Shown: positions 1-64,000, counted from the stretch's first letter. The stretch: DNA of 64,000 nucleotides from Deltaproteobacteria bacterium (GCA_020353155.1 CP070689.1:1038302-1102301); one strand, 5' to 3'. The notes: a model not told the origin generated them from the letters alone. A program made the numbers and translations.

Positions 1-414
1 GCAGTCAGAAGGATTACCCCCAGGACCAGGGGGGATAAAGTCACCAGAAAAGGTCAGACCTGTCCGCCATATACGGTCAGTACGGTAACCGCAAAGATGT
101 AATGCAAAGCAACTCGCAACATAAAACTGACCTCAGGCTCGAAAAGCAGCTTTATGGTTTGGCATTTCTCTTAACCTCATCTATCCTAATCATGACTCGA
201 AATTAATAGTAAGGTCTAACTGTCCGGATTTCAACTCTAACTATATTAAAGAACAACGGATCTGCTTGGTTTCAGGAAAAGTTTACCTCTTTTAGCCTTT
301 ATAGAAATAATCTTGTATACTACTTAAGATTCTATAGATTTTTAGTGTGGTATTATGTTTCATGTAACTATCGTGCCTTAGTACCTTAGTTAAACGTGGG
401 AGGAGCTTTCTGTC

Positions 415-2940
415 ATGGGAAAGGTTAAACCCCCTGTGGTAAACAGGTCGCTTTGGTCCTGGATCTTAACTAGCAATTTAAAACTCCAGGCATTGCTGCT
501 AGTGGTCATTGTAATTGCTGTTTTTACCCGGGTCCTTCCTCTGGAGATGCAGAAGAGAATTGTCAATGAGGCTATTCGTTTCGGTGAACTGGAGTTGCTT
601 TTTCGCTACTGTGGACTGTATCTCGCCGCGGTTGTTCTTGCCGTCAGTTTGAAATACCTCATCAACGTACTGCAAAATCTCATTGGCGAGACCGTTTTGG
701 CAGATATGAGAAAGGAACTCTACCATCACATTCTCACTCTACCCCTAAATTTTTTCAGAAAAACCCAACCCGGCTTGGTAGTCTCGTCCTTGGTGACAGA
801 GTTGGCCACCGCGGGCAACTTCGTAGGTATGGCCATAGCCGTGCCGGTGACTAGTGTTTTAACCCTGTTGGCCTTTGCGGCCTTCCTCCTCTGGCTGAAC
901 CCCCTGCTGGCAGTTATCTCTCTTAGCATCTATCCACTGGTCTTGTTTCTGGTACCTATGGTCCAGAGGAGAGCCAACCTAGCCAACAAGGAGCGAGTGG
1001 ACGTTACTAGGACCCTATCTGGAAAAATTGGAGAGGCTATCACTGGTATCCACGAGATTCACGGCAATGGGTCTTACCGAATAGAAAACCGCAAATACGA
1101 CAAGATGGTCGAGGCCTTACGCAAAGTCAGAGTGAGCTGGAACCTTTATAAATTTGGGGTCAAGGTATTAAACAATTTCTTCAACAACCTAAGCCCTTTT
1201 CTGATCTTTATCGTTGGGGGTTACCTAGCCATAAAAGGAAGATTGGATTTGGGTGCTCTGGTTGCCTTTATATCCGCCCAGGAAAAGCTGTATGAGCCTT
1301 GGAAAGAACTGATAGAATTCTATCAGGTTTATCAGGATGCCACTGTTCGTTACAGCCGGACCATGGAGTACTTTGACACCCAGCCAGAGCACACTCTCGA
1401 ACCCGAAGACCGTGAGCCTTATGAGTTGGCAGGGAGCATAGAGGTCAAGGACCTGTCCTTTGTGGCTGAGGGTGGTATTCAACTCTTGGATAATATCAAT
1501 CTCACCTTAAAACCAGGAGAACAACTTGCCTTGGTTGGTTTTTCCGGCAGTGGTAAGTCCACACTGGCCCAATGCATTGGACAGCTTTACAGGTACACGA
1601 GCGGTCATGTTCTCTTGGGTGGTAAGGAGGTAAAAGATCTATCGAAGAAAGACGTGATTTACAACACGGGTTTTGTCTCGCAAACACCTTTTACCTTTGA
1701 AGGGACTATCAGAGAAAATCTGCTCTACTCGTGTGCCGCAGTTGTTAATGGTGGTGAAACTCTTGAGGTTGAGGCCATGCCCAGTTTGGACGACATGATC
1801 GAAACTCTGCAGCAGACTGGGATCTTTGTGGATGTCCTAAGATTCGGCCTCAATACCATTCTCTTATATGATGAACACCAGGAGTTGGCTGCAAAACTTG
1901 TTCGTGTTCGCGAGAACTTTAGGCGTGATTTTGGCGAGGAGTTGGCAGATTACGTGGAGTTTTTCGACGAGGACGAATACCTTTATCATTCCAACGTTGC
2001 AGTAAATTTGACTTTCGGCTCCGCCAACAAGGAAAACTACACAGTGGAAAAATTGCCCGAAAATGACTACTTCAGGCAGTTTACAGATGAGGCCGATCTT
2101 ACCAGACCGCTATTAACTCTCGGAGCCGACCTCTGCAGACAAACAGTGGATATTTTGGGCAATCTGCCACCCGAAAATGTCTTTTTTGAACAAAGCCCCA
2201 TAGGTCCACATGAGTTGGAGGATTATAAAGAGCTGGCAAAACGGATTGCTAAGAAAAGACTACACCAACTAACCTCCCAGGATCAGACTAGCCTCTTACG
2301 ATTAGCGCTGCGTTTTACCCCTGGCATACACAAGATGGTAAGAATGCCAAGCATTTTTGAAGAGTTTATTCTCGAGAGTCGTGCCCTATTCAAAGAGAAG
2401 ATTTCTGAGGACGATCCGAAGGCTATCACTTTTTATCAAACCTCGGAGTACATCTATTCAAAAACCATTCTGGACAATATACTTTTTGGTAAGACCAAAA
2501 CGGTTAATCCACATGCCGAGGAGAAAATCAACCAGTCAATAATTCAAGTACTTATAGAAGAAGATTTACTAGAGACCATTGTTGAAATAGGCATGGAATT
2601 CCAGGTGGGCAGTAAAGGTGACAGGCTCTCCGGCGGCCAACGTCAGAAACTAGCCATAGCTCGCATTTTCCTCAAGGCACCCGGGGTGCTAATCATGGAT
2701 GAGGCTACCTCGGCTCTGGACAATAATTCTCAGTCCCGCATCCAGGGTCTGCTTGATAGCAGATGGAAGGGAAAAAGCACACTGATTGCCGTTGTCCACC
2801 GCTTGGACATCATCAAGGGCTATGACAAGATTGCAGTAATGAAGGCGGGAAGAATCGGTGAAATAGGGACCTACGAAGAACTGATGAACAGGAAGGGGAT
2901 GTTGTATGAACTCATCTATGGAAAGAAGGCAGCAGTCTGA
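415..2940 (+). CDS. ABC exporter (fused permease + ATPase) with a large insertion inside the nucleotide-binding domain
   Basis: 841-aa ORF. N-terminal half is hydrophobic helices. Walker A GFSGSGKST, Q-loop VSQTP (Q423), signature LSGGQRQK (L738), Walker B LIMDEATSALD, H-loop VVHRL. Confidence 0.85.
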   Translation: MGKVKPPVVNRSLWSWILTSNLKLQALLLVVIVIAVFTRVLPLEMQKRIVNEAIRFGELELLFRYCGLYLAAVVLAVSLKYLINVLQNLIGETVLADMRKELYHHILTLPLNFFRKTQPGLVVSSLVTELATAGNFVGMAIAVPVTSVLTLLAFAAFLLWLNPLLAVISLSIYPLVLFLVPMVQRRANLANKERVDVTRTLSGKIGEAITGIHEIHGNGSYRIENRKYDKMVEALRKVRVSWNLYKFGVKVLNNFFNNLSPFLIFIVGGYLAIKGRLDLGALVAFISAQEKLYEPWKELIEFYQVYQDATVRYSRTMEYFDTQPEHTLEPEDREPYELAGSIEVKDLSFVAEGGIQLLDNINLTLKPGEQLALVGFSGSGKSTLAQCIGQLYRYTSGHVLLGGKEVKDLSKKDVIYNTGFVSQTPFTFEGTIRENLLYSCAAVVNGGETLEVEAMPSLDDMIETLQQTGIFVDVLRFGLNTILLYDEHQELAAKLVRVRENFRRDFGEELADYVEFFDEDEYLYHSNVAVNLTFGSANKENYTVEKLPENDYFRQFTDEADLTRPLLTLGADLCRQTVDILGNLPPENVFFEQSPIGPHELEDYKELAKRIAKKRLHQLTSQDQTSLLRLALRFTPGIHKMVRMPSIFEEFILESRALFKEKISEDDPKAITFYQTSEYIYSKTILDNILFGKTKTVNPHAEEKINQSIIQVLIEEDLLETIVEIGMEFQVGSKGDRLSGGQRQKLAIARIFLKAPGVLIMDEATSALDNNSQSRIQGLLDSRWKGKSTLIAVVHRLDIIKGYDKIAVMKAGRIGEIGTYEELMNRKGMLYELIYGKKAAV

Positions 2941-3433
2941 GTCCAGTGAGTTTCAGCAGAATCTGGAGGAATTACGGCAGATGGATTTTTTCTCAGCCCT
3001 GTCTATTGAAGCTCTCAAAGTGTTTGCCTATCTTTTCACTAGGGAGAAATTCAAGCCTGGAGATCATCTCATTCATCAAGAAGATAATGACGGCAAAGCC
3101 TTCTATATTCTCTCCGGAACAGCCGTTGTAGTTAGGCAGGATGAAAGAGGTGAAACAAACTTGGGGGAATTCGGTGAGGGAGATTTTTTGGGGGGTTTGG
3201 CACTATTGGGGGACATGCGTCGTCTTTTCTCTGTAAGGGCCCACACCGACCTTTTGTGCCTAGTGATGACCAGGGAGAAGTTCACTAAAGCAATAGAACA
3301 ATTCCCAGAACTTGTGCCAAGAGTTATGGAGACCATGGTTAAGCGCGTTCGTTTGTGGGAAAAGAGGCTCTTGCTTGAACATGGGGGACTCTGCGACCAA
3401 TGTCGAAAAAAAGTCGGTGTAAGCTTGATATAA
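2906..3433 (+). CDS. cyclic-nucleotide-binding domain protein
   Basis: 175-aa ORF whose start overlaps the ABC gene 3' end. cNMP beta-barrel motifs FGEGDFLGGLALLGDMRRLFSVRA. An alternative in-frame ATG at 2918 is possible. Confidence 0.75.
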   Translation: MNSSMERRQQSESSEFQQNLEELRQMDFFSALSIEALKVFAYLFTREKFKPGDHLIHQEDNDGKAFYILSGTAVVVRQDERGETNLGEFGEGDFLGGLALLGDMRRLFSVRAHTDLLCLVMTREKFTKAIEQFPELVPRVMETMVKRVRLWEKRLLLEHGGLCDQCRKKVGVSLI

Positions 3434-3492
3434 ACAAGCTAAAATCCATTACTTGGTAGTAGTGGTTCAGCTTTCGGCTAAGAAGAGGCTGA

Positions 3493-3948
3493 TTGTTGAA
3501 CACTCATGAAAAGGTTGCAGTTATGATTGCGGATAGAGTTTCATTAGAGCTGAAAAACAGCCTTTCCGAACTAGATACCCTAGGCCAAAGCCTGCAGCAG
3601 TTTGGAGAAGCGCTAGGCGTGGCCAACAAGACCTTATTTCAAATCTGTCTCGCCCTGGAGGAGATTTTCAGCAATATCATATCCTATGGGTACGCCGACG
3701 ATGCTGTTCACTGGATCAAAATCACCATTTCACATGAAAAAGGGATTCTTACAATACGGTTGGAGGATGACGGCATTCCTTTTAATCCCCTGTGGGCGCA
3801 AAAGCCAGATTGTGAATGTCCCTTGGAGGAACGAAAGGTAGGCAACCTAGGCATCCACCTTTGCAAAAAGGTTATGGATGACATGATATATGAAAGATTT
3901 GGGAACAAGAACGTGCTAACCCTAAAAAAGGACATAAAGAACACGTAG
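3493..3948 (+). CDS. RsbW/SpoIIAB-like anti-sigma serine kinase (HATPase_c)
   Basis: N-box-like EEIFSNIISYG, G1 LEDDGIPFNP, G2 GNLGIHLCKKVMD. AAGAGG lies upstream of TTG 3493. The alternative ATG 3523 is in frame. Confidence 0.7.
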   Translation: MLNTHEKVAVMIADRVSLELKNSLSELDTLGQSLQQFGEALGVANKTLFQICLALEEIFSNIISYGYADDAVHWIKITISHEKGILTIRLEDDGIPFNPLWAQKPDCECPLEERKVGNLGIHLCKKVMDDMIYERFGNKNVLTLKKDIKNT

Positions 3949-4061
3949 TTGTAGATTTACGATTTTGAGTCAGTTTTATGAGAGCTTCAGCCAAGGTCGG
4001 AGCGGTTGATCCCATGTTCCGGGAGGAGCCGTTGCAGTAAGATAGAAGGAGGGGAGGATAA

Positions 4062-4394
4062 ATGGAAGTAGTTGAGAAAAGACAGGAAGAAATTTGTATT
4101 TTGGGACTCCTTGGGCGCCTTGATTCGAATACGTCTCCGGGATTCGAGAAAAAAATCTTTGAAGTAATCGGTGATGGTACTAAGAGTTTAGTGGTGGATT
4201 TTGCGAGCTTGGATTACATTTCCAGTGCCGGATTGCGGGTACTGTTAAAAGCGGCCAAGGAACTAAAACGTTCCGATGGAAAGATTGTGCTTTGTTCCAT
4301 GAAGGATTACATCAAGGAGGTCTTTGAGATAGCCGGATTTGTTTCCCTCTTTCCCATAACCTCCTCGGTGGGAGATGCTGTGAAAGAGTTTTAG
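4062..4394 (+). CDS. STAS-domain anti-sigma-factor antagonist (SpoIIAA/RsbV-like)
   Basis: 110 aa. DYISSAGLRVLL motif with the conserved phosphorylatable Ser. Strong RBS AAGGAGGGGAGG before the ATG. Confidence 0.8.
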   Translation: MEVVEKRQEEICILGLLGRLDSNTSPGFEKKIFEVIGDGTKSLVVDFASLDYISSAGLRVLLKAAKELKRSDGKIVLCSMKDYIKEVFEIAGFVSLFPITSSVGDAVKEF

Positions 4395-4783
4395 CCAGGA
4401 TGTTTCATGTTTTGGTGAAAAGGTCTGGGTTTGATGCTAAGATCACCAATCCCTTTAGCCTTGGCGGATCGCAGCCGCACTGCTAGGAGGTTAAAGTCCC
4501 AGTTGGCGCACTTCGCAATTTAAAAAGTATAGCAATATATATCTAAATTGAGAACATAGGTTTAATTTCCCCTCACTCACGGACTGACTGAACAATTCGG
4601 TAAGATTGCCATATAGATAGATAACCTTTGTAGGCAAATTAAGTTATCGTCATCATTATAAAATTTAGAACTATCGTAACACTCTAAAGAAGGAAGACCT
4701 TGTGGCTTCCTTTTTTTCTTGTGGCACGAATCATGCTTTCTACTTTAGTTATAAAAGAAATGCGGAATGGGAAGGAGAACCCC

Positions 4784-5329
4784 ATGGAGGAATTTCATCA
4801 TGAAACGGTGCTCGACTACCTGCAGAGCCTTAAAGGGCTGGGCCCCGAACAGTTTCTGGCAACATATAAGCGGCCGTTCTTGGTAGAGAATTATCTGGCC
4901 CCCTCCAGCAAAATAAAGTTAGCCAGGGTGGAAACAATCTCAGAACTTGAATTGAATGACCTCCACCCGTCTAGCAGCAAGGGAGAAGACGAATCCCTCC
5001 TGCAGGCACGAGTGATAACTCTGCAAAAGAGAGACATTGATTCGTCTGAGCGTATGATTTTCGTGGGGCGTTCCGCCAATAACGATATAGTCCTACCAAA
5101 CAAGATGGTATCAAAACTTCACGCCTACTTTCGTCAAGTTCCCGGCAGCGGAGTTGTCCAGTTAGTTGACATGAACTCCACCAACGGTACTTTTGTCAAT
5201 GGGACCAAACTAGCGCCGTCAGTTAAGTCAAGCTTACAGGACGAAGATGTGATATCCTTTGGTCCCGAAACCAAACTGGAATTCTTCAGCCCTGCCTCCT
5301 TCTGTCGACTACTTCAGGAGCTTTCCTAA
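4784..5329 (+). CDS. FHA-domain protein
   Basis: C-terminal FHA signature GRSANNDIVLPNKMVSKLHAYF...STNGTFVNG. Start moved to ATG 4784, which follows GGAAGGAGAA. The track ORF starts at TTG 4700. Confidence 0.75.
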   Translation: MEEFHHETVLDYLQSLKGLGPEQFLATYKRPFLVENYLAPSSKIKLARVETISELELNDLHPSSSKGEDESLLQARVITLQKRDIDSSERMIFVGRSANNDIVLPNKMVSKLHAYFRQVPGSGVVQLVDMNSTNGTFVNGTKLAPSVKSSLQDEDVISFGPETKLEFFSPASFCRLLQELS

Positions 5330-5479
5330 CCCGGATATTTGCTGAATTGTCCTTTGGCTAAGTATCATGTCTAGGTTAAAAGATTGAACAAACCCAGATA
5401 ATAATTTTCTTGACCAATTAATCACAATAATGTAAATTGTCCAACATAGGGAGATGCCAGTCTCCCTTGGTGCCCCTTG

Positions 5480-5525
5480 CCCCTATCGGCCATCGTGCGC
5501 CGGGCCGATAGGGGATCTTTTTTTG
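5480..5525 (+). terminator. Rho-independent terminator candidate
   Basis: 12-bp perfect stem CCCCTATCGGCC / GGCCGATAGGGG followed by ATCTTTTTTT. Confidence 0.6.
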
Positions 5526-5532
5526 TAGCCAA

Positions 5533-6504
5533 TCAATAGAAAATTGTCCGCGTTCGATGATAGGGCAGGGCACGATAGGCATCCTCTTGCCCCAAATGCC
5601 AAAGCCAGGTATCCAGCTGAGGGGAATTTACTCTGAACCCCTGACTGGTGAGCTCCTGTCGCAGCAGTTCCACAGCCCAAATCGTCGTCGCTCGGATCTC
5701 CACCTCTTCAGGACTACCCGCGGGTATATGCACCAGGTTTTGGATGAGATCCGCCAGTTTTGGTTTGTAGTGCAGTATACCCAGATGGCGAAGGACCTGG
5801 GGCAATTTATAGTCAGCGAAACAGGTTAGGTGATCCAAATCACGGAAATTTCCCCAGGACTGACCCGAGAAGGTGGTGTAAAGATCGTGCACCAGCAATT
5901 GGGCCCGTTTGTAAAAATAGACCTTCTTGCCGCCGTATGTGGCTGTGTCGTTGAAGCTGGGAAACTCCTCTGCTAACAAATCAATTAGCACTATGGCCGA
6001 GCCGGCGGCCTCCTCAAGCACGTGAATAAAGCTCCCCTGGAATCTATCGAGTAAAACCTGTCCAGCCTGACGAAGATTTTGTAACCTTTCCGCAAAGAGG
6101 GGAATTTGTCCTCTCCCCCTAAAGATGTGAGCCAAGGTCTCTGAGTCTAGGTCGGCAAGAGTTGTTGCTCGGTGGATGGGAAATCCCTCCTCCATGGCAC
6201 GTTTAAGGCTGGCAGCCAGTGCCCAGTAACCGGAGAGCGCTTCATCGTTGTAATGAACAGTCCAGAGCGCTGAGTCCACATCTGGCCAGAAGCAATGGTT
6301 GACAGTATCAACTAAGAAAAGCCACTCTGCGGTGGCACCGGTGGAGTCAAAAAAGTGGTATGGGGCAGGCCCAAGGGCGAGGGGCGAGATCTCGAGATGT
6401 GAACTATCAGCTAGAAGGTCTGATATGGCCTCAGTGTCTATGTGCACATGTTTGCTGTGTTCCACAACTGCTAGACAAGAGGAGAGAACAGAAAGGAGGC
6501 TCAT
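5533..6504 (-). CDS. queuosine salvage family protein (DUF2419 / Qng1-like)
   Basis: 323 aa. Motifs VNHCFWPD, YFYKRAQLLVHDLY and LTCFADYKLPQVLRHLGIL are typical of DUF2419. Confidence 0.7.
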   Translation of the reverse strand: MSLLSVLSSCLAVVEHSKHVHIDTEAISDLLADSSHLEISPLALGPAPYHFFDSTGATAEWLFLVDTVNHCFWPDVDSALWTVHYNDEALSGYWALAASLKRAMEEGFPIHRATTLADLDSETLAHIFRGRGQIPLFAERLQNLRQAGQVLLDRFQGSFIHVLEEAAGSAIVLIDLLAEEFPSFNDTATYGGKKVYFYKRAQLLVHDLYTTFSGQSWGNFRDLDHLTCFADYKLPQVLRHLGILHYKPKLADLIQNLVHIPAGSPEEVEIRATTIWAVELLRQELTSQGFRVNSPQLDTWLWHLGQEDAYRALPYHRTRTIFY

Positions 6505-6573
6505 GAGCTCGATGGTCTAGTGTCTATAAGGCAAGATTTGGCTGGTCTATTTGGTTAAATTGCTCCACTTTAA

Positions 6574-6999
6574 CTAAGAACTGGCCAAGGATGCAGCCTG
6601 CAAAGTAATCCGGCGCAGCCTTTGCACAAGGGTTCGGATGATTTTGCGAAAGTCGGGTGAGAGACTGTCGTATTCCCGCCTTAGTTTGTCGCGATCTATT
6701 ACCCCCAATTTGACTTCTCCCTCAGCTACCACTGTGGCCGAACGTGGTTCTTTGCCCATGTCCAAGAACTCAAGTTCACCAATGAATTCCCCCTCGCCGA
6801 GCTTGGCAACGGTTACTTTGCCTTTTGGAGTATTCTTGGTCACCTTAACTTGGCCCTCCATGATTACATACACCCAATCGCTGAATCCTCCTTCATCAAA
6901 GATAACCGTCCCGTCCGAGTGCGTTTCTTCATCACGAATATACAGCAGATCTATCACTTGAATCTCCTTCCGCCTTGGCATTAAATCTGGTGAATACAA
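6574..6999 (-). CDS. stand-alone cyclic-nucleotide-binding domain protein
   Basis: 141 aa. GEGEFIGELEFLD...RSATVVA. No HTH or other output domain. Confidence 0.75.
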   Translation of the reverse strand: MYSPDLMPRRKEIQVIDLLYIRDEETHSDGTVIFDEGGFSDWVYVIMEGQVKVTKNTPKGKVTVAKLGEGEFIGELEFLDMGKEPRSATVVAEGEVKLGVIDRDKLRREYDSLSPDFRKIIRTLVQRLRRITLQAASLASS

Positions 7000-7237
7000 G
7001 TTAGTATAGTGTTTTTACTTGCCCTTGTTCAAGCCAAAAGCACAAACTTGAAGCAGACACACCCGGAGAACCAATCATTGATCTGGTCTCAGAGCGAGTT
7101 TGTTGGGCAGCAATGGCAGCTAGTTGCAGAAGTGATGGAGCGAGAGTTATTAGAGATTGTTGATTGCAGATTTCAGATTTTAGATTTAAGATTACAGGCT
7201 GTGAAAACACTAAAGCTTAAAATTTAGGAGCCAATCA

Positions 7238-8749
7238 ATGCGAGTCAGTGATTTCCCGGTTGACATTCAGCCCCATCTTTTTCCTCAGCCTTCAGGCGAT
7301 CTGATTTATCGCTGCCTACAGTGCGAGGAAATCTTTAACATTGAATCGCTACTCTATACTTGCCCTGAGTGCAAAAGCGTCCTCTTGATCGAAGATCGTG
7401 AATGGCAAAGGTTGAAAGAGTTCAGCGGTTCATTCTGGCGGCGTCTGTTTGACTACCGCAAGATGCTCAACCACCCTGCCTTAAAGGGGATTTTCCTTTA
7501 CTACGAGATAATTGCTCCAGTGATACCGCTGGAAGACATTATTTACCTGGGGGAGGGTCATACCCCGGTAGTTCAAGCAAACGATGGACTAAGAGATTGG
7601 GTGGGAGTTGATTTCTATTTCAAAAATGACGGGCAGAACCCGAGCGCTTCCTTCAAGGATAGAGGAATGGCATGTGCCCTGAGCTATTTGAATTATCTGG
7701 TGCGCAGTCAAAACTTAACCGAGGTGTTGTCCATATGTGCCTCCACGGGAGACACTTCAGCTGCTGCAGCACTCTACTCTGCCTACATGAGCAAAAAGGT
7801 TAAATCAGCGGTCTTATTGCCACACAAGAAGGTCACACCCCAACAAATCTCTCAGCCTCTGGGAAGCGGTGCGCGGGTGTTCGAGATCCCGGGAGTATTT
7901 GACGACTGCATGAAGGTAGTAGAGCATCTTGCTGATAATTACCATGTGGCACTGCTGAATTCAAAAAACGCCTGGCGCATTCAAGGGCAAGAGTCCTACT
8001 CCTTTGAAGTAGCTCAGAGTTTTGACTATGACCTGGCAAACAAGGTGGTGCTGGTGCCCATCGGTAACGCCGGCAATATTACCGCAATAATGGGAGGGTT
8101 TCTAAAATTGCTCGACCTTGGAGTGATAGATACTCTGCCCAAGATTATTGGCGTCCAGTCGGAGCATGCCGATCCAGTTTACAGATACTACAGAGAGACC
8201 GACCCAAGTAAGCGTATTTTTCGCCCCGTCACTGTCAAACCCAGTGTGGCCCAAGCGGCCATGATAGGCAATCCGGTTTCCATGCCCAGGGTAATACGTT
8301 TGGTTGAAGCTTACGAACAGGTTCCAAACAGTCCCGGGGTTTTTGTAGTGCAGGTAAGTGAACAGGAGATTATGGACTGCCAACTCATTGCTAACCGAAA
8401 TGGCCATATCGCTTGTACTCAAGGGGGAGAATGTTTGGCTGGTTTGCTCAGAGCCCGAAAAGAAGGGATTGTATCAGATCAGGAGGTGGCGGTTCTCGAT
8501 GCCACCGCTCATGCGCTCAAGTTTGCCGGATTCCAAGAGAGTTATTTTGGCGACAATTTGAACGGAGCCTATGAAATTGTGCCCAAAGATGAATTGAGGA
8601 ATTTTCCCACCTTGGTCGAAGCTCCTGGGGTGGAAAGGCTGCCCGCACCGGGAAAGCCCTTATCTGAAGATGAGTTTCAGAAATTCGTGGTGGCGACCGC
8701 CAGGGAAATTGCCCGAGAACTTGATCTGAAAGAGAAAGGGTCGGGGTAG
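7238..8749 (+). CDS. threonine-synthase-like PLP enzyme with N-terminal zinc ribbon
   Basis: 503 aa. CLQCEE...CPECKS ribbon. PLP-lysine motif SFKDRG. Fold-type II glycine-rich loop PIGNAGNITA. Confidence 0.65.
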   Translation: MRVSDFPVDIQPHLFPQPSGDLIYRCLQCEEIFNIESLLYTCPECKSVLLIEDREWQRLKEFSGSFWRRLFDYRKMLNHPALKGIFLYYEIIAPVIPLEDIIYLGEGHTPVVQANDGLRDWVGVDFYFKNDGQNPSASFKDRGMACALSYLNYLVRSQNLTEVLSICASTGDTSAAAALYSAYMSKKVKSAVLLPHKKVTPQQISQPLGSGARVFEIPGVFDDCMKVVEHLADNYHVALLNSKNAWRIQGQESYSFEVAQSFDYDLANKVVLVPIGNAGNITAIMGGFLKLLDLGVIDTLPKIIGVQSEHADPVYRYYRETDPSKRIFRPVTVKPSVAQAAMIGNPVSMPRVIRLVEAYEQVPNSPGVFVVQVSEQEIMDCQLIANRNGHIACTQGGECLAGLLRARKEGIVSDQEVAVLDATAHALKFAGFQESYFGDNLNGAYEIVPKDELRNFPTLVEAPGVERLPAPGKPLSEDEFQKFVVATAREIARELDLKEKGSG

Positions 8750-8752
8750 CCG

Positions 8753-9277
8753 ATGAACCTTTCATTCAGAGGTGTTGAGCCGGTGGTAGATCCCAGCGTG
8801 TATGTGGCCCCTGGAGCTGTCATCATAGGGGATGTGGTCATCGGCCCAGAGTCGAGCATTTGGTTTGGAACTGTAGTTCGTGCCGACGTGCACTACATTC
8901 GCATCGGGGCCCAAACTAATATCCAAGACCAGTGTATATTGCATGTAACTGGTGGGACCCACCCACTGAATGTGGGTAACCGGATTACTGTAGGACACAG
9001 GGCTATCATTCACGGTTGCACTATTGAAGACGGTTGTCTTATTGGCATGGGGGCAGTGTTATTGGATGGCTGTCACGTGGGTAGTGAAGCCATAGTAGCT
9101 GCAGGATCTGTGGTGTCAGAAGGAAGCCACATTCCCCCCCGCACTCTTGCCATGGGATTACCTGCAGAACCTCGCCGAGCGATTACCGAAAAGGAACTGG
9201 CCCGGGCTAAGTACTCTGCCTCGCATTACATAGAGCTCGCCCAGATATACCGACGTGAGCATACTCCCGAGGCATAG
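8753..9277 (+). CDS. gamma-carbonic-anhydrase-family / hexapeptide-repeat protein (YrdA/PaaY-like)
   Basis: 174 aa. Left-handed beta-helix repeats (VIIGDVVIGPESSIWFGTVVRAD...). Starts 4 nt after the upstream stop. Confidence 0.8.
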   Translation: MNLSFRGVEPVVDPSVYVAPGAVIIGDVVIGPESSIWFGTVVRADVHYIRIGAQTNIQDQCILHVTGGTHPLNVGNRITVGHRAIIHGCTIEDGCLIGMGAVLLDGCHVGSEAIVAAGSVVSEGSHIPPRTLAMGLPAEPRRAITEKELARAKYSASHYIELAQIYRREHTPEA

Positions 9278-9396
9278 AGCATGGGGCATGGAGCATAGAG
9301 TCATTTCTCATTGCTCATTTCTCATTGCACATTTGAAGCTAAGGAGCACTATACAAAAATGAGAAATGAAAAATCCTAAATGCGAAATGTGAAATT
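9271..9396. repeat. word-array palindrome (GGCATAGA-type array, then CATTTCTC / GAGAAATG hairpin)
   Basis: GGCATAGAGCATGGGGCATGGAGCATAGAG overlaps the stop codon. Arms 9302-9334 and 9357-9395 are inverted degenerate 8-mer arrays. Confidence 0.8.
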
Positions 9397-9433
9397 ACAT
9401 GGTGCCTTGCTGGATTACTCTTTGCTCTCCGCA

Positions 9434-9700
9434 CTAGGCCTTGGCAGGTTTCCTCCAGCGGTCAGATGGATTGAGGTAATATTGGCGCATCTGGTTGGCA
9501 TCGAGTGCCTCGAATATTATGCGGTGGCGGTTAAGTTCTTCCAGAGCACTTAAAAGCGCCTCGGGTTTGTCATTCCAAAATGTTCCCGCCGACTCAATGG
9601 TGATTGGCGTACCGCTTTCGGCCAGATTGCAGATTAATATGTAAGCCGAAGTAGCTTCCACAGACAAATTTAAACTAAAAATCTTCCTATCCATAACCAT
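9434..9700 (-). CDS. hypothetical protein (88 aa)
   Basis: Clean ORF in an otherwise non-coding gap. No recognisable motif. Confidence 0.4.
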   Translation of the reverse strand: MVMDRKIFSLNLSVEATSAYILICNLAESGTPITIESAGTFWNDKPEALLSALEELNRHRIIFEALDANQMRQYYLNPSDRWRKPAKA

Positions 9701-9774
9701 CGATCTCCTTGTTCTCTAGAGCGGGTAACAGAGACTATAATAATAGCTGCTGAAGCACAAGGAAAGACGTCGAG

Positions 9775-10012
9775 CCCGGATATTACATGAATCACCTGCT
9801 GCGACCACGAAACTGGGAACCCGCTTGCGGGACTGAGCGGAGCGCAGCGAGCGCGAATAATATGGCCGTCCTCCCTGGCGTCCTCGGGTGTCGGCCCCTG
9901 CGACGTACCGTTAAGGTACGCCTCGGGACCAATCCCGCGGTCCCGCGGGACGGTTGCCAGGTGGCACGCCCATCTTCGCGGTCTCGCGACAGCAATTCAT
10001 GAAACATCCGGG
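9775..10012 (+). repeat. MITE-like GC-rich palindromic element, type A, copy 1
   Basis: Terminal inverted repeats CCCGGATATTACATGAAT / ATTCATGAAACATCCGGG. The 3' ~130 nt is ~85-90% identical by eye to 27415-27546. Confidence 0.8.
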
Positions 10013-10239
10013 CTAGAATTTAAATGTAGAACACTCTAGATCTTTTTATAGCTTTTTGTCTAGGTCAAGAAGCCTCAAAAAAGGTATTTCCCTAAAAATT
10101 GCACTAATATAATTACATTTTTGTGGTTGCATGTGATTTTGTTATTGAGTATGTTTTTTCTGTTTACCAACACCTTCATATAATCCTTTCGTAGGGTTTT
10201 TGTGCGACGGTGGAAGGTATTTATGGCAGGGATAAAGCA

Positions 10240-12546
10240 ATGAAAAATGTTTATGAGAACGTCCTCCAGCTGATTGGCAACACACCTTTGATTCTGATAA
10301 ACCGCCTAAATTCAAATCCAAAGGTGAGTATTTATGCCAAGCTGGAGTCTCGAAATCCAGGCGGTTCAGTCAAGGATCGCATTGCTTTGCAAATGGTTGA
10401 ACAGGCGGAGCTCAGAGGAGAGCTTACGCCGGAAAAGACCATAATCGAAGCCACAAGTGGCAATACTGGCATTGGCTTGGCCGTGGTAGCCGCAGTAAAA
10501 GGATATAAAATTACCCTGGCCATGCCTGAGACTGCCAGTCAAGAGCGCCAGAAGATACTCAAAGCACTTGGGGCTGAGATATTGCTTACCCCTGGGGCCC
10601 TGGGAACGGACGGTTCTATAGAGAAGGTTTATGAACTGGCCCGCCAGTTTCCTGATCGTTATTTCATGCCTGACCAATTCAATAATGAAGACAACTGGAA
10701 GGCTCACTATTACACAACCGCCAAAGAAATCTGGGAACAGACTGAGGGTAAGGTTACTCACGTAATAGCGACTCTTGGCACTACCGGTACCGCTATCGGC
10801 ATAACGAGACGCCTGAAAGAGTACGACCAAGACATATGTGTGATTGCGGTCGAGCCCTATATGGGACATAAAATTCAAGGGCTCAAGAATATGAAAGAGT
10901 CATATGTTCCAGGGATTTTTGCTAAAGAGCTCTTGGATGAGATAGTTCATATAGAAGATGCCGAGGCTTTCGAAACAGCGAGGAGGTTGGCCAGGGAAGA
11001 GGGCCTTTTTGTAGGAATGAGCGGTGGGGCCTCCATGGCAGCGGCCCTCCGTACTGCACTTAGGTTGGAAGAGGGAAACATTGTGGCCATCCTTCCCGAT
11101 GGTGGTGAACGGTATCTCAGCACGAACCTATTCACCACCCTGTCGGAGCCAGATTTTCGCTTTTACAATACCTTCTCACGTCAAAAAGAAGAATTTAAGC
11201 CGATCTCGGAAGGTAAAATCTCTATTTTTACCACCGGTCCAGCGGTGGGGGAATCACTCGAGCTAACTGAGAGTCGCCGTTTGGTCGTAGCCGATCTCCT
11301 CCGGCGTTATTTGGAATATAAGGGTTTTGAGGTAAGTCAAGCTATCAACTTAACCGACATGGGAGAAAAGGCCATATTGGATTCTAGTCACGGCTTAGAT
11401 ACTGACGCCGAGCGGTATATGGAGATCTGCCGGAGGGATACAAAAGTCTTGGGGGTACAACCCGCCACTTACTATCCCCGTACAAGCGAATACGTCGATG
11501 ATATCCTAGAGATTAGCAAGATCTTAATGGAGAAAGGTATAGCTTACGAAAAACTCCGTTCGGTATATTTTGACATTTCCAAATTTGCTGACTATGGAAA
11601 GCTGTCTCGCGTGGATTTGCAAAAAATCAGGCTCGGCAAGACAGTTGATCTCGAAGCTTATGAGAAGGAGAATCCGCGAGATTTTACTCTTCTTAGACGG
11701 GCGACTCTGGCCGAGCTGAAAAGGGGAATATATCTAAAAACTACCTGGGGAAACGTGCTGCCCTCCCTGCATCTCGAGACAGTAGCTTTAGCCATGAAAC
11801 AGCTGGGAACTACCATAGACATTCATGTAAGCAGTTTGGACTTTTTGTTTCCTCACAATGAAAACGAAATAGCCATCGCCCAAGCAGCCACGGGCAAACC
11901 TCTCGCCAACTACTTCATTCATTGCGAGCGGGTGGTTGAGGATGGCAAGAAGATGTCGAGAGAAGGTGAGGGTAGGGAGACGGTGCAGCAACTGCTAAAT
12001 CGGGGGTACAGTGGCAGACAGATACGTTACTGGTTGCTGGCTACCCATTACCGTAAGCCCCTGCATTATGAAGAGGGCAGATTAGATGAGGCTGCACGGA
12101 GCCTGGAACGGTTGGATGAATTTGTCCAAAGGTTGCAATATGTAGTTGCAGGTGACGATGCCGGCGAAGTCGATCAGTTAATCTATGAAGTTGAGCAGAA
12201 TTTTGACGAGGCAATGGGCGACGACCTGAACATTTCATCAGCCCTTGCTGCTATCTTCAGTTTTGTCCGCAAACTCAATCCATACATTTCTGAGGGTCGT
12301 CTGAGCGAGGGTCAAAAGGAAGCAGCCCTTGCAGCGATGGAGCGACTGGATTCTGTGTTGAACCTTATTCACTGCGCAGAGGCTGACCTGGATGAGAAAA
12401 CCTGTCGACTTCTTGAAGCCAGAGCTGAGGCTAGAAGGAGTAAAAGATGGGAAGTGGCTGACCGAATCCGGCACGAACTTCTGGAGCTTGGTATCAGGGT
12501 TGTTGATACTCCGGAGGGAACCCGCTGGAAACGGGTAGAAAATTAG
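10240..12546 (+). CDS. fusion: cysteine synthase (CysK/CysM type) + catalytically degenerate cysteinyl-tRNA-synthetase-like domain
   Basis: N-terminal part has GGSVKDR, TSGNTGIGLA, GTTGTAIG and GMSGGA. C-terminal part has FYNTFSRQKEEFKP, FPHNENEIA, KMSREGEG and a CysRS-like anticodon/C-terminal region. Start set to ATG 10240. Confidence 0.8.
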   Translation: MKNVYENVLQLIGNTPLILINRLNSNPKVSIYAKLESRNPGGSVKDRIALQMVEQAELRGELTPEKTIIEATSGNTGIGLAVVAAVKGYKITLAMPETASQERQKILKALGAEILLTPGALGTDGSIEKVYELARQFPDRYFMPDQFNNEDNWKAHYYTTAKEIWEQTEGKVTHVIATLGTTGTAIGITRRLKEYDQDICVIAVEPYMGHKIQGLKNMKESYVPGIFAKELLDEIVHIEDAEAFETARRLAREEGLFVGMSGGASMAAALRTALRLEEGNIVAILPDGGERYLSTNLFTTLSEPDFRFYNTFSRQKEEFKPISEGKISIFTTGPAVGESLELTESRRLVVADLLRRYLEYKGFEVSQAINLTDMGEKAILDSSHGLDTDAERYMEICRRDTKVLGVQPATYYPRTSEYVDDILEISKILMEKGIAYEKLRSVYFDISKFADYGKLSRVDLQKIRLGKTVDLEAYEKENPRDFTLLRRATLAELKRGIYLKTTWGNVLPSLHLETVALAMKQLGTTIDIHVSSLDFLFPHNENEIAIAQAATGKPLANYFIHCERVVEDGKKMSREGEGRETVQQLLNRGYSGRQIRYWLLATHYRKPLHYEEGRLDEAARSLERLDEFVQRLQYVVAGDDAGEVDQLIYEVEQNFDEAMGDDLNISSALAAIFSFVRKLNPYISEGRLSEGQKEAALAAMERLDSVLNLIHCAEADLDEKTCRLLEARAEARRSKRWEVADRIRHELLELGIRVVDTPEGTRWKRVEN

Positions 12547-12659
12547 ATGGGGTAAGATCACCACTCTTGACATTTGACTATATGTCTCTCCGGCTTTTGC
12601 GAGGGACTAGGGTTTTGAGACTTGCACCTGAAGAGTCAACGGTGACGGTCTTACCCCAT
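12547..12659. repeat. long-range imperfect hairpin starting right after a stop codon
   Basis: ATGGGGTAAGATCACCACTCTTGAC (12547-12571) pairs with GTCAACGGTGACGGTCTTACCCCAT (12635-12659), 19/25 matches. Confidence 0.55.
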
Positions 12660-12679
12660 TTTATCTAAGGGCAACTTAC

Positions 12680-13567
12680 ATGTATGTTATCACCGGTGCA
12701 AATGGGAACGTTGGCAGAAGGTTGGCAGAGATACTGCTAGCCGAGGGGAAGAAAGTTAGAGTTGTCAGCAGAAATGTCGACCGGCTTCAGCCGCTGGCTC
12801 ACAGAGGGGCAGAGGTATGTATGGGATCTTTGCAGGATGAGGCCTTTCTAGCGCAAACATTTCGAGGAGCTAGGGCTGCCTATGTAATGATTCCCCCCAA
12901 CCATCAGGCTGAGAACCTTAGAGCCTACCAGAATAGAGTTGGCAACGTAATCTTCAACGTCCTTAAGAACGCAGGGGTAGACTATATTGTCAATTTGAGC
13001 AGTTTGGGTGCACACCGGCCTGATAAAACAGGACCGGTATTGGGATTGTACGATCAAGAGCAACGACTGAATTGGCTGGAAAAAGCTAATCTAGTCCACT
13101 TACGGCCAACGTTTTTTATGGAAAACCTTCTCAGCAATGTTCACCTAATTAAGACTAGGGGAATAAATGGAACCCCTTTAAGGGGTGACCTTGCCCTTCC
13201 CATGGTGGCAACCAAAGACATTGCGAGGGTGGCAAGCGAGTATCTGCTGGAACTGGGATTCAAGGGGATAGTGGTTCGTGAGTTGCTGGGTCAGAGAAAT
13301 ATTAGCATGAATGAAATGACTCAGATTCTAGGAAAAGCCATTGGCCTGAACAACTTACAATATGTCCAATTCTCCTTTGAAGAAGCAGAGAGCTCAATGA
13401 TTGAGGCAGGGTTTTCTCGTGATGTGGCTCAATCATTACTGCAACTATATGGGAGCATCAACGAGAGAATTGTAATTGTCGGAACAGAACGAACAGATGA
13501 AAACACTACGGAAACCCCATTCGAGGAATTCGCTGAGAGTTTTGCGGCGGCTTATGGTGCTGGCTGA
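12680..13567 (+). CDS. NmrA-family NAD(P)-binding protein
   Basis: 295 aa. Rossmann motif ITGANGNVGRRL. NmrA-like length and layout. Confidence 0.7.
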   Translation: MYVITGANGNVGRRLAEILLAEGKKVRVVSRNVDRLQPLAHRGAEVCMGSLQDEAFLAQTFRGARAAYVMIPPNHQAENLRAYQNRVGNVIFNVLKNAGVDYIVNLSSLGAHRPDKTGPVLGLYDQEQRLNWLEKANLVHLRPTFFMENLLSNVHLIKTRGINGTPLRGDLALPMVATKDIARVASEYLLELGFKGIVVRELLGQRNISMNEMTQILGKAIGLNNLQYVQFSFEEAESSMIEAGFSRDVAQSLLQLYGSINERIVIVGTERTDENTTETPFEEFAESFAAAYGAG

Positions 13568-13717
13568 GGTGTTTTAAAAGCTAGGCAAATTCCCCCAACC
13601 ACCTTTAAACAAAAGGGGGACTATTTTACAATAGAATTCCGCTGGAACTGAATGGTAAAGTCCCCTTTCTTGAAAGGGAACTTTTGGGGATTTCGAGTTT
13701 ATGCGGAGGCTTTGTCC

Positions 13718-14908
13718 ATGGCCTATCCCTCCACCTTGGATAAATCGAGACTGGATATTCTCATATATTCGCACGATGGTCGGGGTCTTGGTCATGTTAG
13801 TCGGGGGGTGACCCTTGGCATGACCTTTAGAAGACTTTTCCCCGAACTCAGAGTCCTTTTTTTGTCTGGATTCAAACAGACAGCCATGCTGATTGGCGCA
13901 TGTCCGTTGGAATGGATAAAGTTGCCTTCCTACGAGACAAATATCATCGAGGGGAGTTCCAGAGGCCGAAGGGGAAATATAAACATCAAAAACTGTTACT
14001 TAGGGCCCGCGAGAGCGAACATGATAGAATCAATAATATTTAACTTTAAACCACGCTGCGTATTAGTAGATCATGAACCTTTGGGGAAAAGAGAAGAATT
14101 ACTGCCTTCTTTGAGATTAGCAAAAGGAACTGACACCATTTGGATCCTTGGTATTCGCGCTGTTGTTGGTGAAGTTGCCACAATTTGGTCGGAGTTATCA
14201 AAGAATACTTTCAAGGATTACTACCACTCGCTATTATGGTACGGAGATAAGCATATATTGGGAGAGGAGATTCCCAAAGCCATTGGGCAGTACTTTGATA
14301 AGGAACCAATTAATACTGGATATGTATCGCGATTCCTAGAGCTGAAGCACTGGGCATCCTACAGTTCCGAAAGATTTGCCGGTACGATTGCAGTTCCTTG
14401 GCTTAGTGAACTGTCAGTGACATTTTTGCGAAATCTACATGGAGCTCTCCTTGAGGTGGGTGACCATCATGGCAGATGGAGAATATTCACCGACTTGAAC
14501 AGGCTAGAAGCAGAGGACCAGAAGATTAAACTTAAGTTTGATGATCTTGCTGCCTGTACGGTTGAAAATATTAGTGATCAATATTTAGCATCCCTTGCAA
14601 ATTCAAAAGTTGCAATGATTTATGGAGGCTACAACAGCCTAACAGACATCATGGCGGCAGGGGTTCCATCCGTCGTCATAGTCAGGGAAATGAACGACAA
14701 AGAACAGGACGAACATGTAAGTAAGATAAGTAAGGCGAGACCCAACTTGATTTACCCTATAAGAGAAAGTGAGGTTACTCGGAAGGCACTAGTTGAAGCG
14801 TTGGAGAGACAGTTGAGTGTTAAAATAAAAGAAGATCAGGAAATATCACTCAAGGGTTCAGAAGTATCTGCCCATAAGGTAGTCGAGCTAATCGGACATT
14901 TCCATTAA
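13718..14908 (+). CDS. GT-B glycosyltransferase, COG4671/MurG-like paralog 1
   Basis: N-terminal ILIYSHDGRGLGHVSRG motif is shared with 36397.. and 41298... C-terminal GGYNS motif. Start moved to ATG 13718 after GGAGG. Confidence 0.6.
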   Translation: MAYPSTLDKSRLDILIYSHDGRGLGHVSRGVTLGMTFRRLFPELRVLFLSGFKQTAMLIGACPLEWIKLPSYETNIIEGSSRGRRGNINIKNCYLGPARANMIESIIFNFKPRCVLVDHEPLGKREELLPSLRLAKGTDTIWILGIRAVVGEVATIWSELSKNTFKDYYHSLLWYGDKHILGEEIPKAIGQYFDKEPINTGYVSRFLELKHWASYSSERFAGTIAVPWLSELSVTFLRNLHGALLEVGDHHGRWRIFTDLNRLEAEDQKIKLKFDDLAACTVENISDQYLASLANSKVAMIYGGYNSLTDIMAAGVPSVVIVREMNDKEQDEHVSKISKARPNLIYPIRESEVTRKALVEALERQLSVKIKEDQEISLKGSEVSAHKVVELIGHFH

Positions 14909-14936
14909 TTTGAGCCAACCATCCTCGCCCTAAATA

Positions 14937-15707
14937 TCATTTCCTCAGATGGTGTATCTCAACATCCGATCCGTTACCTACCACCACAATACGAAGGGAA
15001 ATGGCTTTTTGCCTCTGGGGATTGGCCAATCTATGAACCTCCACCTCACTTTGATCCAGATGGCCTATCTTGTGCAATTCGCGGAGCAGATGGGGAAAAC
15101 GCTGCTCCGGCACTTTGACGTCGATCAAACGAGCTGAACTCGAATTAAGGGAACGAGTCGGCTCCCTTTCCTGCACCACTGGCTCGGAGATAGAACGGAG
15201 CATAGATTCAAGCTGGCGATCAGCCCTGGAGAAGTCCTTGACTCTGAGGACCATAACCGGGACAGGAGTTTGACTACCTCCCCGTCGGGCTGAGAAATTG
15301 GCTGCTGACTGGCTGGAAGTACCACTCATGTTCAAGGTATTATCTTGGCCTGAGAAGAAAGACCGGAAAGAAAAGGATGGCGGCAAAACCTGCCAGAAGG
15401 TAAGGGAGACGATTAACCCTGCAGCAGCTACCCCCAATGGCAGCCATCTGGGGATATAATCAAAAGGCCATAGAATTTTACGGAGGCGACGTTCCTTCAA
15501 CCTTGCCATCACCACGGCACTGAGATGTGCGGGAGGGTGCAGATTTGGCAGTCGGCTCAGGATCTCCTTGGTTTTCTGCAGGGAGTTCCATTTGCGATAG
15601 CAAGACAAGCATTTTCTCAAGTGGAACTGCAGCTTTTCGCTCTCTTGCAAAGAAAGCTCGCCGTCCAGATAATCATTGAACTGTGATTCGTACTTGCGGC
15701 ACTCCAT
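14937..15707 (-). CDS. membrane anti-sigma factor (zf-HC2)
   Basis: N-terminal C-x..H-x3-C-x2-C pattern (HLRKCLSCYRKW). Single TM WLPLGVAAAGLIVSLTFWQVL. Starts 4 nt after the sigma gene stop. Confidence 0.75.
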   Translation of the reverse strand: MECRKYESQFNDYLDGELSLQESEKLQFHLRKCLSCYRKWNSLQKTKEILSRLPNLHPPAHLSAVVMARLKERRLRKILWPFDYIPRWLPLGVAAAGLIVSLTFWQVLPPSFSFRSFFSGQDNTLNMSGTSSQSAANFSARRGGSQTPVPVMVLRVKDFSRADRQLESMLRSISEPVVQEREPTRSLNSSSARLIDVKVPEQRFPHLLRELHKIGHLDQSEVEVHRLANPQRQKAISLRIVVVGNGSDVEIHHLRK

Positions 15708-15710
15708 AGC

Positions 15711-16334
15711 CTACTCTAGTTTATCGGCCAAACATTCCTGTAAAGCGGCTCTAGCACGATGTAATCTCGATTTCACTGTGCCGGGATTTAGAGAGAGCAT
15801 TTCACTCAGCTCCTCATAGGAAAAGCCCTGCACATCTCTCAAAAGCAATATTTGTCTTGCCTGAGGAGCCATCTGATTAAGGCACGACTGAACTTGGATG
15901 GCCAAGCTTTTGCTCAGTGTCCATTGCTCCGGTGTTGGAGCAATGTCAGCCAATAACTCGGGATTTTGCCAGGGGCTTTCTTCGCCGGGTCGTAATCGCC
16001 TGCTCTGTCTGGCAAAAAAGTCTCTTCTCGCTAGGTATTTGATGCGATTGCGTGTTTGATTTAGGGCAATCCGATAGAGCCAGGTAGAAAACTTTGCCTC
16101 GCCCCGAAATCTCCGGATACCCCGGAAAGCAGCCACGAATATATCTTGGGTCAAATCCTCAGCTTCCTCCTCGCTTCCCAACATGCGATAAGTGAAATTG
16201 TAGATCTGTTTTTGATGTAGCCGCATCAACTCGGCAAAAGAATCCCGGTCTCCTTGTCGACATCGATCAACGAGAAGCTGTTCCTCCTCCTGCTTAAAAG
16301 ATCTACTTTGTTGAGCCAACGGTCCCGTTTCCAT
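15711..16334 (-). CDS. ECF-type RNA polymerase sigma factor
   Basis: Region 2 DLTQDIFVAAFRGIRRFRGEAKFSTWLYRIALN. Region 4 LRDVQGFSYEELSEMLSLNPGTVKSRLHRAR. Confidence 0.85.
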   Translation of the reverse strand: METGPLAQQSRSFKQEEEQLLVDRCRQGDRDSFAELMRLHQKQIYNFTYRMLGSEEEAEDLTQDIFVAAFRGIRRFRGEAKFSTWLYRIALNQTRNRIKYLARRDFFARQSRRLRPGEESPWQNPELLADIAPTPEQWTLSKSLAIQVQSCLNQMAPQARQILLLRDVQGFSYEELSEMLSLNPGTVKSRLHRARAALQECLADKLE

Positions 16335-16514
16335 TTATGGGGATTAGACAACAGTGAACAAAAAAAGTTCTATGTGTTTTACGTCAAAAAATAACATAAA
16401 TTCCTCCCTCTTGTCCAAGGGCGAGCTCTTAAACGCTGCAGGGGAGGGGATTTTGAGGTGGTCGGACAACCTCTGCAGGGCCATTTGTCGGTGAGATTTA
16501 GCAAGGCAAATCAA

Positions 16515-17150
16515 TTAGAAGTCAGAAAGAGAAGGTTTTCCCAATGACTTTAGGTAAGAGGTGTCGTTGAGGAAGGCGATAATCCATTGACCGTCCCTGT
16601 AAATAAACAGATTGGTGCTGGCGGTGTCTTGCTGAATGCGCCAGAAGTGACTGTTGTCCAATCCCAGCAGGGCACAACAGATTACTTTGTTTGGAACCCG
16701 GTGGGCCACCAGGACGAAATTCTCATCTTTATGTTGAAGTAAAAGCCCTTCTAGTCCCGTCATAGTGCGAATTCGCACCTCTTCTAAACTTTCACCACCA
16801 GGAAACTTGATTTTATGGGGTTCACGGTGCCACAAGGAATGGAGCTCTGGATGCTTTTCCTTGACCTCTTGGTTCTCCAGTCCCTCCCATTCTCCGTAAC
16901 TAATATCGATTATGGCGTCGAAGGGAGTAACCGGGATGTCATGGAACTTCGCTATGTTTTCAGCTGTTTCAATAGATCTGGAGAGAGGGCTGCTGTAGAT
17001 TGCATGGAGGGTCTCGTCCTTAAGTGCCTCCCCGGCTAGGTGCACTTCTTGTTTTCCGGTCTCATCTAAAGGAATATCCGCCCGCCCTCGAAAAATCTCG
17101 CCTACATTCCAAGCAGTCTGGCCGTGGCGGACCAGGTAGACTTTGGACAC
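16515..17150 (-). CDS. histidine phosphatase (phosphoglycerate-mutase family)
   Basis: VYLVRHGQTAWN catalytic RHG motif. 211 aa. Confidence 0.8.
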   Translation of the reverse strand: MSKVYLVRHGQTAWNVGEIFRGRADIPLDETGKQEVHLAGEALKDETLHAIYSSPLSRSIETAENIAKFHDIPVTPFDAIIDISYGEWEGLENQEVKEKHPELHSLWHREPHKIKFPGGESLEEVRIRTMTGLEGLLLQHKDENFVLVAHRVPNKVICCALLGLDNSHFWRIQQDTASTNLFIYRDGQWIIAFLNDTSYLKSLGKPSLSDF

Positions 17151-17153
17151 TAT

Positions 17154-18194
17154 CTACCCCTCCATTTCTGAAAGATCTTTGATCTGCTGGTGCAACTCTT
17201 TAGTCTTTTCCGTCCTAGCTCGATCACGATCTTTCACCAAACGGAGAAGGTTTTCTTCCACCTCGACCAGTTCACTTTCTGTGATATCTCTACCCTGAAG
17301 ATGAGCATCGATAAGGGTCCGGTAAGCACGTATCATTTGGCCGATGAGTGCAACAGGATACTCCCGCCCCTGAACTTTGAGTGTTTGCAGGCCTAAATCG
17401 ACGTATTGTTTAAACTCTTCGCCCTGGATGGCAAAGGCCACGTTAGGTTGTCTGCGAATCTTTTCATTGATAGCAGAGATTTCTCTGGAGCTTTTGCCTT
17501 TACGGCGCATCAATTTTTCTCTTTGTGCTTCGCTGAGGAGACAAAAGCGGAAACAGCTCCCGCTCCGGTCAGGCCAGCCCTCGTATTCGACGATATCGTG
17601 GCCTTCTTCATCCTTGTAGACTTTCTTAAGGTATGAGTCGCTGGTGATTTCGTGGAACAGGCAGTTGCCTACTCCACCAATGCAACGATTGCCGTGGATC
17701 AGCACTTCGGTTAGGACGCCGACTTCGTCGGCCTCTTTTTTGAAACGAGCCAATTTTTCCACCGTGTTGATCTCGGTGGAGGCCACAATTTGGGAAGCGC
17801 CTGCCTCGCGGTAATACTCCATTTCCTCTCTGGAACGAATATTACAGCCCACACTGGCGTGGATAACCAGTCCTGGAAAATCGCGCTTGATGAGCCGCAT
17901 TAGGTCGGGGGTCTTGGCGATGACACCTTCCGCCCCCCATTGGGCCCACTTGGATGCTTTGCCAAGGACACGAAAGAAGCTGTTTTCTGGAACATCGGTG
18001 TTAATAGCAACCCGGATCTTGCCACCATGATCGGCAGCAATGCTTATTGCCTCTTTAATCTGGCTGTCCTCTAACTCCCAGGCGCATTTTCTTCGACTGA
18101 ATCCCTTCGCGCCAACATAGACAGCATCAGCGCCATTGGCAAAAACTTCTGCCACCATTTCGAGGCTGCCACCGGGTGCCAGCAACTCATTCAT
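17154..18194 (-). CDS. peptidase U32 family protein
   Basis: [27 protein letters not shown]-terminus is typical of U32. 346 aa. Confidence 0.7.
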
Positions 18195-18463
18195 GCTACT
18201 AAGTCCTCCTTAAGCGTAAAGTTTCCATATCAGATGGAGGTGATTAAATCGCGCTAAAGTAGCACCAAACATTCTTTAAGGCAACTATTTTGAGCTCGTG
18301 ATAATTATAACAATTCTAGAAAATACTGCAACAGCTGTCAAAACATTTTTGCCTTGGGATTCTTCCGACCCCAACACAAATAATATATTATAACATGTAG
18401 AGCTCGGAATCTATTCAGAGAACCAAAAGTAGGGCTGAGCCAATTTTTGCTGGGAGTCATGGA

Positions 18464-18501
18464 ATGAAAAAAAGGAGGCGGCCTTCTTCAGGACCGCCTC
18501 C
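18464..18501 (-). terminator. Rho-independent terminator candidate
   Basis: On the minus strand: GGAGGCGGTC..GGCCGCCTCC stem followed by TTTTTTTC. Lies just downstream of 18534..18869. Confidence 0.6.
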
Positions 18502-18533
18502 GAAGCGAAGGGTAGAACAGCATTAGGGGCAAT

Positions 18534-18869
18534 TTACTTATTTATTACTGCTGCAAGGCTAAGGGTGCCTGCATTGGTTCTGATCATAAGAGTGCGGCCG
18601 ACTAACTCCACCTCTCTCACATCCACCCACTTGCCGTCGAGCAAGACAGTCATAATCGAACCATCCCTGCTCAGACATGTGATTTGGTGGGCAGCGAGGG
18701 TGTCGGAGATTATCTTACTTTGAGAATCGCTTTCCTTGGCGTAGGCTTTTGCACCAAAAGATCCTGGCTGAGGACCGATTACAAAAACGGTCAGCACGAG
18801 TAGCAGCATGGTGATAGTGAGCAAAAAGCCATGTTTTTTCACAAGGTCTCCTCTTTGATATTTTCCCAA
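18534..18869 (-). CDS. small exported or membrane-anchored hypothetical protein
   Basis: 111 aa. N-terminal hydrophobic helix FLLTITMLLLVLTVFVIG. Followed by a terminator. Confidence 0.5.
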   Translation of the reverse strand: MGKYQRGDLVKKHGFLLTITMLLLVLTVFVIGPQPGSFGAKAYAKESDSQSKIISDTLAAHQITCLSRDGSIMTVLLDGKWVDVREVELVGRTLMIRTNAGTLSLAAVINK

Positions 18870-19160
18870 CTTTCAAGCAAGCCACATGCCATGGATTGAG
18901 AGAGGGGATAGCGCCGCTAAAGGTTACAGTCATAGGTGGATTTGAAATAGGTGAGGAGAAAAAATAATGATAAATTAATAAGTTAAAAATGAGGTCAAAG
19001 GAGTTCGTATGCCCCTGGGTTCAAAAAGTAAGGAGGGAAAAGAAGATCACCTTGGTACACATTTAAATACCAGAGGTATTCTTTTGTGCATCTAAAGAGG
19101 GAATTGAGACCTATTAATAGTGACAGGGTTTTGCGGTAATTTTCAAATTCTTATGCAAAG

Positions 19161-19580
19161 TTATTCCACGAGTTCTGCTTTGCCGCTCAACCACATGAAG
19201 TAGGTAAAGATCTCGACGTCCTGGAAGTGGGATTTGACCAGAGCTCGTGCAGCTTTGAGATCTTCTCTATGGGTGGCGAGTTCCTCTTCGCTGTCGGCGA
19301 CATCCTCCAAACCGTAGGCCCCGCAGTCCTCGTGATTGATGAGGTAGAACTGGCGCACCCCATGGAGATCATAAGCGACATTTAACATTTCCAACAAAAA
19401 GTCACGGTCTCTTCTATCTTGCGGCTGGGCAAGACTCTTTATTGCTCCGGCAACGCGGATGATATCTGCCCCAGCCCCAACAAGTTCTTGTTCAGCAAGG
19501 AAGTTGGCCAGTGAATCATGGAGACGAAAATCCATACAATAGACCAGACATGCTTTACATCCGTGTGCTGCCATAACCAT
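19161..19580 (-). CDS. small beta-carbonic-anhydrase-like protein (Cys/His/Cys motif)
   Basis: 139 aa. CMDFR and HEDCGAYG resemble the beta-CA zinc motifs C-x-D-x-R and H-x-x-C-G. Confidence 0.4.
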   Translation of the reverse strand: MVMAAHGCKACLVYCMDFRLHDSLANFLAEQELVGAGADIIRVAGAIKSLAQPQDRRDRDFLLEMLNVAYDLHGVRQFYLINHEDCGAYGLEDVADSEEELATHREDLKAARALVKSHFQDVEIFTYFMWLSGKAELVE

Positions 19581-19807
19581 TAGTCCTTTCGTTGGCCAAT
19601 GTGGTTAGCGATATTTTTTCCAGAGAGACTACTATAAGGAGACGAGTGCCAAAGCTGATACTTGTCAACCGAGGTCCGAGGAAGTTTACCTCAGGTTAAT
19701 GCAATCGTGCAATTAGATTTCGACCTTATATTTGATCAGAGAAAAACTGATCCTCGGAACCAAGTCAAGTTTCAATGGTTTTGCAGGTAAATATGACGTA
19801 GTGTTTA

Positions 19808-19920
19808 GGAGTCCTGGAGTAATGAGGAAGGTTTCAGTGTTCAGGTCTATCATTTCTGAGACCTGACACCTGAAATCTACATTCTGGAATCTAAAATCGC
19901 TGCACTCCATTACTCCAGAT
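19808..19920. repeat. nested word-array palindrome
   Basis: Outer arms CTGGAGTAATG / CATTACTCCAG. Inner arms AAGGTTTCAGTGTTCAGGTC / GACCTGACACCTGAAATCT. Confidence 0.7.
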
Positions 19921-20090
19921 TAATTCCGCATAAGGGAAAGACCTTAGAACCTACCGCAATAGTCGACTCAAAGTTTACTCTTTGGCTCCTGGATTCTCTA
20001 CTTAATGGTTGAATATTTTCTCAAATGGGGTAAAAGAAACAGTTGACTTGGAGCGGGATTTTATTTGCACATGATAAGGAGTGACTCATA

Positions 20091-21056
20091 ATGCGCATAC
20101 TTTCAGGTATTCAGCCTTCAGGGAGCCTGCACATAGGCAACTATTTCGGCATGATGAAACCCATGATTGCTTATCAAGAGGAAAACGAGCTCTATTGCTT
20201 CATTGTAAACTATCACGCCATGACTTCGGTTATAGACGGAGAGCAACTTGCTTCGGGGACAATGGAGGCGGCACTCGACTTCCTCGCCCTCGGCCTGGAT
20301 CCTGACAGGGCAATCTTTTGGGTACAGTCAGATGTGCCGGAGGTGACGGAATTGACCTGGATCCTCAACAATGTAACCCCCGTTGGCCTCCTACTCAGGA
20401 GCCATTCCTACAAAGATAAGATCGCTCAGGGGATATCGCCAAATCATGGTCTTCTTTCTTACCCGGTGCTTATGGCCGCAGATATTCTTCTCTACCGGTC
20501 AGAAAAGGTTCCGGTGGGGCAAGATCAGCAACAGCACTTGGAGATTGCCCGAGACATCGCCATCAAGTTTAACCATTTGTTCGGGGAGACCTTCGTAATT
20601 CCCGAGGCGGAGATCAATCCCAATATACCCACGGTTCTGGGGCTAGACGGCAGGAAGATGAGTAAATCATACGACAATACCATTGAAATCTTCGCCGAAG
20701 AGGAAATCCTTCGTGGAAAAATCGGTGCCATAGTCACCGATTCCACTCCTGTAGCAGATCCCAAAGACCCTGACAAATGTAACCTCTACGCTATTGCATC
20801 TTTGTTTCTAACTGAGGGGGAAAAGGCTGAGCTGGCGGACCGCTATCGTCGTGGCGGGCTAAGATACAGTGATGTCAAGAAAGAACTCTTCAATTTGATT
20901 TGGGATTTTTTTGGGGAGGCCCGTGACAGGCGTGAGAGATTGCAGCGGAATCCTAGCCAGATTCGCGACATTTTGAAGGCCGGTGCTGAGAAGGCCAGGG
21001 CCAAGGCCCTTCCAACCCTGGAGATGGTGAGAAAAAAGGTAGGATTGGCTTACTAA
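20091..21056 (+). CDS. trpS: tryptophan--tRNA ligase
   Basis: 321 aa. GIQPSGSLHIGNYFG (HIGH region) and KMSKS present. Length is typical. Confidence 0.9.
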   Translation: MRILSGIQPSGSLHIGNYFGMMKPMIAYQEENELYCFIVNYHAMTSVIDGEQLASGTMEAALDFLALGLDPDRAIFWVQSDVPEVTELTWILNNVTPVGLLLRSHSYKDKIAQGISPNHGLLSYPVLMAADILLYRSEKVPVGQDQQQHLEIARDIAIKFNHLFGETFVIPEAEINPNIPTVLGLDGRKMSKSYDNTIEIFAEEEILRGKIGAIVTDSTPVADPKDPDKCNLYAIASLFLTEGEKAELADRYRRGGLRYSDVKKELFNLIWDFFGEARDRRERLQRNPSQIRDILKAGAEKARAKALPTLEMVRKKVGLAY

Positions 21057-21077
21057 AAATAAAGTCTTTAACCATCA

Positions 21078-21839
21078 TCACTCATCTTCAAGTTGCTTTA
21101 TATCCTCTACCACTCGTGTTGTGTGCCAATCAATCTGACGGCAGATACCACGAATTATCTTCACATCCCTAGCTTGAAGCCCCACCCTGGAAAAGAAACG
21201 TCGGATGTTTTGCATCCAGTAGTCCGGGTTTTCCGTATTGATAAAATTGACCTTGAGGAAGGTCTCCTTTAGATGTTCATACATACCGTCAAGCTCCCGT
21301 CGGGTTGCCAGCCGGGGGACGAACTGCTCAAGCGGTTGATTTGCTGCTAGCCTGAGTTCATAGCAAAGGATCATAACTGCCTGTGCCAGATTCAGCGATG
21401 AAAAACTTGAAGTTGGAATCGTAACCAAGCTGTGACAATAATGGAGTTGAGCGTTGGTGAGTCCCCGATCCTCAGGGCCGAATAGCAAGGCAACTCTGTT
21501 GTTGTGACAAATTGGTACCACCTCTGCTGCCATTTCCCTTGGGGTTTTTAACTGCCTCCTCTGACCGCCCGTACGGGCCGTGGTGCCAACCACATAATTG
21601 AAAGGTTGCAGCGCGGTGGGTAGATCTTCAAATAGCTCCATATTTTCCACCAGATCAGCTACGGCAAGGGTGGCCATTTTAAGGATCCGGGTAAGGTCAC
21701 AATTTTTGGGTGAAACCAGGATAAGCTGGGAGATTCCCATGTTAGCGGCTGCCCGCGCTGCAGCTCCTATGTTTTCGGAGATTTGCGGACGATGCAACAC
21801 AATGGCTATGTGGTCGAGGTAAGATGCGGACTCTTTCAT
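21078..21839 (-). CDS. trmJ: SpoU-class tRNA 2'-O-methyltransferase (TrmJ-like)
   Basis: IAIVLHRPQISENIGAAARAAANMGISQLILVSP N-terminus plus a C-terminal extension, as in TrmJ/LasT. Confidence 0.75.
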   Translation of the reverse strand: MKESASYLDHIAIVLHRPQISENIGAAARAAANMGISQLILVSPKNCDLTRILKMATLAVADLVENMELFEDLPTALQPFNYVVGTTARTGGQRRQLKTPREMAAEVVPICHNNRVALLFGPEDRGLTNAQLHYCHSLVTIPTSSFSSLNLAQAVMILCYELRLAANQPLEQFVPRLATRRELDGMYEHLKETFLKVNFINTENPDYWMQNIRRFFSRVGLQARDVKIIRGICRQIDWHTTRVVEDIKQLEDE

Positions 21840-21993
21840 GGACGCCTCACTGCAGGTAAGCTGTGGTAGGGGGTATTATACCTCAGTATCGTCTCTGTTT
21901 TAAAGCCATGAGCCCAGATGGTTGCAGATCCAGAGGCTCTGGCCTTCCATGGACAGAAGAGAGCTGGCAGCTGACAGCAGACTGCCAGGGAAA

Positions 21994-22172
21994 CTAGGCA
22001 CTAAGCACTAGGCACCAAATTATTGAAGAATTCAGGAGTCAGCATCCAGAATTCAGGAGGCAAGAACATGAAGATCGTTTTTCCATTCTAGCTACTGGCT
22101 CCTAACTCCTGTCTCCTTGAGCCCTAACGATTTCAACGATTTGAACGGCTTGAACGATTTTAACGATTTGAG
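21994..22172. repeat. word arrays (CTAGGCAC, GAATTCAGGAG, AACGATTT types)
   Basis: CTAGGCACTAAGCACTAGGCACC; GAATTCAGGAGTCAGCATCCAGAATTCAGGAGG; AACGATTTCAACGATTTGAACGGCTTGAACGATTTTAACGATTTGAG. Confidence 0.75.
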
Positions 22173-22178
22173 ACCTTG

Positions 22179-22208
22179 TTGACAGGGATCAGGCCTCTTT
22201 ACTAGAAT
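22179..22208 (+). promoter_or_regulatory. sigma70-like promoter candidate
   Basis: TTGACA, then 18 nt, then TAGAAT, about 90 nt upstream of the 22300 start. Confidence 0.3.
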
Positions 22209-22299
22209 AGGATCGATTCATCAGCGCTGAAGAATAATTTACCTTATCTCGCCTCGCTCGTAGACTGCCCTCAAAGACACGAAAGGTTGCGCTGATAAC

Positions 22300-23829
22300 A
22301 TGGCTCTCCGAATTCTAATTGTTGTCACCCTGGCCGGCTCGTTTCTGTTGTGTACAAGCGCCAATATTTCCGACGCGGCCGCCATGGAGGGTAATACTAT
22401 GGAGTTGGAACAAATCCGTGAGTCGGTGATTGCCGGATCCTGGTATCCGGGGAATGCTTCTCGTCTGCAGCTGGAAGTCCAAGCCTATCTCAGCCAAGCT
22501 TCGGTTGCGGATTTCAAAGGACAACTGATTGCGCTCATATCACCCCATGCTGGTTACCGCTATTCTGGACAGGTTGCTGCCTATGCTTACAAGGTCCTGG
22601 AAACACTAAAATTCGATACTGTAGTGGTAATTGCTCCGAGCCATAGGGCTTACTTTAAAGGTGTATCCGTGTATGACCGAGGAGGCTACCGCACGCCACT
22701 TGGAGTAGTGCCACTAGACAGGCAGTTGGTGGCTGAACTCAAGGAACGTGAAAGTCGAATTAGCTATGTTCCCAAGGCCCATAGCCAGGAACATTCCCTT
22801 GAGATCCAGCTTCCCTTTATTCAGGTTGTTATGCCTGAAGGCAAACTTGTTCCTCTCGTCATGGGGGATCAGAGTTTTGACACCTGTCAGTGGTTAGCCC
22901 AAGCGCTGGCGCACTGCATTAGGGATAAGTCGGCAGTAGTGGTAGCAAGTTCTGATCTGTCCCATTTCCATCCGTACAAAGAGGCAAAAAGACTGGATCA
23001 GGTGGTGATTGACAGGGTGAATGAATTTGATCCGCGGGGGTTGAGCGATGATCTGGCCGGGGGCAAATGCGAGGCCTGCGGGGGCGGTCCTATGGTTACT
23101 GCCATGTTGCTTGCCCGCGAATTAGGGGCAAATAAGAGCCGCGTGCTGCACTACGCTAACTCTGGCGATGTTACTGGTGATCATAGCGGCGTGGTGGGTT
23201 ACATGGCCGCTGCTTTGTGGACGAACCCTAAAAAACCCAGAGGGCAACACCAGGGAGATCAAAGGCTTGGGGTGGATTTGGGGCTCACCTCAGAGGAGAA
23301 AGTGCAACTGCTAAAGATTGCTAGAGATGTTGTGGAGGCCTGCTGCCGGGGCGGGAAGCCCCCTAAGCCTGAAGTTGTTTCTCCCACCTTGAATGAGCCA
23401 AGGGGTGCATTCGTCACCCTCCACAAGGATGGAAAACTCAGGGGGTGCATAGGTCACATTCGGGCGCAAAAACCTTTGGTTGAGACTGTTGTCGAGATGG
23501 CGGAGGCCGCTGCCTTTCAGGATCCCCGTTTTCCCCCCGTAACTTCAAAGGAGTTAGGTCAGCTGGAGTATGAGATTTCTGTTCTCACCCCACTTAGACG
23601 AATCAAAAATGTGGAAGAAATACAAGTTGGAATACATGGAATTTACATGAAACGTGGCGCCTCGAGTGGACTGCTGTTGCCGCAAGTGGCAACTGAATGG
23701 GGCTGGGACCGCGTCACTTTTTTGGAACACACCTGCACCAAGGCTGGGTTACCGGAGGATGCCTGGAAGGACAAAAAAACAGAGATATATATCTTTTCTG
23801 CTGATGTATTCTCGCCAGACGACTTATAA
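22300..23829 (+). CDS. AmmeMemoRadiSam system fusion: Memo-like (protein B) + AMMECR1 (protein A)
   Basis: N-terminal half GSWYPG...ISPHAGYRYSG...VVIAPSH (Memo). C-terminal half RGAFVTLHKDGKLRGCIGHI...GLLLPQVA (AMMECR1). The N-terminus MALRILIVVTLAGSFLLCTSA looks like a signal peptide. Confidence 0.85.
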   Translation: MALRILIVVTLAGSFLLCTSANISDAAAMEGNTMELEQIRESVIAGSWYPGNASRLQLEVQAYLSQASVADFKGQLIALISPHAGYRYSGQVAAYAYKVLETLKFDTVVVIAPSHRAYFKGVSVYDRGGYRTPLGVVPLDRQLVAELKERESRISYVPKAHSQEHSLEIQLPFIQVVMPEGKLVPLVMGDQSFDTCQWLAQALAHCIRDKSAVVVASSDLSHFHPYKEAKRLDQVVIDRVNEFDPRGLSDDLAGGKCEACGGGPMVTAMLLARELGANKSRVLHYANSGDVTGDHSGVVGYMAAALWTNPKKPRGQHQGDQRLGVDLGLTSEEKVQLLKIARDVVEACCRGGKPPKPEVVSPTLNEPRGAFVTLHKDGKLRGCIGHIRAQKPLVETVVEMAEAAAFQDPRFPPVTSKELGQLEYEISVLTPLRRIKNVEEIQVGIHGIYMKRGASSGLLLPQVATEWGWDRVTFLEHTCTKAGLPEDAWKDKKTEIYIFSADVFSPDDL

Positions 23830-23830
23830 G

Positions 23831-23990
23831 CAGAGGTCAGACGACCGAGGACAGACGACAGAAGTCAGAAGTCGGAGATCAGAGGTCAGACGATTCAAGT
23901 TCCAAGTTCAAAGTTAAGAGCTAAGAATGCAAGAATTCCGCAGCTTACCGGCTACCGTTTACCGTTTACGATATAATCGATTTCAACGGT
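23831..23990. repeat. word arrays (CAGAGGT, CAAGTTC, ACCGTTT, ATCGATTT types)
   Basis: CAGAGGTCAGACGACCGAGGACAGACGACAGAAGTCAGAAGTCGGAGATCAGAGGTCAGACG; TTCAAGTTCCAAGTTCAAAGTT; ACCGTTTACCGTTTACG. Confidence 0.75.
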
Positions 23991-23999
23991 TTTTAGCAG

Positions 24000-25169
24000 A
24001 TGGAAAAAAGCATTAGCAGGCGAGATTTCCTGAAACGATGCGGCCGTTGTGCCCTGCTGGGTTTGACTCTTGAGTCCCTTGTCTTGACGACGACTGCCTC
24101 CCGTTCGCAGGCCTTGGGTTTGAAGAAAGGTTTCCTGGGCCGCAAGCTTTCCCCTTTTTTCACTCCCCTTGAAGATGGTAGCGTAAGGTGTGAGCTTTGC
24201 CCCCACCTTTGCGAAGTGGAGGTGGGTGAAAGGGGCTATTGTGAAGTTCGGGAAAACATTGGTGGCCGCTACTATTCGCTGGTCTACGGTAACCCCTGTG
24301 CAGTTCATGTGGACCCCATAGAAAAGAAGCCTTTTTATCATGTTCTCCCCACAAGTCGTTCTTTCTCTATTGCCACTGCGGGATGCAATTTCGATTGCAA
24401 GTTTTGTCAAAACTGGGAAATCTCACAGGCTCGGCCGGACGACACCCACAATTACGACCTGCCCCCTGAACAGGCGGTAGAGCTGGCCTTAAGGTACAAA
24501 TGTCAATCCATCGCTTCCACTTATGTGGAGCCCACAATCTTCACCGAATACATGATCGACATTGGTATACTTGCTCAAAAGCAGTCCGTCTTGAAGGTAA
24601 TGCATTCCAACGGATACATCAACCGGGCCCCCCTACAGCAACTGGGTAAATATCTTAACGCTGCTTGCATCGATCTCAAGGGTTTCAGTGAGTCCTACTA
24701 CCGAAATCTTACCGAGGGATCTCTCGAGCCTGTACTGGAGACACTTAAAGGGCTGAAGAGTTTGGGTATTCACACTGAAATTGTCAATTTGGTGATTCCA
24801 GGCAAAAATGATGATATGGAACAGGTGGCTGCCATGTGCAGGTGGATCAAGAAAGAACTAGGGCCAGATGTGCCATTGCACTTCAGCCGTTTTTATCCTC
24901 TCTACAAACTAAAAAGTTTACCACCAACCCCGGTATCTACCCTGGAGCGAGCTCGAGACAAAGCCCTCAAGGAGGGCCTCCATTTTGTCTACATTGGTAA
25001 TGTGCCCGGTCATCCTGGCGAACACACTGAATGTCCCCGATGCAAAACCAGGATTATTCAGCGTTGGGGATACAAGGTCCAGGTGTTGCATCTAAAAAAA
25101 GACCGCTGTGACCGGTGTGGCCAGCCAATACCCGGGATTTGGCAACATCCACTGCTAAATTCCACCTAG
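24000..25169 (+). CDS. AmmeMemoRadiSam system radical SAM enzyme with twin-arginine signal
   Basis: CNFDCKFCQNW (CxxxCxxC). N-terminal SRRDFLK followed by a hydrophobic stretch. C-terminal CPRC...CDRCG. Confidence 0.85.
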   Translation: MEKSISRRDFLKRCGRCALLGLTLESLVLTTTASRSQALGLKKGFLGRKLSPFFTPLEDGSVRCELCPHLCEVEVGERGYCEVRENIGGRYYSLVYGNPCAVHVDPIEKKPFYHVLPTSRSFSIATAGCNFDCKFCQNWEISQARPDDTHNYDLPPEQAVELALRYKCQSIASTYVEPTIFTEYMIDIGILAQKQSVLKVMHSNGYINRAPLQQLGKYLNAACIDLKGFSESYYRNLTEGSLEPVLETLKGLKSLGIHTEIVNLVIPGKNDDMEQVAAMCRWIKKELGPDVPLHFSRFYPLYKLKSLPPTPVSTLERARDKALKEGLHFVYIGNVPGHPGEHTECPRCKTRIIQRWGYKVQVLHLKKDRCDRCGQPIPGIWQHPLLNST

Positions 25170-26143
25170 GCTGTTCCTTGAAAGAATTCGTTGGCCATAA
25201 CAGTTGCAGTGGCCAGTGAATCTGCATTATGAACCAGAGTCCATAAGGTGTGACCAAAGGCATAGTTTTGAGAGAAGTAAAAAGTGAATCGCTTGAGCAA
25301 AGGTAGGGTATATTCAGGTTCCATAGAGTTTTCTAAGATTAAAATAAAACGTTTAAAGGCATCGGCTGGGTCTGGATAGTTGTTGTCGCAAACTCCTGGT
25401 GAGAGTGAATTGGCTATTTGACGGAATAGCCAGGGACTTTTGACCGCAGCGCGGCCAATCATAACTCCGTCGCACCCGGTTAGCTCGAACATTCGATTGG
25501 CGGCCTGAGGTGAATTGACGTCACCGTTTCCGATGACAGGGATATCCAGAAGCTCTTTTATCTTTCCAATATACTCCCAGCGAGCCGGTCTTTTGAGCCT
25601 ATCCTCTTTCAGCCGTGGGTGCAGACAAACCGCATCCACCCCACTGTCCTGAAGCATGAGGCAAAAATCGCGCAGCCCGTTCCAGCTCATTGTCCAACCC
25701 AAACGGATTTTAGCGGTAAGCGGCAGGTTGGTGGCTTTACGGCTACTTCTAACTATCGCCTCTGCTCGTTTTGGTTTTTTCATTAAAGCAATGCCGCCTC
25801 CTCTTTTGGCTATCAAAGCGGTGGTGCATCCCATGTTCAGATCGATGCCGTCTCCGCCGCAGGATTCGATCTTTGCAATGGCAGCCGCTACTTCCTCAGG
25901 GTGGGATACTAGTAACTGGTAAACAATGGGCCGCTCTTGAGGAGTACCCCGCAGCCAGGGTGATGAGTCAGGCGACTCAGAGGGAAGAGCCCGGGCGCTA
26001 AGCATCTCAGTATAGAAGAGACCGCAACCACCAAATTCAGCCACCAACTGGCGCAAAACAGTGTGGGTCAGTCCACTCATGGGGGCCAAAATTAAAGGCG
26101 GATCCACTTTGAGATTTTTGATATAAAGAGGCTTTAGTTTCAT
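25166..26143 (-). CDS. tRNA-dihydrouridine synthase family protein
   Basis: PLILAPMSGLT and a TIM-barrel Dus layout. Start moved to ATG 26143 (MKLKPLY) because the longer track ORF runs into repeat E1. Confidence 0.8.
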   Translation of the reverse strand: MKLKPLYIKNLKVDPPLILAPMSGLTHTVLRQLVAEFGGCGLFYTEMLSARALPSESPDSSPWLRGTPQERPIVYQLLVSHPEEVAAAIAKIESCGGDGIDLNMGCTTALIAKRGGGIALMKKPKRAEAIVRSSRKATNLPLTAKIRLGWTMSWNGLRDFCLMLQDSGVDAVCLHPRLKEDRLKRPARWEYIGKIKELLDIPVIGNGDVNSPQAANRMFELTGCDGVMIGRAAVKSPWLFRQIANSLSPGVCDNNYPDPADAFKRFILILENSMEPEYTLPLLKRFTFYFSQNYAFGHTLWTLVHNADSLATATVMANEFFQGTA

Positions 26144-26203
26144 TGGGTGCCTATGATATTTATCAATGGTGGCCTGCCGCAAGGCGAATAGCGCAAAGCG
26201 TTT

Positions 26204-26300
26204 GGTGAACAGTAAAGGGTGAACGGTAAACTGATTATGCGCTGGGTCCACAACCGCTGACCATTTCCCGTTTACTCTTTTTTTCGCTAGACGCTATGCG
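26204..26300. repeat. ~100-nt dispersed element E, copy 1 (upstream of the Dus-family gene)
   Basis: ~80-85% identical by eye to 54827-54929, including the exact shared run CGTTTACTCTTTTTTTCGCTA. Confidence 0.8.
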
Positions 26301-26333
26301 ATAATAGTTTACGCAGTAACTAACCAAGAGTAA

Positions 26334-26525
26334 ACCCTAATGTTACCTGCCTACACCGCGGAAAACCGCTGCGCTCGCGCGATAGCACGTCATCTGTGGC
26401 TGTACTCGGCTCGGACAGGACGTCACGTACGGTCAAGTACGCATCGACCTGTCCGAGCCTGTGCGCAGCCATATCTGACGTACTCTGGCGCGTTTTTCGT
26501 CGTCATAGGCAGGTAACATTAGGGT
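26334..26525. repeat. MITE-like palindromic element, type B
   Basis: Perfect 20-bp terminal inverted repeats ACCCTAATGTTACCTGCCTA / TAGGCAGGTAACATTAGGGT. Internal stem GGCTCGGACAGG / CCTGTCCGAGCC. GC-rich. Confidence 0.8.
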
Positions 26526-26540
26526 AAGAGTGAGGTGTAT

Positions 26541-27368
26541 ATGTTTTGGCTTGTTTTGCTCCTATTATTCTGGCTAATGGGTGTTGCATTTACTTATTTG
26601 CTTTTCTATTACGAATCGGCAAATGGTCGGCACCTGGAGGTTCTGCGCTCAAGAGGTTCGGTGCCCATTATGATTCTCAGGAGTTTTTTCTGGAGTCTAT
26701 ACAGCCATTTGCTCGTCTTACTGACGGCAACAACTGCTTTACACCGCGATTACTATAGCTTGCCAGTTGGCCCGGCCGATAGAACTCCGATTATCTTTGT
26801 CCATGGACTGTATCACAACCACACGGCCTGGTACCTTTATCTTCGCTGGTTTCGCCGCTGGGGTTGGAGCCATATGAAAGCAATTAAATTAAAGGGGAAA
26901 TTTCGATCGATCAATGAGTTTGCCCGGATTCTGGCGGAGGAAGTCGAAAAAGTAATGGCTGAAACCCAAAGCGAGAAGGTGGATTTGGTCGGTCAGAGTA
27001 TGGGCGGACTTGTGATCAGATCTTATCTGGCGGAAGACTCTGGCCGAGCTAAAATCCGCAGAGTCGTCACCCTTGGTAGCCCTCATAGAGGCTCAAAGCT
27101 AGCAGTTTTCGGCCTGGGTCAAGCAGCAAAGGAAATGGTTCCTGGGAGTGCATTTCTGGAATCACTGAACCAGGGTGTCCAAATTCCACAAGATGGTCGT
27201 TTTTATGCGATCTACACACTTGTGGACAACATGGTTCTGCCCAACGAATCTACCAAGCTTACCTGGGATGGAGTGAAGAACTTGGAGACTCGAATTGTAA
27301 ATCACGTGGGCTTAGCGTATTGCAAACATACGGCACGCTTAGTGAAAGAGTGCCTGGAAGAGGATTAA
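26541..27368 (+). CDS. alpha/beta hydrolase (lipase/esterase-like)
   Basis: IIFVHGLYHNH and the nucleophile elbow GQSMGG. N-terminal TM helix. Start ATG 26541 follows GAGG. Confidence 0.75.
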   Translation: MFWLVLLLLFWLMGVAFTYLLFYYESANGRHLEVLRSRGSVPIMILRSFFWSLYSHLLVLLTATTALHRDYYSLPVGPADRTPIIFVHGLYHNHTAWYLYLRWFRRWGWSHMKAIKLKGKFRSINEFARILAEEVEKVMAETQSEKVDLVGQSMGGLVIRSYLAEDSGRAKIRRVVTLGSPHRGSKLAVFGLGQAAKEMVPGSAFLESLNQGVQIPQDGRFYAIYTLVDNMVLPNESTKLTWDGVKNLETRIVNHVGLAYCKHTARLVKECLEED

Positions 27369-27546
27369 CCCGGATGTTTCATGAATTGTTTACTACGATC
27401 ACGGATATGGGCATCCTTCCGTGCGTCCTCGGGTGTTGGCTCCTGCGACGTACCGTTCAGGTACGCCTCGGGACCAATACCCTGCGGTTGCCCGGTGGCA
27501 CGCCCATCTTCCTGGTCTCGTGACAGCAATCCATGAAACATCCGGG
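27369..27546 (+). repeat. MITE-like GC-rich palindromic element, type A, copy 2
   Basis: TIRs CCCGGATGTTTCATGAATTG / CAATCCATGAAACATCCGGG. Begins at the first base after the hydrolase stop codon. Confidence 0.85.
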
Positions 27547-27564
27547 TTAGGACAGGAGAGGAAA

Positions 27565-27735
27565 ATGGATCGATTCCAGTGCGCCCAGTGCAACGAAAGC
27601 TTTTATTTTGATATGGAATTGGAGGGTATGAAAGCTGAACCAGGTGAGAAGGTGTCTCTAGCCTGTCCTCATTGCGAGCATCAGTGGTCGTATTATAGGC
27701 CGGAAGATGTCGAAAAGGAGGTTACTCTTCACTAA
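27565..27735 (+). CDS. small zinc-ribbon protein (56 aa)
   Basis: MDRFQCAQCNES...CPHCEHQW (two CxxC pairs). AGGAGAGG RBS. The longer track ORF is translated repeat sequence. Confidence 0.55.
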   Translation: MDRFQCAQCNESFYFDMELEGMKAEPGEKVSLACPHCEHQWSYYRPEDVEKEVTLH

Positions 27736-27846
27736 GTGAAATCGGATTAATACGCAATTTAGCGATCTGCGCGCGGTAAGCAGTTCCAGAGAAAAGGTGG
27801 CCTGAAAAAATATCAACAAAGATTTTAGCTGAGCCAATTGCTAGCT

Positions 27847-28038
27847 TTAGGCAGCACGTAGACGGGCGGAAAACCAGTGTACTTTCTCTTCTTGAAACCT
27901 GACCATGGCTTTTTGGAAGGCCGCTAATTTGTCACACTCTCTCATGCACACTTCTCGATCTTCATCTAGCCTAGCGCAGCCGCGGCAGGGACTCTCAACG
28001 GTCTTGATGATCATCCTTTCATTGTAGTCCATTTTCAC
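27847..28038 (-). CDS. small cysteine-rich hypothetical protein (63 aa)
   Basis: CRGCARLDEDREVCMRECDKL. Isolated ORF. Confidence 0.4.
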   Translation of the reverse strand: MKMDYNERMIIKTVESPCRGCARLDEDREVCMRECDKLAAFQKAMVRFQEEKVHWFSARLRAA

Positions 28039-28152
28039 CCCCTCTCGCCCACAGTGCGAGCTTGGGGTTCGCGGTTATCTAATCTTTTTTCATTTTAGCA
28101 AACCTGTTATTCTTGTCAATAAAAACAAAAGAGCAAACACCACATGGACTAA

Positions 28153-28229
28153 GTTTTCAGTATTCAGGTTTCAGGTTTTGGCCTCCCTATTTCCTACTCC
28201 TCATACTTGCTACCTGAAACCTGACAACC
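28153..28229. repeat. word-array hairpin (CAGGTTT / CCTGAAA type)
   Basis: GTTTTCAGTATTCAGGTTTCAGGTTTT pairs with ACCTGAAACCTGACAACC. Confidence 0.7.
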
Positions 28230-28413
28230 AGACCTATGAGATCAAAAAGGCTAAATTTATTTCAGTAGAGGCTTGTATTGTTAGGGCAGGGCAATTTTGT
28301 TATAGTGAGCCCGCTCTAAGCTAGTAGGGCACATGGAGATAAGCTACCTAGTGGCCTTAGCGTCCTTCGCGGATTAATCTTTAAAACTGGAAAATTCTGA
28401 TAGGGCGAAAAAA

Positions 28414-30135
28414 ATGACAGAATGGCAACAGAGACTGGCCAGGCGGATTGAAGCGGCCAGGGGTGATAGGCCAGTGGATCTCCTTTTTCGGGGGGCAAAG
28501 GTGGTCAACGTTTTTACTGGGGAGCTGGTCTCAACCTCCGTTGCCGTATTCGATGGCGTGATCGTTGGCTTTGAGGATCGTCAGGCAAGGGAGGTTGTTG
28601 AGCTAAATGGTGCCATTCTCTCCCCAGGCTTTATTGACGGCCACTTTCACCTAGAAAGCAGTCTGCTGGTACCAGGAGAATTTGCCAAAGCAGTACTTCC
28701 CCACGGCACCACTACGGTGGTGGCTGATCCGCATGAGATCGCCAATGTCGCAGGGGTCGACGGTGTTCAATTTATGCTCGAGGCCAGCGAGGACATAGGG
28801 CTTGAAATTTTCTATATGGCCCCTTCCTGTGTACCGGCTACTCACCTGGAGACAGCCGGAGCGGAATTGACTGCCAATGACATTGAAAGATTAGCCCAAC
28901 ATCCAAGAGTTATAGGACTCGCGGAGATGATGAACTTTCCAGGTGTGATTTTTGGTGATCCCGCAATCTTGGACAAGCTTGATCGTTTTCGGGACAAGGT
29001 AATTGATGGACACTCTCCGGGTCTCAGCGGCGCTTCACTGGACGCCTATTTGTGTGGTGGGATTGGGTCAGATCACGAGTGTACTCGACTGGAAGAGGCC
29101 AGGGAGAAGCTCGCCAAAGGGATGCACATCATGTTGCGGGAAGGGAGTCAGGCGCGAGATCTAGAAGCCTTGGCTCCTCTGGTAACCGCAAAAACGAAAC
29201 ACCGTTGCATGTTGGTGAGCGACGACTGCCATCCGGAAGACCTCCTCGAGCACGGGCACATGAACCGGGTTCTCAAGAGGGCTTCTGAGTTGTCCATCGA
29301 CCCAATAAGCGGCATCCAACTAGCAAGTCTTAATCCAGCCCGCTACTTTGGCTTGCGCACACTGGGTGCGATTGCTCCAGGCTATCAGGCGGATATGGTG
29401 GTCCTCAGATCGCTGGAATCGTTGGAAGTGTCCAGAGTATACAAAAAAGGTCAACTAGTTGCCAAAGAGGGTAAATGCTTGCTACCCGACCCAGCAGCCG
29501 GAGTAAAAACTGAGCTTATTTCTATGAAACTAGGGGAATTGAGAGAAGACGACCTGCACATTCAGATCGAAGGTACTAGGGTAAGGGCTATCCGAGCTGT
29601 GCCCAACACCTTGATAACCGAAGAGGAGATTCTCCCGGTAGCGGAAAGGCAAGGTGCGGCCGTGAGTGAGCCGGAGCGAGACTTACTCAAGATGGTTGTG
29701 ATCGAGCGACACCGTGGCAGCGGTCGTAGGGGTTTTGCTTTTATCCGCGGGCTTGGTCTCCGCCAAGGAGCACTTGCCTCAACAGTGGCCCATGATTCTC
29801 ACAATCTTATTGTAGTTGGGGCCAATGACTCGGATATGGTAGTTGCAGCAAATGTTTTAAGAGAGTTGGGAGGAGGACTAGTAGTGGTTAGGGATGGCCA
29901 AGTTGAAGCGTTGCTGCCGCTGCCTGTTGCCGGTCTGATGTCTAATGCTTCCCTGAAACGAGTGGTGGAGTTGAAAAAAGAGGTCGACCAGGCCGCCCTA
30001 GAGCTTGGGGCCACTCTGGAACAACCATTCATGGCCCTATCCTTTATGGCCCTACCAGTAATACCTAAATTGAAGCTAACAGATCAAGGGCTGGTTAATG
30101 TTGAAAGCTTCAACCATGTACCATTGTTTGTTTAG
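28414..30135 (+). CDS. ade: adenine deaminase
   Basis: 573 aa. SPGFIDGHFHLESS, TTTVVADPHEIANV and MAPSCVPAT motifs are characteristic of Ade. Confidence 0.85.
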   Translation: MTEWQQRLARRIEAARGDRPVDLLFRGAKVVNVFTGELVSTSVAVFDGVIVGFEDRQAREVVELNGAILSPGFIDGHFHLESSLLVPGEFAKAVLPHGTTTVVADPHEIANVAGVDGVQFMLEASEDIGLEIFYMAPSCVPATHLETAGAELTANDIERLAQHPRVIGLAEMMNFPGVIFGDPAILDKLDRFRDKVIDGHSPGLSGASLDAYLCGGIGSDHECTRLEEAREKLAKGMHIMLREGSQARDLEALAPLVTAKTKHRCMLVSDDCHPEDLLEHGHMNRVLKRASELSIDPISGIQLASLNPARYFGLRTLGAIAPGYQADMVVLRSLESLEVSRVYKKGQLVAKEGKCLLPDPAAGVKTELISMKLGELREDDLHIQIEGTRVRAIRAVPNTLITEEEILPVAERQGAAVSEPERDLLKMVVIERHRGSGRRGFAFIRGLGLRQGALASTVAHDSHNLIVVGANDSDMVVAANVLRELGGGLVVVRDGQVEALLPLPVAGLMSNASLKRVVELKKEVDQAALELGATLEQPFMALSFMALPVIPKLKLTDQGLVNVESFNHVPLFV

Positions 30136-30297
30136 GGCATGGAGCATAGGGCATAGGGCATAGAGCGTAGGGCATAGAGCGTAGGGCATAGAGAAATATA
30201 GCTGACAGCCTGCAGCTAGCAGTCGCCAAAGGGCAGCTAAGAGAGATCAGAGGTCAGAGGTTAAAGCTGATCTCTGACATCCGACTTCTGACCTCTG
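30135..30297. repeat. composite word-array element (GGCATAG array + CAGC-rich module + CAGAGGT hairpin)
   Basis: A run of GGCATAG(A/G)-type octamers starts at the stop codon. The W2 hairpin AGATCAGAGGTCAGAGGT...TGATCTCTGACATCCGACTTCTGACCTCTGG follows. Confidence 0.85.
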
Positions 30298-30319
30298 GAA
30301 TAGACGACCTGAACGATCG

Positions 30320-33217
30320 GTGCATATGCAAAGTTTCATTGAATTCTTGAAAACGGCCCAGCTTCCGGGGGCGCGCCTGGTACATCATGAGTTCATTCCA
30401 AGTCGGAGAGCCGTATATGGTAATCTCCACCCGCCACTTGCCCCGCCGCTGAGTTCCGCTCTTGCAAATTTAAATATCAGCAAACTTTATAGCCATCAGG
30501 TAGAGAGTCTCACCAGCTTTCGCCAGGGTGAAAATGTGGTGGTAGCCACACCCACGGCCAGTGGCAAATCCCTCATTTACAACTTGGCCCTTGTAGAGTT
30601 GCTTAGTGAGAAATCTGCTGGCCACGGACTCTACCTCTTTCCTCTCAAAGCCCTGGCGCAGGATCAATACCAGGCCTTTGTCGCAATAAATAAAGCACTG
30701 CCTGAGGAACTCCAATTGCAGGCTGCCGTTTATGATGGAGATACCCCTTCGAGTCAAAGGCGCAGAATCAAAGAAAAATTGCCCCATTTGATTATTTCGA
30801 ACCCTGACATGCTCCATTTGGGTTTTTTGCCCTTCCATCAACAATGGGAGAAATTTTTTCGAAATCTACGTCTTGTGGTAATCGATGAGGTTCACACATA
30901 TCGGGGCATTTTTGGCTCGCACGTGGTGCAAGTACTGCGGAGACTGCAAAGGGTCTGCCGGCTCTATGGATCCCAGCCTAGGTACATTTTGCTCTCTGCT
31001 ACTATTGAGAACGCCAGGGATTTCGCTAGCAGGTTAACCGGCATGGAATTCAGGGCGGTGGAGCAAAATGGCGCACCCCAGGCAGGAAGGCATTTCTTTT
31101 TCGTAAATCCTGATATAAGCGCTACTACTGTAGCAGCACGTCTCTTCGTCAAAGCACTGCAAAGAAACCTCAAAACAATCGCATTTACCCAGGCTCGCAA
31201 GCTTACCGAAATCATCCACATGAACGTGGCTGAAGCAATTCCGGAGCTTGCCTCTAAGGTCAGCTCGTATCGGGCTGGGTTTCTCGCTGAAGAGAGGCGA
31301 GATATAGAGAAAGGTTTGGCTAGCGGCTCAGTGGCTGGAGTAATCTCTACCAGCGCCCTGGAAATGGGCATTGACATTGGCGGTCTGGACGCCTGTATCT
31401 TAGTTGGATATCCCGGCACTATCATCAACACCTGGCAGCGCAGTGGCAGGGTTGGACGAGGAGGGAGCGATTCACTGGTGATTCTTATAGCCCAGCCCGA
31501 TGCTCTCGATCAGTATTTTATGCGCCATCCTGCAGACTTTTTCCAACGTCCTTTCGAGGCGGCAGTGGTGGATCCAAATAATTCTGAAGTTTTGGACGCC
31601 CATCTGCCTTGCGCTGCTGCAGAGATTCCTCTGAATGGAAGTGATGACCTCTACAATAATAAAGGTGTTCTAGCTTCTCGGGCGCCGGTGCTTGAGGCAA
31701 GCGGTGCTCTGTTGAGAAGCGCAGAGGGCGATGTCTGGTATGCAGCCAAGAAACGGCCTCAGCGTTTGGTGGATATTAGGAGTGTAGGCGAAGGTTATGT
31801 CATTCTTGCTGGGTCCAATGAGAAAGCGATAGGTAAGAACGATGGAGTAAGGGTTTTCAAGGAATGTCATAAAGGGGCAATCTATCTCCACAGAGGCCAG
31901 CAGCACCTGGTGACCCACTTAGACCTAGAACGGAAGAACGTTTTTGTTAAGCCCACCAAGGTTCGCTATTATACTCGGGCCCTCAGTGAGAAGGAGACTG
32001 AAATCCTGGCGGTAGATAGGAGCCGACCAATTGCCAATTTCATCGCCCGGTTGGGTCGTGTCCGAGTTACCGAGCAGGTTGTCGGATATGAAAAGCGCAA
32101 TCGCTTCAGCGGAGAGCTTTTGGATAGCCTTTCTCTGGACCTGCCTTCGCAGAGTTTTGAGACCATCGGTTTCTGGCTGGAAATCGAGGACATTCTCCAA
32201 GAGATGGTGCGGCAACGGAAGCTCCATTTTATGGGGGGCATCCACGCACTTGAGCATGCCCTGATTAGCATGTTTCCCCTCTTCGCCCTATGCGACCGCA
32301 ACGACATCGGGGGCATTGCCGTCCCCCGCCATTTGCAGCTACAAAAGAGTGCTGTTTTCATTTACGACGGATACCCTGGAGGGGTGGGTTTGGCGGCAAG
32401 AGGATTCGAGCTGATAGAGGAACTTCTGCAAAAGACTGTAGAACTCATTGCAGCCTGTCCGTGTGATCTTGGATGTCCCTCCTGTATTCATTCACCAAAG
32501 TGCGGCGCAGGTAACAAGCCTCTGGATAAGACCGCGGCTTTATTTCTTGCCAGGGGCTTGCTTGGTGAGCTTTCCCTAGAACTGAAAGCAGAAGAGGACA
32601 GTCAGTTAGTTGTGGCCGAGGAAATCGGGGCAGCAAAAAGGAGCAGTGAACCGAATGTTGCCTTTTTTGACCTTGAAACACAAAGGTTGGCTGATGAAGT
32701 GGGTGGGTGGGGTAACGTCCACCTGATGCGGTTGGCGGTGGGGGTACTTTACGATAAAAGTTCCACTGGATTCGAGGTCTTTGCAGAGGAGCAGGTCGAA
32801 AACTTGATAGAAAGGTTAAAGGGGTTCGATCTAGTGGTGGGTTTTAATATCAAACGGTTCGATTATAGGGTGTTGGCAGCCTACACTGGTTTCGATTTCC
32901 GCCATTTACCCACCTTCGATATCTTAGAAGATATTTACCAACGGTTGGGGTTTCGTCTAAGCCTGGGCCACCTGGCTGAGCAGACTCTAGGGAAAGCCAA
33001 GATTGCCGATGGCATTCAGGCGGTTCGCTGGCTCAGAGAAGGAAAACTTGATGTAGTAGTTGAATACTGTAAAGATGATGTGACCATTACCAAAGATCTC
33101 TTCGACTTCGGTCTCAACAACGGCTATTTAGTCTATCAGACGAGAGATGGGCAGCCGGTCCGACTGCCGGTCGATTGGAATTTGGACAGTATCCTCAGGG
33201 AAGCAATTCGGAGCTGA
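30320..33217 (+). CDS. MrfA/YprA-type DEAD/DEAH helicase with DUF1998 zinc module fused to a C-terminal DEDD-type 3'-5' exonuclease domain
   Basis: TPTASGKS, VIDEVH, LSAT, QRSGRVGRGG. CPCDLGCPSCIHSPKCGAGN. C-terminal FFDLETQ, VGFNIKRFD, YCKDDV. A likelier start is ATG 30326. Confidence 0.8.
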   Translation: MHMQSFIEFLKTAQLPGARLVHHEFIPSRRAVYGNLHPPLAPPLSSALANLNISKLYSHQVESLTSFRQGENVVVATPTASGKSLIYNLALVELLSEKSAGHGLYLFPLKALAQDQYQAFVAINKALPEELQLQAAVYDGDTPSSQRRRIKEKLPHLIISNPDMLHLGFLPFHQQWEKFFRNLRLVVIDEVHTYRGIFGSHVVQVLRRLQRVCRLYGSQPRYILLSATIENARDFASRLTGMEFRAVEQNGAPQAGRHFFFVNPDISATTVAARLFVKALQRNLKTIAFTQARKLTEIIHMNVAEAIPELASKVSSYRAGFLAEERRDIEKGLASGSVAGVISTSALEMGIDIGGLDACILVGYPGTIINTWQRSGRVGRGGSDSLVILIAQPDALDQYFMRHPADFFQRPFEAAVVDPNNSEVLDAHLPCAAAEIPLNGSDDLYNNKGVLASRAPVLEASGALLRSAEGDVWYAAKKRPQRLVDIRSVGEGYVILAGSNEKAIGKNDGVRVFKECHKGAIYLHRGQQHLVTHLDLERKNVFVKPTKVRYYTRALSEKETEILAVDRSRPIANFIARLGRVRVTEQVVGYEKRNRFSGELLDSLSLDLPSQSFETIGFWLEIEDILQEMVRQRKLHFMGGIHALEHALISMFPLFALCDRNDIGGIAVPRHLQLQKSAVFIYDGYPGGVGLAARGFELIEELLQKTVELIAACPCDLGCPSCIHSPKCGAGNKPLDKTAALFLARGLLGELSLELKAEEDSQLVVAEEIGAAKRSSEPNVAFFDLETQRLADEVGGWGNVHLMRLAVGVLYDKSSTGFEVFAEEQVENLIERLKGFDLVVGFNIKRFDYRVLAAYTGFDFRHLPTFDILEDIYQRLGFRLSLGHLAEQTLGKAKIADGIQAVRWLREGKLDVVVEYCKDDVTITKDLFDFGLNNGYLVYQTRDGQPVRLPVDWNLDSILREAIRS

Positions 33218-33245
33218 CTCTTCTGGGAAATAAATCTAACTGAAA

Positions 33246-33854
33246 TCACCTCTGGCAGGCGGGACTCCACTGCCAGGCCGGACAACCCAAGACAGCAAAC
33301 CAAAAGCCGTTACGGACCATCCACTGGCCATGGGTACTCCATTCAGGATGGCCCTCTGGATTCTCCCGGTTAAACATTTTGAAATCGTACTGGTAATCTG
33401 TCAGGCCGTTGTTGTGAAAACCCTCGTTGGTCCTTAATGAGAATACCAGGGTCTGATCGAATAGCTGTGGCGTTTGGACATTTGTGGCCCTTATTCTGTA
33501 GCCACGATGGCTATCAGGCTGGAATCCCATGGCAAGTTCCGAAAGCATATATTTGCCAGGGGAATCGGGTCGTTCGAACGGACTCCAGCCAATATCGATT
33601 ACCACCCCTTCTTGGCCGGTCTTCTCACCGGGCTTGAGAGGGTAAAAGTTCTTATTGTCAAGATAATACATCTCCTGCGCACTGAGAAATTCAATTACCG
33701 AAGCGCGGCACTTAATCTTCCCCTGCAGGAGGGAATAGGCGGTGAAAGTCGGCATTGCCAGTGCCACAAGCAGACCTATCACTCCCAGGGTCACCAGAAG
33801 TTCCAATATGTTAAAACCGTCACTTCTTTGGCGCCAAAGCTGTTCTCTGGACAT
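33246..33854 (-). CDS. type IV pilin-like / pseudopilin protein
   Basis: Prepilin motif G|FNILELLVTLGVIGLLVALAMP (Gly, then Phe, with Glu at +5). Confidence 0.7.
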   Translation of the reverse strand: MSREQLWRQRSDGFNILELLVTLGVIGLLVALAMPTFTAYSLLQGKIKCRASVIEFLSAQEMYYLDNKNFYPLKPGEKTGQEGVVIDIGWSPFERPDSPGKYMLSELAMGFQPDSHRGYRIRATNVQTPQLFDQTLVFSLRTNEGFHNNGLTDYQYDFKMFNRENPEGHPEWSTHGQWMVRNGFWFAVLGCPAWQWSPACQR

Positions 33855-33860
33855 GGTAAA

Positions 33861-34490
33861 CTACTTTTCTCTCTCCACAGAGTGGATATCCAGTTCGGTG
33901 GCAAGCAGATCTTCACCCGATAGAGGGGAATCCGCCTTGATTCGAAGTAAATAACCTTTCTTCTCGTCGAGATTGTATTCAAGATGGCGGATTACCGTCC
34001 TATTATCTCCTAAATCAGGCAAGTAAGCTGGTATGAGTTCGTAGAGACTATCGGGATAAGTATTTCCGTGATCAACTGAATAGTGAGCCAGTGCACCCTG
34101 CAAAGCGGCAAGAAGTTCCACCGGGGCACTAATGTCCAAAATAATCTGGGGCCTGGTTTCGTTCTGGCTCCAATGTAATCTTAGGGCTAAGAGAACAAGT
34201 ATCCCTACTAATCCAACCGCGAGAACGGCATTAATGTAGGTGAGCCGCCACTTCTTCTGCAGACCCACACGCCGATCCTCTTCTTCCTGCTCCCTCAAAG
34301 TCGTTTCACTTTTCACATCTTCGAGGGAAATTGCCAGCATGCACCTATGACAGAAGTTACGACCGTCTTCGAGGCTTATGGTACAGCCTTCACAGAGGGC
34401 GGCCTCGCAATGATCACAGAAGGCAATATTCTCTCTGTTTGGGTGATAAACACAGCTCATAGGTCCAGCCCGGGATTCAGAATGCATCAA
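33861..34490 (-). CDS. B-box-type zinc-finger membrane protein
   Basis: CVYHPNRENIAFCDHCEAALCEGC...CHRC, then one TM (INAVLAVGLVGILVLLAL) and a ~90-aa outward domain. Confidence 0.55.
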   Translation of the reverse strand: MMHSESRAGPMSCVYHPNRENIAFCDHCEAALCEGCTISLEDGRNFCHRCMLAISLEDVKSETTLREQEEEDRRVGLQKKWRLTYINAVLAVGLVGILVLLALRLHWSQNETRPQIILDISAPVELLAALQGALAHYSVDHGNTYPDSLYELIPAYLPDLGDNRTVIRHLEYNLDEKKGYLLRIKADSPLSGEDLLATELDIHSVEREK

Positions 34491-34689
34491 GAGACGTAAC
34501 TGGTGCTATTAACAAATATTATGGGCAAAATCAATAAGTTGTTCGATCGGCCAATTTTCTTGCGCCAAATCGTCAAACTGTATTAGTCAGGGTGTGACTG
34601 CAAGCCTAAGCCAAAGGGCAGTCTTTGCAAGTTGCAAGCCATCGGCTTCAGGGAACAGCGGGCAGCTGCCAGCTGATTTCTAAAAGGGG

Positions 34690-35862
34690 CTATGAATAGA
34701 GTAAATAAGGCTCACGAAGTTGGCGGAACTGTTCTAATTGAGGCTTCCAACTTCGCTCCAACTCCTCTATCGGCACACCTGCTTCCAGCTGCGTGTGCAG
34801 GTTGGTGCTACCAAGTATGATCTCTATGGGAAGGTGGTTGAACTCATATTCATAAGGGGGTGAAATCCATTGGAAGTTTTTCCCATGGCTAATAACAACA
34901 GCCTGAAGCAGGGTGAGAGAGCTTTTGAAGGGTCGGTAAACTTCACTATCGGTGAGGTGGATCTGGAACCCAGCGCAACTCTCACCTCTCCATTTGTCAA
35001 AAGATGGTGTAAAGCGAGTTGGACGCAATACAAGGCCGGAAAGTTCCTTATCGGCGAGAAACTCCAGAATCTGTTCTAGTTCGAGGTACGGTGCACCCCA
35101 TAGTTCGAAGGGGGTGGTGGTACCGCGCCCCTCAGAAAGGTTGGTTCCCTCCAGAATAACTTGGCCGGGATAAAGCAAGGTTGACTCGGGGGTGGGCAAG
35201 TTAGGGGAGGGAGGCACCCAATACAAATCCGTCTGGCGGTAAAGCATGTCACGTGTCCAGCCATGCATGGTAAATAACTGCAAAGGAGCGCCGATGTCAA
35301 AAGCTTCATTGTAAAGACGAGCCATTTCAGCCATGGTAAGGCCATGGCGCATAGGAATTGGGAAATGTCCCACGAATGAGCGTCTCTCGAGATCAAGGAG
35401 GTTCCCTTCGCATAGTTGGCCGCCAATAGGATTTGGTCGATCGAGAACCACCACTAAAACGTCGTGTCTACGAGAAGCCTCCATACACAGAGCCAAAGTG
35501 GTACCGAAAGTATAGACCCTGGTGCCTACATCCTGGAGATCAACTATCAAGACATCAATATATGAAAGCATGGCCTCCGTGGGTTGGCGGGTCTGACCGT
35601 AAAGGCTAAAAACCGGGATACCAAGGTGATGATCAATGAAATCATCGGACTCTATCATGTTGGCTTGCTGCTCGCCGAAGTAACCGTGCTGCGGAGCAAA
35701 AAGTGCTGTGATTCTGGCCCCGGCTGCGAGTAGGCGGTCTCGGCTGTGGCGAAGACGGCCATCAACTGAGGCCTGATTGGCAAGCAGGCCAATCCTGGCG
35801 GTTTTTAGCCAGGCTGGTTTAGTTGCCAGCAAACTATCTATGCCGAGCTGGACAGATGCCAT
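34690..35862 (-). CDS. DUF1343 family protein (NamZ-like exo-beta-N-acetylmuramidase)
   Basis: 390 aa. LLANQASVD, FAPQHGYFG, IDVLIVDLQDVGTRVYTF and VLDRPNP are typical of DUF1343. Confidence 0.75.
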   Translation of the reverse strand: MASVQLGIDSLLATKPAWLKTARIGLLANQASVDGRLRHSRDRLLAAGARITALFAPQHGYFGEQQANMIESDDFIDHHLGIPVFSLYGQTRQPTEAMLSYIDVLIVDLQDVGTRVYTFGTTLALCMEASRRHDVLVVVLDRPNPIGGQLCEGNLLDLERRSFVGHFPIPMRHGLTMAEMARLYNEAFDIGAPLQLFTMHGWTRDMLYRQTDLYWVPPSPNLPTPESTLLYPGQVILEGTNLSEGRGTTTPFELWGAPYLELEQILEFLADKELSGLVLRPTRFTPSFDKWRGESCAGFQIHLTDSEVYRPFKSSLTLLQAVVISHGKNFQWISPPYEYEFNHLPIEIILGSTNLHTQLEAGVPIEELERSWKPQLEQFRQLREPYLLYS

Positions 35863-36396
35863 ACGTTAAACTCCCCATGCAAGTAAGAACTAGACATCCA
35901 ACCCTAAAACTTGGGAGGGGGAACACTCAAGATCAAATTCGAAATTGCTCTTTCAGACTCCCCGCCCCGCGGGCGGTTCCCTAGTCTCTAAGTACAAGGT
36001 AGGTTGAACTATCTCACACCAATCAGGCCACCGTCTTGGTGATTAAAATGCGCCTGCCACGTCCAGAGTCATTATAGGGAAGCTCCTTCTGCAGTCAAGG
36101 GGTGTATCGAGAGGAGTTTTCCTATTTTTCCCTTTCGGATTTTCCCATCTGCTATTTGACTATCTGGCCTTACCTATGACTAGCTGATCCTTTGGGGACG
36201 TTTCATCAATCCACAGCCATGGAGCCAAAATCTTTAGAGAAACTGCTGGAAAACCATTACTACTGGAAAGGGAGTACTACTTGACCTTTTAGGTGTTATC
36301 TAGTAGAGTCGCCTTGTTTCAAGGCTGAGCTGAGTGGGCCTCTGAAAAACACCACTTTAGTGATACTCCGCCAACGGATGTCTAATTGGAAGTAGC

Positions 36397-37620
36397 ATGG
36401 CCCGCAAGTCCACCTATAACATCCTCATGTATTCCCACGACACTTATGGCTTGGGGCATATTCGTCGGACCTTGGCCATTGCCTCCCACTTGCGGACCCC
36501 CAATGTCAATATCCTCATCATCACAGGATCTCCGATAGTTGGCCGATTCTCTTTTCCCCCCCAGATCGATTTTGTTCGTGTCCCTGGCATGATTAAAATG
36601 ACCAATGAAGAATACCTGCCCCTTTCTATCAAAATCAACACTCGGCACGCCCTCAAAATACGTCAGACTATAATTACCAGTACAGCCAAGGCCTTTCAAC
36701 CGCGACTGTTTATCGTGGATAAAGCGCCTTTGGGTCTCAAAAGGGAAATTGTTCCAACCTTGCAGTGGTTTAATCGTTGTCATGGGCATACTAGGACTGT
36801 ACTAGGGCTCAGGGATATCATGGACGACGCCGCAAGTACAAAGAGGGACTGGCAAGAAAAGGGAGTCTATGATGTGCTGGATAAATACTACTCGGAAATC
36901 TGGGTGTATGGCAATCAGGACTTCTACGATCCAATCCGTGAATACGATATCCCAGAAGAGATCAGTGAGAAAATGATCTTTACTGGGTACATACCTCGAG
37001 CGGTGCCTAAAACAGGAGAGGTAAAGGAGGTGAGGAGAGAACAGCGTCTTGAGCGTGACCAAAAACTAGTAGTGGTCACCACTGGAGGCGGCGGAGACGG
37101 CTATGACCATATGGACGCCTATCTCAGAATGCTGGAAAAATGGGGAGAGTCGCCTCCATTTCGAACAGTTATGGTTACGGGACCCTTCATGCCCAAAAAG
37201 AAAAGGATGGAGATTTTCAATAGAGCAAGGCGGCTTAAGGTGCGCACTTACCGGTTCTACAGGCGAATGGAGAGATTAATTGGGGCTGCCGATGTTGTAG
37301 TGTGCATGGGGGGATACAACACGGTTTGTGAGATTCTGAGCCAGGGGAAACCTTCGCTTATCATACCCAGGGAGCAACCCCGTCGGGAGCAGCTAATTAG
37401 AGCTCAAATTTTGTATGAGCACAATCTGGCAGATTTCATTCCTTGGTATCAGGTGGATCCCGATCTATTGCGCAATAAGCTGCTTGCAATGATCGAAAAG
37501 CCAGAAACCTATCATCAAGCGATAAGCAATTTCCGCTTCACAGGTCTAGAAGTAATGAGTCAACGATTGGCCGAGTTTCGCGGCGAGGTTCCCGGGGAGA
37601 AGAAGGTATTACATCTTTAG
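36397..37620 (+). CDS. GT-B glycosyltransferase, COG4671/MurG-like paralog 2
   Basis: ILMYSHDTYGLGHIRRTLAIA N-terminus. TGGGGDG and GGYNT motifs. Confidence 0.65.
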   Translation: MARKSTYNILMYSHDTYGLGHIRRTLAIASHLRTPNVNILIITGSPIVGRFSFPPQIDFVRVPGMIKMTNEEYLPLSIKINTRHALKIRQTIITSTAKAFQPRLFIVDKAPLGLKREIVPTLQWFNRCHGHTRTVLGLRDIMDDAASTKRDWQEKGVYDVLDKYYSEIWVYGNQDFYDPIREYDIPEEISEKMIFTGYIPRAVPKTGEVKEVRREQRLERDQKLVVVTTGGGGDGYDHMDAYLRMLEKWGESPPFRTVMVTGPFMPKKKRMEIFNRARRLKVRTYRFYRRMERLIGAADVVVCMGGYNTVCEILSQGKPSLIIPREQPRREQLIRAQILYEHNLADFIPWYQVDPDLLRNKLLAMIEKPETYHQAISNFRFTGLEVMSQRLAEFRGEVPGEKKVLHL

Positions 37621-37663
37621 CAGTGAAATTTTAATTGTTTATAGATAACAAATTTGTATACAG

Positions 37664-37687
37664 AGTCCGCGGCTGCGGACTTTTTTC
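37664..37687 (+). terminator. Rho-independent terminator candidate
   Basis: AGTCCGC-GGCT-GCGGACT followed by TTTTTC. Confidence 0.6.
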
Positions 37688-37695
37688 ATTGCAGT

Positions 37696-37746
37696 GAAGG
37701 TTTCAGCCCTATGTTTCTTTTTCCTGAAACCTGAAACCTGACACCC
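37696..37746. repeat. word-array hairpin (CCTGAAA type)
   Basis: GAAGGTTTCAG pairs with CCTGAAACCTGAAACCTGACACCC. Confidence 0.6.
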
Positions 37747-37885
37747 GCCTAGACTGGAGATTCACTGCGTGATAATATCGAGGACTGTGCTTTCAATCAT
37801 GGTAAGGCGAGAGTTCGTAAATCCCAAATCCCCATAACGAATTAACTCAGATGCCCCATGTGAGATATGAGAAAGGTTAGGGAAG

Positions 37886-39139
37886 TTGAGCACTGGCACA
37901 AAGACAACTATTGGCTACATCCTCAAGGGTTACCCCCGTATTAGTGAAACCTTTATCTCCAACGAAATCTATTTGCTTGAACAACTCGGTTTCTCACTTC
38001 ATCTTTTTTCCATGCGCGAGCCCCGTGAATCGTTCACTCATGAGAGTGTCAGCCAAATTCGAGCAAGGGTGGACTATCTTCCCTCTTCTCTTTTATTGCC
38101 TTTACCTCGCCTGCTCTACCACAACTTCAAACTGGCTAGACAGCGTCCTGAAGCTTATTCTGAGGCCTTCCGGCTGATGATCACCCGCTTCCGGCGAACC
38201 AGAAAAATCGCCACCATTAAGCATTTGCTCCAGGCAGGCTACCTCGTCCATGCTCTGCTAGGAAATACAGATGTCCGCCACTTGCACGCTCACTTTGCTC
38301 ATTCACCTACATCGGTGGCATTGTTTGCCCACAAACTGTGCGGTCTGCCCTTCAGCTTCAGCGCTCATGCCAAGGATATCTATACTTCCGATCAGCGGCA
38401 GCTCCAGGAGAAAATTGCCCTAGCGAAATTCGTCGTTACCTGCACTGAATACAATCGCCGTTTTCTGCAAGAATTAGCTGTCGATAGGTCCTCTATTCAC
38501 CGAGTCTACCATGGCATTGATGCCGGACTTTTTTCAGGGCCATTTGAGTCTCGTAAGCCTTCACCTCCATATCGGATCCTCAGCATTGCCCGTCTGGTTA
38601 AGAAGAAAGGTCTGCCAACGGTTTTTCACGCCCTGCGCAATCTCCTCGACCAGGGATATGAGCTGCGCTACACTTTAATCGGCGATGGAGAAGAGAGACG
38701 TTCAACCTTGAAACAAATAAGTAGTCTAGGCCTCGAGGCTATTTGCACTTGGTTGGGGACCCAGCCTCACCATAGGGTCATCGATGAGTACAGGAAAGCT
38801 GACCTTTTTGTTTTGGGATGTGAGGTGGCAAGCAACGGTGACCGGGATGGTATTCCCAATGTTTTTCTGGAAAGCATGGCCATGGGAGTACCAGTCTTGG
38901 CCACCCGAGTATCGGCTATCCCGGAACTTGTCGAGGATGGCCGCACTGGACTTCTGGTGGACCCTGGTGAACCCGAGGCAATGGCTCAGTCCATGGTTAA
39001 GTTGTTGTGCGATGCAGAGCTTCGGCATAGGATAATAGACTCGGCGGGCCAACGGGTCAGAGAAGAATTCGATAACCGAAAACTCATCCAGAAGCTGGCA
39101 GAGGTATTTGAAGAGGCAGGACTTAGGCGAGGGGAGTGA
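37886..39139 (+). CDS. glycosyltransferase family 4 (GT1-fold, WcaL-like)
   Basis: C-terminal GIPNVFLESMAMGVPVLATRVSAIPELVEDGRTGLLV (E-x7-E region). TTG start is uncertain. Confidence 0.75.
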   Translation: MSTGTKTTIGYILKGYPRISETFISNEIYLLEQLGFSLHLFSMREPRESFTHESVSQIRARVDYLPSSLLLPLPRLLYHNFKLARQRPEAYSEAFRLMITRFRRTRKIATIKHLLQAGYLVHALLGNTDVRHLHAHFAHSPTSVALFAHKLCGLPFSFSAHAKDIYTSDQRQLQEKIALAKFVVTCTEYNRRFLQELAVDRSSIHRVYHGIDAGLFSGPFESRKPSPPYRILSIARLVKKKGLPTVFHALRNLLDQGYELRYTLIGDGEERRSTLKQISSLGLEAICTWLGTQPHHRVIDEYRKADLFVLGCEVASNGDRDGIPNVFLESMAMGVPVLATRVSAIPELVEDGRTGLLVDPGEPEAMAQSMVKLLCDAELRHRIIDSAGQRVREEFDNRKLIQKLAEVFEEAGLRRGE

Positions 39140-39146
39140 AAGAGTA

Positions 39147-39295
39147 GTTCAAAGTCTCAAGTTCTAGGTTACAAGTTTTCTTAACCCTCCAAAGTTGAAG
39201 ATCAAACTGGTATTGGTCAGATAGACCTGGTGATGAAATTCTGTAGCTGTGCACTGTAATTTTGAACGTTGAACTTTGAACTTGGAACTTGAACC
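39147..39295. repeat. word-array palindrome (CAAGTTC / GAACTTG type) abutting the next start codon
   Basis: GTTCAAAGTCTCAAGTTCTAGGTTACAAGTT pairs with TTGAACGTTGAACTTTGAACTTGGAACTTGAACC. Confidence 0.75.
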
Positions 39296-40426
39296 ATGTC
39301 TCATTCAATGCGTATAGCTTTCTATGCCCCTTTAAAACCGTTGGACCATCCCCATCCTTCCGGTGACCTTGTCATAGGAACAGGTCTCTATCACTTCCTT
39401 GGAGGCAGGGGCCATCAGATAGGCAGAGTAAGCCGCCTCCGGGCTCGTTGGATTTACTGGAAACCTTGGCTCTGGCCCCAGGTTGTGCGAAATCGAAATA
39501 GATCTTTGAAATATTGCCAAACAATGGCAGCTGATCTTTGGCTGACCTATCACAGTTACTACAAAGCACCTGACCTACTCGGTCCTTCCTGCTGCCGCCG
39601 TCTCGGTATACCCTATGTTATCTTTCAAGGCATCTACTCGACCAAGCGGCGGAAGCACTGGACCACTTGGGCTGGATTTGTCCTGAATCGGCAAGCACTC
39701 CTAACTGCGCACCACGTTTTCACCAACAGGAAAGAAGATTTGGTCAACCTGACAAGAATAGTGCCTGAAAAAAGTCTTACCTATGTAGCGCCTGGTATTT
39801 TTACGGAACAGTTCTTTTTTGATTTAGAGTCTCGCAAACAGCTGCGGCGGCAAATGGATATCTCTGACGGATTGGTGGTAGTTACCGCTGCCATGTTCCG
39901 ACCAGGGGTCAAGACCGAGGGGCTTTCTTGGGTTATTCGCTCATGTGGAGAGCTCTTTAGAAAGAATGTTCCTTTGTATCTGCTGATAGCTGGCGATGGA
40001 AAAGAAAGCCCCCGTCTTCGCCAGATGGCAGACCAGTGGCTCCCGGGGCGAGTTCGATTTCTTGGCAAGGTGCCACGAGAGGAAATGCACCGTTTTTACA
40101 GCGCCGGAGATTTATTTGCCTTTCCCGGTATTCGTGAGTCCTTGGGCATGGTGTACTTAGAGGCTCAGTCCTGCGGTTTACCGGTAGTGGCCTTTGCTGA
40201 TGGAGGCGTGCCGGAGGTGGTTGCGGATGAAGTGAGCGGTTATCTGGTGCGGCCCTTCGATGTCAGCGGATTCAATCAGGCTATTGTTCGGCTAGTGGAG
40301 GATTCCGCCATGAGAAGGCAGATGGGAAAAGCTGCGAGCGATTATGTGCGGAGCCGGCACGATCTACGTACGAATTATCGAATCGTGGAGGATATTTTGT
40401 TAGGCCTTGCGCAGGGCAAGGGGTAA
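39296..40426 (+). CDS. glycosyltransferase family 4
   Basis: ESLGMVYLEAQSCGLPVVAFADGGVPEVVADEVSGYLV. Confidence 0.75.
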   Translation: MSHSMRIAFYAPLKPLDHPHPSGDLVIGTGLYHFLGGRGHQIGRVSRLRARWIYWKPWLWPQVVRNRNRSLKYCQTMAADLWLTYHSYYKAPDLLGPSCCRRLGIPYVIFQGIYSTKRRKHWTTWAGFVLNRQALLTAHHVFTNRKEDLVNLTRIVPEKSLTYVAPGIFTEQFFFDLESRKQLRRQMDISDGLVVVTAAMFRPGVKTEGLSWVIRSCGELFRKNVPLYLLIAGDGKESPRLRQMADQWLPGRVRFLGKVPREEMHRFYSAGDLFAFPGIRESLGMVYLEAQSCGLPVVAFADGGVPEVVADEVSGYLVRPFDVSGFNQAIVRLVEDSAMRRQMGKAASDYVRSRHDLRTNYRIVEDILLGLAQGKG

Positions 40427-40494
40427 GAGATCAGATATCAGATGTCTGAAGTCAGGGGTAGAGCTGATCTCTGATCTCCGACTTCTGACCTCTG
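40427..40494 (+). repeat. W2 dispersed hairpin element (CAGAGGT family)
   Basis: GAGATCAGATATCAGATGTCTGAAGTCAGG...AGCTGATCTCTGATCTCCGACTTCTGACCTCTG. Its core is shared with 30260-30320 and, inverted, with 63555-63661. Confidence 0.8.
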
Positions 40495-40553
40495 TGATGG
40501 ACGACTTGACCAGCGGTTAGACGCAGAGATTTAAGGTTTTTGAAGAAAGGAGA

Positions 40554-41156
40554 GTGATCTCAGTGGTTACCCGTTTCGCCCTGCTGCGCCATGCTGAGAC
40601 CGAATGGAACCGAGAAAAACGCATCCAGGGTCAGCAGGATGCCCCCCTGACATCTTACGGGCGACAACAGGCAAAGCGCTGGGGGCTAGCTCTTGGACGC
40701 TATGAATTGGATCATATGATTACCAGCGATCTGGGCAGAGCGAGTCTCACTGGCACCTTGATCAACCTGCATCTGGATCTCCCTCGCTCCGAAGAACCCA
40801 GACTGAGAGAGCAGGACTGGGGTCGCTGGGCAGGTCTCGATTTTCGCAATCTTCTCGGGGTGAGCGAACTCAGAGCACAGGAAAAAATGGGATGGCATTT
40901 CCGTCCTCTTGAGGGTGAGAGTCGTCTGGAAGTCCTTGAGCGTAGCCGCCAGGCATTGGCTGATGCTGCCAATCGCTTGGAGGGTCAACGGGTTCTGGTA
41001 GTCACCCATGGAGGAGTCATTAAATGTCTTGTTTACCGGCTTTCCCATAGAGCTTTCTTGCCGGAAGAACCACCCTTAATAGAACCATACCGATTGCATT
41101 GGCTGAGTTACGATGGTCAGGGTTTTAAAATTGATCGGCTGAATGAAGAAATTTAA
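40554..41156 (+). CDS. histidine phosphatase family protein
   Basis: FALLRHAETEWN (RH catalytic motif) and VVTHGGVIK. GTG start follows GAAAGGAGAG. Confidence 0.75.
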   Translation: MISVVTRFALLRHAETEWNREKRIQGQQDAPLTSYGRQQAKRWGLALGRYELDHMITSDLGRASLTGTLINLHLDLPRSEEPRLREQDWGRWAGLDFRNLLGVSELRAQEKMGWHFRPLEGESRLEVLERSRQALADAANRLEGQRVLVVTHGGVIKCLVYRLSHRAFLPEEPPLIEPYRLHWLSYDGQGFKIDRLNEEI

Positions 41157-41297
41157 GAAAGTGCTCAACCGAGCGGACATTTTGCTTACTCTGTTTTCTA
41201 AGCGAAGGTTGGGGGCATAGATCCCGCCTTGGCAACAAAAGAGGTCCAACTACAGGAGTTTGGTTGCCTTAATCAATCGCCGATTAGAAGGAAGCGG

Positions 41298-42473
41298 ATG
41301 AAGATTGTCCACTACTGTCAACATGTCCTGGGAATCGGCCACTATGTCCGTAGCTTAGAGATTGCTCGAGCTCTTCACCGTCACAAGCTTGTTCTGGTGA
41401 CCGGTGGCCCACCTGTGGAGGTTCAGTTGCCACCTCATGTAAGCGAATACAGGCTGCCGGGATTGCAGATGGATGGAACATTCACAGTTGTTTCCCCAAC
41501 CGATAAAGCCCGCGCCCTGGATGAGGTGAAGGAGGAGCGAAAGATACTTCTCTATTCACTATTTGAAAAAACCGCACCTGAGCTTTTTCTGATTGAGCTC
41601 TACCCCTTCGGGCGTAGTAGTTTTGGCTTTGAGATAGAGCCTGTATTGGAATCAGTTCACCGAGGCGATTTACCGCCGACCAAGATAATCTGCAGCCTGC
41701 GTGATATTCTGGTGGAAAAGAAAAATCAGGAAACTTACGAACAAAGGGTTTTGCATCTCCTCAACAAATATTTTGATGGACTATTGGTGCATGCCGATGA
41801 ATCTCTGGTGACACTGGGCGAGACCTTCGAGAGCATAGATAAAATCAAAATTCCTTTGGCCTACACAGGCTTCGTCACTGCTCGGCCAATGGCAGGTGGA
41901 GGGCAAAAAGTCAGATCTCGCTTAGGCCTAAAAAGGAAAGAAGCCTTAATTGTGGCTAGTGCCGGGGGAGGAAGGGTAGGAGAGGATCTTCTCAGGGCAA
42001 CGGTTGAAGCCTATGCTCGCTTGGTGGGCGAGAGAAGACTACGCCTCTGCGTTTTCACCGGGCCCTTTATGGCAGAAACGAATTTCTCCGCCCTTTCAGA
42101 TCGGGTAGCCTCATTGCCTGGAGTGCAGTTGGAGCGATTCACTGCCGACTTCCTTTCATATTTGGCGGCGGCAGATCTTTCTATAAGTATGGCAGGTTAT
42201 AATACCTGTATGAATATTTTGGCAGCTGGGGTTCCTTCGCTGGTCTTTCCATTTGCTCAGAATAGGGAGCAGAGAATTAGGGCGGAAAGGCTCGCGGCCC
42301 TTGGTGGTTTGAAACTACTGAAGGAAGAGGATCTAGAACCTTCACGTTTAGCAACCCTCATGGCTAAAGTTCTCAATTCAGGAATAAAATCTGTCAAGGT
42401 TCCAATCAACTTGAATGGAGCTCGAGAGACAGCACGGTGGATTGAGCGCTGGCATGAAAGTACAGCCCCATGA
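41298..42473 (+). CDS. GT-B glycosyltransferase, COG4671/MurG-like paralog 3
   Basis: IVHYCQHVLGIGHYVRSLEIA, SAGGGRVG, AGYNT. Start moved to ATG 41298. Confidence 0.65.
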   Translation: MKIVHYCQHVLGIGHYVRSLEIARALHRHKLVLVTGGPPVEVQLPPHVSEYRLPGLQMDGTFTVVSPTDKARALDEVKEERKILLYSLFEKTAPELFLIELYPFGRSSFGFEIEPVLESVHRGDLPPTKIICSLRDILVEKKNQETYEQRVLHLLNKYFDGLLVHADESLVTLGETFESIDKIKIPLAYTGFVTARPMAGGGQKVRSRLGLKRKEALIVASAGGGRVGEDLLRATVEAYARLVGERRLRLCVFTGPFMAETNFSALSDRVASLPGVQLERFTADFLSYLAAADLSISMAGYNTCMNILAAGVPSLVFPFAQNREQRIRAERLAALGGLKLLKEEDLEPSRLATLMAKVLNSGIKSVKVPINLNGARETARWIERWHESTAP

Positions 42474-43294
42474 GCTGGAACGACAATATTCTCCCTTTAT
42501 GGCATAGTGTGCCTTCAGACATCGAGAAGCTTTTGCACAGATGCTTAGAGGAAGCTGCTGCCAAACTCCAAAATGGTAGAAGGGTGTTTGTCTTTTTCAG
42601 GGCAGATGACATTGGAGTGCCTGGAGAAGGCTTTGCCAAACTAGTCAGCCTTTTTCGTAGTCACCGAATTCCATTAACTCTCTCTGTAGTTCCAGCTTGG
42701 CTAACACGACCTCGCTGGCAGGAGTTGCTGACCATTTGTGGTAAAGACCACCGTTTGTGGTGTTGGACTCAGCATGGCTGGCGCCATTTGAATCACGAGC
42801 CTAGAGGAAAGAAGCTGGAGTTTGGCCCAAGTAGAAAAGCTGCCCAAAAGCGAGAGGATCTTTGGTTGGGTTTTCAGCGGCTGAATAAACTTATGGGTGA
42901 AGTTTTCGTTCCCGCCTTTACACCGCCCTGGAACCGATGCGACGAGGAAACACTCACTGCTCTCCAAGGGTTGGGTTACAAGGCCCTTTCCAGAAGCTTG
43001 GGTGTGCAACCACCTGCTCCAGCCTCGCTTCCTGAGTATCCTGTGAGTGTAGACCTTCACACTAGAAAAGAACAAGATGCTGCCTTGGGCTGGCAGAACC
43101 TTTTGAGAGAATTAAGTGCGAATCTGGCTAATGGCCTCTGTGGTATTATGCTTCACCATCAAAGAATGAATTATGCAGCTCTTGGTTTTTTGGATCTGCT
43201 TTTGGATAAGCTCAAGGGTTGGCAGTACGGACGACTTGTCCATCTTGGTACTCTGCTGGAGGAAGATGGTAAACTGCAGGAGGGAAGCTGTTGA
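42470..43294 (+). CDS. polysaccharide-deacetylase-like protein (tentative)
   Basis: FFRADDIG and QHGWRH resemble the NodB-type D-D and H-x-x-x-H motifs. ATGA start/stop overlap with the upstream GT. Confidence 0.4.
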   Translation: MSWNDNILPLWHSVPSDIEKLLHRCLEEAAAKLQNGRRVFVFFRADDIGVPGEGFAKLVSLFRSHRIPLTLSVVPAWLTRPRWQELLTICGKDHRLWCWTQHGWRHLNHEPRGKKLEFGPSRKAAQKREDLWLGFQRLNKLMGEVFVPAFTPPWNRCDEETLTALQGLGYKALSRSLGVQPPAPASLPEYPVSVDLHTRKEQDAALGWQNLLRELSANLANGLCGIMLHHQRMNYAALGFLDLLLDKLKGWQYGRLVHLGTLLEEDGKLQEGSC

Positions 43295-43377
43295 TTCGCT
43301 GTTTCCCCCTTAATCCATTTGTGTTATTTTGAACACCTTTGACTTATCATCTTGAGCAAAGCAGTGGCAAAGGGATC

Positions 43378-44061
43378 ATGTTAAATACATTGGCACATAA
43401 GAAAACAGATATCTCCAGGCAGGTGGTCCTTCCTTTTAAAAAATCTTTGGAAATAAGTTTTCAAAACATCCGGGTTAGGTTTTTTCGCTCTATGATAACT
43501 ACCATGAGTCTGGTGCTGGCTGTTTCATTTCTGAGTTTTGTGTGGGTTGGTACTGATGCAGCCAATGGACTGCTGGCGACGGGAGATCCTGACCTGCATC
43601 AGACTTTATTAAATGCTGGTTATGACCTTGAACCAGGAGCCACCTCCACTGGAAGCAGTGCCAAGGAACGATGGATAGTTATTCTCTCCCTGCTCGTTTG
43701 TGTAGTGGGGATAGTAAATGCCCAACTCATGGCAGTAACGGAACGCTTTCGTGAGATCGGCACTATAAAGTGCCTGGGAGCATTGGACAGTTTTGTCCTA
43801 CGACTTTTTGTTTTGGAAGCAGGGATGCAGGGGTTGGCAGGTGCTGGTCTTGGTTCCCTATTGGGAGGCGTGGCTGCTTTGTTTAGCGGCCTTATACGCT
43901 TCGGATTTTCGGCATGGCAGCATATCTCCTGGATGGCGGTGGTTCAGTCCATTGGTCTGGCTACATTGATAGGCTGCCTTCTGAGCCTGGTGGGCGTCCT
44001 TTATCCAGCCATGGTAGCCGCCCGAATGCAACCAGTGGAAGCCATGAGGGTGGAACAATAA
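43378..44061 (+). CDS. small FtsX-family (MacB/LolC-type) ABC permease with minimal outward loop
   Basis: 4 hydrophobic helices. The loop between TM1 and TM2 is only ~60 aa. ERFREIGTIKCLGA motif. C-terminal MQPVEAMR. Confidence 0.7.
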   Translation: MLNTLAHKKTDISRQVVLPFKKSLEISFQNIRVRFFRSMITTMSLVLAVSFLSFVWVGTDAANGLLATGDPDLHQTLLNAGYDLEPGATSTGSSAKERWIVILSLLVCVVGIVNAQLMAVTERFREIGTIKCLGALDSFVLRLFVLEAGMQGLAGAGLGSLLGGVAALFSGLIRFGFSAWQHISWMAVVQSIGLATLIGCLLSLVGVLYPAMVAARMQPVEAMRVEQ

Positions 44062-44183
44062 GCTGGTTGTCCGGTTATCCAGTTTAGCCGGTTATGCCAG
44101 AGATCCAATCGGACCGGCTAGCCTGATTAAACAGGCTAAACCTAGATAAGGGGAAAAAGGCCAAAATTTAAGGCACAAAAGCC

Positions 44184-44921
44184 ATGAACGAAATGCATAA
44201 CATAGTTCGAGTCTCAGGAGTTACCAAAGTCTTTAAACTGAAAAAGCACAGGGTGGAGGCGCTCCGCGGTGTTAATCTGGAAATTCGTTCCGGTGAGTAC
44301 CTTTCCATTATGGGGCCTTCGGGATCAGGTAAAAGCACACTTTTCAACATGATCGGAGGTCTGGACAAGCCCACCTCGGGGAAGGTTTTTATAGATGAAG
44401 TGGATATCGCCCAACTGGATGCCTACGAATTAGCCTGGCTACGCTGTCGAAAAATTGGCTACATTTTTCAAACATTTAATCTGATTCAGGTTATGACTGC
44501 GCTGGAAAACGTAACTCTGCCGATGATCTTTGGCGGAATGCATAATGATGGGGCGGTAGAAAAAGGTTTAGAGTTATTGGACCTAGTGGGCCTAGGAGAG
44601 CGCTTCAGACACAAACCCTCCGAGCTTTCCGGGGGTCAACAGCAGCGTGTAGCGATTGCCCGGGCCATGGCAAACGACCCAGCCATTATCCTGGCGGATG
44701 AGCCTACAGGAAATCTTGATTTGAGTACAGGCGAAGAGATTATCGAATTGCTTAAAAGGTTGAGTGAAGAGAAAGATGTTACCATCATTTCGGCCACCCA
44801 TGATTTCAAAATGCTCAGCGTCTCAGATCGGGTCGTCTGGATTCGAGATGGCCGGATAGATAAGGTCGAGGAGCGAGAACAGCTATCCATTTCGGTGGGA
44901 GAAATCGCCCACCGCCCTTAG
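44184..44921 (+). CDS. MacB/LolD/FtsE-type ABC ATPase
   Basis: [38 protein letters not shown]. Confidence 0.9.
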
Positions 44922-44984
44922 TTGAGGCAGGAAGCTTAGTCATATCTGACCATCATTTATAGACGGGAGCGATCCCGGATACCA

Positions 44985-47900
44985 ATGACTGTGATATGGG
45001 CATGTCATAGGAAAGAACTGGCTGAGAGAATTCGCAGGCCCAAGCTCCGGCGAATAATCAGGTCCTTGCTTTTGATTGGTGCACTCTTATGTTTTACCGT
45101 CCAATTTGCCCAGGCCGCTGATGTTAGTCAAGATCTGATTAGACAGTTGGTTGAAATAGAAGACCGGAGTACGGGGACTCCCGGCTGTAGTAAGGCTGGA
45201 GATCGGATTGAAAAGGCTTTCAAAACGCTGGGAATTAAACGTGTGGGTCGGCAACGCTTCCTCCTGCCGGTCACCCAATACCAGTCTGCTTATCTCACCA
45301 TAAAAGGTCAACGTACGGTCGTCAAACCACTTCGGCTCAATGCATTGAGCCCACAATCTACCCCGGCAGCGGGTATCCAAGGTCCACTCTATTATGTAGG
45401 AGCAGGAAAACTACAAGATTTCAACTCCATCAAGGTGGAAGGCAGCATCATCCTCATGGAGTTGGATTCTGGTAAGAATTGGCTCAATGCTCCCATGTTG
45501 GGGGCAAAGGGGCTGATCTACGTTGACCGGGGCCCCACTTCTAAATGGTTTTTTGAAGACAAGCGTGAGCTTACCTCCTTGGAATTCCCTCGTTTTTGGA
45601 TGCCACTTTCTCAAGCAAGATCATTATTTGGCTCTTTTGAAACCGCAGCGGATGGTTTGATTGCCTCACGCGTCTTGCTTAGCTCCAGTGGCGGATGGCG
45701 TCGAGTTCAGGGGGAAAACATCTACGCTCTCATCGAAGGTAAAAGTCCAGAGCTCAAGGAGCAGTTACTCGTGGTGGAAGCGTTTTATGACAGCACTGGA
45801 TTAATACCGGGGATGTCTCCTGGTGCCGACGAGGCCAGTAGTATCTTTTCCCTGCTGGATCTGGCCCGCCGTCTGCGTGATAACCCTCCAGGCAGATCGG
45901 TACTTCTATTAGCGACCAGCGGGCATGCCCAAACCCTTGCTGGGATGAGAGAGTTTATTTGGCCTCTTCGATCCAGAAGAAGAGAGCGAAAAAAGGTGGA
46001 GGGTGAACTTAAAACCCGCATCAAACGAGCCCAGGAGGCTCTGGAAGTCCTAAAGGCACCGCTGGTTTTTGAACAAACGAGTGAAGAGGCGGCTGAGCGC
46101 TTGCACGAGACCTTGGCAGAGCAGATCAAAAGCGAGGTGGATTCACTCAGTCAGAGGCTGATGCAGCTTCGCTTGGAGAAGAGTGGTGAGAAAAATCAAA
46201 GACTGATAGATGAGCTAGCCAGACGGCGGCTCCTTTTGCGACGGCTTGGCTGGCGTAGTTCTTACCAGGGTATTGAGGGCGAAGAGCTAAAGCTATTAGA
46301 GGCATTAGTCCCGGCGGCAATCGAGGAAAACCAGACCATTCTTGAGGATGGTCGGGAGCAAATGAAATGTTTGCGGAGCACGGATCGGTTGCGAAGCCTT
46401 ATGAGCAATTTTGACCTCACTGCCTTCATTTCGCTGCACCTTTCTAGCCATGGCGACGGAGTTGGCGCCTTTAATTACGGTTTTATGTACGATTTGAAAC
46501 CTCAAATTAATCGCACAGCTATCTACGCACCGATCAGCCGCATATTGCATAATCTGAGTAAAGAGGTTGAAAAGGAGCTGGGCCTTAGCGCGCTCTTTCA
46601 GGACACCTTGCAGCCTAGCCCATTGCGTCCTTGGCAGAGCTACCTTCCGGACCAACCTGCCCTTGGTGGTGAGGTAAGTGCATTGGCAGGATTTCTGGGA
46701 CTAACCTTGGCCACCCTGAACGATGCCCGTCCATTCTGGGGAACACCCTATGATAAGCCAGACAAGTTGAACCTACCTTACCTCGAGCAACAAAGTCGAC
46801 TGATCTCCGGTCTTATTGAGAAGCTAAGCCATGAACCGCAGCTGGGTTCTGACCGGCTTCCACTGACAGGCTTTTCATCCCTTGTCGGACGGGCAAACTT
46901 CATTCGCCAGGGGGAGCTTTTTCCTGACCAACCTGCCCCTGGAACTCTCGTTCTCGCCTATCAAGGACCGAGCCTCTTTTACACCATGGTAGACTCTGGC
47001 GGCTTGTTTCATGTTCGAGGAATTGCCGACCGCAAGCACACTATCCACAAAGCTATTCTGGAAGGTTTTCGCTTCAGCCAGAACACCGGGGAGATCATTT
47101 GGGCTATTGATAAGGCCACGACCGGCAAAGACGCCTACCGGATCAAGATGACACGAAGTTTTATGGAGACGGATCTGGTCATGTTTGCTTGTCGGACGAC
47201 CACCTTATTCGATCTCTTGGAGCCCCGGACTTTCAGCTATATGTCCAAGATTAAGCTGATAGACGGGAGAAGTGAGGCTAAACCACTGCGCTACTGGTGG
47301 AGCCGCATCGATACCCGCGCCTCCACTCTGGCCAACATATTCCTGGAGCCCATCACTCCATTCAAGTTGACTCTGTCGGATACAGTGCTCAAAAAGAAAC
47401 TTGTTTTGCTAAATTCCGAGGCCGGCAAACCAGAGGGCAGAGGATACCGGGTTGAGCAGTGGCCAATCATTCCAGCCACAGAGTACCGGGTTGCAAGGGA
47501 TATGTGGCACCTCCTGCTGCCACGTATAGTCAATTTGGAGAATCACGGTATCAGGAATGAACGTATTCGCGCCCATCAAAAGGAAGGCATTAAAGCTCTG
47601 GAACGAGCCGAGACAGCACTGGAAAATCGCCGTTACGATCGCTTTATGGAGGAGTCCAGGACCTCCTGGGCTTTGGCCAGCCGCATATATAATGACATAG
47701 AAAAAACACAGAAAGATGTTCTTTTCGGGGTGCTCTTCTACATAGCCCTTTTTGTTCCTTTTGCCTATTGCCTGGAACGTTTACTTTTTGCCTTGGTTGA
47801 TATCCACAAGAGAATCATTGCCTTCTTAGCAATTCTGGGCCTGATTATAACCGTGATTTACTTGGTTCATCCGGCATTTCGCCTAACCTACAGTCCTTTG

Positions 47901-49841
47901 GTGGTAATACTTGCCTTCTTTATCCTCGGTCTTTCGGTTCTGGTGGCCCTTATTATCATTGGTCGTTTCGAGCAAGAAATGGTAATGCTTCAGCAGCGGG
48001 CCCGTCAGATGAGAGGTTCAGAGATAACCCGGACCAAGGCATTCGTCGCTGCCTTCGTCTTGGGCGTCAGTAATTTGCGACGTCGGCCTATACGAACACT
48101 CCTCACATGCGTCACCCTGATTATACTCACTTTCACCATCATGAGTTTCACCACTGTTAAAAGTTTGCGTCATCGTGGTCGACTTCGCTTGCAGGATAAA
48201 TCTCCATATCAAGGTCTGCTTATGAAGATCCTCAATTGGGACAGCCTGCCGCCTGAAGCACTGGCTAGCACAGAGAACAAATTCAAAGACGAGGCCATTG
48301 TGGTGCCAAGAGTTTGGCTGGAGAATAAAGATCGCACTCAGGCGCCTGTGGTTCCCATTCGATTGGGGGGAAAAGAAATTTTGGCAAAAGGTCTGGTGGG
48401 TTTGAGTGCTCAGGAGCCGAGAGTCAGCAATCTTGGTGGCATAGTTAGTCGCGGACGCTGGTTTCGATCAGATGAGCGGCAGGTTGTGCTTCTTCCTGAG
48501 AGAGTTGCAAGAACCCTGGGAGTCTCACTGGGGGACGCTGAGAAGGCTAAGGTGTCAATTTGGGGTACTGATTTTCGAGTGGTGGGTTGTTTCAGGAGTG
48601 AAGGATTGGAGAGTCACCCAGACCTCGATGGTGAGCCCCTTACACCAGCTATATTTCCTAGTGAGGCGGTTATGGAGGTCACCGAGGTGGAGATGGAGGC
48701 CATAGAGGCCGGGGAGGATGTACAGGTCTTTCAAAGCCGCTATCAACATATTTCTGGCGACCTAATCGCAATAATGCCCTTTCAGACTCTCATGGCATTA
48801 GGGGGTAAGCTGAAGGCTCTCGCTATCCAACCGTACTCCCCTGAAGTTACCAGCGGACTTGCCAGAAATCTGGTTGACCGTTTCGGTTTGACCCTTTTTG
48901 CCGGTGAAGAAGAAGGCATCTTTATGTATTACGCCTCTGATGCTCTCAGCTACAGTGGGGTACCCAACATCCTCATCCCTTTATTGATATCCGTGCTCAT
49001 AGTGCTTAACACAATGATCGGCAGCGTCTATGAACGAAAGCGAGAGATTGCCGTTTATACCTCGGTAGGTTTAGCACCTTTTCATGTTTCTTTTCTTTTC
49101 ATCGCTGAAGCGCTGGCATTCGCGGTTCTAAGTGTGGTTTTGGGTTATCTACTGGCGCAGACAAGTGCTGGCCTTTTCGCTGGTACTTCGCTCTGGGGGG
49201 GAATTACTGTGAACTATTCCTCCCTGGCCGGAGTGGCAGCCATGATCCTAGTGATCCTAGTGGTGTTGGTGTCAGTAATTTATCCGTCTCGGGTGGCGGC
49301 CTCCATTGCCATCCCCGATGTAACTCGTGCTTGGACCCTACCAGAACCTAAGGGTGCCGAGATGAAACTAACCCTGCCATTCTTGATGAAATACAAGGAG
49401 CAACTGGGAATTGGCGGGTATCTGCGGGAATACTACTTTTCCCACAAAGATGTGTCACACGGCCTGTTCACCACCGATGACATCTCCTTGGAGTTTTACT
49501 GCCCCCACGACCAATTGTCAGGGCTCGCCGGTCCATATCACTGTGAAAAGGACTGCATCCAGGTCAAAAGCAGGGTCTGGCTTGCACCTTTTGATTTCGG
49601 GGTAAAGCAGTTCGTTCATTTAATTTTCTGCCCGTCAACAGAGTACCCTGAGAACTACCTGGAAATTCAAGTAACCTTGAAGCGTGAGGCTGGAGAGGCC
49701 AACTCCTGGAGACGAATCAACAAGGCCTTTTTAAACGATTTGAGAAAACAATTGCTAGTTTGGAGATCTCTCGACAACGAAGCCCAGGCCCATTATGCTA
49801 AATTGTTGGCAACTGAACAAGCTTATGAGGGGACCACTTAG
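44985..49841 (+). CDS. 1618-aa membrane protein: signal anchor + degenerate M28/PA peptidase-like ectodomain + 3 TM + complete FtsX permease module + C-terminal tail
   Basis: LLLIGALLCFTVQFAQA. PA-like GSIILMELDSGKNWLNAPMLGAKGLIYVD. M28-like VVEAFYDS..PGADEASSIFSLLDLARRL. FtsX VYERKREIAVYTSVGL with flanking TM helices. Confidence 0.75.
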   Translation: MTVIWACHRKELAERIRRPKLRRIIRSLLLIGALLCFTVQFAQAADVSQDLIRQLVEIEDRSTGTPGCSKAGDRIEKAFKTLGIKRVGRQRFLLPVTQYQSAYLTIKGQRTVVKPLRLNALSPQSTPAAGIQGPLYYVGAGKLQDFNSIKVEGSIILMELDSGKNWLNAPMLGAKGLIYVDRGPTSKWFFEDKRELTSLEFPRFWMPLSQARSLFGSFETAADGLIASRVLLSSSGGWRRVQGENIYALIEGKSPELKEQLLVVEAFYDSTGLIPGMSPGADEASSIFSLLDLARRLRDNPPGRSVLLLATSGHAQTLAGMREFIWPLRSRRRERKKVEGELKTRIKRAQEALEVLKAPLVFEQTSEEAAERLHETLAEQIKSEVDSLSQRLMQLRLEKSGEKNQRLIDELARRRLLLRRLGWRSSYQGIEGEELKLLEALVPAAIEENQTILEDGREQMKCLRSTDRLRSLMSNFDLTAFISLHLSSHGDGVGAFNYGFMYDLKPQINRTAIYAPISRILHNLSKEVEKELGLSALFQDTLQPSPLRPWQSYLPDQPALGGEVSALAGFLGLTLATLNDARPFWGTPYDKPDKLNLPYLEQQSRLISGLIEKLSHEPQLGSDRLPLTGFSSLVGRANFIRQGELFPDQPAPGTLVLAYQGPSLFYTMVDSGGLFHVRGIADRKHTIHKAILEGFRFSQNTGEIIWAIDKATTGKDAYRIKMTRSFMETDLVMFACRTTTLFDLLEPRTFSYMSKIKLIDGRSEAKPLRYWWSRIDTRASTLANIFLEPITPFKLTLSDTVLKKKLVLLNSEAGKPEGRGYRVEQWPIIPATEYRVARDMWHLLLPRIVNLENHGIRNERIRAHQKEGIKALERAETALENRRYDRFMEESRTSWALASRIYNDIEKTQKDVLFGVLFYIALFVPFAYCLERLLFALVDIHKRIIAFLAILGLIITVIYLVHPAFRLTYSPLVVILAFFILGLSVLVALIIIGRFEQEMVMLQQRARQMRGSEITRTKAFVAAFVLGVSNLRRRPIRTLLTCVTLIILTFTIMSFTTVKSLRHRGRLRLQDKSPYQGLLMKILNWDSLPPEALASTENKFKDEAIVVPRVWLENKDRTQAPVVPIRLGGKEILAKGLVGLSAQEPRVSNLGGIVSRGRWFRSDERQVVLLPERVARTLGVSLGDAEKAKVSIWGTDFRVVGCFRSEGLESHPDLDGEPLTPAIFPSEAVMEVTEVEMEAIEAGEDVQVFQSRYQHISGDLIAIMPFQTLMALGGKLKALAIQPYSPEVTSGLARNLVDRFGLTLFAGEEEGIFMYYASDALSYSGVPNILIPLLISVLIVLNTMIGSVYERKREIAVYTSVGLAPFHVSFLFIAEALAFAVLSVVLGYLLAQTSAGLFAGTSLWGGITVNYSSLAGVAAMILVILVVLVSVIYPSRVAASIAIPDVTRAWTLPEPKGAEMKLTLPFLMKYKEQLGIGGYLREYYFSHKDVSHGLFTTDDISLEFYCPHDQLSGLAGPYHCEKDCIQVKSRVWLAPFDFGVKQFVHLIFCPSTEYPENYLEIQVTLKREAGEANSWRRINKAFLNDLRKQLLVWRSLDNEAQAHYAKLLATEQAYEGTT

Positions 49842-49959
49842 CTGAAATGGACCTAGTATTAAGCGCTCAGTATTGCGCGCTTAGTCTGCTAATGTGGTCC
49901 ACAGGCACCCTCTCGTCTCTTTGTTGAAGTGATTATTGGCAGCAGAAACAGAAGTGAAA

Positions 49960-51939
49960 ATGGATCAGAACAGGGTAAGACTCCGGGCAATAATTCTAGG
50001 CGTTATACTAGGAATCATAATTTGCGCCCTTACCCCTTATAACAACACCTACCTTAATGCAACGCCTCTTGGAGGCGGACATTTTCCCTTGGCCGCATTT
50101 TTCGTCTTTTTCTGGCTTTCCATTGCTATCGCAGCTCTAGGGAGATTTCGCTTTTCTGCCAGCTGGTTGAGCGGTCGCGAACTCTTTGTCGTCTGGATTC
50201 TCATGGTCATAGCTTCAGGGATTGCCTACACTGGTCTGGTTCGCACTTTCTTCATTAACCTCACAGCTCCTTACCATTTTGCCAGCTTGGGCAATCGCTG
50301 GGGCGAAGTGATTCAGCCTATACTACCTCGGGCTTGGTATCCAGGGGATCCGAACTCCATTAGTCTCCTCTACAATGGATTAGAGGGAGGCAGTCAGATG
50401 GGCTGGTGGCAAGTTGTCCAGAAAATCCCCTGGGACTGCTGGCTGCCGCCCCTCCTGACCTGGGTGGGCTTTGTTCTCCTCTGCTATTGGGTGATGCTCT
50501 GTTTGGTTGATATTTTCAGTGAGCAGTGGATAGCCAACGAGAAGATGAATTTCCCACTCCTTCGTGTGCCCCAGCTCATGGAAGAGGCTCTGGCCGAAAA
50601 GAGGCTATTCCGCTTCCTTGCCAACCGTTTTCTGCTTGTGGGATTGCTGGCCACATTTACCCTCCATCTAATTAATGGACTCCATTTCTATTTCCCTTCA
50701 GTACCCCAGGTTCCGACGCTGATCCTTGCCGGTCCTTATTTCCCCAAACACGGTCTGTTTTCTGGTTTCCACAAGTTAAAAATCTTCATTTATCCAGCCT
50801 TTATCGGTTTTGCTTTTTTAACCTCTAGACAAATATCTTTCAGTTTCTGGTTTTTCTTTTTATTTGGCGGTCTATTGTATGGGTTGTTGAGCGTGTTAGG
50901 TTACAACATACCCGCTGCTGCCCTGGGTGTAACCTTTGGCCCCACCCTCTCGCGGCCAGAAGAAACGCAGGTAATCGGCGCTTACGCTGTCTTTTTTATC
51001 TTCATCCTCTGGTTGGCTCGCTATCACCTGCTGGATGTTACGAAGCAGTGCCTGTTTATTGGTAAAAGGAGAGAATCCGAGGTGGAATGGACTTCTCCGA
51101 GGATCTCCGGTTGGGGATTTTGGCTGGGAACGGCGATACTTATCTTTTGGTGTCTAAAGTTCGGCATGCCTCTGAAGGTGGCACTCCTCCTGCTAGGTGC
51201 CTTCTTATTTATCATGTTGGTGTCCAGCAAGGTGATCTGCCAAGGGGGTATTCCATATTTCACCCTTTCAGCCGCTCCCACAGATGGCCTACTTTCGTTT
51301 TTTGGCTCCCGTTTTTTTACCAATTTGGGACTGGCCATGGCAGCGGTTATGCAAAAGGTGATGTTTTTGGATTTACGGGAATCAATGATGCCTTCACTGA
51401 TTCATGGTGCCAAGGTAAGCGAAGGCGTCCGCTCCAGGCGGTTGATCTTCATGGGAATTATCCTAGCGGTTATTGCTGGGGTGGTGGTCTCCTTCGTGGC
51501 CATGCTCGCCCTTTGTCACAAGTACGGAATCCGCGGGCTGCAGATGGATTGGGCCACCCGTACCACACTTGGCGTATACGAGAATGTCCAGCGCCTCCTA
51601 GATGCTCCAGGTGAGCCGCGTCAGTGGGTGCTCATATTCTCAGCTGTGGGTGCACTTATTATGCTGGTTCTGGTCATTCTCTATCAACGCTTTTACTGGT
51701 GGCCAATACATCCTATAGGCTATCTGACGGCCTACAGTTCGGCAATGAGGATTCTATGGTTCAGCTTCATGGTGGGCTGGCTCTGTAACCATTTGAGTCT
51801 TAGATACGGAGGAGTATCGTTATTCAACAAGGTGCGATTTTTTTTCATTGGCTTGATTATTGGAGATTTTCTCATGGCAGGCTCCTGGGCTCTGGTAGGT
51901 CTCTTCACCTTTGCAAGCTACCAGGTCTTGCCCACGTAA
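49960..51939 (+). CDS. polytopic membrane protein of unknown family (~660 aa)
   Basis: Hydrophobic helices throughout (12 or more by eye). No motif I can assign. TTG 49936 is an alternative start. Confidence 0.7.
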   Translation: MDQNRVRLRAIILGVILGIIICALTPYNNTYLNATPLGGGHFPLAAFFVFFWLSIAIAALGRFRFSASWLSGRELFVVWILMVIASGIAYTGLVRTFFINLTAPYHFASLGNRWGEVIQPILPRAWYPGDPNSISLLYNGLEGGSQMGWWQVVQKIPWDCWLPPLLTWVGFVLLCYWVMLCLVDIFSEQWIANEKMNFPLLRVPQLMEEALAEKRLFRFLANRFLLVGLLATFTLHLINGLHFYFPSVPQVPTLILAGPYFPKHGLFSGFHKLKIFIYPAFIGFAFLTSRQISFSFWFFFLFGGLLYGLLSVLGYNIPAAALGVTFGPTLSRPEETQVIGAYAVFFIFILWLARYHLLDVTKQCLFIGKRRESEVEWTSPRISGWGFWLGTAILIFWCLKFGMPLKVALLLLGAFLFIMLVSSKVICQGGIPYFTLSAAPTDGLLSFFGSRFFTNLGLAMAAVMQKVMFLDLRESMMPSLIHGAKVSEGVRSRRLIFMGIILAVIAGVVVSFVAMLALCHKYGIRGLQMDWATRTTLGVYENVQRLLDAPGEPRQWVLIFSAVGALIMLVLVILYQRFYWWPIHPIGYLTAYSSAMRILWFSFMVGWLCNHLSLRYGGVSLFNKVRFFFIGLIIGDFLMAGSWALVGLFTFASYQVLPT

Positions 51940-51946
51940 ATAATTT

Positions 51947-52022
51947 GGAAGGCGGAACGGGGAATGCGGAGTGGGGAACTTGGAAGGTGTTAATTCCGAA
52001 TTCCGAATTCCGAGTTCCCACC
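51947..52022. repeat. word-array hairpin between the two polytopic genes
   Basis: GGAAGGCGGAACGGGGAATGCGGAGTGGGGAACTTGGAAGG pairs with AATTCCGAATTCCGAATTCCGAGTTCCCACC. Confidence 0.7.
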
Positions 52023-52029
52023 TGGAAAG

Positions 52030-53991
52030 ATGTACGACGATAAAGAGCTAAAAGAGTATCGAGACCTGTTAGAAGTGCCGGATCATTTTGAGGAAGGTTT
52101 CGATTGGAAAACAATTATTGGCGCCATTTTCATCGGTTTCCTCATGATGCCGGGCAGCATGTACCTGCAGCTTGTAATAGGTACAGGCATCGGCCCCGCG
52201 GCTCGTTGGGTGACCATAATTCTTTTTGCTGAACTGGCCAAAAGGTCCTACTCCGAACTAAAACAGCAGGAGATATTCCTCCTTTATTATATGGCGGGGG
52301 CTGCCCTGGCATCACCCTTTCAGGGACTGCTCTGGAACCAGTACCTGGTCCAGTCAGATGCAGCCAAAATGTTGGGACTCACCGAATTCATCCCTGCGTG
52401 GGTGGCACCAGCAGTAGGTTCTGATTCTCTCCTCGAACGCACCTTCTTTCACCGGGATTGGATGATCCCAATTTTACTTCTGGTTGGGTCACAGATTATT
52501 CAACGTATCGATCATTTTGGTCTTGGCTATGCTCTGTTCAGGATCACCTCCGATGTGGAAAAGCTTCCTTTCCCCATGGCGCCGGTGGGAGCCCTAGGGA
52601 CGATGGCCCTGGCCGAATCAACAGAAGATAAGCAAAAGAGTTGGAAATGGCGCGTTTTCTCCATCGGCGGGGTCATTGGTTTGGCCTTTGGCTCTCTATA
52701 TGTGCTTTTGCCTGCTGTTTCAGGCTTGCTATTGACGGAGCCAATCCGTCTTATTCCTATACCGTGGATTGACTTAACCCGCCATACTGAGGATGTATTG
52801 CCAGCTGTGGCCACGGGGTTACAGCTCGACCTAGGGCTCATATTCCTTGGCATGGTCTTGCCATTTTGGGCAGTAATGGGCGGCCTGGTGGGATTGTTAA
52901 TCACCGTAGGAGCCAACCCGGTTCTCTACAAACATGGCATACTCCACCGCTGGCGTCCGGGCATGGGGACGGTTGACACGGTTTTCGCCAACAATTTTGA
53001 TTTTTATATGAGTTTTGGTATTGGCCTTGGACTCGCTATTGGTCTTATAGGGGTGTGGTATGTCCTGCGCTCATTTTGGAATGGCGGTGGAGGTCAACGG
53101 GTTAGCTTTAAAGCACTCTTCAAGCCCCCAGCCGGAAGGGGTGATTTCAATTTTTGGATCTCCATAGGGATCTATGTTTTCTCTACTCTGGCCTATACGG
53201 GCCTATGTGTGTGGCTGGTTCCTAAATTTCCCTGGATCTTCTTTCTTGGCTACGGCTTCATCTATACTCCGGTTATCTCGTATATTACTGCCCGCATGGA
53301 GGGCATTGCCGGACAGTTCGTCAGTTTACCCCTGGTGAGAGAGGCGAGCTTCATTGCAGGGGCCAAATTCTTTGGCTACCAGGGAATTGAGATCTGGTAC
53401 GCTCCCATTCCCATTCACAACTACGGGGAGGCCACTGTCCAGTTTCGCAAGATAGAACTCACTGGAACAAGCATCAGGGGTATCATCAAGGCAGAGATTG
53501 TGGTATTTCCGGTTGTTATGGTGGCAAGCCTTCTCTTCTCTCAGTTTATCTGGCGTCTAGCGCCCATACCCTCCAGTAGCTATCCCTATGCCCAGGAGCT
53601 CTGGCATCTACAGGCTTTAAACACCTTGCTGATGCAAACTTCGACTTTGGAGGGAAATTCTCTTTTCTTCCAGGCGTTGAAGGCAAGTTACGTTTTGGGT
53701 GGCTTGGGCTTTGGCGTAGTGACCTATATCCTACTGAATATCTTGGGCTTACCTGTGCTGCTAGTGTACGGGGTGGTTCGTGGTTTGGGTCAATCTACTC
53801 CCCATAGCATGATCCTCGAGGTGGTGGGAGCTTTACTGGGTCGCTTCTTTTTCCTCAAGCGTTACGGCAAAATGTGGCGCCAGTATGCACCTGTACTACT
53901 GGCGGGATTTTCCTGTGGAATGGGTCTTACTGGTATGTTCGCCATGGGTGTCACCCTAATTCTAAAATCATTAAGTAAACTTGCTTACTAA
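52030..53991 (+). CDS. polytopic membrane protein of unknown family (653 aa)
   Basis: Hydrophobic helices throughout. No motif I can assign. Confidence 0.7.
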   Translation: MYDDKELKEYRDLLEVPDHFEEGFDWKTIIGAIFIGFLMMPGSMYLQLVIGTGIGPAARWVTIILFAELAKRSYSELKQQEIFLLYYMAGAALASPFQGLLWNQYLVQSDAAKMLGLTEFIPAWVAPAVGSDSLLERTFFHRDWMIPILLLVGSQIIQRIDHFGLGYALFRITSDVEKLPFPMAPVGALGTMALAESTEDKQKSWKWRVFSIGGVIGLAFGSLYVLLPAVSGLLLTEPIRLIPIPWIDLTRHTEDVLPAVATGLQLDLGLIFLGMVLPFWAVMGGLVGLLITVGANPVLYKHGILHRWRPGMGTVDTVFANNFDFYMSFGIGLGLAIGLIGVWYVLRSFWNGGGGQRVSFKALFKPPAGRGDFNFWISIGIYVFSTLAYTGLCVWLVPKFPWIFFLGYGFIYTPVISYITARMEGIAGQFVSLPLVREASFIAGAKFFGYQGIEIWYAPIPIHNYGEATVQFRKIELTGTSIRGIIKAEIVVFPVVMVASLLFSQFIWRLAPIPSSSYPYAQELWHLQALNTLLMQTSTLEGNSLFFQALKASYVLGGLGFGVVTYILLNILGLPVLLVYGVVRGLGQSTPHSMILEVVGALLGRFFFLKRYGKMWRQYAPVLLAGFSCGMGLTGMFAMGVTLILKSLSKLAY

Positions 53992-54031
53992 GGCAAGCAC
54001 ATGTCGTTCAAATCGTTTAAATCGTCAAATG

Positions 54032-54205
54032 GTAAACGGTGAAGAGTAAACGGTACGAGATGTTACCCTTTATTTGTTATACGTTATTCGTTATAGGTAA
54101 AAGATCAGCGTGGAACTCGCTTTTCTCTTGCCTCTGATTTGTTGCTGCCTGCTGTCTTCCGACCTCTGACCTCCGACTTCTGATTCCTTACCCTATGCCC
54201 CATGC
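54032..54205. repeat. left copy of a long inverted repeat (IR-L)
   Basis: 54048-54205 equals the reverse complement of 60617-60795, with 2 mismatches and one 21-nt indel (aligned by hand). Confidence 0.9.
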
Positions 54206-54214
54206 CCTCCGCCT

Positions 54215-54802
54215 TCACCACGCATGCGGTTGAATCCACTTTTTAACAGCGCCCGAAGACTGGTAACCCTCAAGCCGGCCTAGTTCTTTGCCAGATTGAA
54301 ACAGGACTAAAGTAGGAGTTCCACCTATTCGATATAAAGCGGGGACATGCTGATCCACATCAACATTTAATGAACCTACCTTAAGGCGGCCTTCGTAATC
54401 CTTGGCTATTTTGTTTATGGTGGGACTCAGTAGCTTGCATGGACCGCAATCGGGAGAAAAGAAGTTGACCAGAAAGGGCAGGGGTGAGCCCAATACGGTT
54501 TCAGTGAAGTTTTGATCTGAGAGCAGCAAAGGTCCAGCTTGAGTAGAAAAGTTCAAAATGAGGGGAGACTTACATTTTCCACAGATCGGCTGATCTCCAA
54601 CCTTATTGAGAGGGATTTTGTTGCTAGTTTGGCATTGCTTGCAGGAGACAATAAATGTTCCACTGCGAATAGGTGATGTATCCGAAAAAAGATGTTCCTT
54701 GCACTTGCCACAGTTGGGATTCTGTCCTAGCCTAGCTGATGGCAACTTATTTTTTGCGCCGCAATGGCTACATTTTATGCAGTAATCTGTGTTCCCCGCC
54801 AT
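54215..54802 (-). CDS. thioredoxin with two N-terminal zinc-ribbon modules (Trx2-like)
   Basis: CIKCSHC...CGKC and CKQC...CGKC, then a thioredoxin fold with active site DCGPC. Confidence 0.8.
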   Translation of the reverse strand: MAGNTDYCIKCSHCGAKNKLPSARLGQNPNCGKCKEHLFSDTSPIRSGTFIVSCKQCQTSNKIPLNKVGDQPICGKCKSPLILNFSTQAGPLLLSDQNFTETVLGSPLPFLVNFFSPDCGPCKLLSPTINKIAKDYEGRLKVGSLNVDVDQHVPALYRIGGTPTLVLFQSGKELGRLEGYQSSGAVKKWIQPHAW

Positions 54803-54826
54803 ATTTGTGAATCATCCCGAGATTCT

Positions 54827-54929
54827 GGTAAACAGTAAACGGTGATGGGTAAACCGATTATTCGCTAGTTCCGCAACCATTTACCATTTACCGTTTACTC
54901 TTTTTTTCGCTATGCGCCATGCGCTATGC
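54827..54929. repeat. ~100-nt dispersed element E, copy 2 (upstream of the thioredoxin gene)
   Basis: Paralogous to 26204-26300. Same orientation relative to the downstream minus-strand gene. Confidence 0.8.
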
Positions 54930-55053
54930 AAATGGAATATAAATTACATTAAGAATGAGATTGGTTCTGTCAAGAAGGGAAAGGATTGCGGATTTGTCCT
55001 TCGGACTCCCACCCTTCGGGCGGGTTCCCGGTTTCGGATTGCAGATTGCAGAT

Positions 55054-55821
55054 TTAGTCTAGGTCCAAATCAGGCGGTTGGGTCTTGGCGTAATCTTCAT
55101 CTTCTTCGGGCTCAACCTCGGGCTCAGGGCCGATGTTCTCTTTGACATCATCGGGTAAGGCACCGTAGTTAATTCGAAGATAAGGAGCACCAATACCGGG
55201 CGGGCGATTCTTGTCGTATTTTACAAGATCCCCGGGTGCTTGTTCGGTGGTGATGATCCGAACTCCCTCACTTCCACCTGCCACACAAACTGAGATCTGG
55301 TCATCTGGGAAGCGGGCCCAGAAGATATTTACTTGGGCTGCTCCTTCTTTGGACCAGCCAATGACGCGCCGCTCCTTCTGATCTTTACTTAGGATCAGCC
55401 ACACTTCATCACTCTTGTGAATGTCGGAGAGAAGACGAACTTTTTCCTTTTTTTCCTTCCTGGAAGTGTCTACCCCAACGTCGTAAAAAAAGGTGTTGAC
55501 AATCTTTAGAACATCGGGTGGTAGGTCACGAGGTTCTAGAGACATGTGGCTCAGCATCCATCCAGGCGGAAGGTCTTTTTCATCCGGATTGAAAGGGACA
55601 GTTTCCTCCGAGTTGGCCAGGATGCGAAGACCTGTGTCGCCGCCGACCACCAATAGATCGATGAAACCGCTAGCCAATTCAGCCCAAAACACGCTGAGAT
55701 CGCAGGGTCCGGACTTGGACCAGCCAACCACAATTCGGTGAAGTCGGTCTTCTAAACTGGGTAAAATAAGGTATCTAGTTTTATACGCGTTTGAAACAGG
55801 AAAAATAATTTCTTTCGCCAT
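55054..55821 (-). CDS. hypothetical protein with internal tandem duplication and acidic tail
   Basis: Two ~110-aa repeats sharing (V/I)GWSK(S/E)G, FWA and GG(D/S)xG(L/V)RI. C-terminal EPEVEPEEDEDY. Confidence 0.6.
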   Translation of the reverse strand: MAKEIIFPVSNAYKTRYLILPSLEDRLHRIVVGWSKSGPCDLSVFWAELASGFIDLLVVGGDTGLRILANSEETVPFNPDEKDLPPGWMLSHMSLEPRDLPPDVLKIVNTFFYDVGVDTSRKEKKEKVRLLSDIHKSDEVWLILSKDQKERRVIGWSKEGAAQVNIFWARFPDDQISVCVAGGSEGVRIITTEQAPGDLVKYDKNRPPGIGAPYLRINYGALPDDVKENIGPEPEVEPEEDEDYAKTQPPDLDLD

Positions 55822-56101
55822 TGTCCAGAACCCAACGGATTTGATTAGACAAAAATACTAGCAAAGATTAGGAATTTTTAGCAACAGGTAAATAGTAATC
55901 CCCCAATTCGTTTGCAATGCTTGTGCCAGCCAACAGTAGCTGCGGCTCAATTTAAGTTGATTTTGCTCTTGCCCTTTAAGGTCTTCTGGGGATAAATGTA
56001 GAAGGACGCTTTAGCCGCCCTAACAAAATTCGTTCTTCCTGCGTCGTGCTATGCTTTTAGCCTCTCGGGTGCCGCACTTGCCCTAATAGGACATAGATCA
56101 A

Positions 56102-57010
56102 ATGGATAGCAGGAATTTGGAGTCATGGCAAACGGTGGCCTGGAACGGAATCAGTATGCGAGTGCCTTCGCAGTGGGAGGTAAGCTCTTTGACAAAATCT
56201 TACCTTCAGCTGGATGACGGCATAGGCCCCGTACTTGAGCTCAAGTGGCAGCAGGTGAGAGGTGTCTTTTCCCACCAAGATCATTTGAAGAAGCTGGCTC
56301 GTCATTCCAGATCTGTTCCTGAACTAAATTTTCAGCAAACTTCTCTGCCAGAGGAGTGGCATCAAGCTTTGCGTCATTTTGAGACTCAGTACTTTGAGTG
56401 GCAGAGTGGGGAAGTAGATGGGAAAGGGGTTGTTTTGTATTGTCCGGCGAGTAAGCAGGCCAGCCTGCTGCAATTTTATCAGCAGCGGGGTTTAAAGGGC
56501 TCTGAGGTGCAACTGGGCGTGTTGGACTCATTTCGGGATCAATGTGAACAAAACATGGTAAGATGGTCATTGTTTGGCCTGAATGCGCTAATGCCCAAAT
56601 CGTTTGAGTTGATACGATATCGTTTTGAGCCGGGCCGCTACCAACTAGAGTTTAAGGATCGTCAAGAGTGTGTTGAACTTAATCGCTGGGGTCCAGCTGA
56701 TTTGCTTCTGAGGAAGAGTGATCTTCGCCACTGGTTTGAAGAGAAGTGCAAGGAACTAGACTGGTGCAGGTCGGCAGGCATCCGAGAGCGTAATTATCAC
56801 GGCAGCCCTGCTCTTTATGGAAAAAGCCGAGGTTCGAATAGCCTCACAGTGAGGCTTTGGGCAAGGATATCAAGGAAATTACCCCACGTGTGGTTTCGCA
56901 TCTGGCACCTTTCTTCTCGAAACCAGATTCTGGGTGTGGCGGCACGTGGCTTGAAATCTTTGGATGAATACTTGCTTGAGGAAATCTGCAGAAACTATGA
57001 TATGGCCTAA
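56102..57010 (+). CDS. hypothetical protein (302 aa)
   Basis: Long clean ORF. No recognisable motif. Its 3' end overlaps the next gene. Confidence 0.55.
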   Translation: MDSRNLESWQTVAWNGISMRVPSQWEVSSLTKSYLQLDDGIGPVLELKWQQVRGVFSHQDHLKKLARHSRSVPELNFQQTSLPEEWHQALRHFETQYFEWQSGEVDGKGVVLYCPASKQASLLQFYQQRGLKGSEVQLGVLDSFRDQCEQNMVRWSLFGLNALMPKSFELIRYRFEPGRYQLEFKDRQECVELNRWGPADLLLRKSDLRHWFEEKCKELDWCRSAGIRERNYHGSPALYGKSRGSNSLTVRLWARISRKLPHVWFRIWHLSSRNQILGVAARGLKSLDEYLLEEICRNYDMA

Positions 57011-57038
57011 AAGAAAAAAGCTGCAGAAGAATCACCTT

Positions 57039-57431
57039 ATGAGCGAACCTTCCACTAGATCAGAGGCTTTTGCCTATTTTCCGGTGAAAAATCAAGAGGT
57101 GCTGGAAGAGAGGCTGGAGGGGGGTGTAATGGTGTTAACCTATCCCCTAGTGATACGACCTTGGCTGGCAGGTGTTGCTCAGAGGCTTGGGTTGCGATCC
57201 AGAGAACCTCTAACCAGAAGGCTTCAACTTGATGAAATGGGTAGTCTCACCTGGAGTCTTTTAGACGGCAAACGCACTGTACAAGATGTTGTGGACTTTT
57301 TATCTCGCCGCTATAAACTAAACCGTAGGGAAGCCGAAGTTGCAACGACCGGATTTCTTCGCGAACTTGGTAAGCGGGGTCTTATTGGACTACGATCACC
57401 CCACGAGGAGGACAGAGAGAAATCCACTTGA
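57039..57431 (+). CDS. PqqD-family (RRE-like) protein
   Basis: LDEMGSLTWSLLDGKRTVQDVVDFLSRRYKLNRREAEVATTGFLRELGKRGLI matches the PqqD winged-helix pattern. ATG 56997 is an alternative start. Confidence 0.55.
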   Translation: MSEPSTRSEAFAYFPVKNQEVLEERLEGGVMVLTYPLVIRPWLAGVAQRLGLRSREPLTRRLQLDEMGSLTWSLLDGKRTVQDVVDFLSRRYKLNRREAEVATTGFLRELGKRGLIGLRSPHEEDREKST

Positions 57432-57489
57432 CAAAGAGGAGAACCTCTCGGCACCATGTAAACCCCTTTGACCAGGGAGGAGGTGTACA

Positions 57490-58413
57490 ATGCGTATAGT
57501 ATTGGTTGGGCAGGCGCCTTTTGGTGCTAAAGTACTGGAAGGGCTTCTGGAAAAGGGAGAAGAGGTGGTGGCAGCATATACCCCACCTGACAGGGGGAGT
57601 AGGCTGGACCCCCTAAAAGAAGCGGCACTAGCCAAAGGAATTGCGATCTATCAACCCGCAACCTATAAGGATGATCAAGTTTTCGCCGAATACCAAGACC
57701 TAAAACCTGACCTGACGATTTTAGCTTTTGTAACTGACATTATCCCTGAAAAGTTTTTTACTGAACCCTCTCGCGGTACCATTTGTTACCATCCTTCTCT
57801 TCTGCCACTTCACCGTGGCGCTAGCGCCATAAACTGGGCGATCATTATGGGTAGAGCCAAGACCGGTCTCACTATTTTTTGGCCGGACGGTGGAATAGAT
57901 ACAGGCCCAATTCTTCTCCAGAAAGAGGTGGAGATCGGAGCGGATGATACCACCGGATCCATCTACTTCAATCATCTTTTCCCTATGGGAGTTGATGCCA
58001 TCCTCGAGTCTGTCGATCTGATCAAAGAGGGCAAGGCCCCCAGGGTTAAACAGGCAGAAGAGGGAGCCACTTACGAGCCGCCATGTGATGATCGTGTGGC
58101 TGCCATAGACTGGGAAAAATCTGCCCAAGATGTTTACAATCTGGTGCGAGGCTGTGATCCACAACCTGGGGCTTATGGCCAGTTGAAGGGAGAGAAAATT
58201 CGGTTCTACGGTGCAAGGCTTTTGCTGGAGACAACGGAAGAGACGCCCGGTACGGTTTCAAAAGTTTATCCGGAAGGCTTTCAGGTTGCTCTAAAGGGAG
58301 GAAAACTGGCTGTCAGTAAAGTAAGGCCGGAGACTGGGGGCAAAATGGAGGCTGCGGCTTTCGCCTCGGAAAGAGGATTAGAAGTCGGAGATCGGTTTGG
58401 CAATGGCGCGTGA
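57490..58413 (+). CDS. formyltransferase family protein (Fmt / 10-formyl-THF-dehydrogenase N-terminal type)
   Basis: YHPSLLPLHRGASAINWAII and IFWPDGGIDTGPILLQKE, plus a C-terminal Fmt-like domain. Strong RBS AGGGAGGAGG. Confidence 0.8.
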   Translation: MRIVLVGQAPFGAKVLEGLLEKGEEVVAAYTPPDRGSRLDPLKEAALAKGIAIYQPATYKDDQVFAEYQDLKPDLTILAFVTDIIPEKFFTEPSRGTICYHPSLLPLHRGASAINWAIIMGRAKTGLTIFWPDGGIDTGPILLQKEVEIGADDTTGSIYFNHLFPMGVDAILESVDLIKEGKAPRVKQAEEGATYEPPCDDRVAAIDWEKSAQDVYNLVRGCDPQPGAYGQLKGEKIRFYGARLLLETTEETPGTVSKVYPEGFQVALKGGKLAVSKVRPETGGKMEAAAFASERGLEVGDRFGNGA

Positions 58414-58657
58414 GACAAAACCAGACAAAAAGGAGATGGAGGAGGAAAACCGCCGCATACGAACACTAAGACTTTTGGTGGATTTCTCCCTGGCTTACCT
58501 CGCCCAGACTAAATTGCCTCTAGAAGAGGCGCAGGCTGTGGTGGAAGGAGTTAAAAAACAGGCCCTGCGCCTTTTTCCAGAAAAGGAGGAGACCTTCGAC
58601 CTGATCTACCTTCCAAGATTTCGCCGTTTGCTAAGGGAGAAGTATCACCTGCACTAG
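58397..58657 (+). CDS. small charged hypothetical protein (86 aa)
   Basis: ORF overlaps the formyltransferase 3' end by 17 nt. No motif. Confidence 0.35.
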   Translation: MAMARETKPDKKEMEEENRRIRTLRLLVDFSLAYLAQTKLPLEEAQAVVEGVKKQALRLFPEKEETFDLIYLPRFRRLLREKYHLH

Positions 58658-58789
58658 AGTGCCGGGGCGAAAAGGTAGGACGAAGGACTATTACCCATAA
58701 CCCATGACCTGGCTGAAGAGACCGCTGCGTTTAGGGCTATGCACTCTGCCACCTTTTGAAAACGAATAGAAGGAATTGTGCTCAGACCT

Positions 58790-59575
58790 ATGAAAGAAAT
58801 TTACGTACGCTTGATGAACGAAGCGCGATGCATTGCATCCCGTTACGAGTTACCTGAATTCTACCGGCGATTCAAGCCCTCGCTGACAATTTCACGGCGT
58901 ATCTTTTTTAATAACCCCTTGCTAATTCACTGCAGAGAATTGATTACCCCGCAATATATCGGTGACTTTGGTCACGGACTGCAACATGCTACCAAGGTGA
59001 GTGTTGATGCAGGTACCATCGTTCTTTTGGAAGGCGAGAAGTATTTTACTGTCCAAGCAGAATTAGAGCGAGCGGTTGTGTTGGTTCAGCTCGCAGGACT
59101 TCTCCACGATATAAAAAGGATGGAAAACAAACACGCTTCCGCCGGTGCAAGAGCGGCTAGGGAAATACTATATGATTTTCCTCTAAGCCCCCTAGAGGTA
59201 AACTGTGTAGCAGAGGCCATAGCTAATCACGAAGCATTTTCCAAGCCCCAGACGTGCGAAACGCTAACAGGGCAGCTGGTAGCTGATTCGCTCTATGACG
59301 CAGACAAATTCCGCTGGGGGCCCGACAATTTTACCCATACAGTCTGGTATATGATGAGCTATCACCAAGTGGGCATAGCCGAACTGTGTGGCCGTTTCCC
59401 TTGGGGTGTGGATGGTATCCTCAAGATAAAGGATACCTTCAGGACTAACATAGGGGTTCAGTACGGCCCGGAGATCATCGATTTAGGAGTAAGGATCGGC
59501 AAGGAGATTTATCAACATCTCCAGCGATACCTGAATTCAATAGAGGTAGAGTTGAAGACAGAGTCTAGAGACTAG
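58790..59575 (+). CDS. HD-domain protein
   Basis: HGLQHATKV ... LAGLLHDIKR (H...HD). GTG 58778 is an alternative start. Confidence 0.65.
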   Translation: MKEIYVRLMNEARCIASRYELPEFYRRFKPSLTISRRIFFNNPLLIHCRELITPQYIGDFGHGLQHATKVSVDAGTIVLLEGEKYFTVQAELERAVVLVQLAGLLHDIKRMENKHASAGARAAREILYDFPLSPLEVNCVAEAIANHEAFSKPQTCETLTGQLVADSLYDADKFRWGPDNFTHTVWYMMSYHQVGIAELCGRFPWGVDGILKIKDTFRTNIGVQYGPEIIDLGVRIGKEIYQHLQRYLNSIEVELKTESRD

Positions 59576-59630
59576 TCCTAACGTAGAAATCAAGACGGGG
59601 GGCAAGATTGTCCAGGGTGAAAGGGATGAG

Positions 59631-60608
59631 ATGACTCTTACTGAAAACGCAGGCATCGAAGGGCTACGCATAGGCCAGGTGACAGACAAAGAGCATAACA
59701 CTGGTTGCACCGTTGTGCTGGCCGAGAATGGTGCCACTGCAGGGGTTGATGTCCGAGGAGGAGCACCAGGGACACACGGAACCGATAGCTTGAGACCGGA
59801 AAACCTAGTAGAACAACTTCATGCAGTGATCCTTACCGGTGGCAGTGCTTTCGGTTTGGCCTCGGTACAGGGAGTTATGCAATACTTGCGTCAAAGAAAT
59901 TGTGGCTTCCAAACCGAATACGGAGTGGTTCCTATTGTGAGCGGTGCGGTAATCTTCGATCTCGGCCTAAACAAGAGTGAAACTCTTCCTGACGCCGATA
60001 TGGGTTATCGAGCATGTGAAAACTCTTCAATAGAGGGAGCTGAGCAGGGATGCGTGGGTGCAGGCACCGGCGCTACAGTGGGAAAGCTTTTCGGACTTGA
60101 ACGTGCCATGAAGGGCGGACAAGGATTCGCCTCTCTGATTTCGCCTAATGGACTCAAGCTTTGGGCCCTGGCAGTGGTCAATGCTTTCGGTGACATTCGC
60201 AACCATGAAAATGGTCAGTTACTGGCAGGGGTGCGCACTAAAGACGGACTGCGATTGGCAAATACAGCCGCACGCCTGACTGAATTGGAGGTTTTGAGGG
60301 GTTTCTCGCCCACCAACACTGTCCTAGGTGTAGTGGGCACAAAAGCCACCCTTTCAAAAGCTGAACTCACCAGGGTGGCTCAAATGGCTCATGATCGTAT
60401 TGCTCGTGCCGTTGTTCCTTCCCACACTCTTTACGATGGTGACACGATCTTTGCCTTGAGTACGGGGTTTCATGGGGGAGTTGACACGAGCGTTGTTGGT
60501 GCCCTTGCTGCCCAGTTAATGGCCCAAGCTATTGTCAACGGTGTTGTACATGCTGTTGGGGTGGATGGCCTTCCCGCGTACCAGGACCTTTTCGGCAATA
60601 AGGCATAG
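59631..60608 (+). CDS. P1/S58 (DmpA-type) family peptidase
   Basis: NTGCTVVLAENGATAGVDVRGGAPGT and the TNTVLGVVGT nucleophile region. Confidence 0.75.
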   Translation: MTLTENAGIEGLRIGQVTDKEHNTGCTVVLAENGATAGVDVRGGAPGTHGTDSLRPENLVEQLHAVILTGGSAFGLASVQGVMQYLRQRNCGFQTEYGVVPIVSGAVIFDLGLNKSETLPDADMGYRACENSSIEGAEQGCVGAGTGATVGKLFGLERAMKGGQGFASLISPNGLKLWALAVVNAFGDIRNHENGQLLAGVRTKDGLRLANTAARLTELEVLRGFSPTNTVLGVVGTKATLSKAELTRVAQMAHDRIARAVVPSHTLYDGDTIFALSTGFHGGVDTSVVGALAAQLMAQAIVNGVVHAVGVDGLPAYQDLFGNKA

Positions 60609-60616
60609 GGCATAGA

Positions 60617-60815
60617 GCATGGGGCATAGGGTAAGGAATCAGAAGTCGGAGGTCAGAGGTCGGAAGACAGCAGGCAGCAGCCAGCGAGCAGCTGGCAGCA
60701 AGAAATCAGAGGCAAGAGAAAAGCGAGTTCCACGCTGATCTTTTACCTATAACGAATAACCTATAACAAATAAAGGGTAACATCTCGTACCGTTTACCGT
60801 TCACGGTTTACCATT
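60617..60815. repeat. right copy of the long inverted repeat (IR-R)
   Basis: Reverse complement of IR-L. Carries an extra 21 nt in the CAGC-rich module. Confidence 0.9.
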
Positions 60816-60882
60816 TACCTTCAACCGCAAATAAGATTTTATGAGTTATCTTTTTGCAATCAATGGAAATAGGAGTTAAGAC

Positions 60883-61449
60883 TTGAAACAAATTATCAAT
60901 TTCTTCTTCGAATTGGGGATGTTGAAGAAAACTCCAAGGAGTGGGTACCAATTTCTTGGTTCTGGAACTGAGTCTGTGGCTGATCATGCTTTTCGAGTGG
61001 CGACAATTGGCTTCACCATGGCGAGGCTGGACAAGGAAGCCGACGTCTTTACCGTAATGCGGATGTGTTTGTTTCATGATCTTCCCGAATCCCGCACGGG
61101 TGACCTAAACTATGTAAACAAGCGCTACGTTAAAGTTAAGGAGGACCAAGCTGTAAAGGATCTGGCCGAGACACTTCCTTTCGGCACAGAAATTCAGGAT
61201 TTGCTGGAAGAGTTCAAGGAAGGAGAAACGCGCGAGGCCCGATTGGCTCGGGACGCAGATCAATTAGATCTCATTTTGGAACTGAAGGAACATCAGGATT
61301 TAGGAAACCGCTATGCCAAGGATTGGATCCATTTCGCCCTCAAACGGCTGAAAACGGATTTGGGTAAGCGGTTGGCGGCGCAGATTCTAGAGACCGATTT
61401 TACAGCCTGGTGGTTCGAGGGGAGGGACCATTGGTGGAGTGACGAATAG
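60883..61449 (+). CDS. HD-domain phosphohydrolase (YfbR-like 5'-deoxynucleotidase family)
   Basis: ESVADHAFRVA and CLFHDLPESRTGDL. Confidence 0.7.
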   Translation: MKQIINFFFELGMLKKTPRSGYQFLGSGTESVADHAFRVATIGFTMARLDKEADVFTVMRMCLFHDLPESRTGDLNYVNKRYVKVKEDQAVKDLAETLPFGTEIQDLLEEFKEGETREARLARDADQLDLILELKEHQDLGNRYAKDWIHFALKRLKTDLGKRLAAQILETDFTAWWFEGRDHWWSDE

Positions 61450-61511
61450 CAAGCTATCGGCGAGACGGCCATATCCGTGGTTGCAGTAATCGATTCATGT
61501 AACATCCGGCC

Positions 61512-62573
61512 TTAGGCCACCGTGATGGAATTCTTCCCCACATCCTTGCTTCGATAGAGGGAATTGTCTGCCATTTGTAAGAGTTCCCTTTTGTCGGATG
61601 CATCAGTAGGATAATTGGCGATACCGAAGCTAGCGGTCAATTTGATAGTTAGGTTCAGGTCCTTTAGGTAAGTGGCATCCGCCAATGCCTTACGGATGGC
61701 AACCACTTTATCAAAAGCCAAATTTTTGTCCTGGCCCGGCAATATGATTACATATTCATCCCCACCATAGCGCACCAACCGATCATCTTGTTCTAGCCTG
61801 GAGGCTATAACCTCAGCAGCCTCTCGTAAAATCTTGCTTCCGAGCAAGTGTCCGTGTCTATCCACATGTTCCTTGAAGTTGTCCAAGTCAAGGAATACCA
61901 GCGAAACTTCCTGCCCTTGGTGCAGCAACTGGTCCAAATGCTGGTGCATGAAGCGGGTGTTGTAGTAACCTGACACGTCGTCGGTAATGCTCAGTGACTC
62001 GATCTTTCTGTAGGTGCGAGCATTATGGATAGCAATGGCTACATAATCGGCTAGTATGGAGAGGAGGGGCATGAAATTGTCTTGAAATAGAGACATGTCC
62101 TCAGGGTTTATTATTTCAATGACGCCGATCACCGCACCCTGCATTTTTAGAGGAAGACATATAATAGAGCGAGTGACGAATCCGGTGAGATCGTCTACTC
62201 TATTACTAAAGCGAGGGTCACGTCGAACCTCCGGCACCAACATTGGCTCACCCGAGAGCGCAACGGTACCTGCTATGCCCTCACCGAGCTGTATTCTCAC
62301 GTCCGCCAAGGAACCTTTGTCCAAACCAACCACCACCTCGAAATATAGCTCCTGGGTCTCAGGATCCAAAAGAAACAAGGTCCAATTCTTCGCCCTAATA
62401 AGCTCACTTAATCGTTTAAGTATGATAATTAGTATCTGGTCCATATTAAAAGTTGAGGTGAGTGCTTTCCCAATCTCAACGCAGGTCATTAGCTGTTGAA
62501 TGTAAATGGAGCTCTCTTCAGGTGAATTAGTGTGGGTGGGTAACAGATCTACTTCTTTGAATAGCTCATCCAT
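61512..62573 (-). CDS. GAF-domain diguanylate cyclase (GGDEF)
   Basis: GAF-like N-terminal half. RYGGDEYVIIL active site. Start placed at ATG 62573. The track ORF extends to TTG 62624. Confidence 0.8.
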   Translation of the reverse strand: MDELFKEVDLLPTHTNSPEESSIYIQQLMTCVEIGKALTSTFNMDQILIIILKRLSELIRAKNWTLFLLDPETQELYFEVVVGLDKGSLADVRIQLGEGIAGTVALSGEPMLVPEVRRDPRFSNRVDDLTGFVTRSIICLPLKMQGAVIGVIEIINPEDMSLFQDNFMPLLSILADYVAIAIHNARTYRKIESLSITDDVSGYYNTRFMHQHLDQLLHQGQEVSLVFLDLDNFKEHVDRHGHLLGSKILREAAEVIASRLEQDDRLVRYGGDEYVIILPGQDKNLAFDKVVAIRKALADATYLKDLNLTIKLTASFGIANYPTDASDKRELLQMADNSLYRSKDVGKNSITVA

Positions 62574-62795
62574 GGGCGATCCACTGCCTTTGTTATTGCC
62601 TATACACCTAATCAGGTAAAGCAACCTTCATGCCAACAGCAAGGTTCCCACTGGGTGATCCTAAGCTCTGCGGGTTGCCAAAGGGAAAATGCGTGACTGG
62701 TGGGATTGTTTTGCAGGATTGGAATGGTGGGTCTTGAACGAATCCGTATACCTATGCTACTTAAGATGGACACTATTGTGGAAAGGAAGTGCTAA

Positions 62796-63485
62796 ATGAG
62801 CAAGAGTGATCTGGAGGAGATCCTAGAGGATATCGAGAAGGACTATAAGACAGAGGTTGTTCCTATAACAGTGTCCGGACGGTCCTTGCGCTGTCTGCGC
62901 CTAGCCGACTTAGACGAGATAATCCTCGACCAGCTAGACACGGGTGACCTCGATGGGGCAGAGCTTCCCTTCTGGGGAAAAATCTGGGAGGCGAGTATCC
63001 TCCTGGCAGCTTATTTAGTAGCTCAGCCTGTGATGCCAGGGCGAAAGATCCTTGAGATTGGCACAGGCCTTGGGGTTAGTGGTCTTTTTGCGGCCGCATG
63101 CGGTCATGATGTAACATTATCTGATCACAAAAAGGAGATCATCAGATTCATTAGAGCAAATACTTTGTTGAACAAATTGGACAATGTGCCCGTTATTAAT
63201 GTGGACTGGGCCAAACCAACCTCAAACCAACTATACGATTGGATAGTGGGCTCGGAGGTGGTATACCACCGATCAACCTATGATTCCCTAGTGCAGTTTC
63301 TTAATCAGGCCTTGAAGCCTAACGGTACTATTTTTCTCGCCAAGAGCACCAGTCTACCGGCCAACGTCTTTTTTTCAAAACTCACTCAGTATTTTAAGTT
63401 TAAGAAACTGGACAAAGTAATGCGTTCTGGGGACCAAGAATTTGCCATAAGTCTCTATGCCATTAAGAGGAAGGAAGAAGTGTAA
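62796..63485 (+). CDS. class I SAM-dependent methyltransferase (Methyltransf_16-like)
   Basis: ILEIGTGLGVSGLFAAACGHDVTLSD SAM-binding motif. Confidence 0.7.
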   Translation: MSKSDLEEILEDIEKDYKTEVVPITVSGRSLRCLRLADLDEIILDQLDTGDLDGAELPFWGKIWEASILLAAYLVAQPVMPGRKILEIGTGLGVSGLFAAACGHDVTLSDHKKEIIRFIRANTLLNKLDNVPVINVDWAKPTSNQLYDWIVGSEVVYHRSTYDSLVQFLNQALKPNGTIFLAKSTSLPANVFFSKLTQYFKFKKLDKVMRSGDQEFAISLYAIKRKEEV

Positions 63486-63601
63486 TGCGCGAAGCGTAAG
63501 GTGCTTTGTATTGCCAGGCTGGAGGTCGGGCGAGACGGGCGAGACGAGTGGGAAGTCGTTAAAACCGTTCAAATCGTTCAAGTCGTTGAGGCCGTCCACA
63601 A

Positions 63602-63670
63602 CAGAGGTCAGAAGTCGGAGATCAGCTTCACCCTGACCTCAGACATCTGATCTCTGACCTCTTTTCTTTT
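63602..63670 (+). terminator. W2-family hairpin followed by a T-tract (terminator candidate)
   Basis: CAGAGGTCAGAAGTCGGAGATCAG pairs with CTGACCTCAGACATCTGATCTCTGACCTC, followed by TTTTCTTTT. Confidence 0.5.
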
Positions 63671-63700
63671 AAGGCTGCTAGCTGGACATTGGGGAGATCA

Positions 63701-64000
63701 ATGAAATTGACCTTCTTGGGAACTGGTTCTGCCTGGTCCCTGCCTGAGATAGGTTGTGATTGTTTGATATGTAGGCAAATGCATGAAAAAAAAGAGAAGC
63801 GTCTCCGCACCTCTTTTTACCTGGAGGCGCGAGAGAAGTTATTAATCGATTGCGGGCCCGACATAGTGCAGCAATGGTGGGCTAACCGCTTGAAGTCCCT
63901 TGATGGAGTTCTCATAACTCACGAGCATGGAGATCACTATCTGGGCCTCGATGAGTTAGTTGCTTTGCGACGTTCCACTGCTCCGCATAACTGGAGTCCC
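63701..64000 (+). CDS. MBL-fold metallo-hydrolase (PhnP-like), 5' part only; runs off the window
   Basis: My translation: MKLTFLGTGSAWSLPEIGCDCLIC...LITHEHGDHYLGLDEL (HxHxDH motif). GGGGAG RBS. No stop before the window end. Confidence 0.7.
   Translation, partial: MKLTFLGTGSAWSLPEIGCDCLICRQMHEKKEKRLRTSFYLEAREKLLIDCGPDIVQQWWANRLKSLDGVLITHEHGDHYLGLDELVALRRSTAPHNWSP

Follow-up and report, generated by a model that had tools for sequence, protein, structure and literature searches.

The near-identical inverted repeats that bracket eight genes in the window (the whole 64-kb stretch of DNA that was analysed) are probably paralogous copies of a non-coding composite repeat of one uncultured Desulfobacterota clade, homogenised by gene conversion. 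Judged from the sequences, recent gene conversion is the most likely source of the near-identity of the two arms. What they enclose is a set of ordinary, conserved genes of the chromosome and neither a mobile nor an invertible cassette, and such arms are unremarkable in a lineage as unusual and as rich in repeats as this one. The host belongs to an uncultured Desulfobacterota lineage (NCBI label Deltaproteobacteria or Syntrophobacterales); the closest relatives of its proteins are encoded by Deltaproteobacteria, Syntrophobacterales or Desulfobacteraceae MAGs.

The inverted repeat was recovered independently by repeat search, MAFFT, blastn (E about 1e-60 to 1e-69 for the arm pair) and a coordinate-mapped global alignment. 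Positions 54046-54205 pair with the reverse complement of 60617-60797 with two mismatches and one 21-nt indel. The global alignment resolved the pairing into perfect runs of 63 nt (54143-54205/60617-60679), 58 nt (54083-54140/60703-60760) and 36 nt (54046-54081/60762-60797); weaker similarity continues outward to 54027/60816 and includes a perfect run of 11 nt (54027-54037/60806-60816). Within 54048-54205/60617-60795 there are exactly two mismatches, at 54082/60761 and 54142/60680, which matches the two mismatches and single 21-nt indel described in an earlier, sequence-only reading of this DNA. The weaker similarity that it had seen 15-20 nt further outward corresponds to the outer ~20 nt of the arms, where three further mismatches were found (54038, 54044, 54045). 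Other arrays had been described as more diverged, and indeed the remaining similar spacer pairs of the window are only 80-83% identical. The element itself has at most about 23 nt in common with any other spacer of the 64-kb window, and a 31-nt word of its core occurs exactly twice in the window, against zero occurrences expected in 100 shuffles.

Coordinates of the composite repeat copies, their flanks and the adjoining genes
Feature	Position	Strand	Details	Basis
Native left-site flank	53992..54026	.	Runs from the 653-aa gene's stop codon up to the outer end of the left copy	
Left copy of the composite intergenic repeat	54027..54205	-	Near-perfect tract 54046-54205	Alignments
Left-copy twin of the core hairpin	54096-54132	-		
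Native left-site flank beside the thioredoxin stop codon	54206..54214	-	AGGCGGAGG on the minus strand	
Thioredoxin-2-like gene	54215..54802	-	Zn-ribbon and thioredoxin domains; stop codon at the left copy	
Bracketed block	54215..60608	.	Eight ORFs; conserved syntenic chromosomal segment	
Peptidase S58 / P1-family (DmpA-like) gene	59631..60608	+		
Right copy of the same composite repeat	60617..60816	+	Near-perfect tract 60617-60797	Alignments
21-nt indel	60682..60702	+	Insertion in the right copy only; three extra CAGCNNN heptamer units	
Non-array core	60711..60747	+	Interrupted hairpin GGCAAGAGAAAAGCGAGTTCCACGCTGATCTTTTACC; CTTTT run in the 3′ arm	
Native right-site flank	60817..60882	+	Ribosome-binding region of HD_3 included (GGAAATAGGAGTTAAGAC, followed by TTG)	

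The 653-aa and thioredoxin genes converge on a spacer of 223 nt, the greater part of which is taken up by the left copy, and the right copy lies directly 3′ of the S58 peptidase gene, upstream of the HD_3 gene. Both copies begin at the stop codon of a gene and have the same polarity relative to that gene; the arms are inverted because the genes that they trail, thioredoxin (minus strand) and S58 peptidase (plus strand), sit on opposite strands. The TAG stop codon of the S58 gene (60606-60608) falls within the first GGCATAG-type heptamer array. Read 5′ to 3′ on the minus strand, the left copy consists of GGCATGG/GGCATAG units, then TCAGAAG/TCGGAGG/TCAGAGG units, CAGCAGG CAGCAAC, the core hairpin, and TATAACG-type and TACCGTT-type units. 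The right copy has five CAGCNNN units, the left copy two, and the orthologue in relative L001 also two, in a different register, which amounts to another contraction by three units, distinct from that between the arms. To judge by these units, the 21-nt indel is an expansion or contraction of the array by whole heptamers; the TACCGTT array of L001 shows another such difference, of one 7-nt unit. The sole palindromic part of the ~180-200-nt element is the 37-nt interrupted core hairpin, in which a 4-bp GC-rich inner stem lies within a 13-bp interrupted stem, with CUUUU in the 3′ arm.

Such mosaics of heptamer arrays make up the spacers of this lineage. Period-7 arrays (TRF) were found on both arms and throughout the spacers of the window, where they cover 0.045 of the non-coding versus 0.0004 of the coding positions (~100-fold enrichment), and where they adjoin a stop codon their sense strand is rich in purines. 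Many spacers, especially those following gene 3′ ends, string together short tandem arrays, most of them of heptamers, in an ordered mosaic. The purine-rich half (GGCATAG, TCAGAGG and CAGCAGG types) adjoins the stop codon of the upstream gene and the G-poor half (TATAACG, TACCGTT and 9-mer types) is distal; some spacers also have a short unique core.

The eight ORFs found between the arms, as many as the sequence-only reading had counted, encode Trx(-), a 255-aa protein(-), a 302-aa protein, a PqqD-like protein, a formyltransferase (Fmt-like), an 86-aa protein, an HD-domain protein and the S58 peptidase. The 653-, 255-, 302- and 86-aa proteins had no family match and are conserved and syntenic in relatives. 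The block is part of a 13-gene order, DUF6785 - 653-aa protein - Trx(-) - 255-aa(-) - 302-aa - PqqD - fmt - 86-aa - HD - S58 - HD_3 - GGDEF(-) - methyltransferase, whose order and orientation are kept across both junctions in every covering relative, down to ~77% Fmt identity (L003, L013-L015, L017, L019, L020, L093, L095). A flipped order of the block was found in none of the relatives covering either junction.

This conservation bears on the proposal, made in the sequence-only reading, that the segment may be invertible or an acquired cassette; the arms would then be the sites at which a programmed inversion recombines, or the inverted-repeat boundaries of the cassette. The proposal starts from a gene block flanked by long near-perfect inverted repeats; by what is established on minimal homology, their perfect runs (63, 58 and 36 nt) are long enough for RecA-dependent exchange. 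We consider it very improbable. As the same reading had stated, no recombinase, integrase or transposase domain was found, here by scanning 48 window ORFs against Pfam and NCBIfam, and this includes the block and its vicinity. The GC content of the block (0.44-0.50) is not atypical beside that of its flanks (0.47-0.51). An inversion would trade one 3′ flank for a similar one and rewire no promoter, since each arm is situated downstream of a gene. Relatives hold the same genes in one orientation throughout, with entirely different spacers. Occasional RecA-mediated inversion between arms of this length is possible, but nothing supports inversion or a function for it.

The same genes with different spacers in relatives is the observation that the sequence-only reading had itself named as speaking against a cassette or an inversion. 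An acquired cassette is largely refuted, the same context being present in all nine relatives listed above. A composite transposon was rejected as well: the arms are ~180-nt non-coding array mosaics, not insertion sequences, and the GC content is typical.

The sequences bordering the two copies are native to their sites. The outer left flank consists of GGCAAGCACATG and then tandem TCGTTCAAA 9-mers; it is absent from the right copy and has AACGATTTGAACGACATGT in common with the left-site spacer of L095. The flank beside the thioredoxin stop codon resembles left-site orthologues, not the right copy, and the right-site flank is common to right-site orthologues, not to the left copy. The left-site spacers of L093, L094, L095 and L019 have only two stretches in common with the left spacer of the window, namely positions 7-24 after the Trx stop codon (AGGGCATGGGGCATAGGG) and the distal GTTTACCATTT plus AACGATTTGAACGACATGT. 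In L093, AGGGCATGGGGCATAGGG follows the Trx stop codon at an equal distance, and it is the module where the identity between left and right copies starts. The identity both starts and stops inside modules common to left-site orthologues, which argues for homology-anchored gene conversion and not for transposition. The left spacer of L095 also contains 25 nt identical to the right copy of the window (TTTACCGTTCACGGTTTACCATTTA); together with the shared modules, this match suggests that the homology anchors were already in place beforehand.

L001, with an S58 protein that is 98% identical, has a nearly identical element at the orthologous right site. Against this right-site copy of L001, the two arms of the window have two states in common, so at least one homogenising event must have followed that split. 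The recent duplication or conversion suggested by the sequence-only reading is supported by these shared states, the partners being members of a genome-wide class of repeats; both copies could also be old and have been homogenised repeatedly. Spacers inside one relative's genome were likewise more alike than each was to its orthologues. In L019 a unique segment of ~66 nt recurs in three spacers, inverted at the left site and direct at the other two, and its copies read as identical. Two spacers of L003 are 95.7% identical over 94 nt, and in L014 a hairpin composite peculiar to that genome occurs at least six times within 14 kb. At orthologous sites each genome has its own composite type, and related core copies are present in several spacers of relatives.

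We infer that ectopic gene conversion, a non-reciprocal homologous recombination of the RecA type, replaced the sequence of one spacer by that of the other. Modules shared beforehand would have anchored the exchange, gene-proximally GCATGGGGCATAGGG and distally the TACCGTT...GTTTACCATTT array, and two substitutions and, by slippage, a change in length of three heptamers would have followed. Copying from right to left is more likely, as L001, the closest relative, is known to carry the right copy. The polarity of the element matches that of the gene that it trails, and the intervening genes are core genes, neither imported nor moved.

Two observations go beyond conversion. Between the window and L001 the element differs at 3/165 to 6/189 positions, compared with 31/374 at 4-fold sites and 9/55 in a neighbouring spacer, and it is thus less substituted than the 4-fold sites (p about 0.003-0.02) or the neighbouring spacer (p about 0.001). 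This low divergence hints at constraint or recent inter-strain recombination, conversion alone being insufficient. The spacer upstream of the 302-aa gene has no array in the window and a full composite in L019 and L003, a difference that looks like insertion or deletion of a whole element, not conversion alone.

That an orthologous spacer holds a whole composite in one genome and none in another would also be expected if the repeat were a MITE- or REPIN-like non-autonomous element, its left copy freshly inserted by a transposase encoded elsewhere in the genome and its identity due to the youth of the insertion. We regard this as unlikely. The element is a discrete, near-identical ~180-nt unit with a unique core, in relatives, families confined to one genome are represented by several near-identical copies in spacers close to each other, and right-site spacer turnover among the 98%, 95% and 90% relatives departs from the tree; blurred array edges, moreover, are expected from a mobile element targeting arrays as well as from conversion. 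However, the ends of the element (GCATGGGGCATAGGG... and ...CGTTTACCATTT) are not complementary and thus do not form terminal inverted repeats, and no target-site duplication was found: the left flanks AGGCGGAG / GACGATTT and the right flanks TAGGGCATAGA / ACCTTCAA are without a direct repeat. The borders of the identical tract fall in modules that relatives, too, have at their left site, and polarity tracks the adjacent gene and is not random. No transposase or RAYT-like gene was found among the 48 window ORFs scanned, and the core, which occurs only twice in 64 kb, was absent from the GTDB species representatives, JGI metagenome contigs, plasmids and phages scanned.

The low substitution relative to L001 would fit a functional 3′-flank module, kept identical by selection, that co-regulates the thioredoxin and S58 peptidase transcripts, such as a terminator, a stabiliser of mRNA ends or a platform for an RNA- or DNA-binding protein. 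At both sites the element begins at a stop codon with fixed polarity, and its composition is strongly asymmetric, 74-80% purine and then a G-poor half. The core hairpin with its CTTTT run has a fold energy of -13.4 kcal/mol (z = -3.1), but the fold of the whole element was not significant (z = -1.7 and -1.0). Strong array-built hairpins were found elsewhere in the lineage, at 63602-63672 of the window and in L015, L093 and L018 (z = -3.7 to -7.8), some of them, including the one in the window, followed by a T-run. The terminator consensus scan called neither the core hairpin nor the element, which had no Rfam family match. In relatives with 82-95% protein identity the middle parts at these sites are unrelated, which indicates that the specific sequence is dispensable, and recent recombination could explain the low divergence equally well. 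Selection is an improbable cause of the identity.

Gene conversion between the arms has a parallel in rrn operons and IS copies of enterobacteria, where recombination or conversion between dispersed inverted repeats can invert the interval. As there, two inverted homologous sequences lie a few kb apart, conversion homogenises them and a crossover would invert the interval; the repeats here are however ~180 nt long and non-coding, none of the relatives shows an inversion, and conversion is deduced from tract edges. The BOX elements of pneumococci are modular intergenic repeats with modules of 45-59 nt and terminal complementarity. The composite repeat resembles them in having few module types, variable internal module copy number and no coding capacity, but it has no sequence relationship to BOX, is built of heptamer arrays instead of 45-59-nt modules, and lacks terminal complementarity.

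A REP is a palindrome of 20-40 nt that bears a conserved GTAG or CGTC tag, and REPs are associated with RAYT transposases (PMC3116915, PMC3733652). The palindromes are imperfect and usually arranged as inverted doublets. Like REP, BIME and REPIN sequences, the repeats described here are abundant, extragenic and hairpin-forming, lie at 3′ ends and between genes, and form mosaic clusters in genome-specific families that evolve within the genome. Unlike them, the element is ~180-200 nt long, consists mostly of heptamer arrays and carries no tag at its ends or in its hairpin, and no RAYT-like gene is present among the window ORFs scanned.

Intergenic heptanucleotide tandem repeats are known as the cyanobacterial STRR, as mixed arrays in Microcystis and as TAACTGA of marine Beggiatoaceae (PMC4679880). 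The arrays of the window are of the same kind in that 7-nt tandem units, in 2-8 copies each, are almost exclusively intergenic, several words are mixed per spacer, length varies by whole units, and function is not established. Full-text literature searches returned no report of such heptamer arrays for Desulfo- lineages. To our knowledge, GGCATAG, TCAGAGG, CAGCAGG, TATAACG and TACCGTT are not among the published STRR units. The arrays thus differ from the STRR type in their words and in their host phylum, Desulfobacterota (MAGs). They also mostly follow stop codons instead of preceding start codons, have a recurring order, purine-rich half then G-poor half, and frequently form hairpins between an array and an inverted array.

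The inverted repeat on which the sequence-only reading was built was confirmed both by a repeat search of the window and by a coordinate-mapped global alignment. The repeat search returned two pairs of arms, and in the global alignment the left copy (L, behind the thioredoxin-like Trx gene) and the right copy (R, behind the S58 peptidase gene) have four perfect runs in common (see the table). Over the span first considered the copies differ by two mismatches and one 21-nt insertion, present only in R. A 31-nt word of the non-repetitive middle occurs twice in the window and in none of 100 shuffles. No other spacer of the window has more than about 23 nt in common with the element, and the next-best spacer pairs are 80-83% identical.

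Read in the sense of the adjacent gene and starting at the stop codon, L and R consist of the same modules in the same order. The polarity of each copy to its own gene is equal; the two are inverted only because the genes they trail lie on opposite strands. The 21-nt insertion is exactly three heptamers, R having five CAGCNNN units and L two. The orthologous copy in L001, a relative with a 98%-identical S58 protein, also has two CAGCNNN units, in a different register, and its TACCGTT array differs by one 7-nt unit. Such unit differences reflect lengthening or shortening of the arrays. Purines make up 74-80% of the 5′ half of the element, and G is scarce in its 3′ half (C/G ratio 1.5-2.0). Local structure of note is confined to one 37-nt interrupted hairpin of the core (-13.4 kcal/mol, z = -3.1), whose register shifts among the copies at hand (L and R of the window, the L001 copy and three copies of L003, a more distant relative). 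Folding of the whole element as RNA was no better than that of shuffles on either strand. Rfam gave no match at the gathering score in the window and none at E <= 1 in 53900-61000, no tRNA or tmRNA gene was found, and a promoter and terminator consensus scan gave regional counts not above those of shuffled sequence, with no site inside L or R.

Table. Positions of the repeat pair, its modules, and related features in the window and in relatives
Feature	Position	Strand	Remark
Left copy (L)	54027-54205	minus	follows Trx stop codon
Right copy (R)	60617-60816	plus	follows S58 gene
Arms, first pair	54027-54192 / 60651-60816		repeat search
Arms, second pair	54143-54213 / 60609-60679		repeat search
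Perfect run, 63 nt	54143-54205 / 60617-60679		global alignment
Perfect run, 58 nt	54083-54140 / 60703-60760		global alignment
Perfect run, 36 nt	54046-54081 / 60762-60797		global alignment
Perfect run, 11 nt	54027-54037 / 60806-60816		global alignment
Insertion, 21 nt	60682-60702		R only
Core hairpin	60711-60747	plus	non-array
Module 1, after stop codon			GGCATAG/GGCATGG units
Module 2			TCAGAAG/TCGGAGG/TCAGAGG units
Module 3			CAGCNNN units
Module 4			AAATCAGAGGCAAGAGAAAAGCGAGTTCCACGCTGATCTTTTACC
Module 5			TATAACG-type units
Module 6			GGGTAACATCTCG
Module 7, last			TACCGTT-type units
Thioredoxin-2-like gene	54215-54802	minus	
S58/P1-family peptidase gene	59631-60608	plus	TAG stop codon inside first heptamer array
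302-aa/PqqD-like pair	56102-57431		47-nt overlap
GGCATAG/GGCATGG arrays	60598-60631, 30133-30193, 9272-9300		first at S58 gene
Array hairpin	63595-63675	plus	3′ of methyltransferase gene
Trx/255-aa spacer and its likeness	54826-54926 / 26203-26303		83% similar
TCAGAGG/CCTCTGA-type hairpins	40425-40509, 30234-30312, 63593-63663		80-81% identity
Direct copies, non-array	9860-10016, 27405-27550	plus	82-83% identical
L019 composite copies	6073-6423, 8200-8493, 11166-11512		
L003 composite sites	1-200, 3000-3130, 5140-5230		
L016 synteny break	after 11168		
L021 synteny breaks	before 8604, after 13125		

Gene order around the pair was compared by tblastn of 13 window proteins against loci of GTDB genomes centred on the Fmt-like formyltransferase. 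The order DUF6785 - 653-aa - Trx(-) - 255-aa(-) - 302-aa - PqqD - Fmt - 86-aa - HD - S58 - HD_3 - GGDEF(-) - methyltransferase is conserved: L013, L014, L015, L017, L019 and L020 have the window order with identical strands, and metagenome and MAG contigs (L001-L012, L093, L095) agree with it. Since order and strands are kept in relatives, both junctions are ancestral. The GC content of the block is that of its flanks. The block had been proposed to be either a cassette acquired or rearranged by recombination, or an invertible segment. The cassette was not borne out, the same genes being accompanied by different spacers in relatives, an outcome that the sequence-only reading had itself named as counting against a special cassette. 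Inversion found no support, because the relatives covering the locus show one orientation, and no transposase, integrase or recombinase domain was detected in the 48 window ORFs scanned. We consider programmed inversion or an acquired cassette highly improbable, which removes a false lead: the 6.4-kb block reads as neither a mobile nor a switchable cassette. Inside the block, the 302-aa protein, which has no family match, overlaps a PqqD-like (RiPP-recognition-type) protein directly upstream of the formyltransferase, and this pairing is conserved across the clade.

Two remoter complete MAGs (L016, L021) lose synteny with the window behind the 86-aa gene, ahead of the 302-aa gene and behind the S58 gene. 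These breaks coincide exactly with spacers that are occupied by composite elements in other genomes. The repeats may be markers of rearrangement breakpoints, or may mediate them.

The origin of the identity between L and R was approached through the orthologous spacers. At the right site, between S58 and HD_3, L001 has the same element, with 3 mismatches in about 165 core positions and 6 in 189 overall, besides unit indels. A 95% relative (L002) has a different middle there, and the 90% relatives (L003-L012) have a third type, of which only the part from the hairpin to TACCGTT is recognisably related. At the left site, the 3′ spacer of Trx, relatives with Trx identities of 89% (the highest in the database), 85% and 82%, as well as L019, have middles unrelated to that of the window. 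With the window left spacer they have in common AGGGCATGGGGCATAGGG, equally far from the Trx stop codon, and the distal GTTTACCATTT and AACGATTTGAACGACATGT. The edges of L/R identity fall exactly inside these left-site modules (AGGGCATGGGGCATAGGG on one side, GTTTACCATTT/AACGATTTGAACGACATGT on the other), and the left spacer of L095 also has 25 nt identical to R; homology able to anchor a non-reciprocal exchange thus pre-existed at both edges. Neither terminal inverted repeats nor a target duplication were found at the element ends. L and R have two states in common against the copy of L001, so at least one homogenising event is younger than that split. L and R were probably made alike by ectopic gene conversion, with R to L as the more likely direction of copying. 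Of the sequence-only interpretation, recent copying or conversion thus stood and the cassette or invertible segment did not.

The same pattern was seen in relatives. In L019 three spacers, one at the left site (inverted), one upstream of the 302-aa gene and one downstream of the 86-aa gene (both direct), have in common a unique segment of about 66 nt that reads the same in all three printed sequences; over 166-218 nt the copies have 76-89% identity. As in the window, the copy at the left site is inverted with respect to those behind plus-strand genes; where the case is clean, a composite is oriented according to the strand of the gene next to it. L003 has two spacers, 3 kb apart, with 95.7% identity over 94 nt and a third that is related, and in L014 a hairpin-forming composite of its own is present at least six times in 14 kb. 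At orthologous sites each genome has a composite type particular to it, and neighbouring spacers hold near-identical copies, a case of concerted evolution. Among the instances of this lineage pattern the L/R pair is the youngest and the cleanest, not a singular structure. It is an unremarkable consequence of the lineage being rich in repeats; the array system found throughout the lineage is of greater interest.

The window is a housekeeping region (TrpRS, a cysteine synthase-CysRS fusion, Dus, an ECF sigma factor, glycosyltransferases, a helicase, the Fmt-like formyltransferase). Its proteins have their best relatives in uncultured MAGs that carry the label Deltaproteobacteria, Syntrophobacterales or Desulfobacteraceae; a cyanobacterial affinity, suggested by the STRR-like look of the arrays, was ruled out by these homologues. 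Period-7 arrays cover 4.5% of non-coding and 0.04% of coding positions, chiefly in spacers 3′ of genes, and those abutting a stop codon are purine-rich on the sense strand. They are clade-restricted. The window and most close relatives (loci of at least 3 kb with Fmt at least 77% identical, or S58/Trx contigs) have 13-77 nt per kb, with L002 and L020 low at about 5 per kb; the complete MAG CP070692 (L021, 76%) has none, and most remoter Desulfobacterales/Syntrophobacterales loci have about 0-3 per kb. This context, an uncultured sulfate-reducer-like or syntroph-like clade with spacers saturated by ordered heptamer arrays, is more useful than the pair itself. The repeats likely break short-read assemblies, and could mediate rearrangements in lineages known from MAGs only.

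The module that usually comes first behind a stop codon is a GGCATAG/GGCATGG array; in the case of S58 the stop codon itself lies within the array. From its sequence, a 7-nt unit holding TAG would place a stop codon in every frame after three units, and (GGGCATA)n, with G-triplets 4 nt apart, would be G-quadruplex-like by spacing. Behind the methyltransferase gene lies the array AGAGGTCAGAAGTCGGAGATCAG, which pairs with its inverted complement into a hairpin of about 55 nt (-29.3 kcal/mol, z = -3.7); with TTTTCTTTT coming next, this is a predicted terminator-like structure made of heptamer words. L015, L093 and L018 likewise have hairpins of array against inverted array (z = -5 to -8). In the spacer of Trx and the 255-aa gene, GGTAAAC-type units and their complement (an ACCATTT/ACCGTTT array) precede a run of eight T. 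Three spacers have TCAGAGG/CCTCTGA-type array hairpins in common; their likeness may reflect common words only, not common descent.

Between the window and L001 the element is less diverged than 4-fold degenerate sites (31/374; Fisher p = 0.003-0.02) and than the HD-S58 spacer (9/55; p = 0.001). At distances slightly beyond L001 whole element middles are swapped, and full composites of L019 and L003 occupy one spacer that is array-free in the window. These observations leave room for a mobile-element mechanism, which we nevertheless regard as unlikely, and for a functional role of the 3′ flank, which seems more doubtful still. The exact 22-nt core had no match in GTDB species representatives, 30-nt degenerate and 23-nt patterns had none in JGI metagenome contigs, and blastn against plasmids and phages returned no match. 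Nor was an identical protein on record for S58 or Trx of the window.

More speculatively, and with about as little expectation as for mobility, L and R could be a momentary view of a hitherto undescribed class of intergenic elements that is actively spreading through an uncultured Desulfobacterota clade. Such elements would be composites of 150-300 nt built from modules of a heptamer grammar, with four properties: polarity tied to the upstream gene, array-built hairpins, mutual replacement at orthologous spacers outpacing synonymous change, and copying between neighbouring spacers. Their spread could come from a dedicated putative mobilisation activity or from unusually frequent array-anchored conversion. 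If such a class exists, identical inverted copies could drive inversion polymorphism of core gene blocks.

The window also holds two direct copies of a GC-rich, non-array sequence differing by one 11-nt indel, one in the long spacer that precedes the cysteine synthase-CysRS fusion gene and one between a hydrolase gene and an adenine-deaminase-like gene. The predicted shared fold has 34 pairs, two sequences giving no covariation, and Rfam gave no credible match for either copy. The pair is a candidate structured leader or an unrelated repeat.

Modular BOX elements are one of the phenomena near to the system described here. Heptamer or STRR-type arrays in Deltaproteobacteria or Desulfo- lineages had no description in the full-text literature searched, where STRR matches were to cyanobacterial and Haemophilus papers only. 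The nearest phenomena are the intergenic heptamer arrays of cyanobacteria and Beggiatoaceae (PMC4679880) and the REP/REPIN elements (PMC3116915, PMC3733652). Of the features that define MITEs, REPs, invertible switches and composite transposons, the element lacks those testable here. It answers to the descriptive definition of intergenic heptamer arrays, differing in phylum and words. Known for decades, the cyanobacterial arrays still lack agreement on their function and on how they spread; a second, unrelated array lineage, in which the element has clear polarity to genes, copy events can be dated and terminator-like hairpins are built from arrays, would offer a comparative handle on both.
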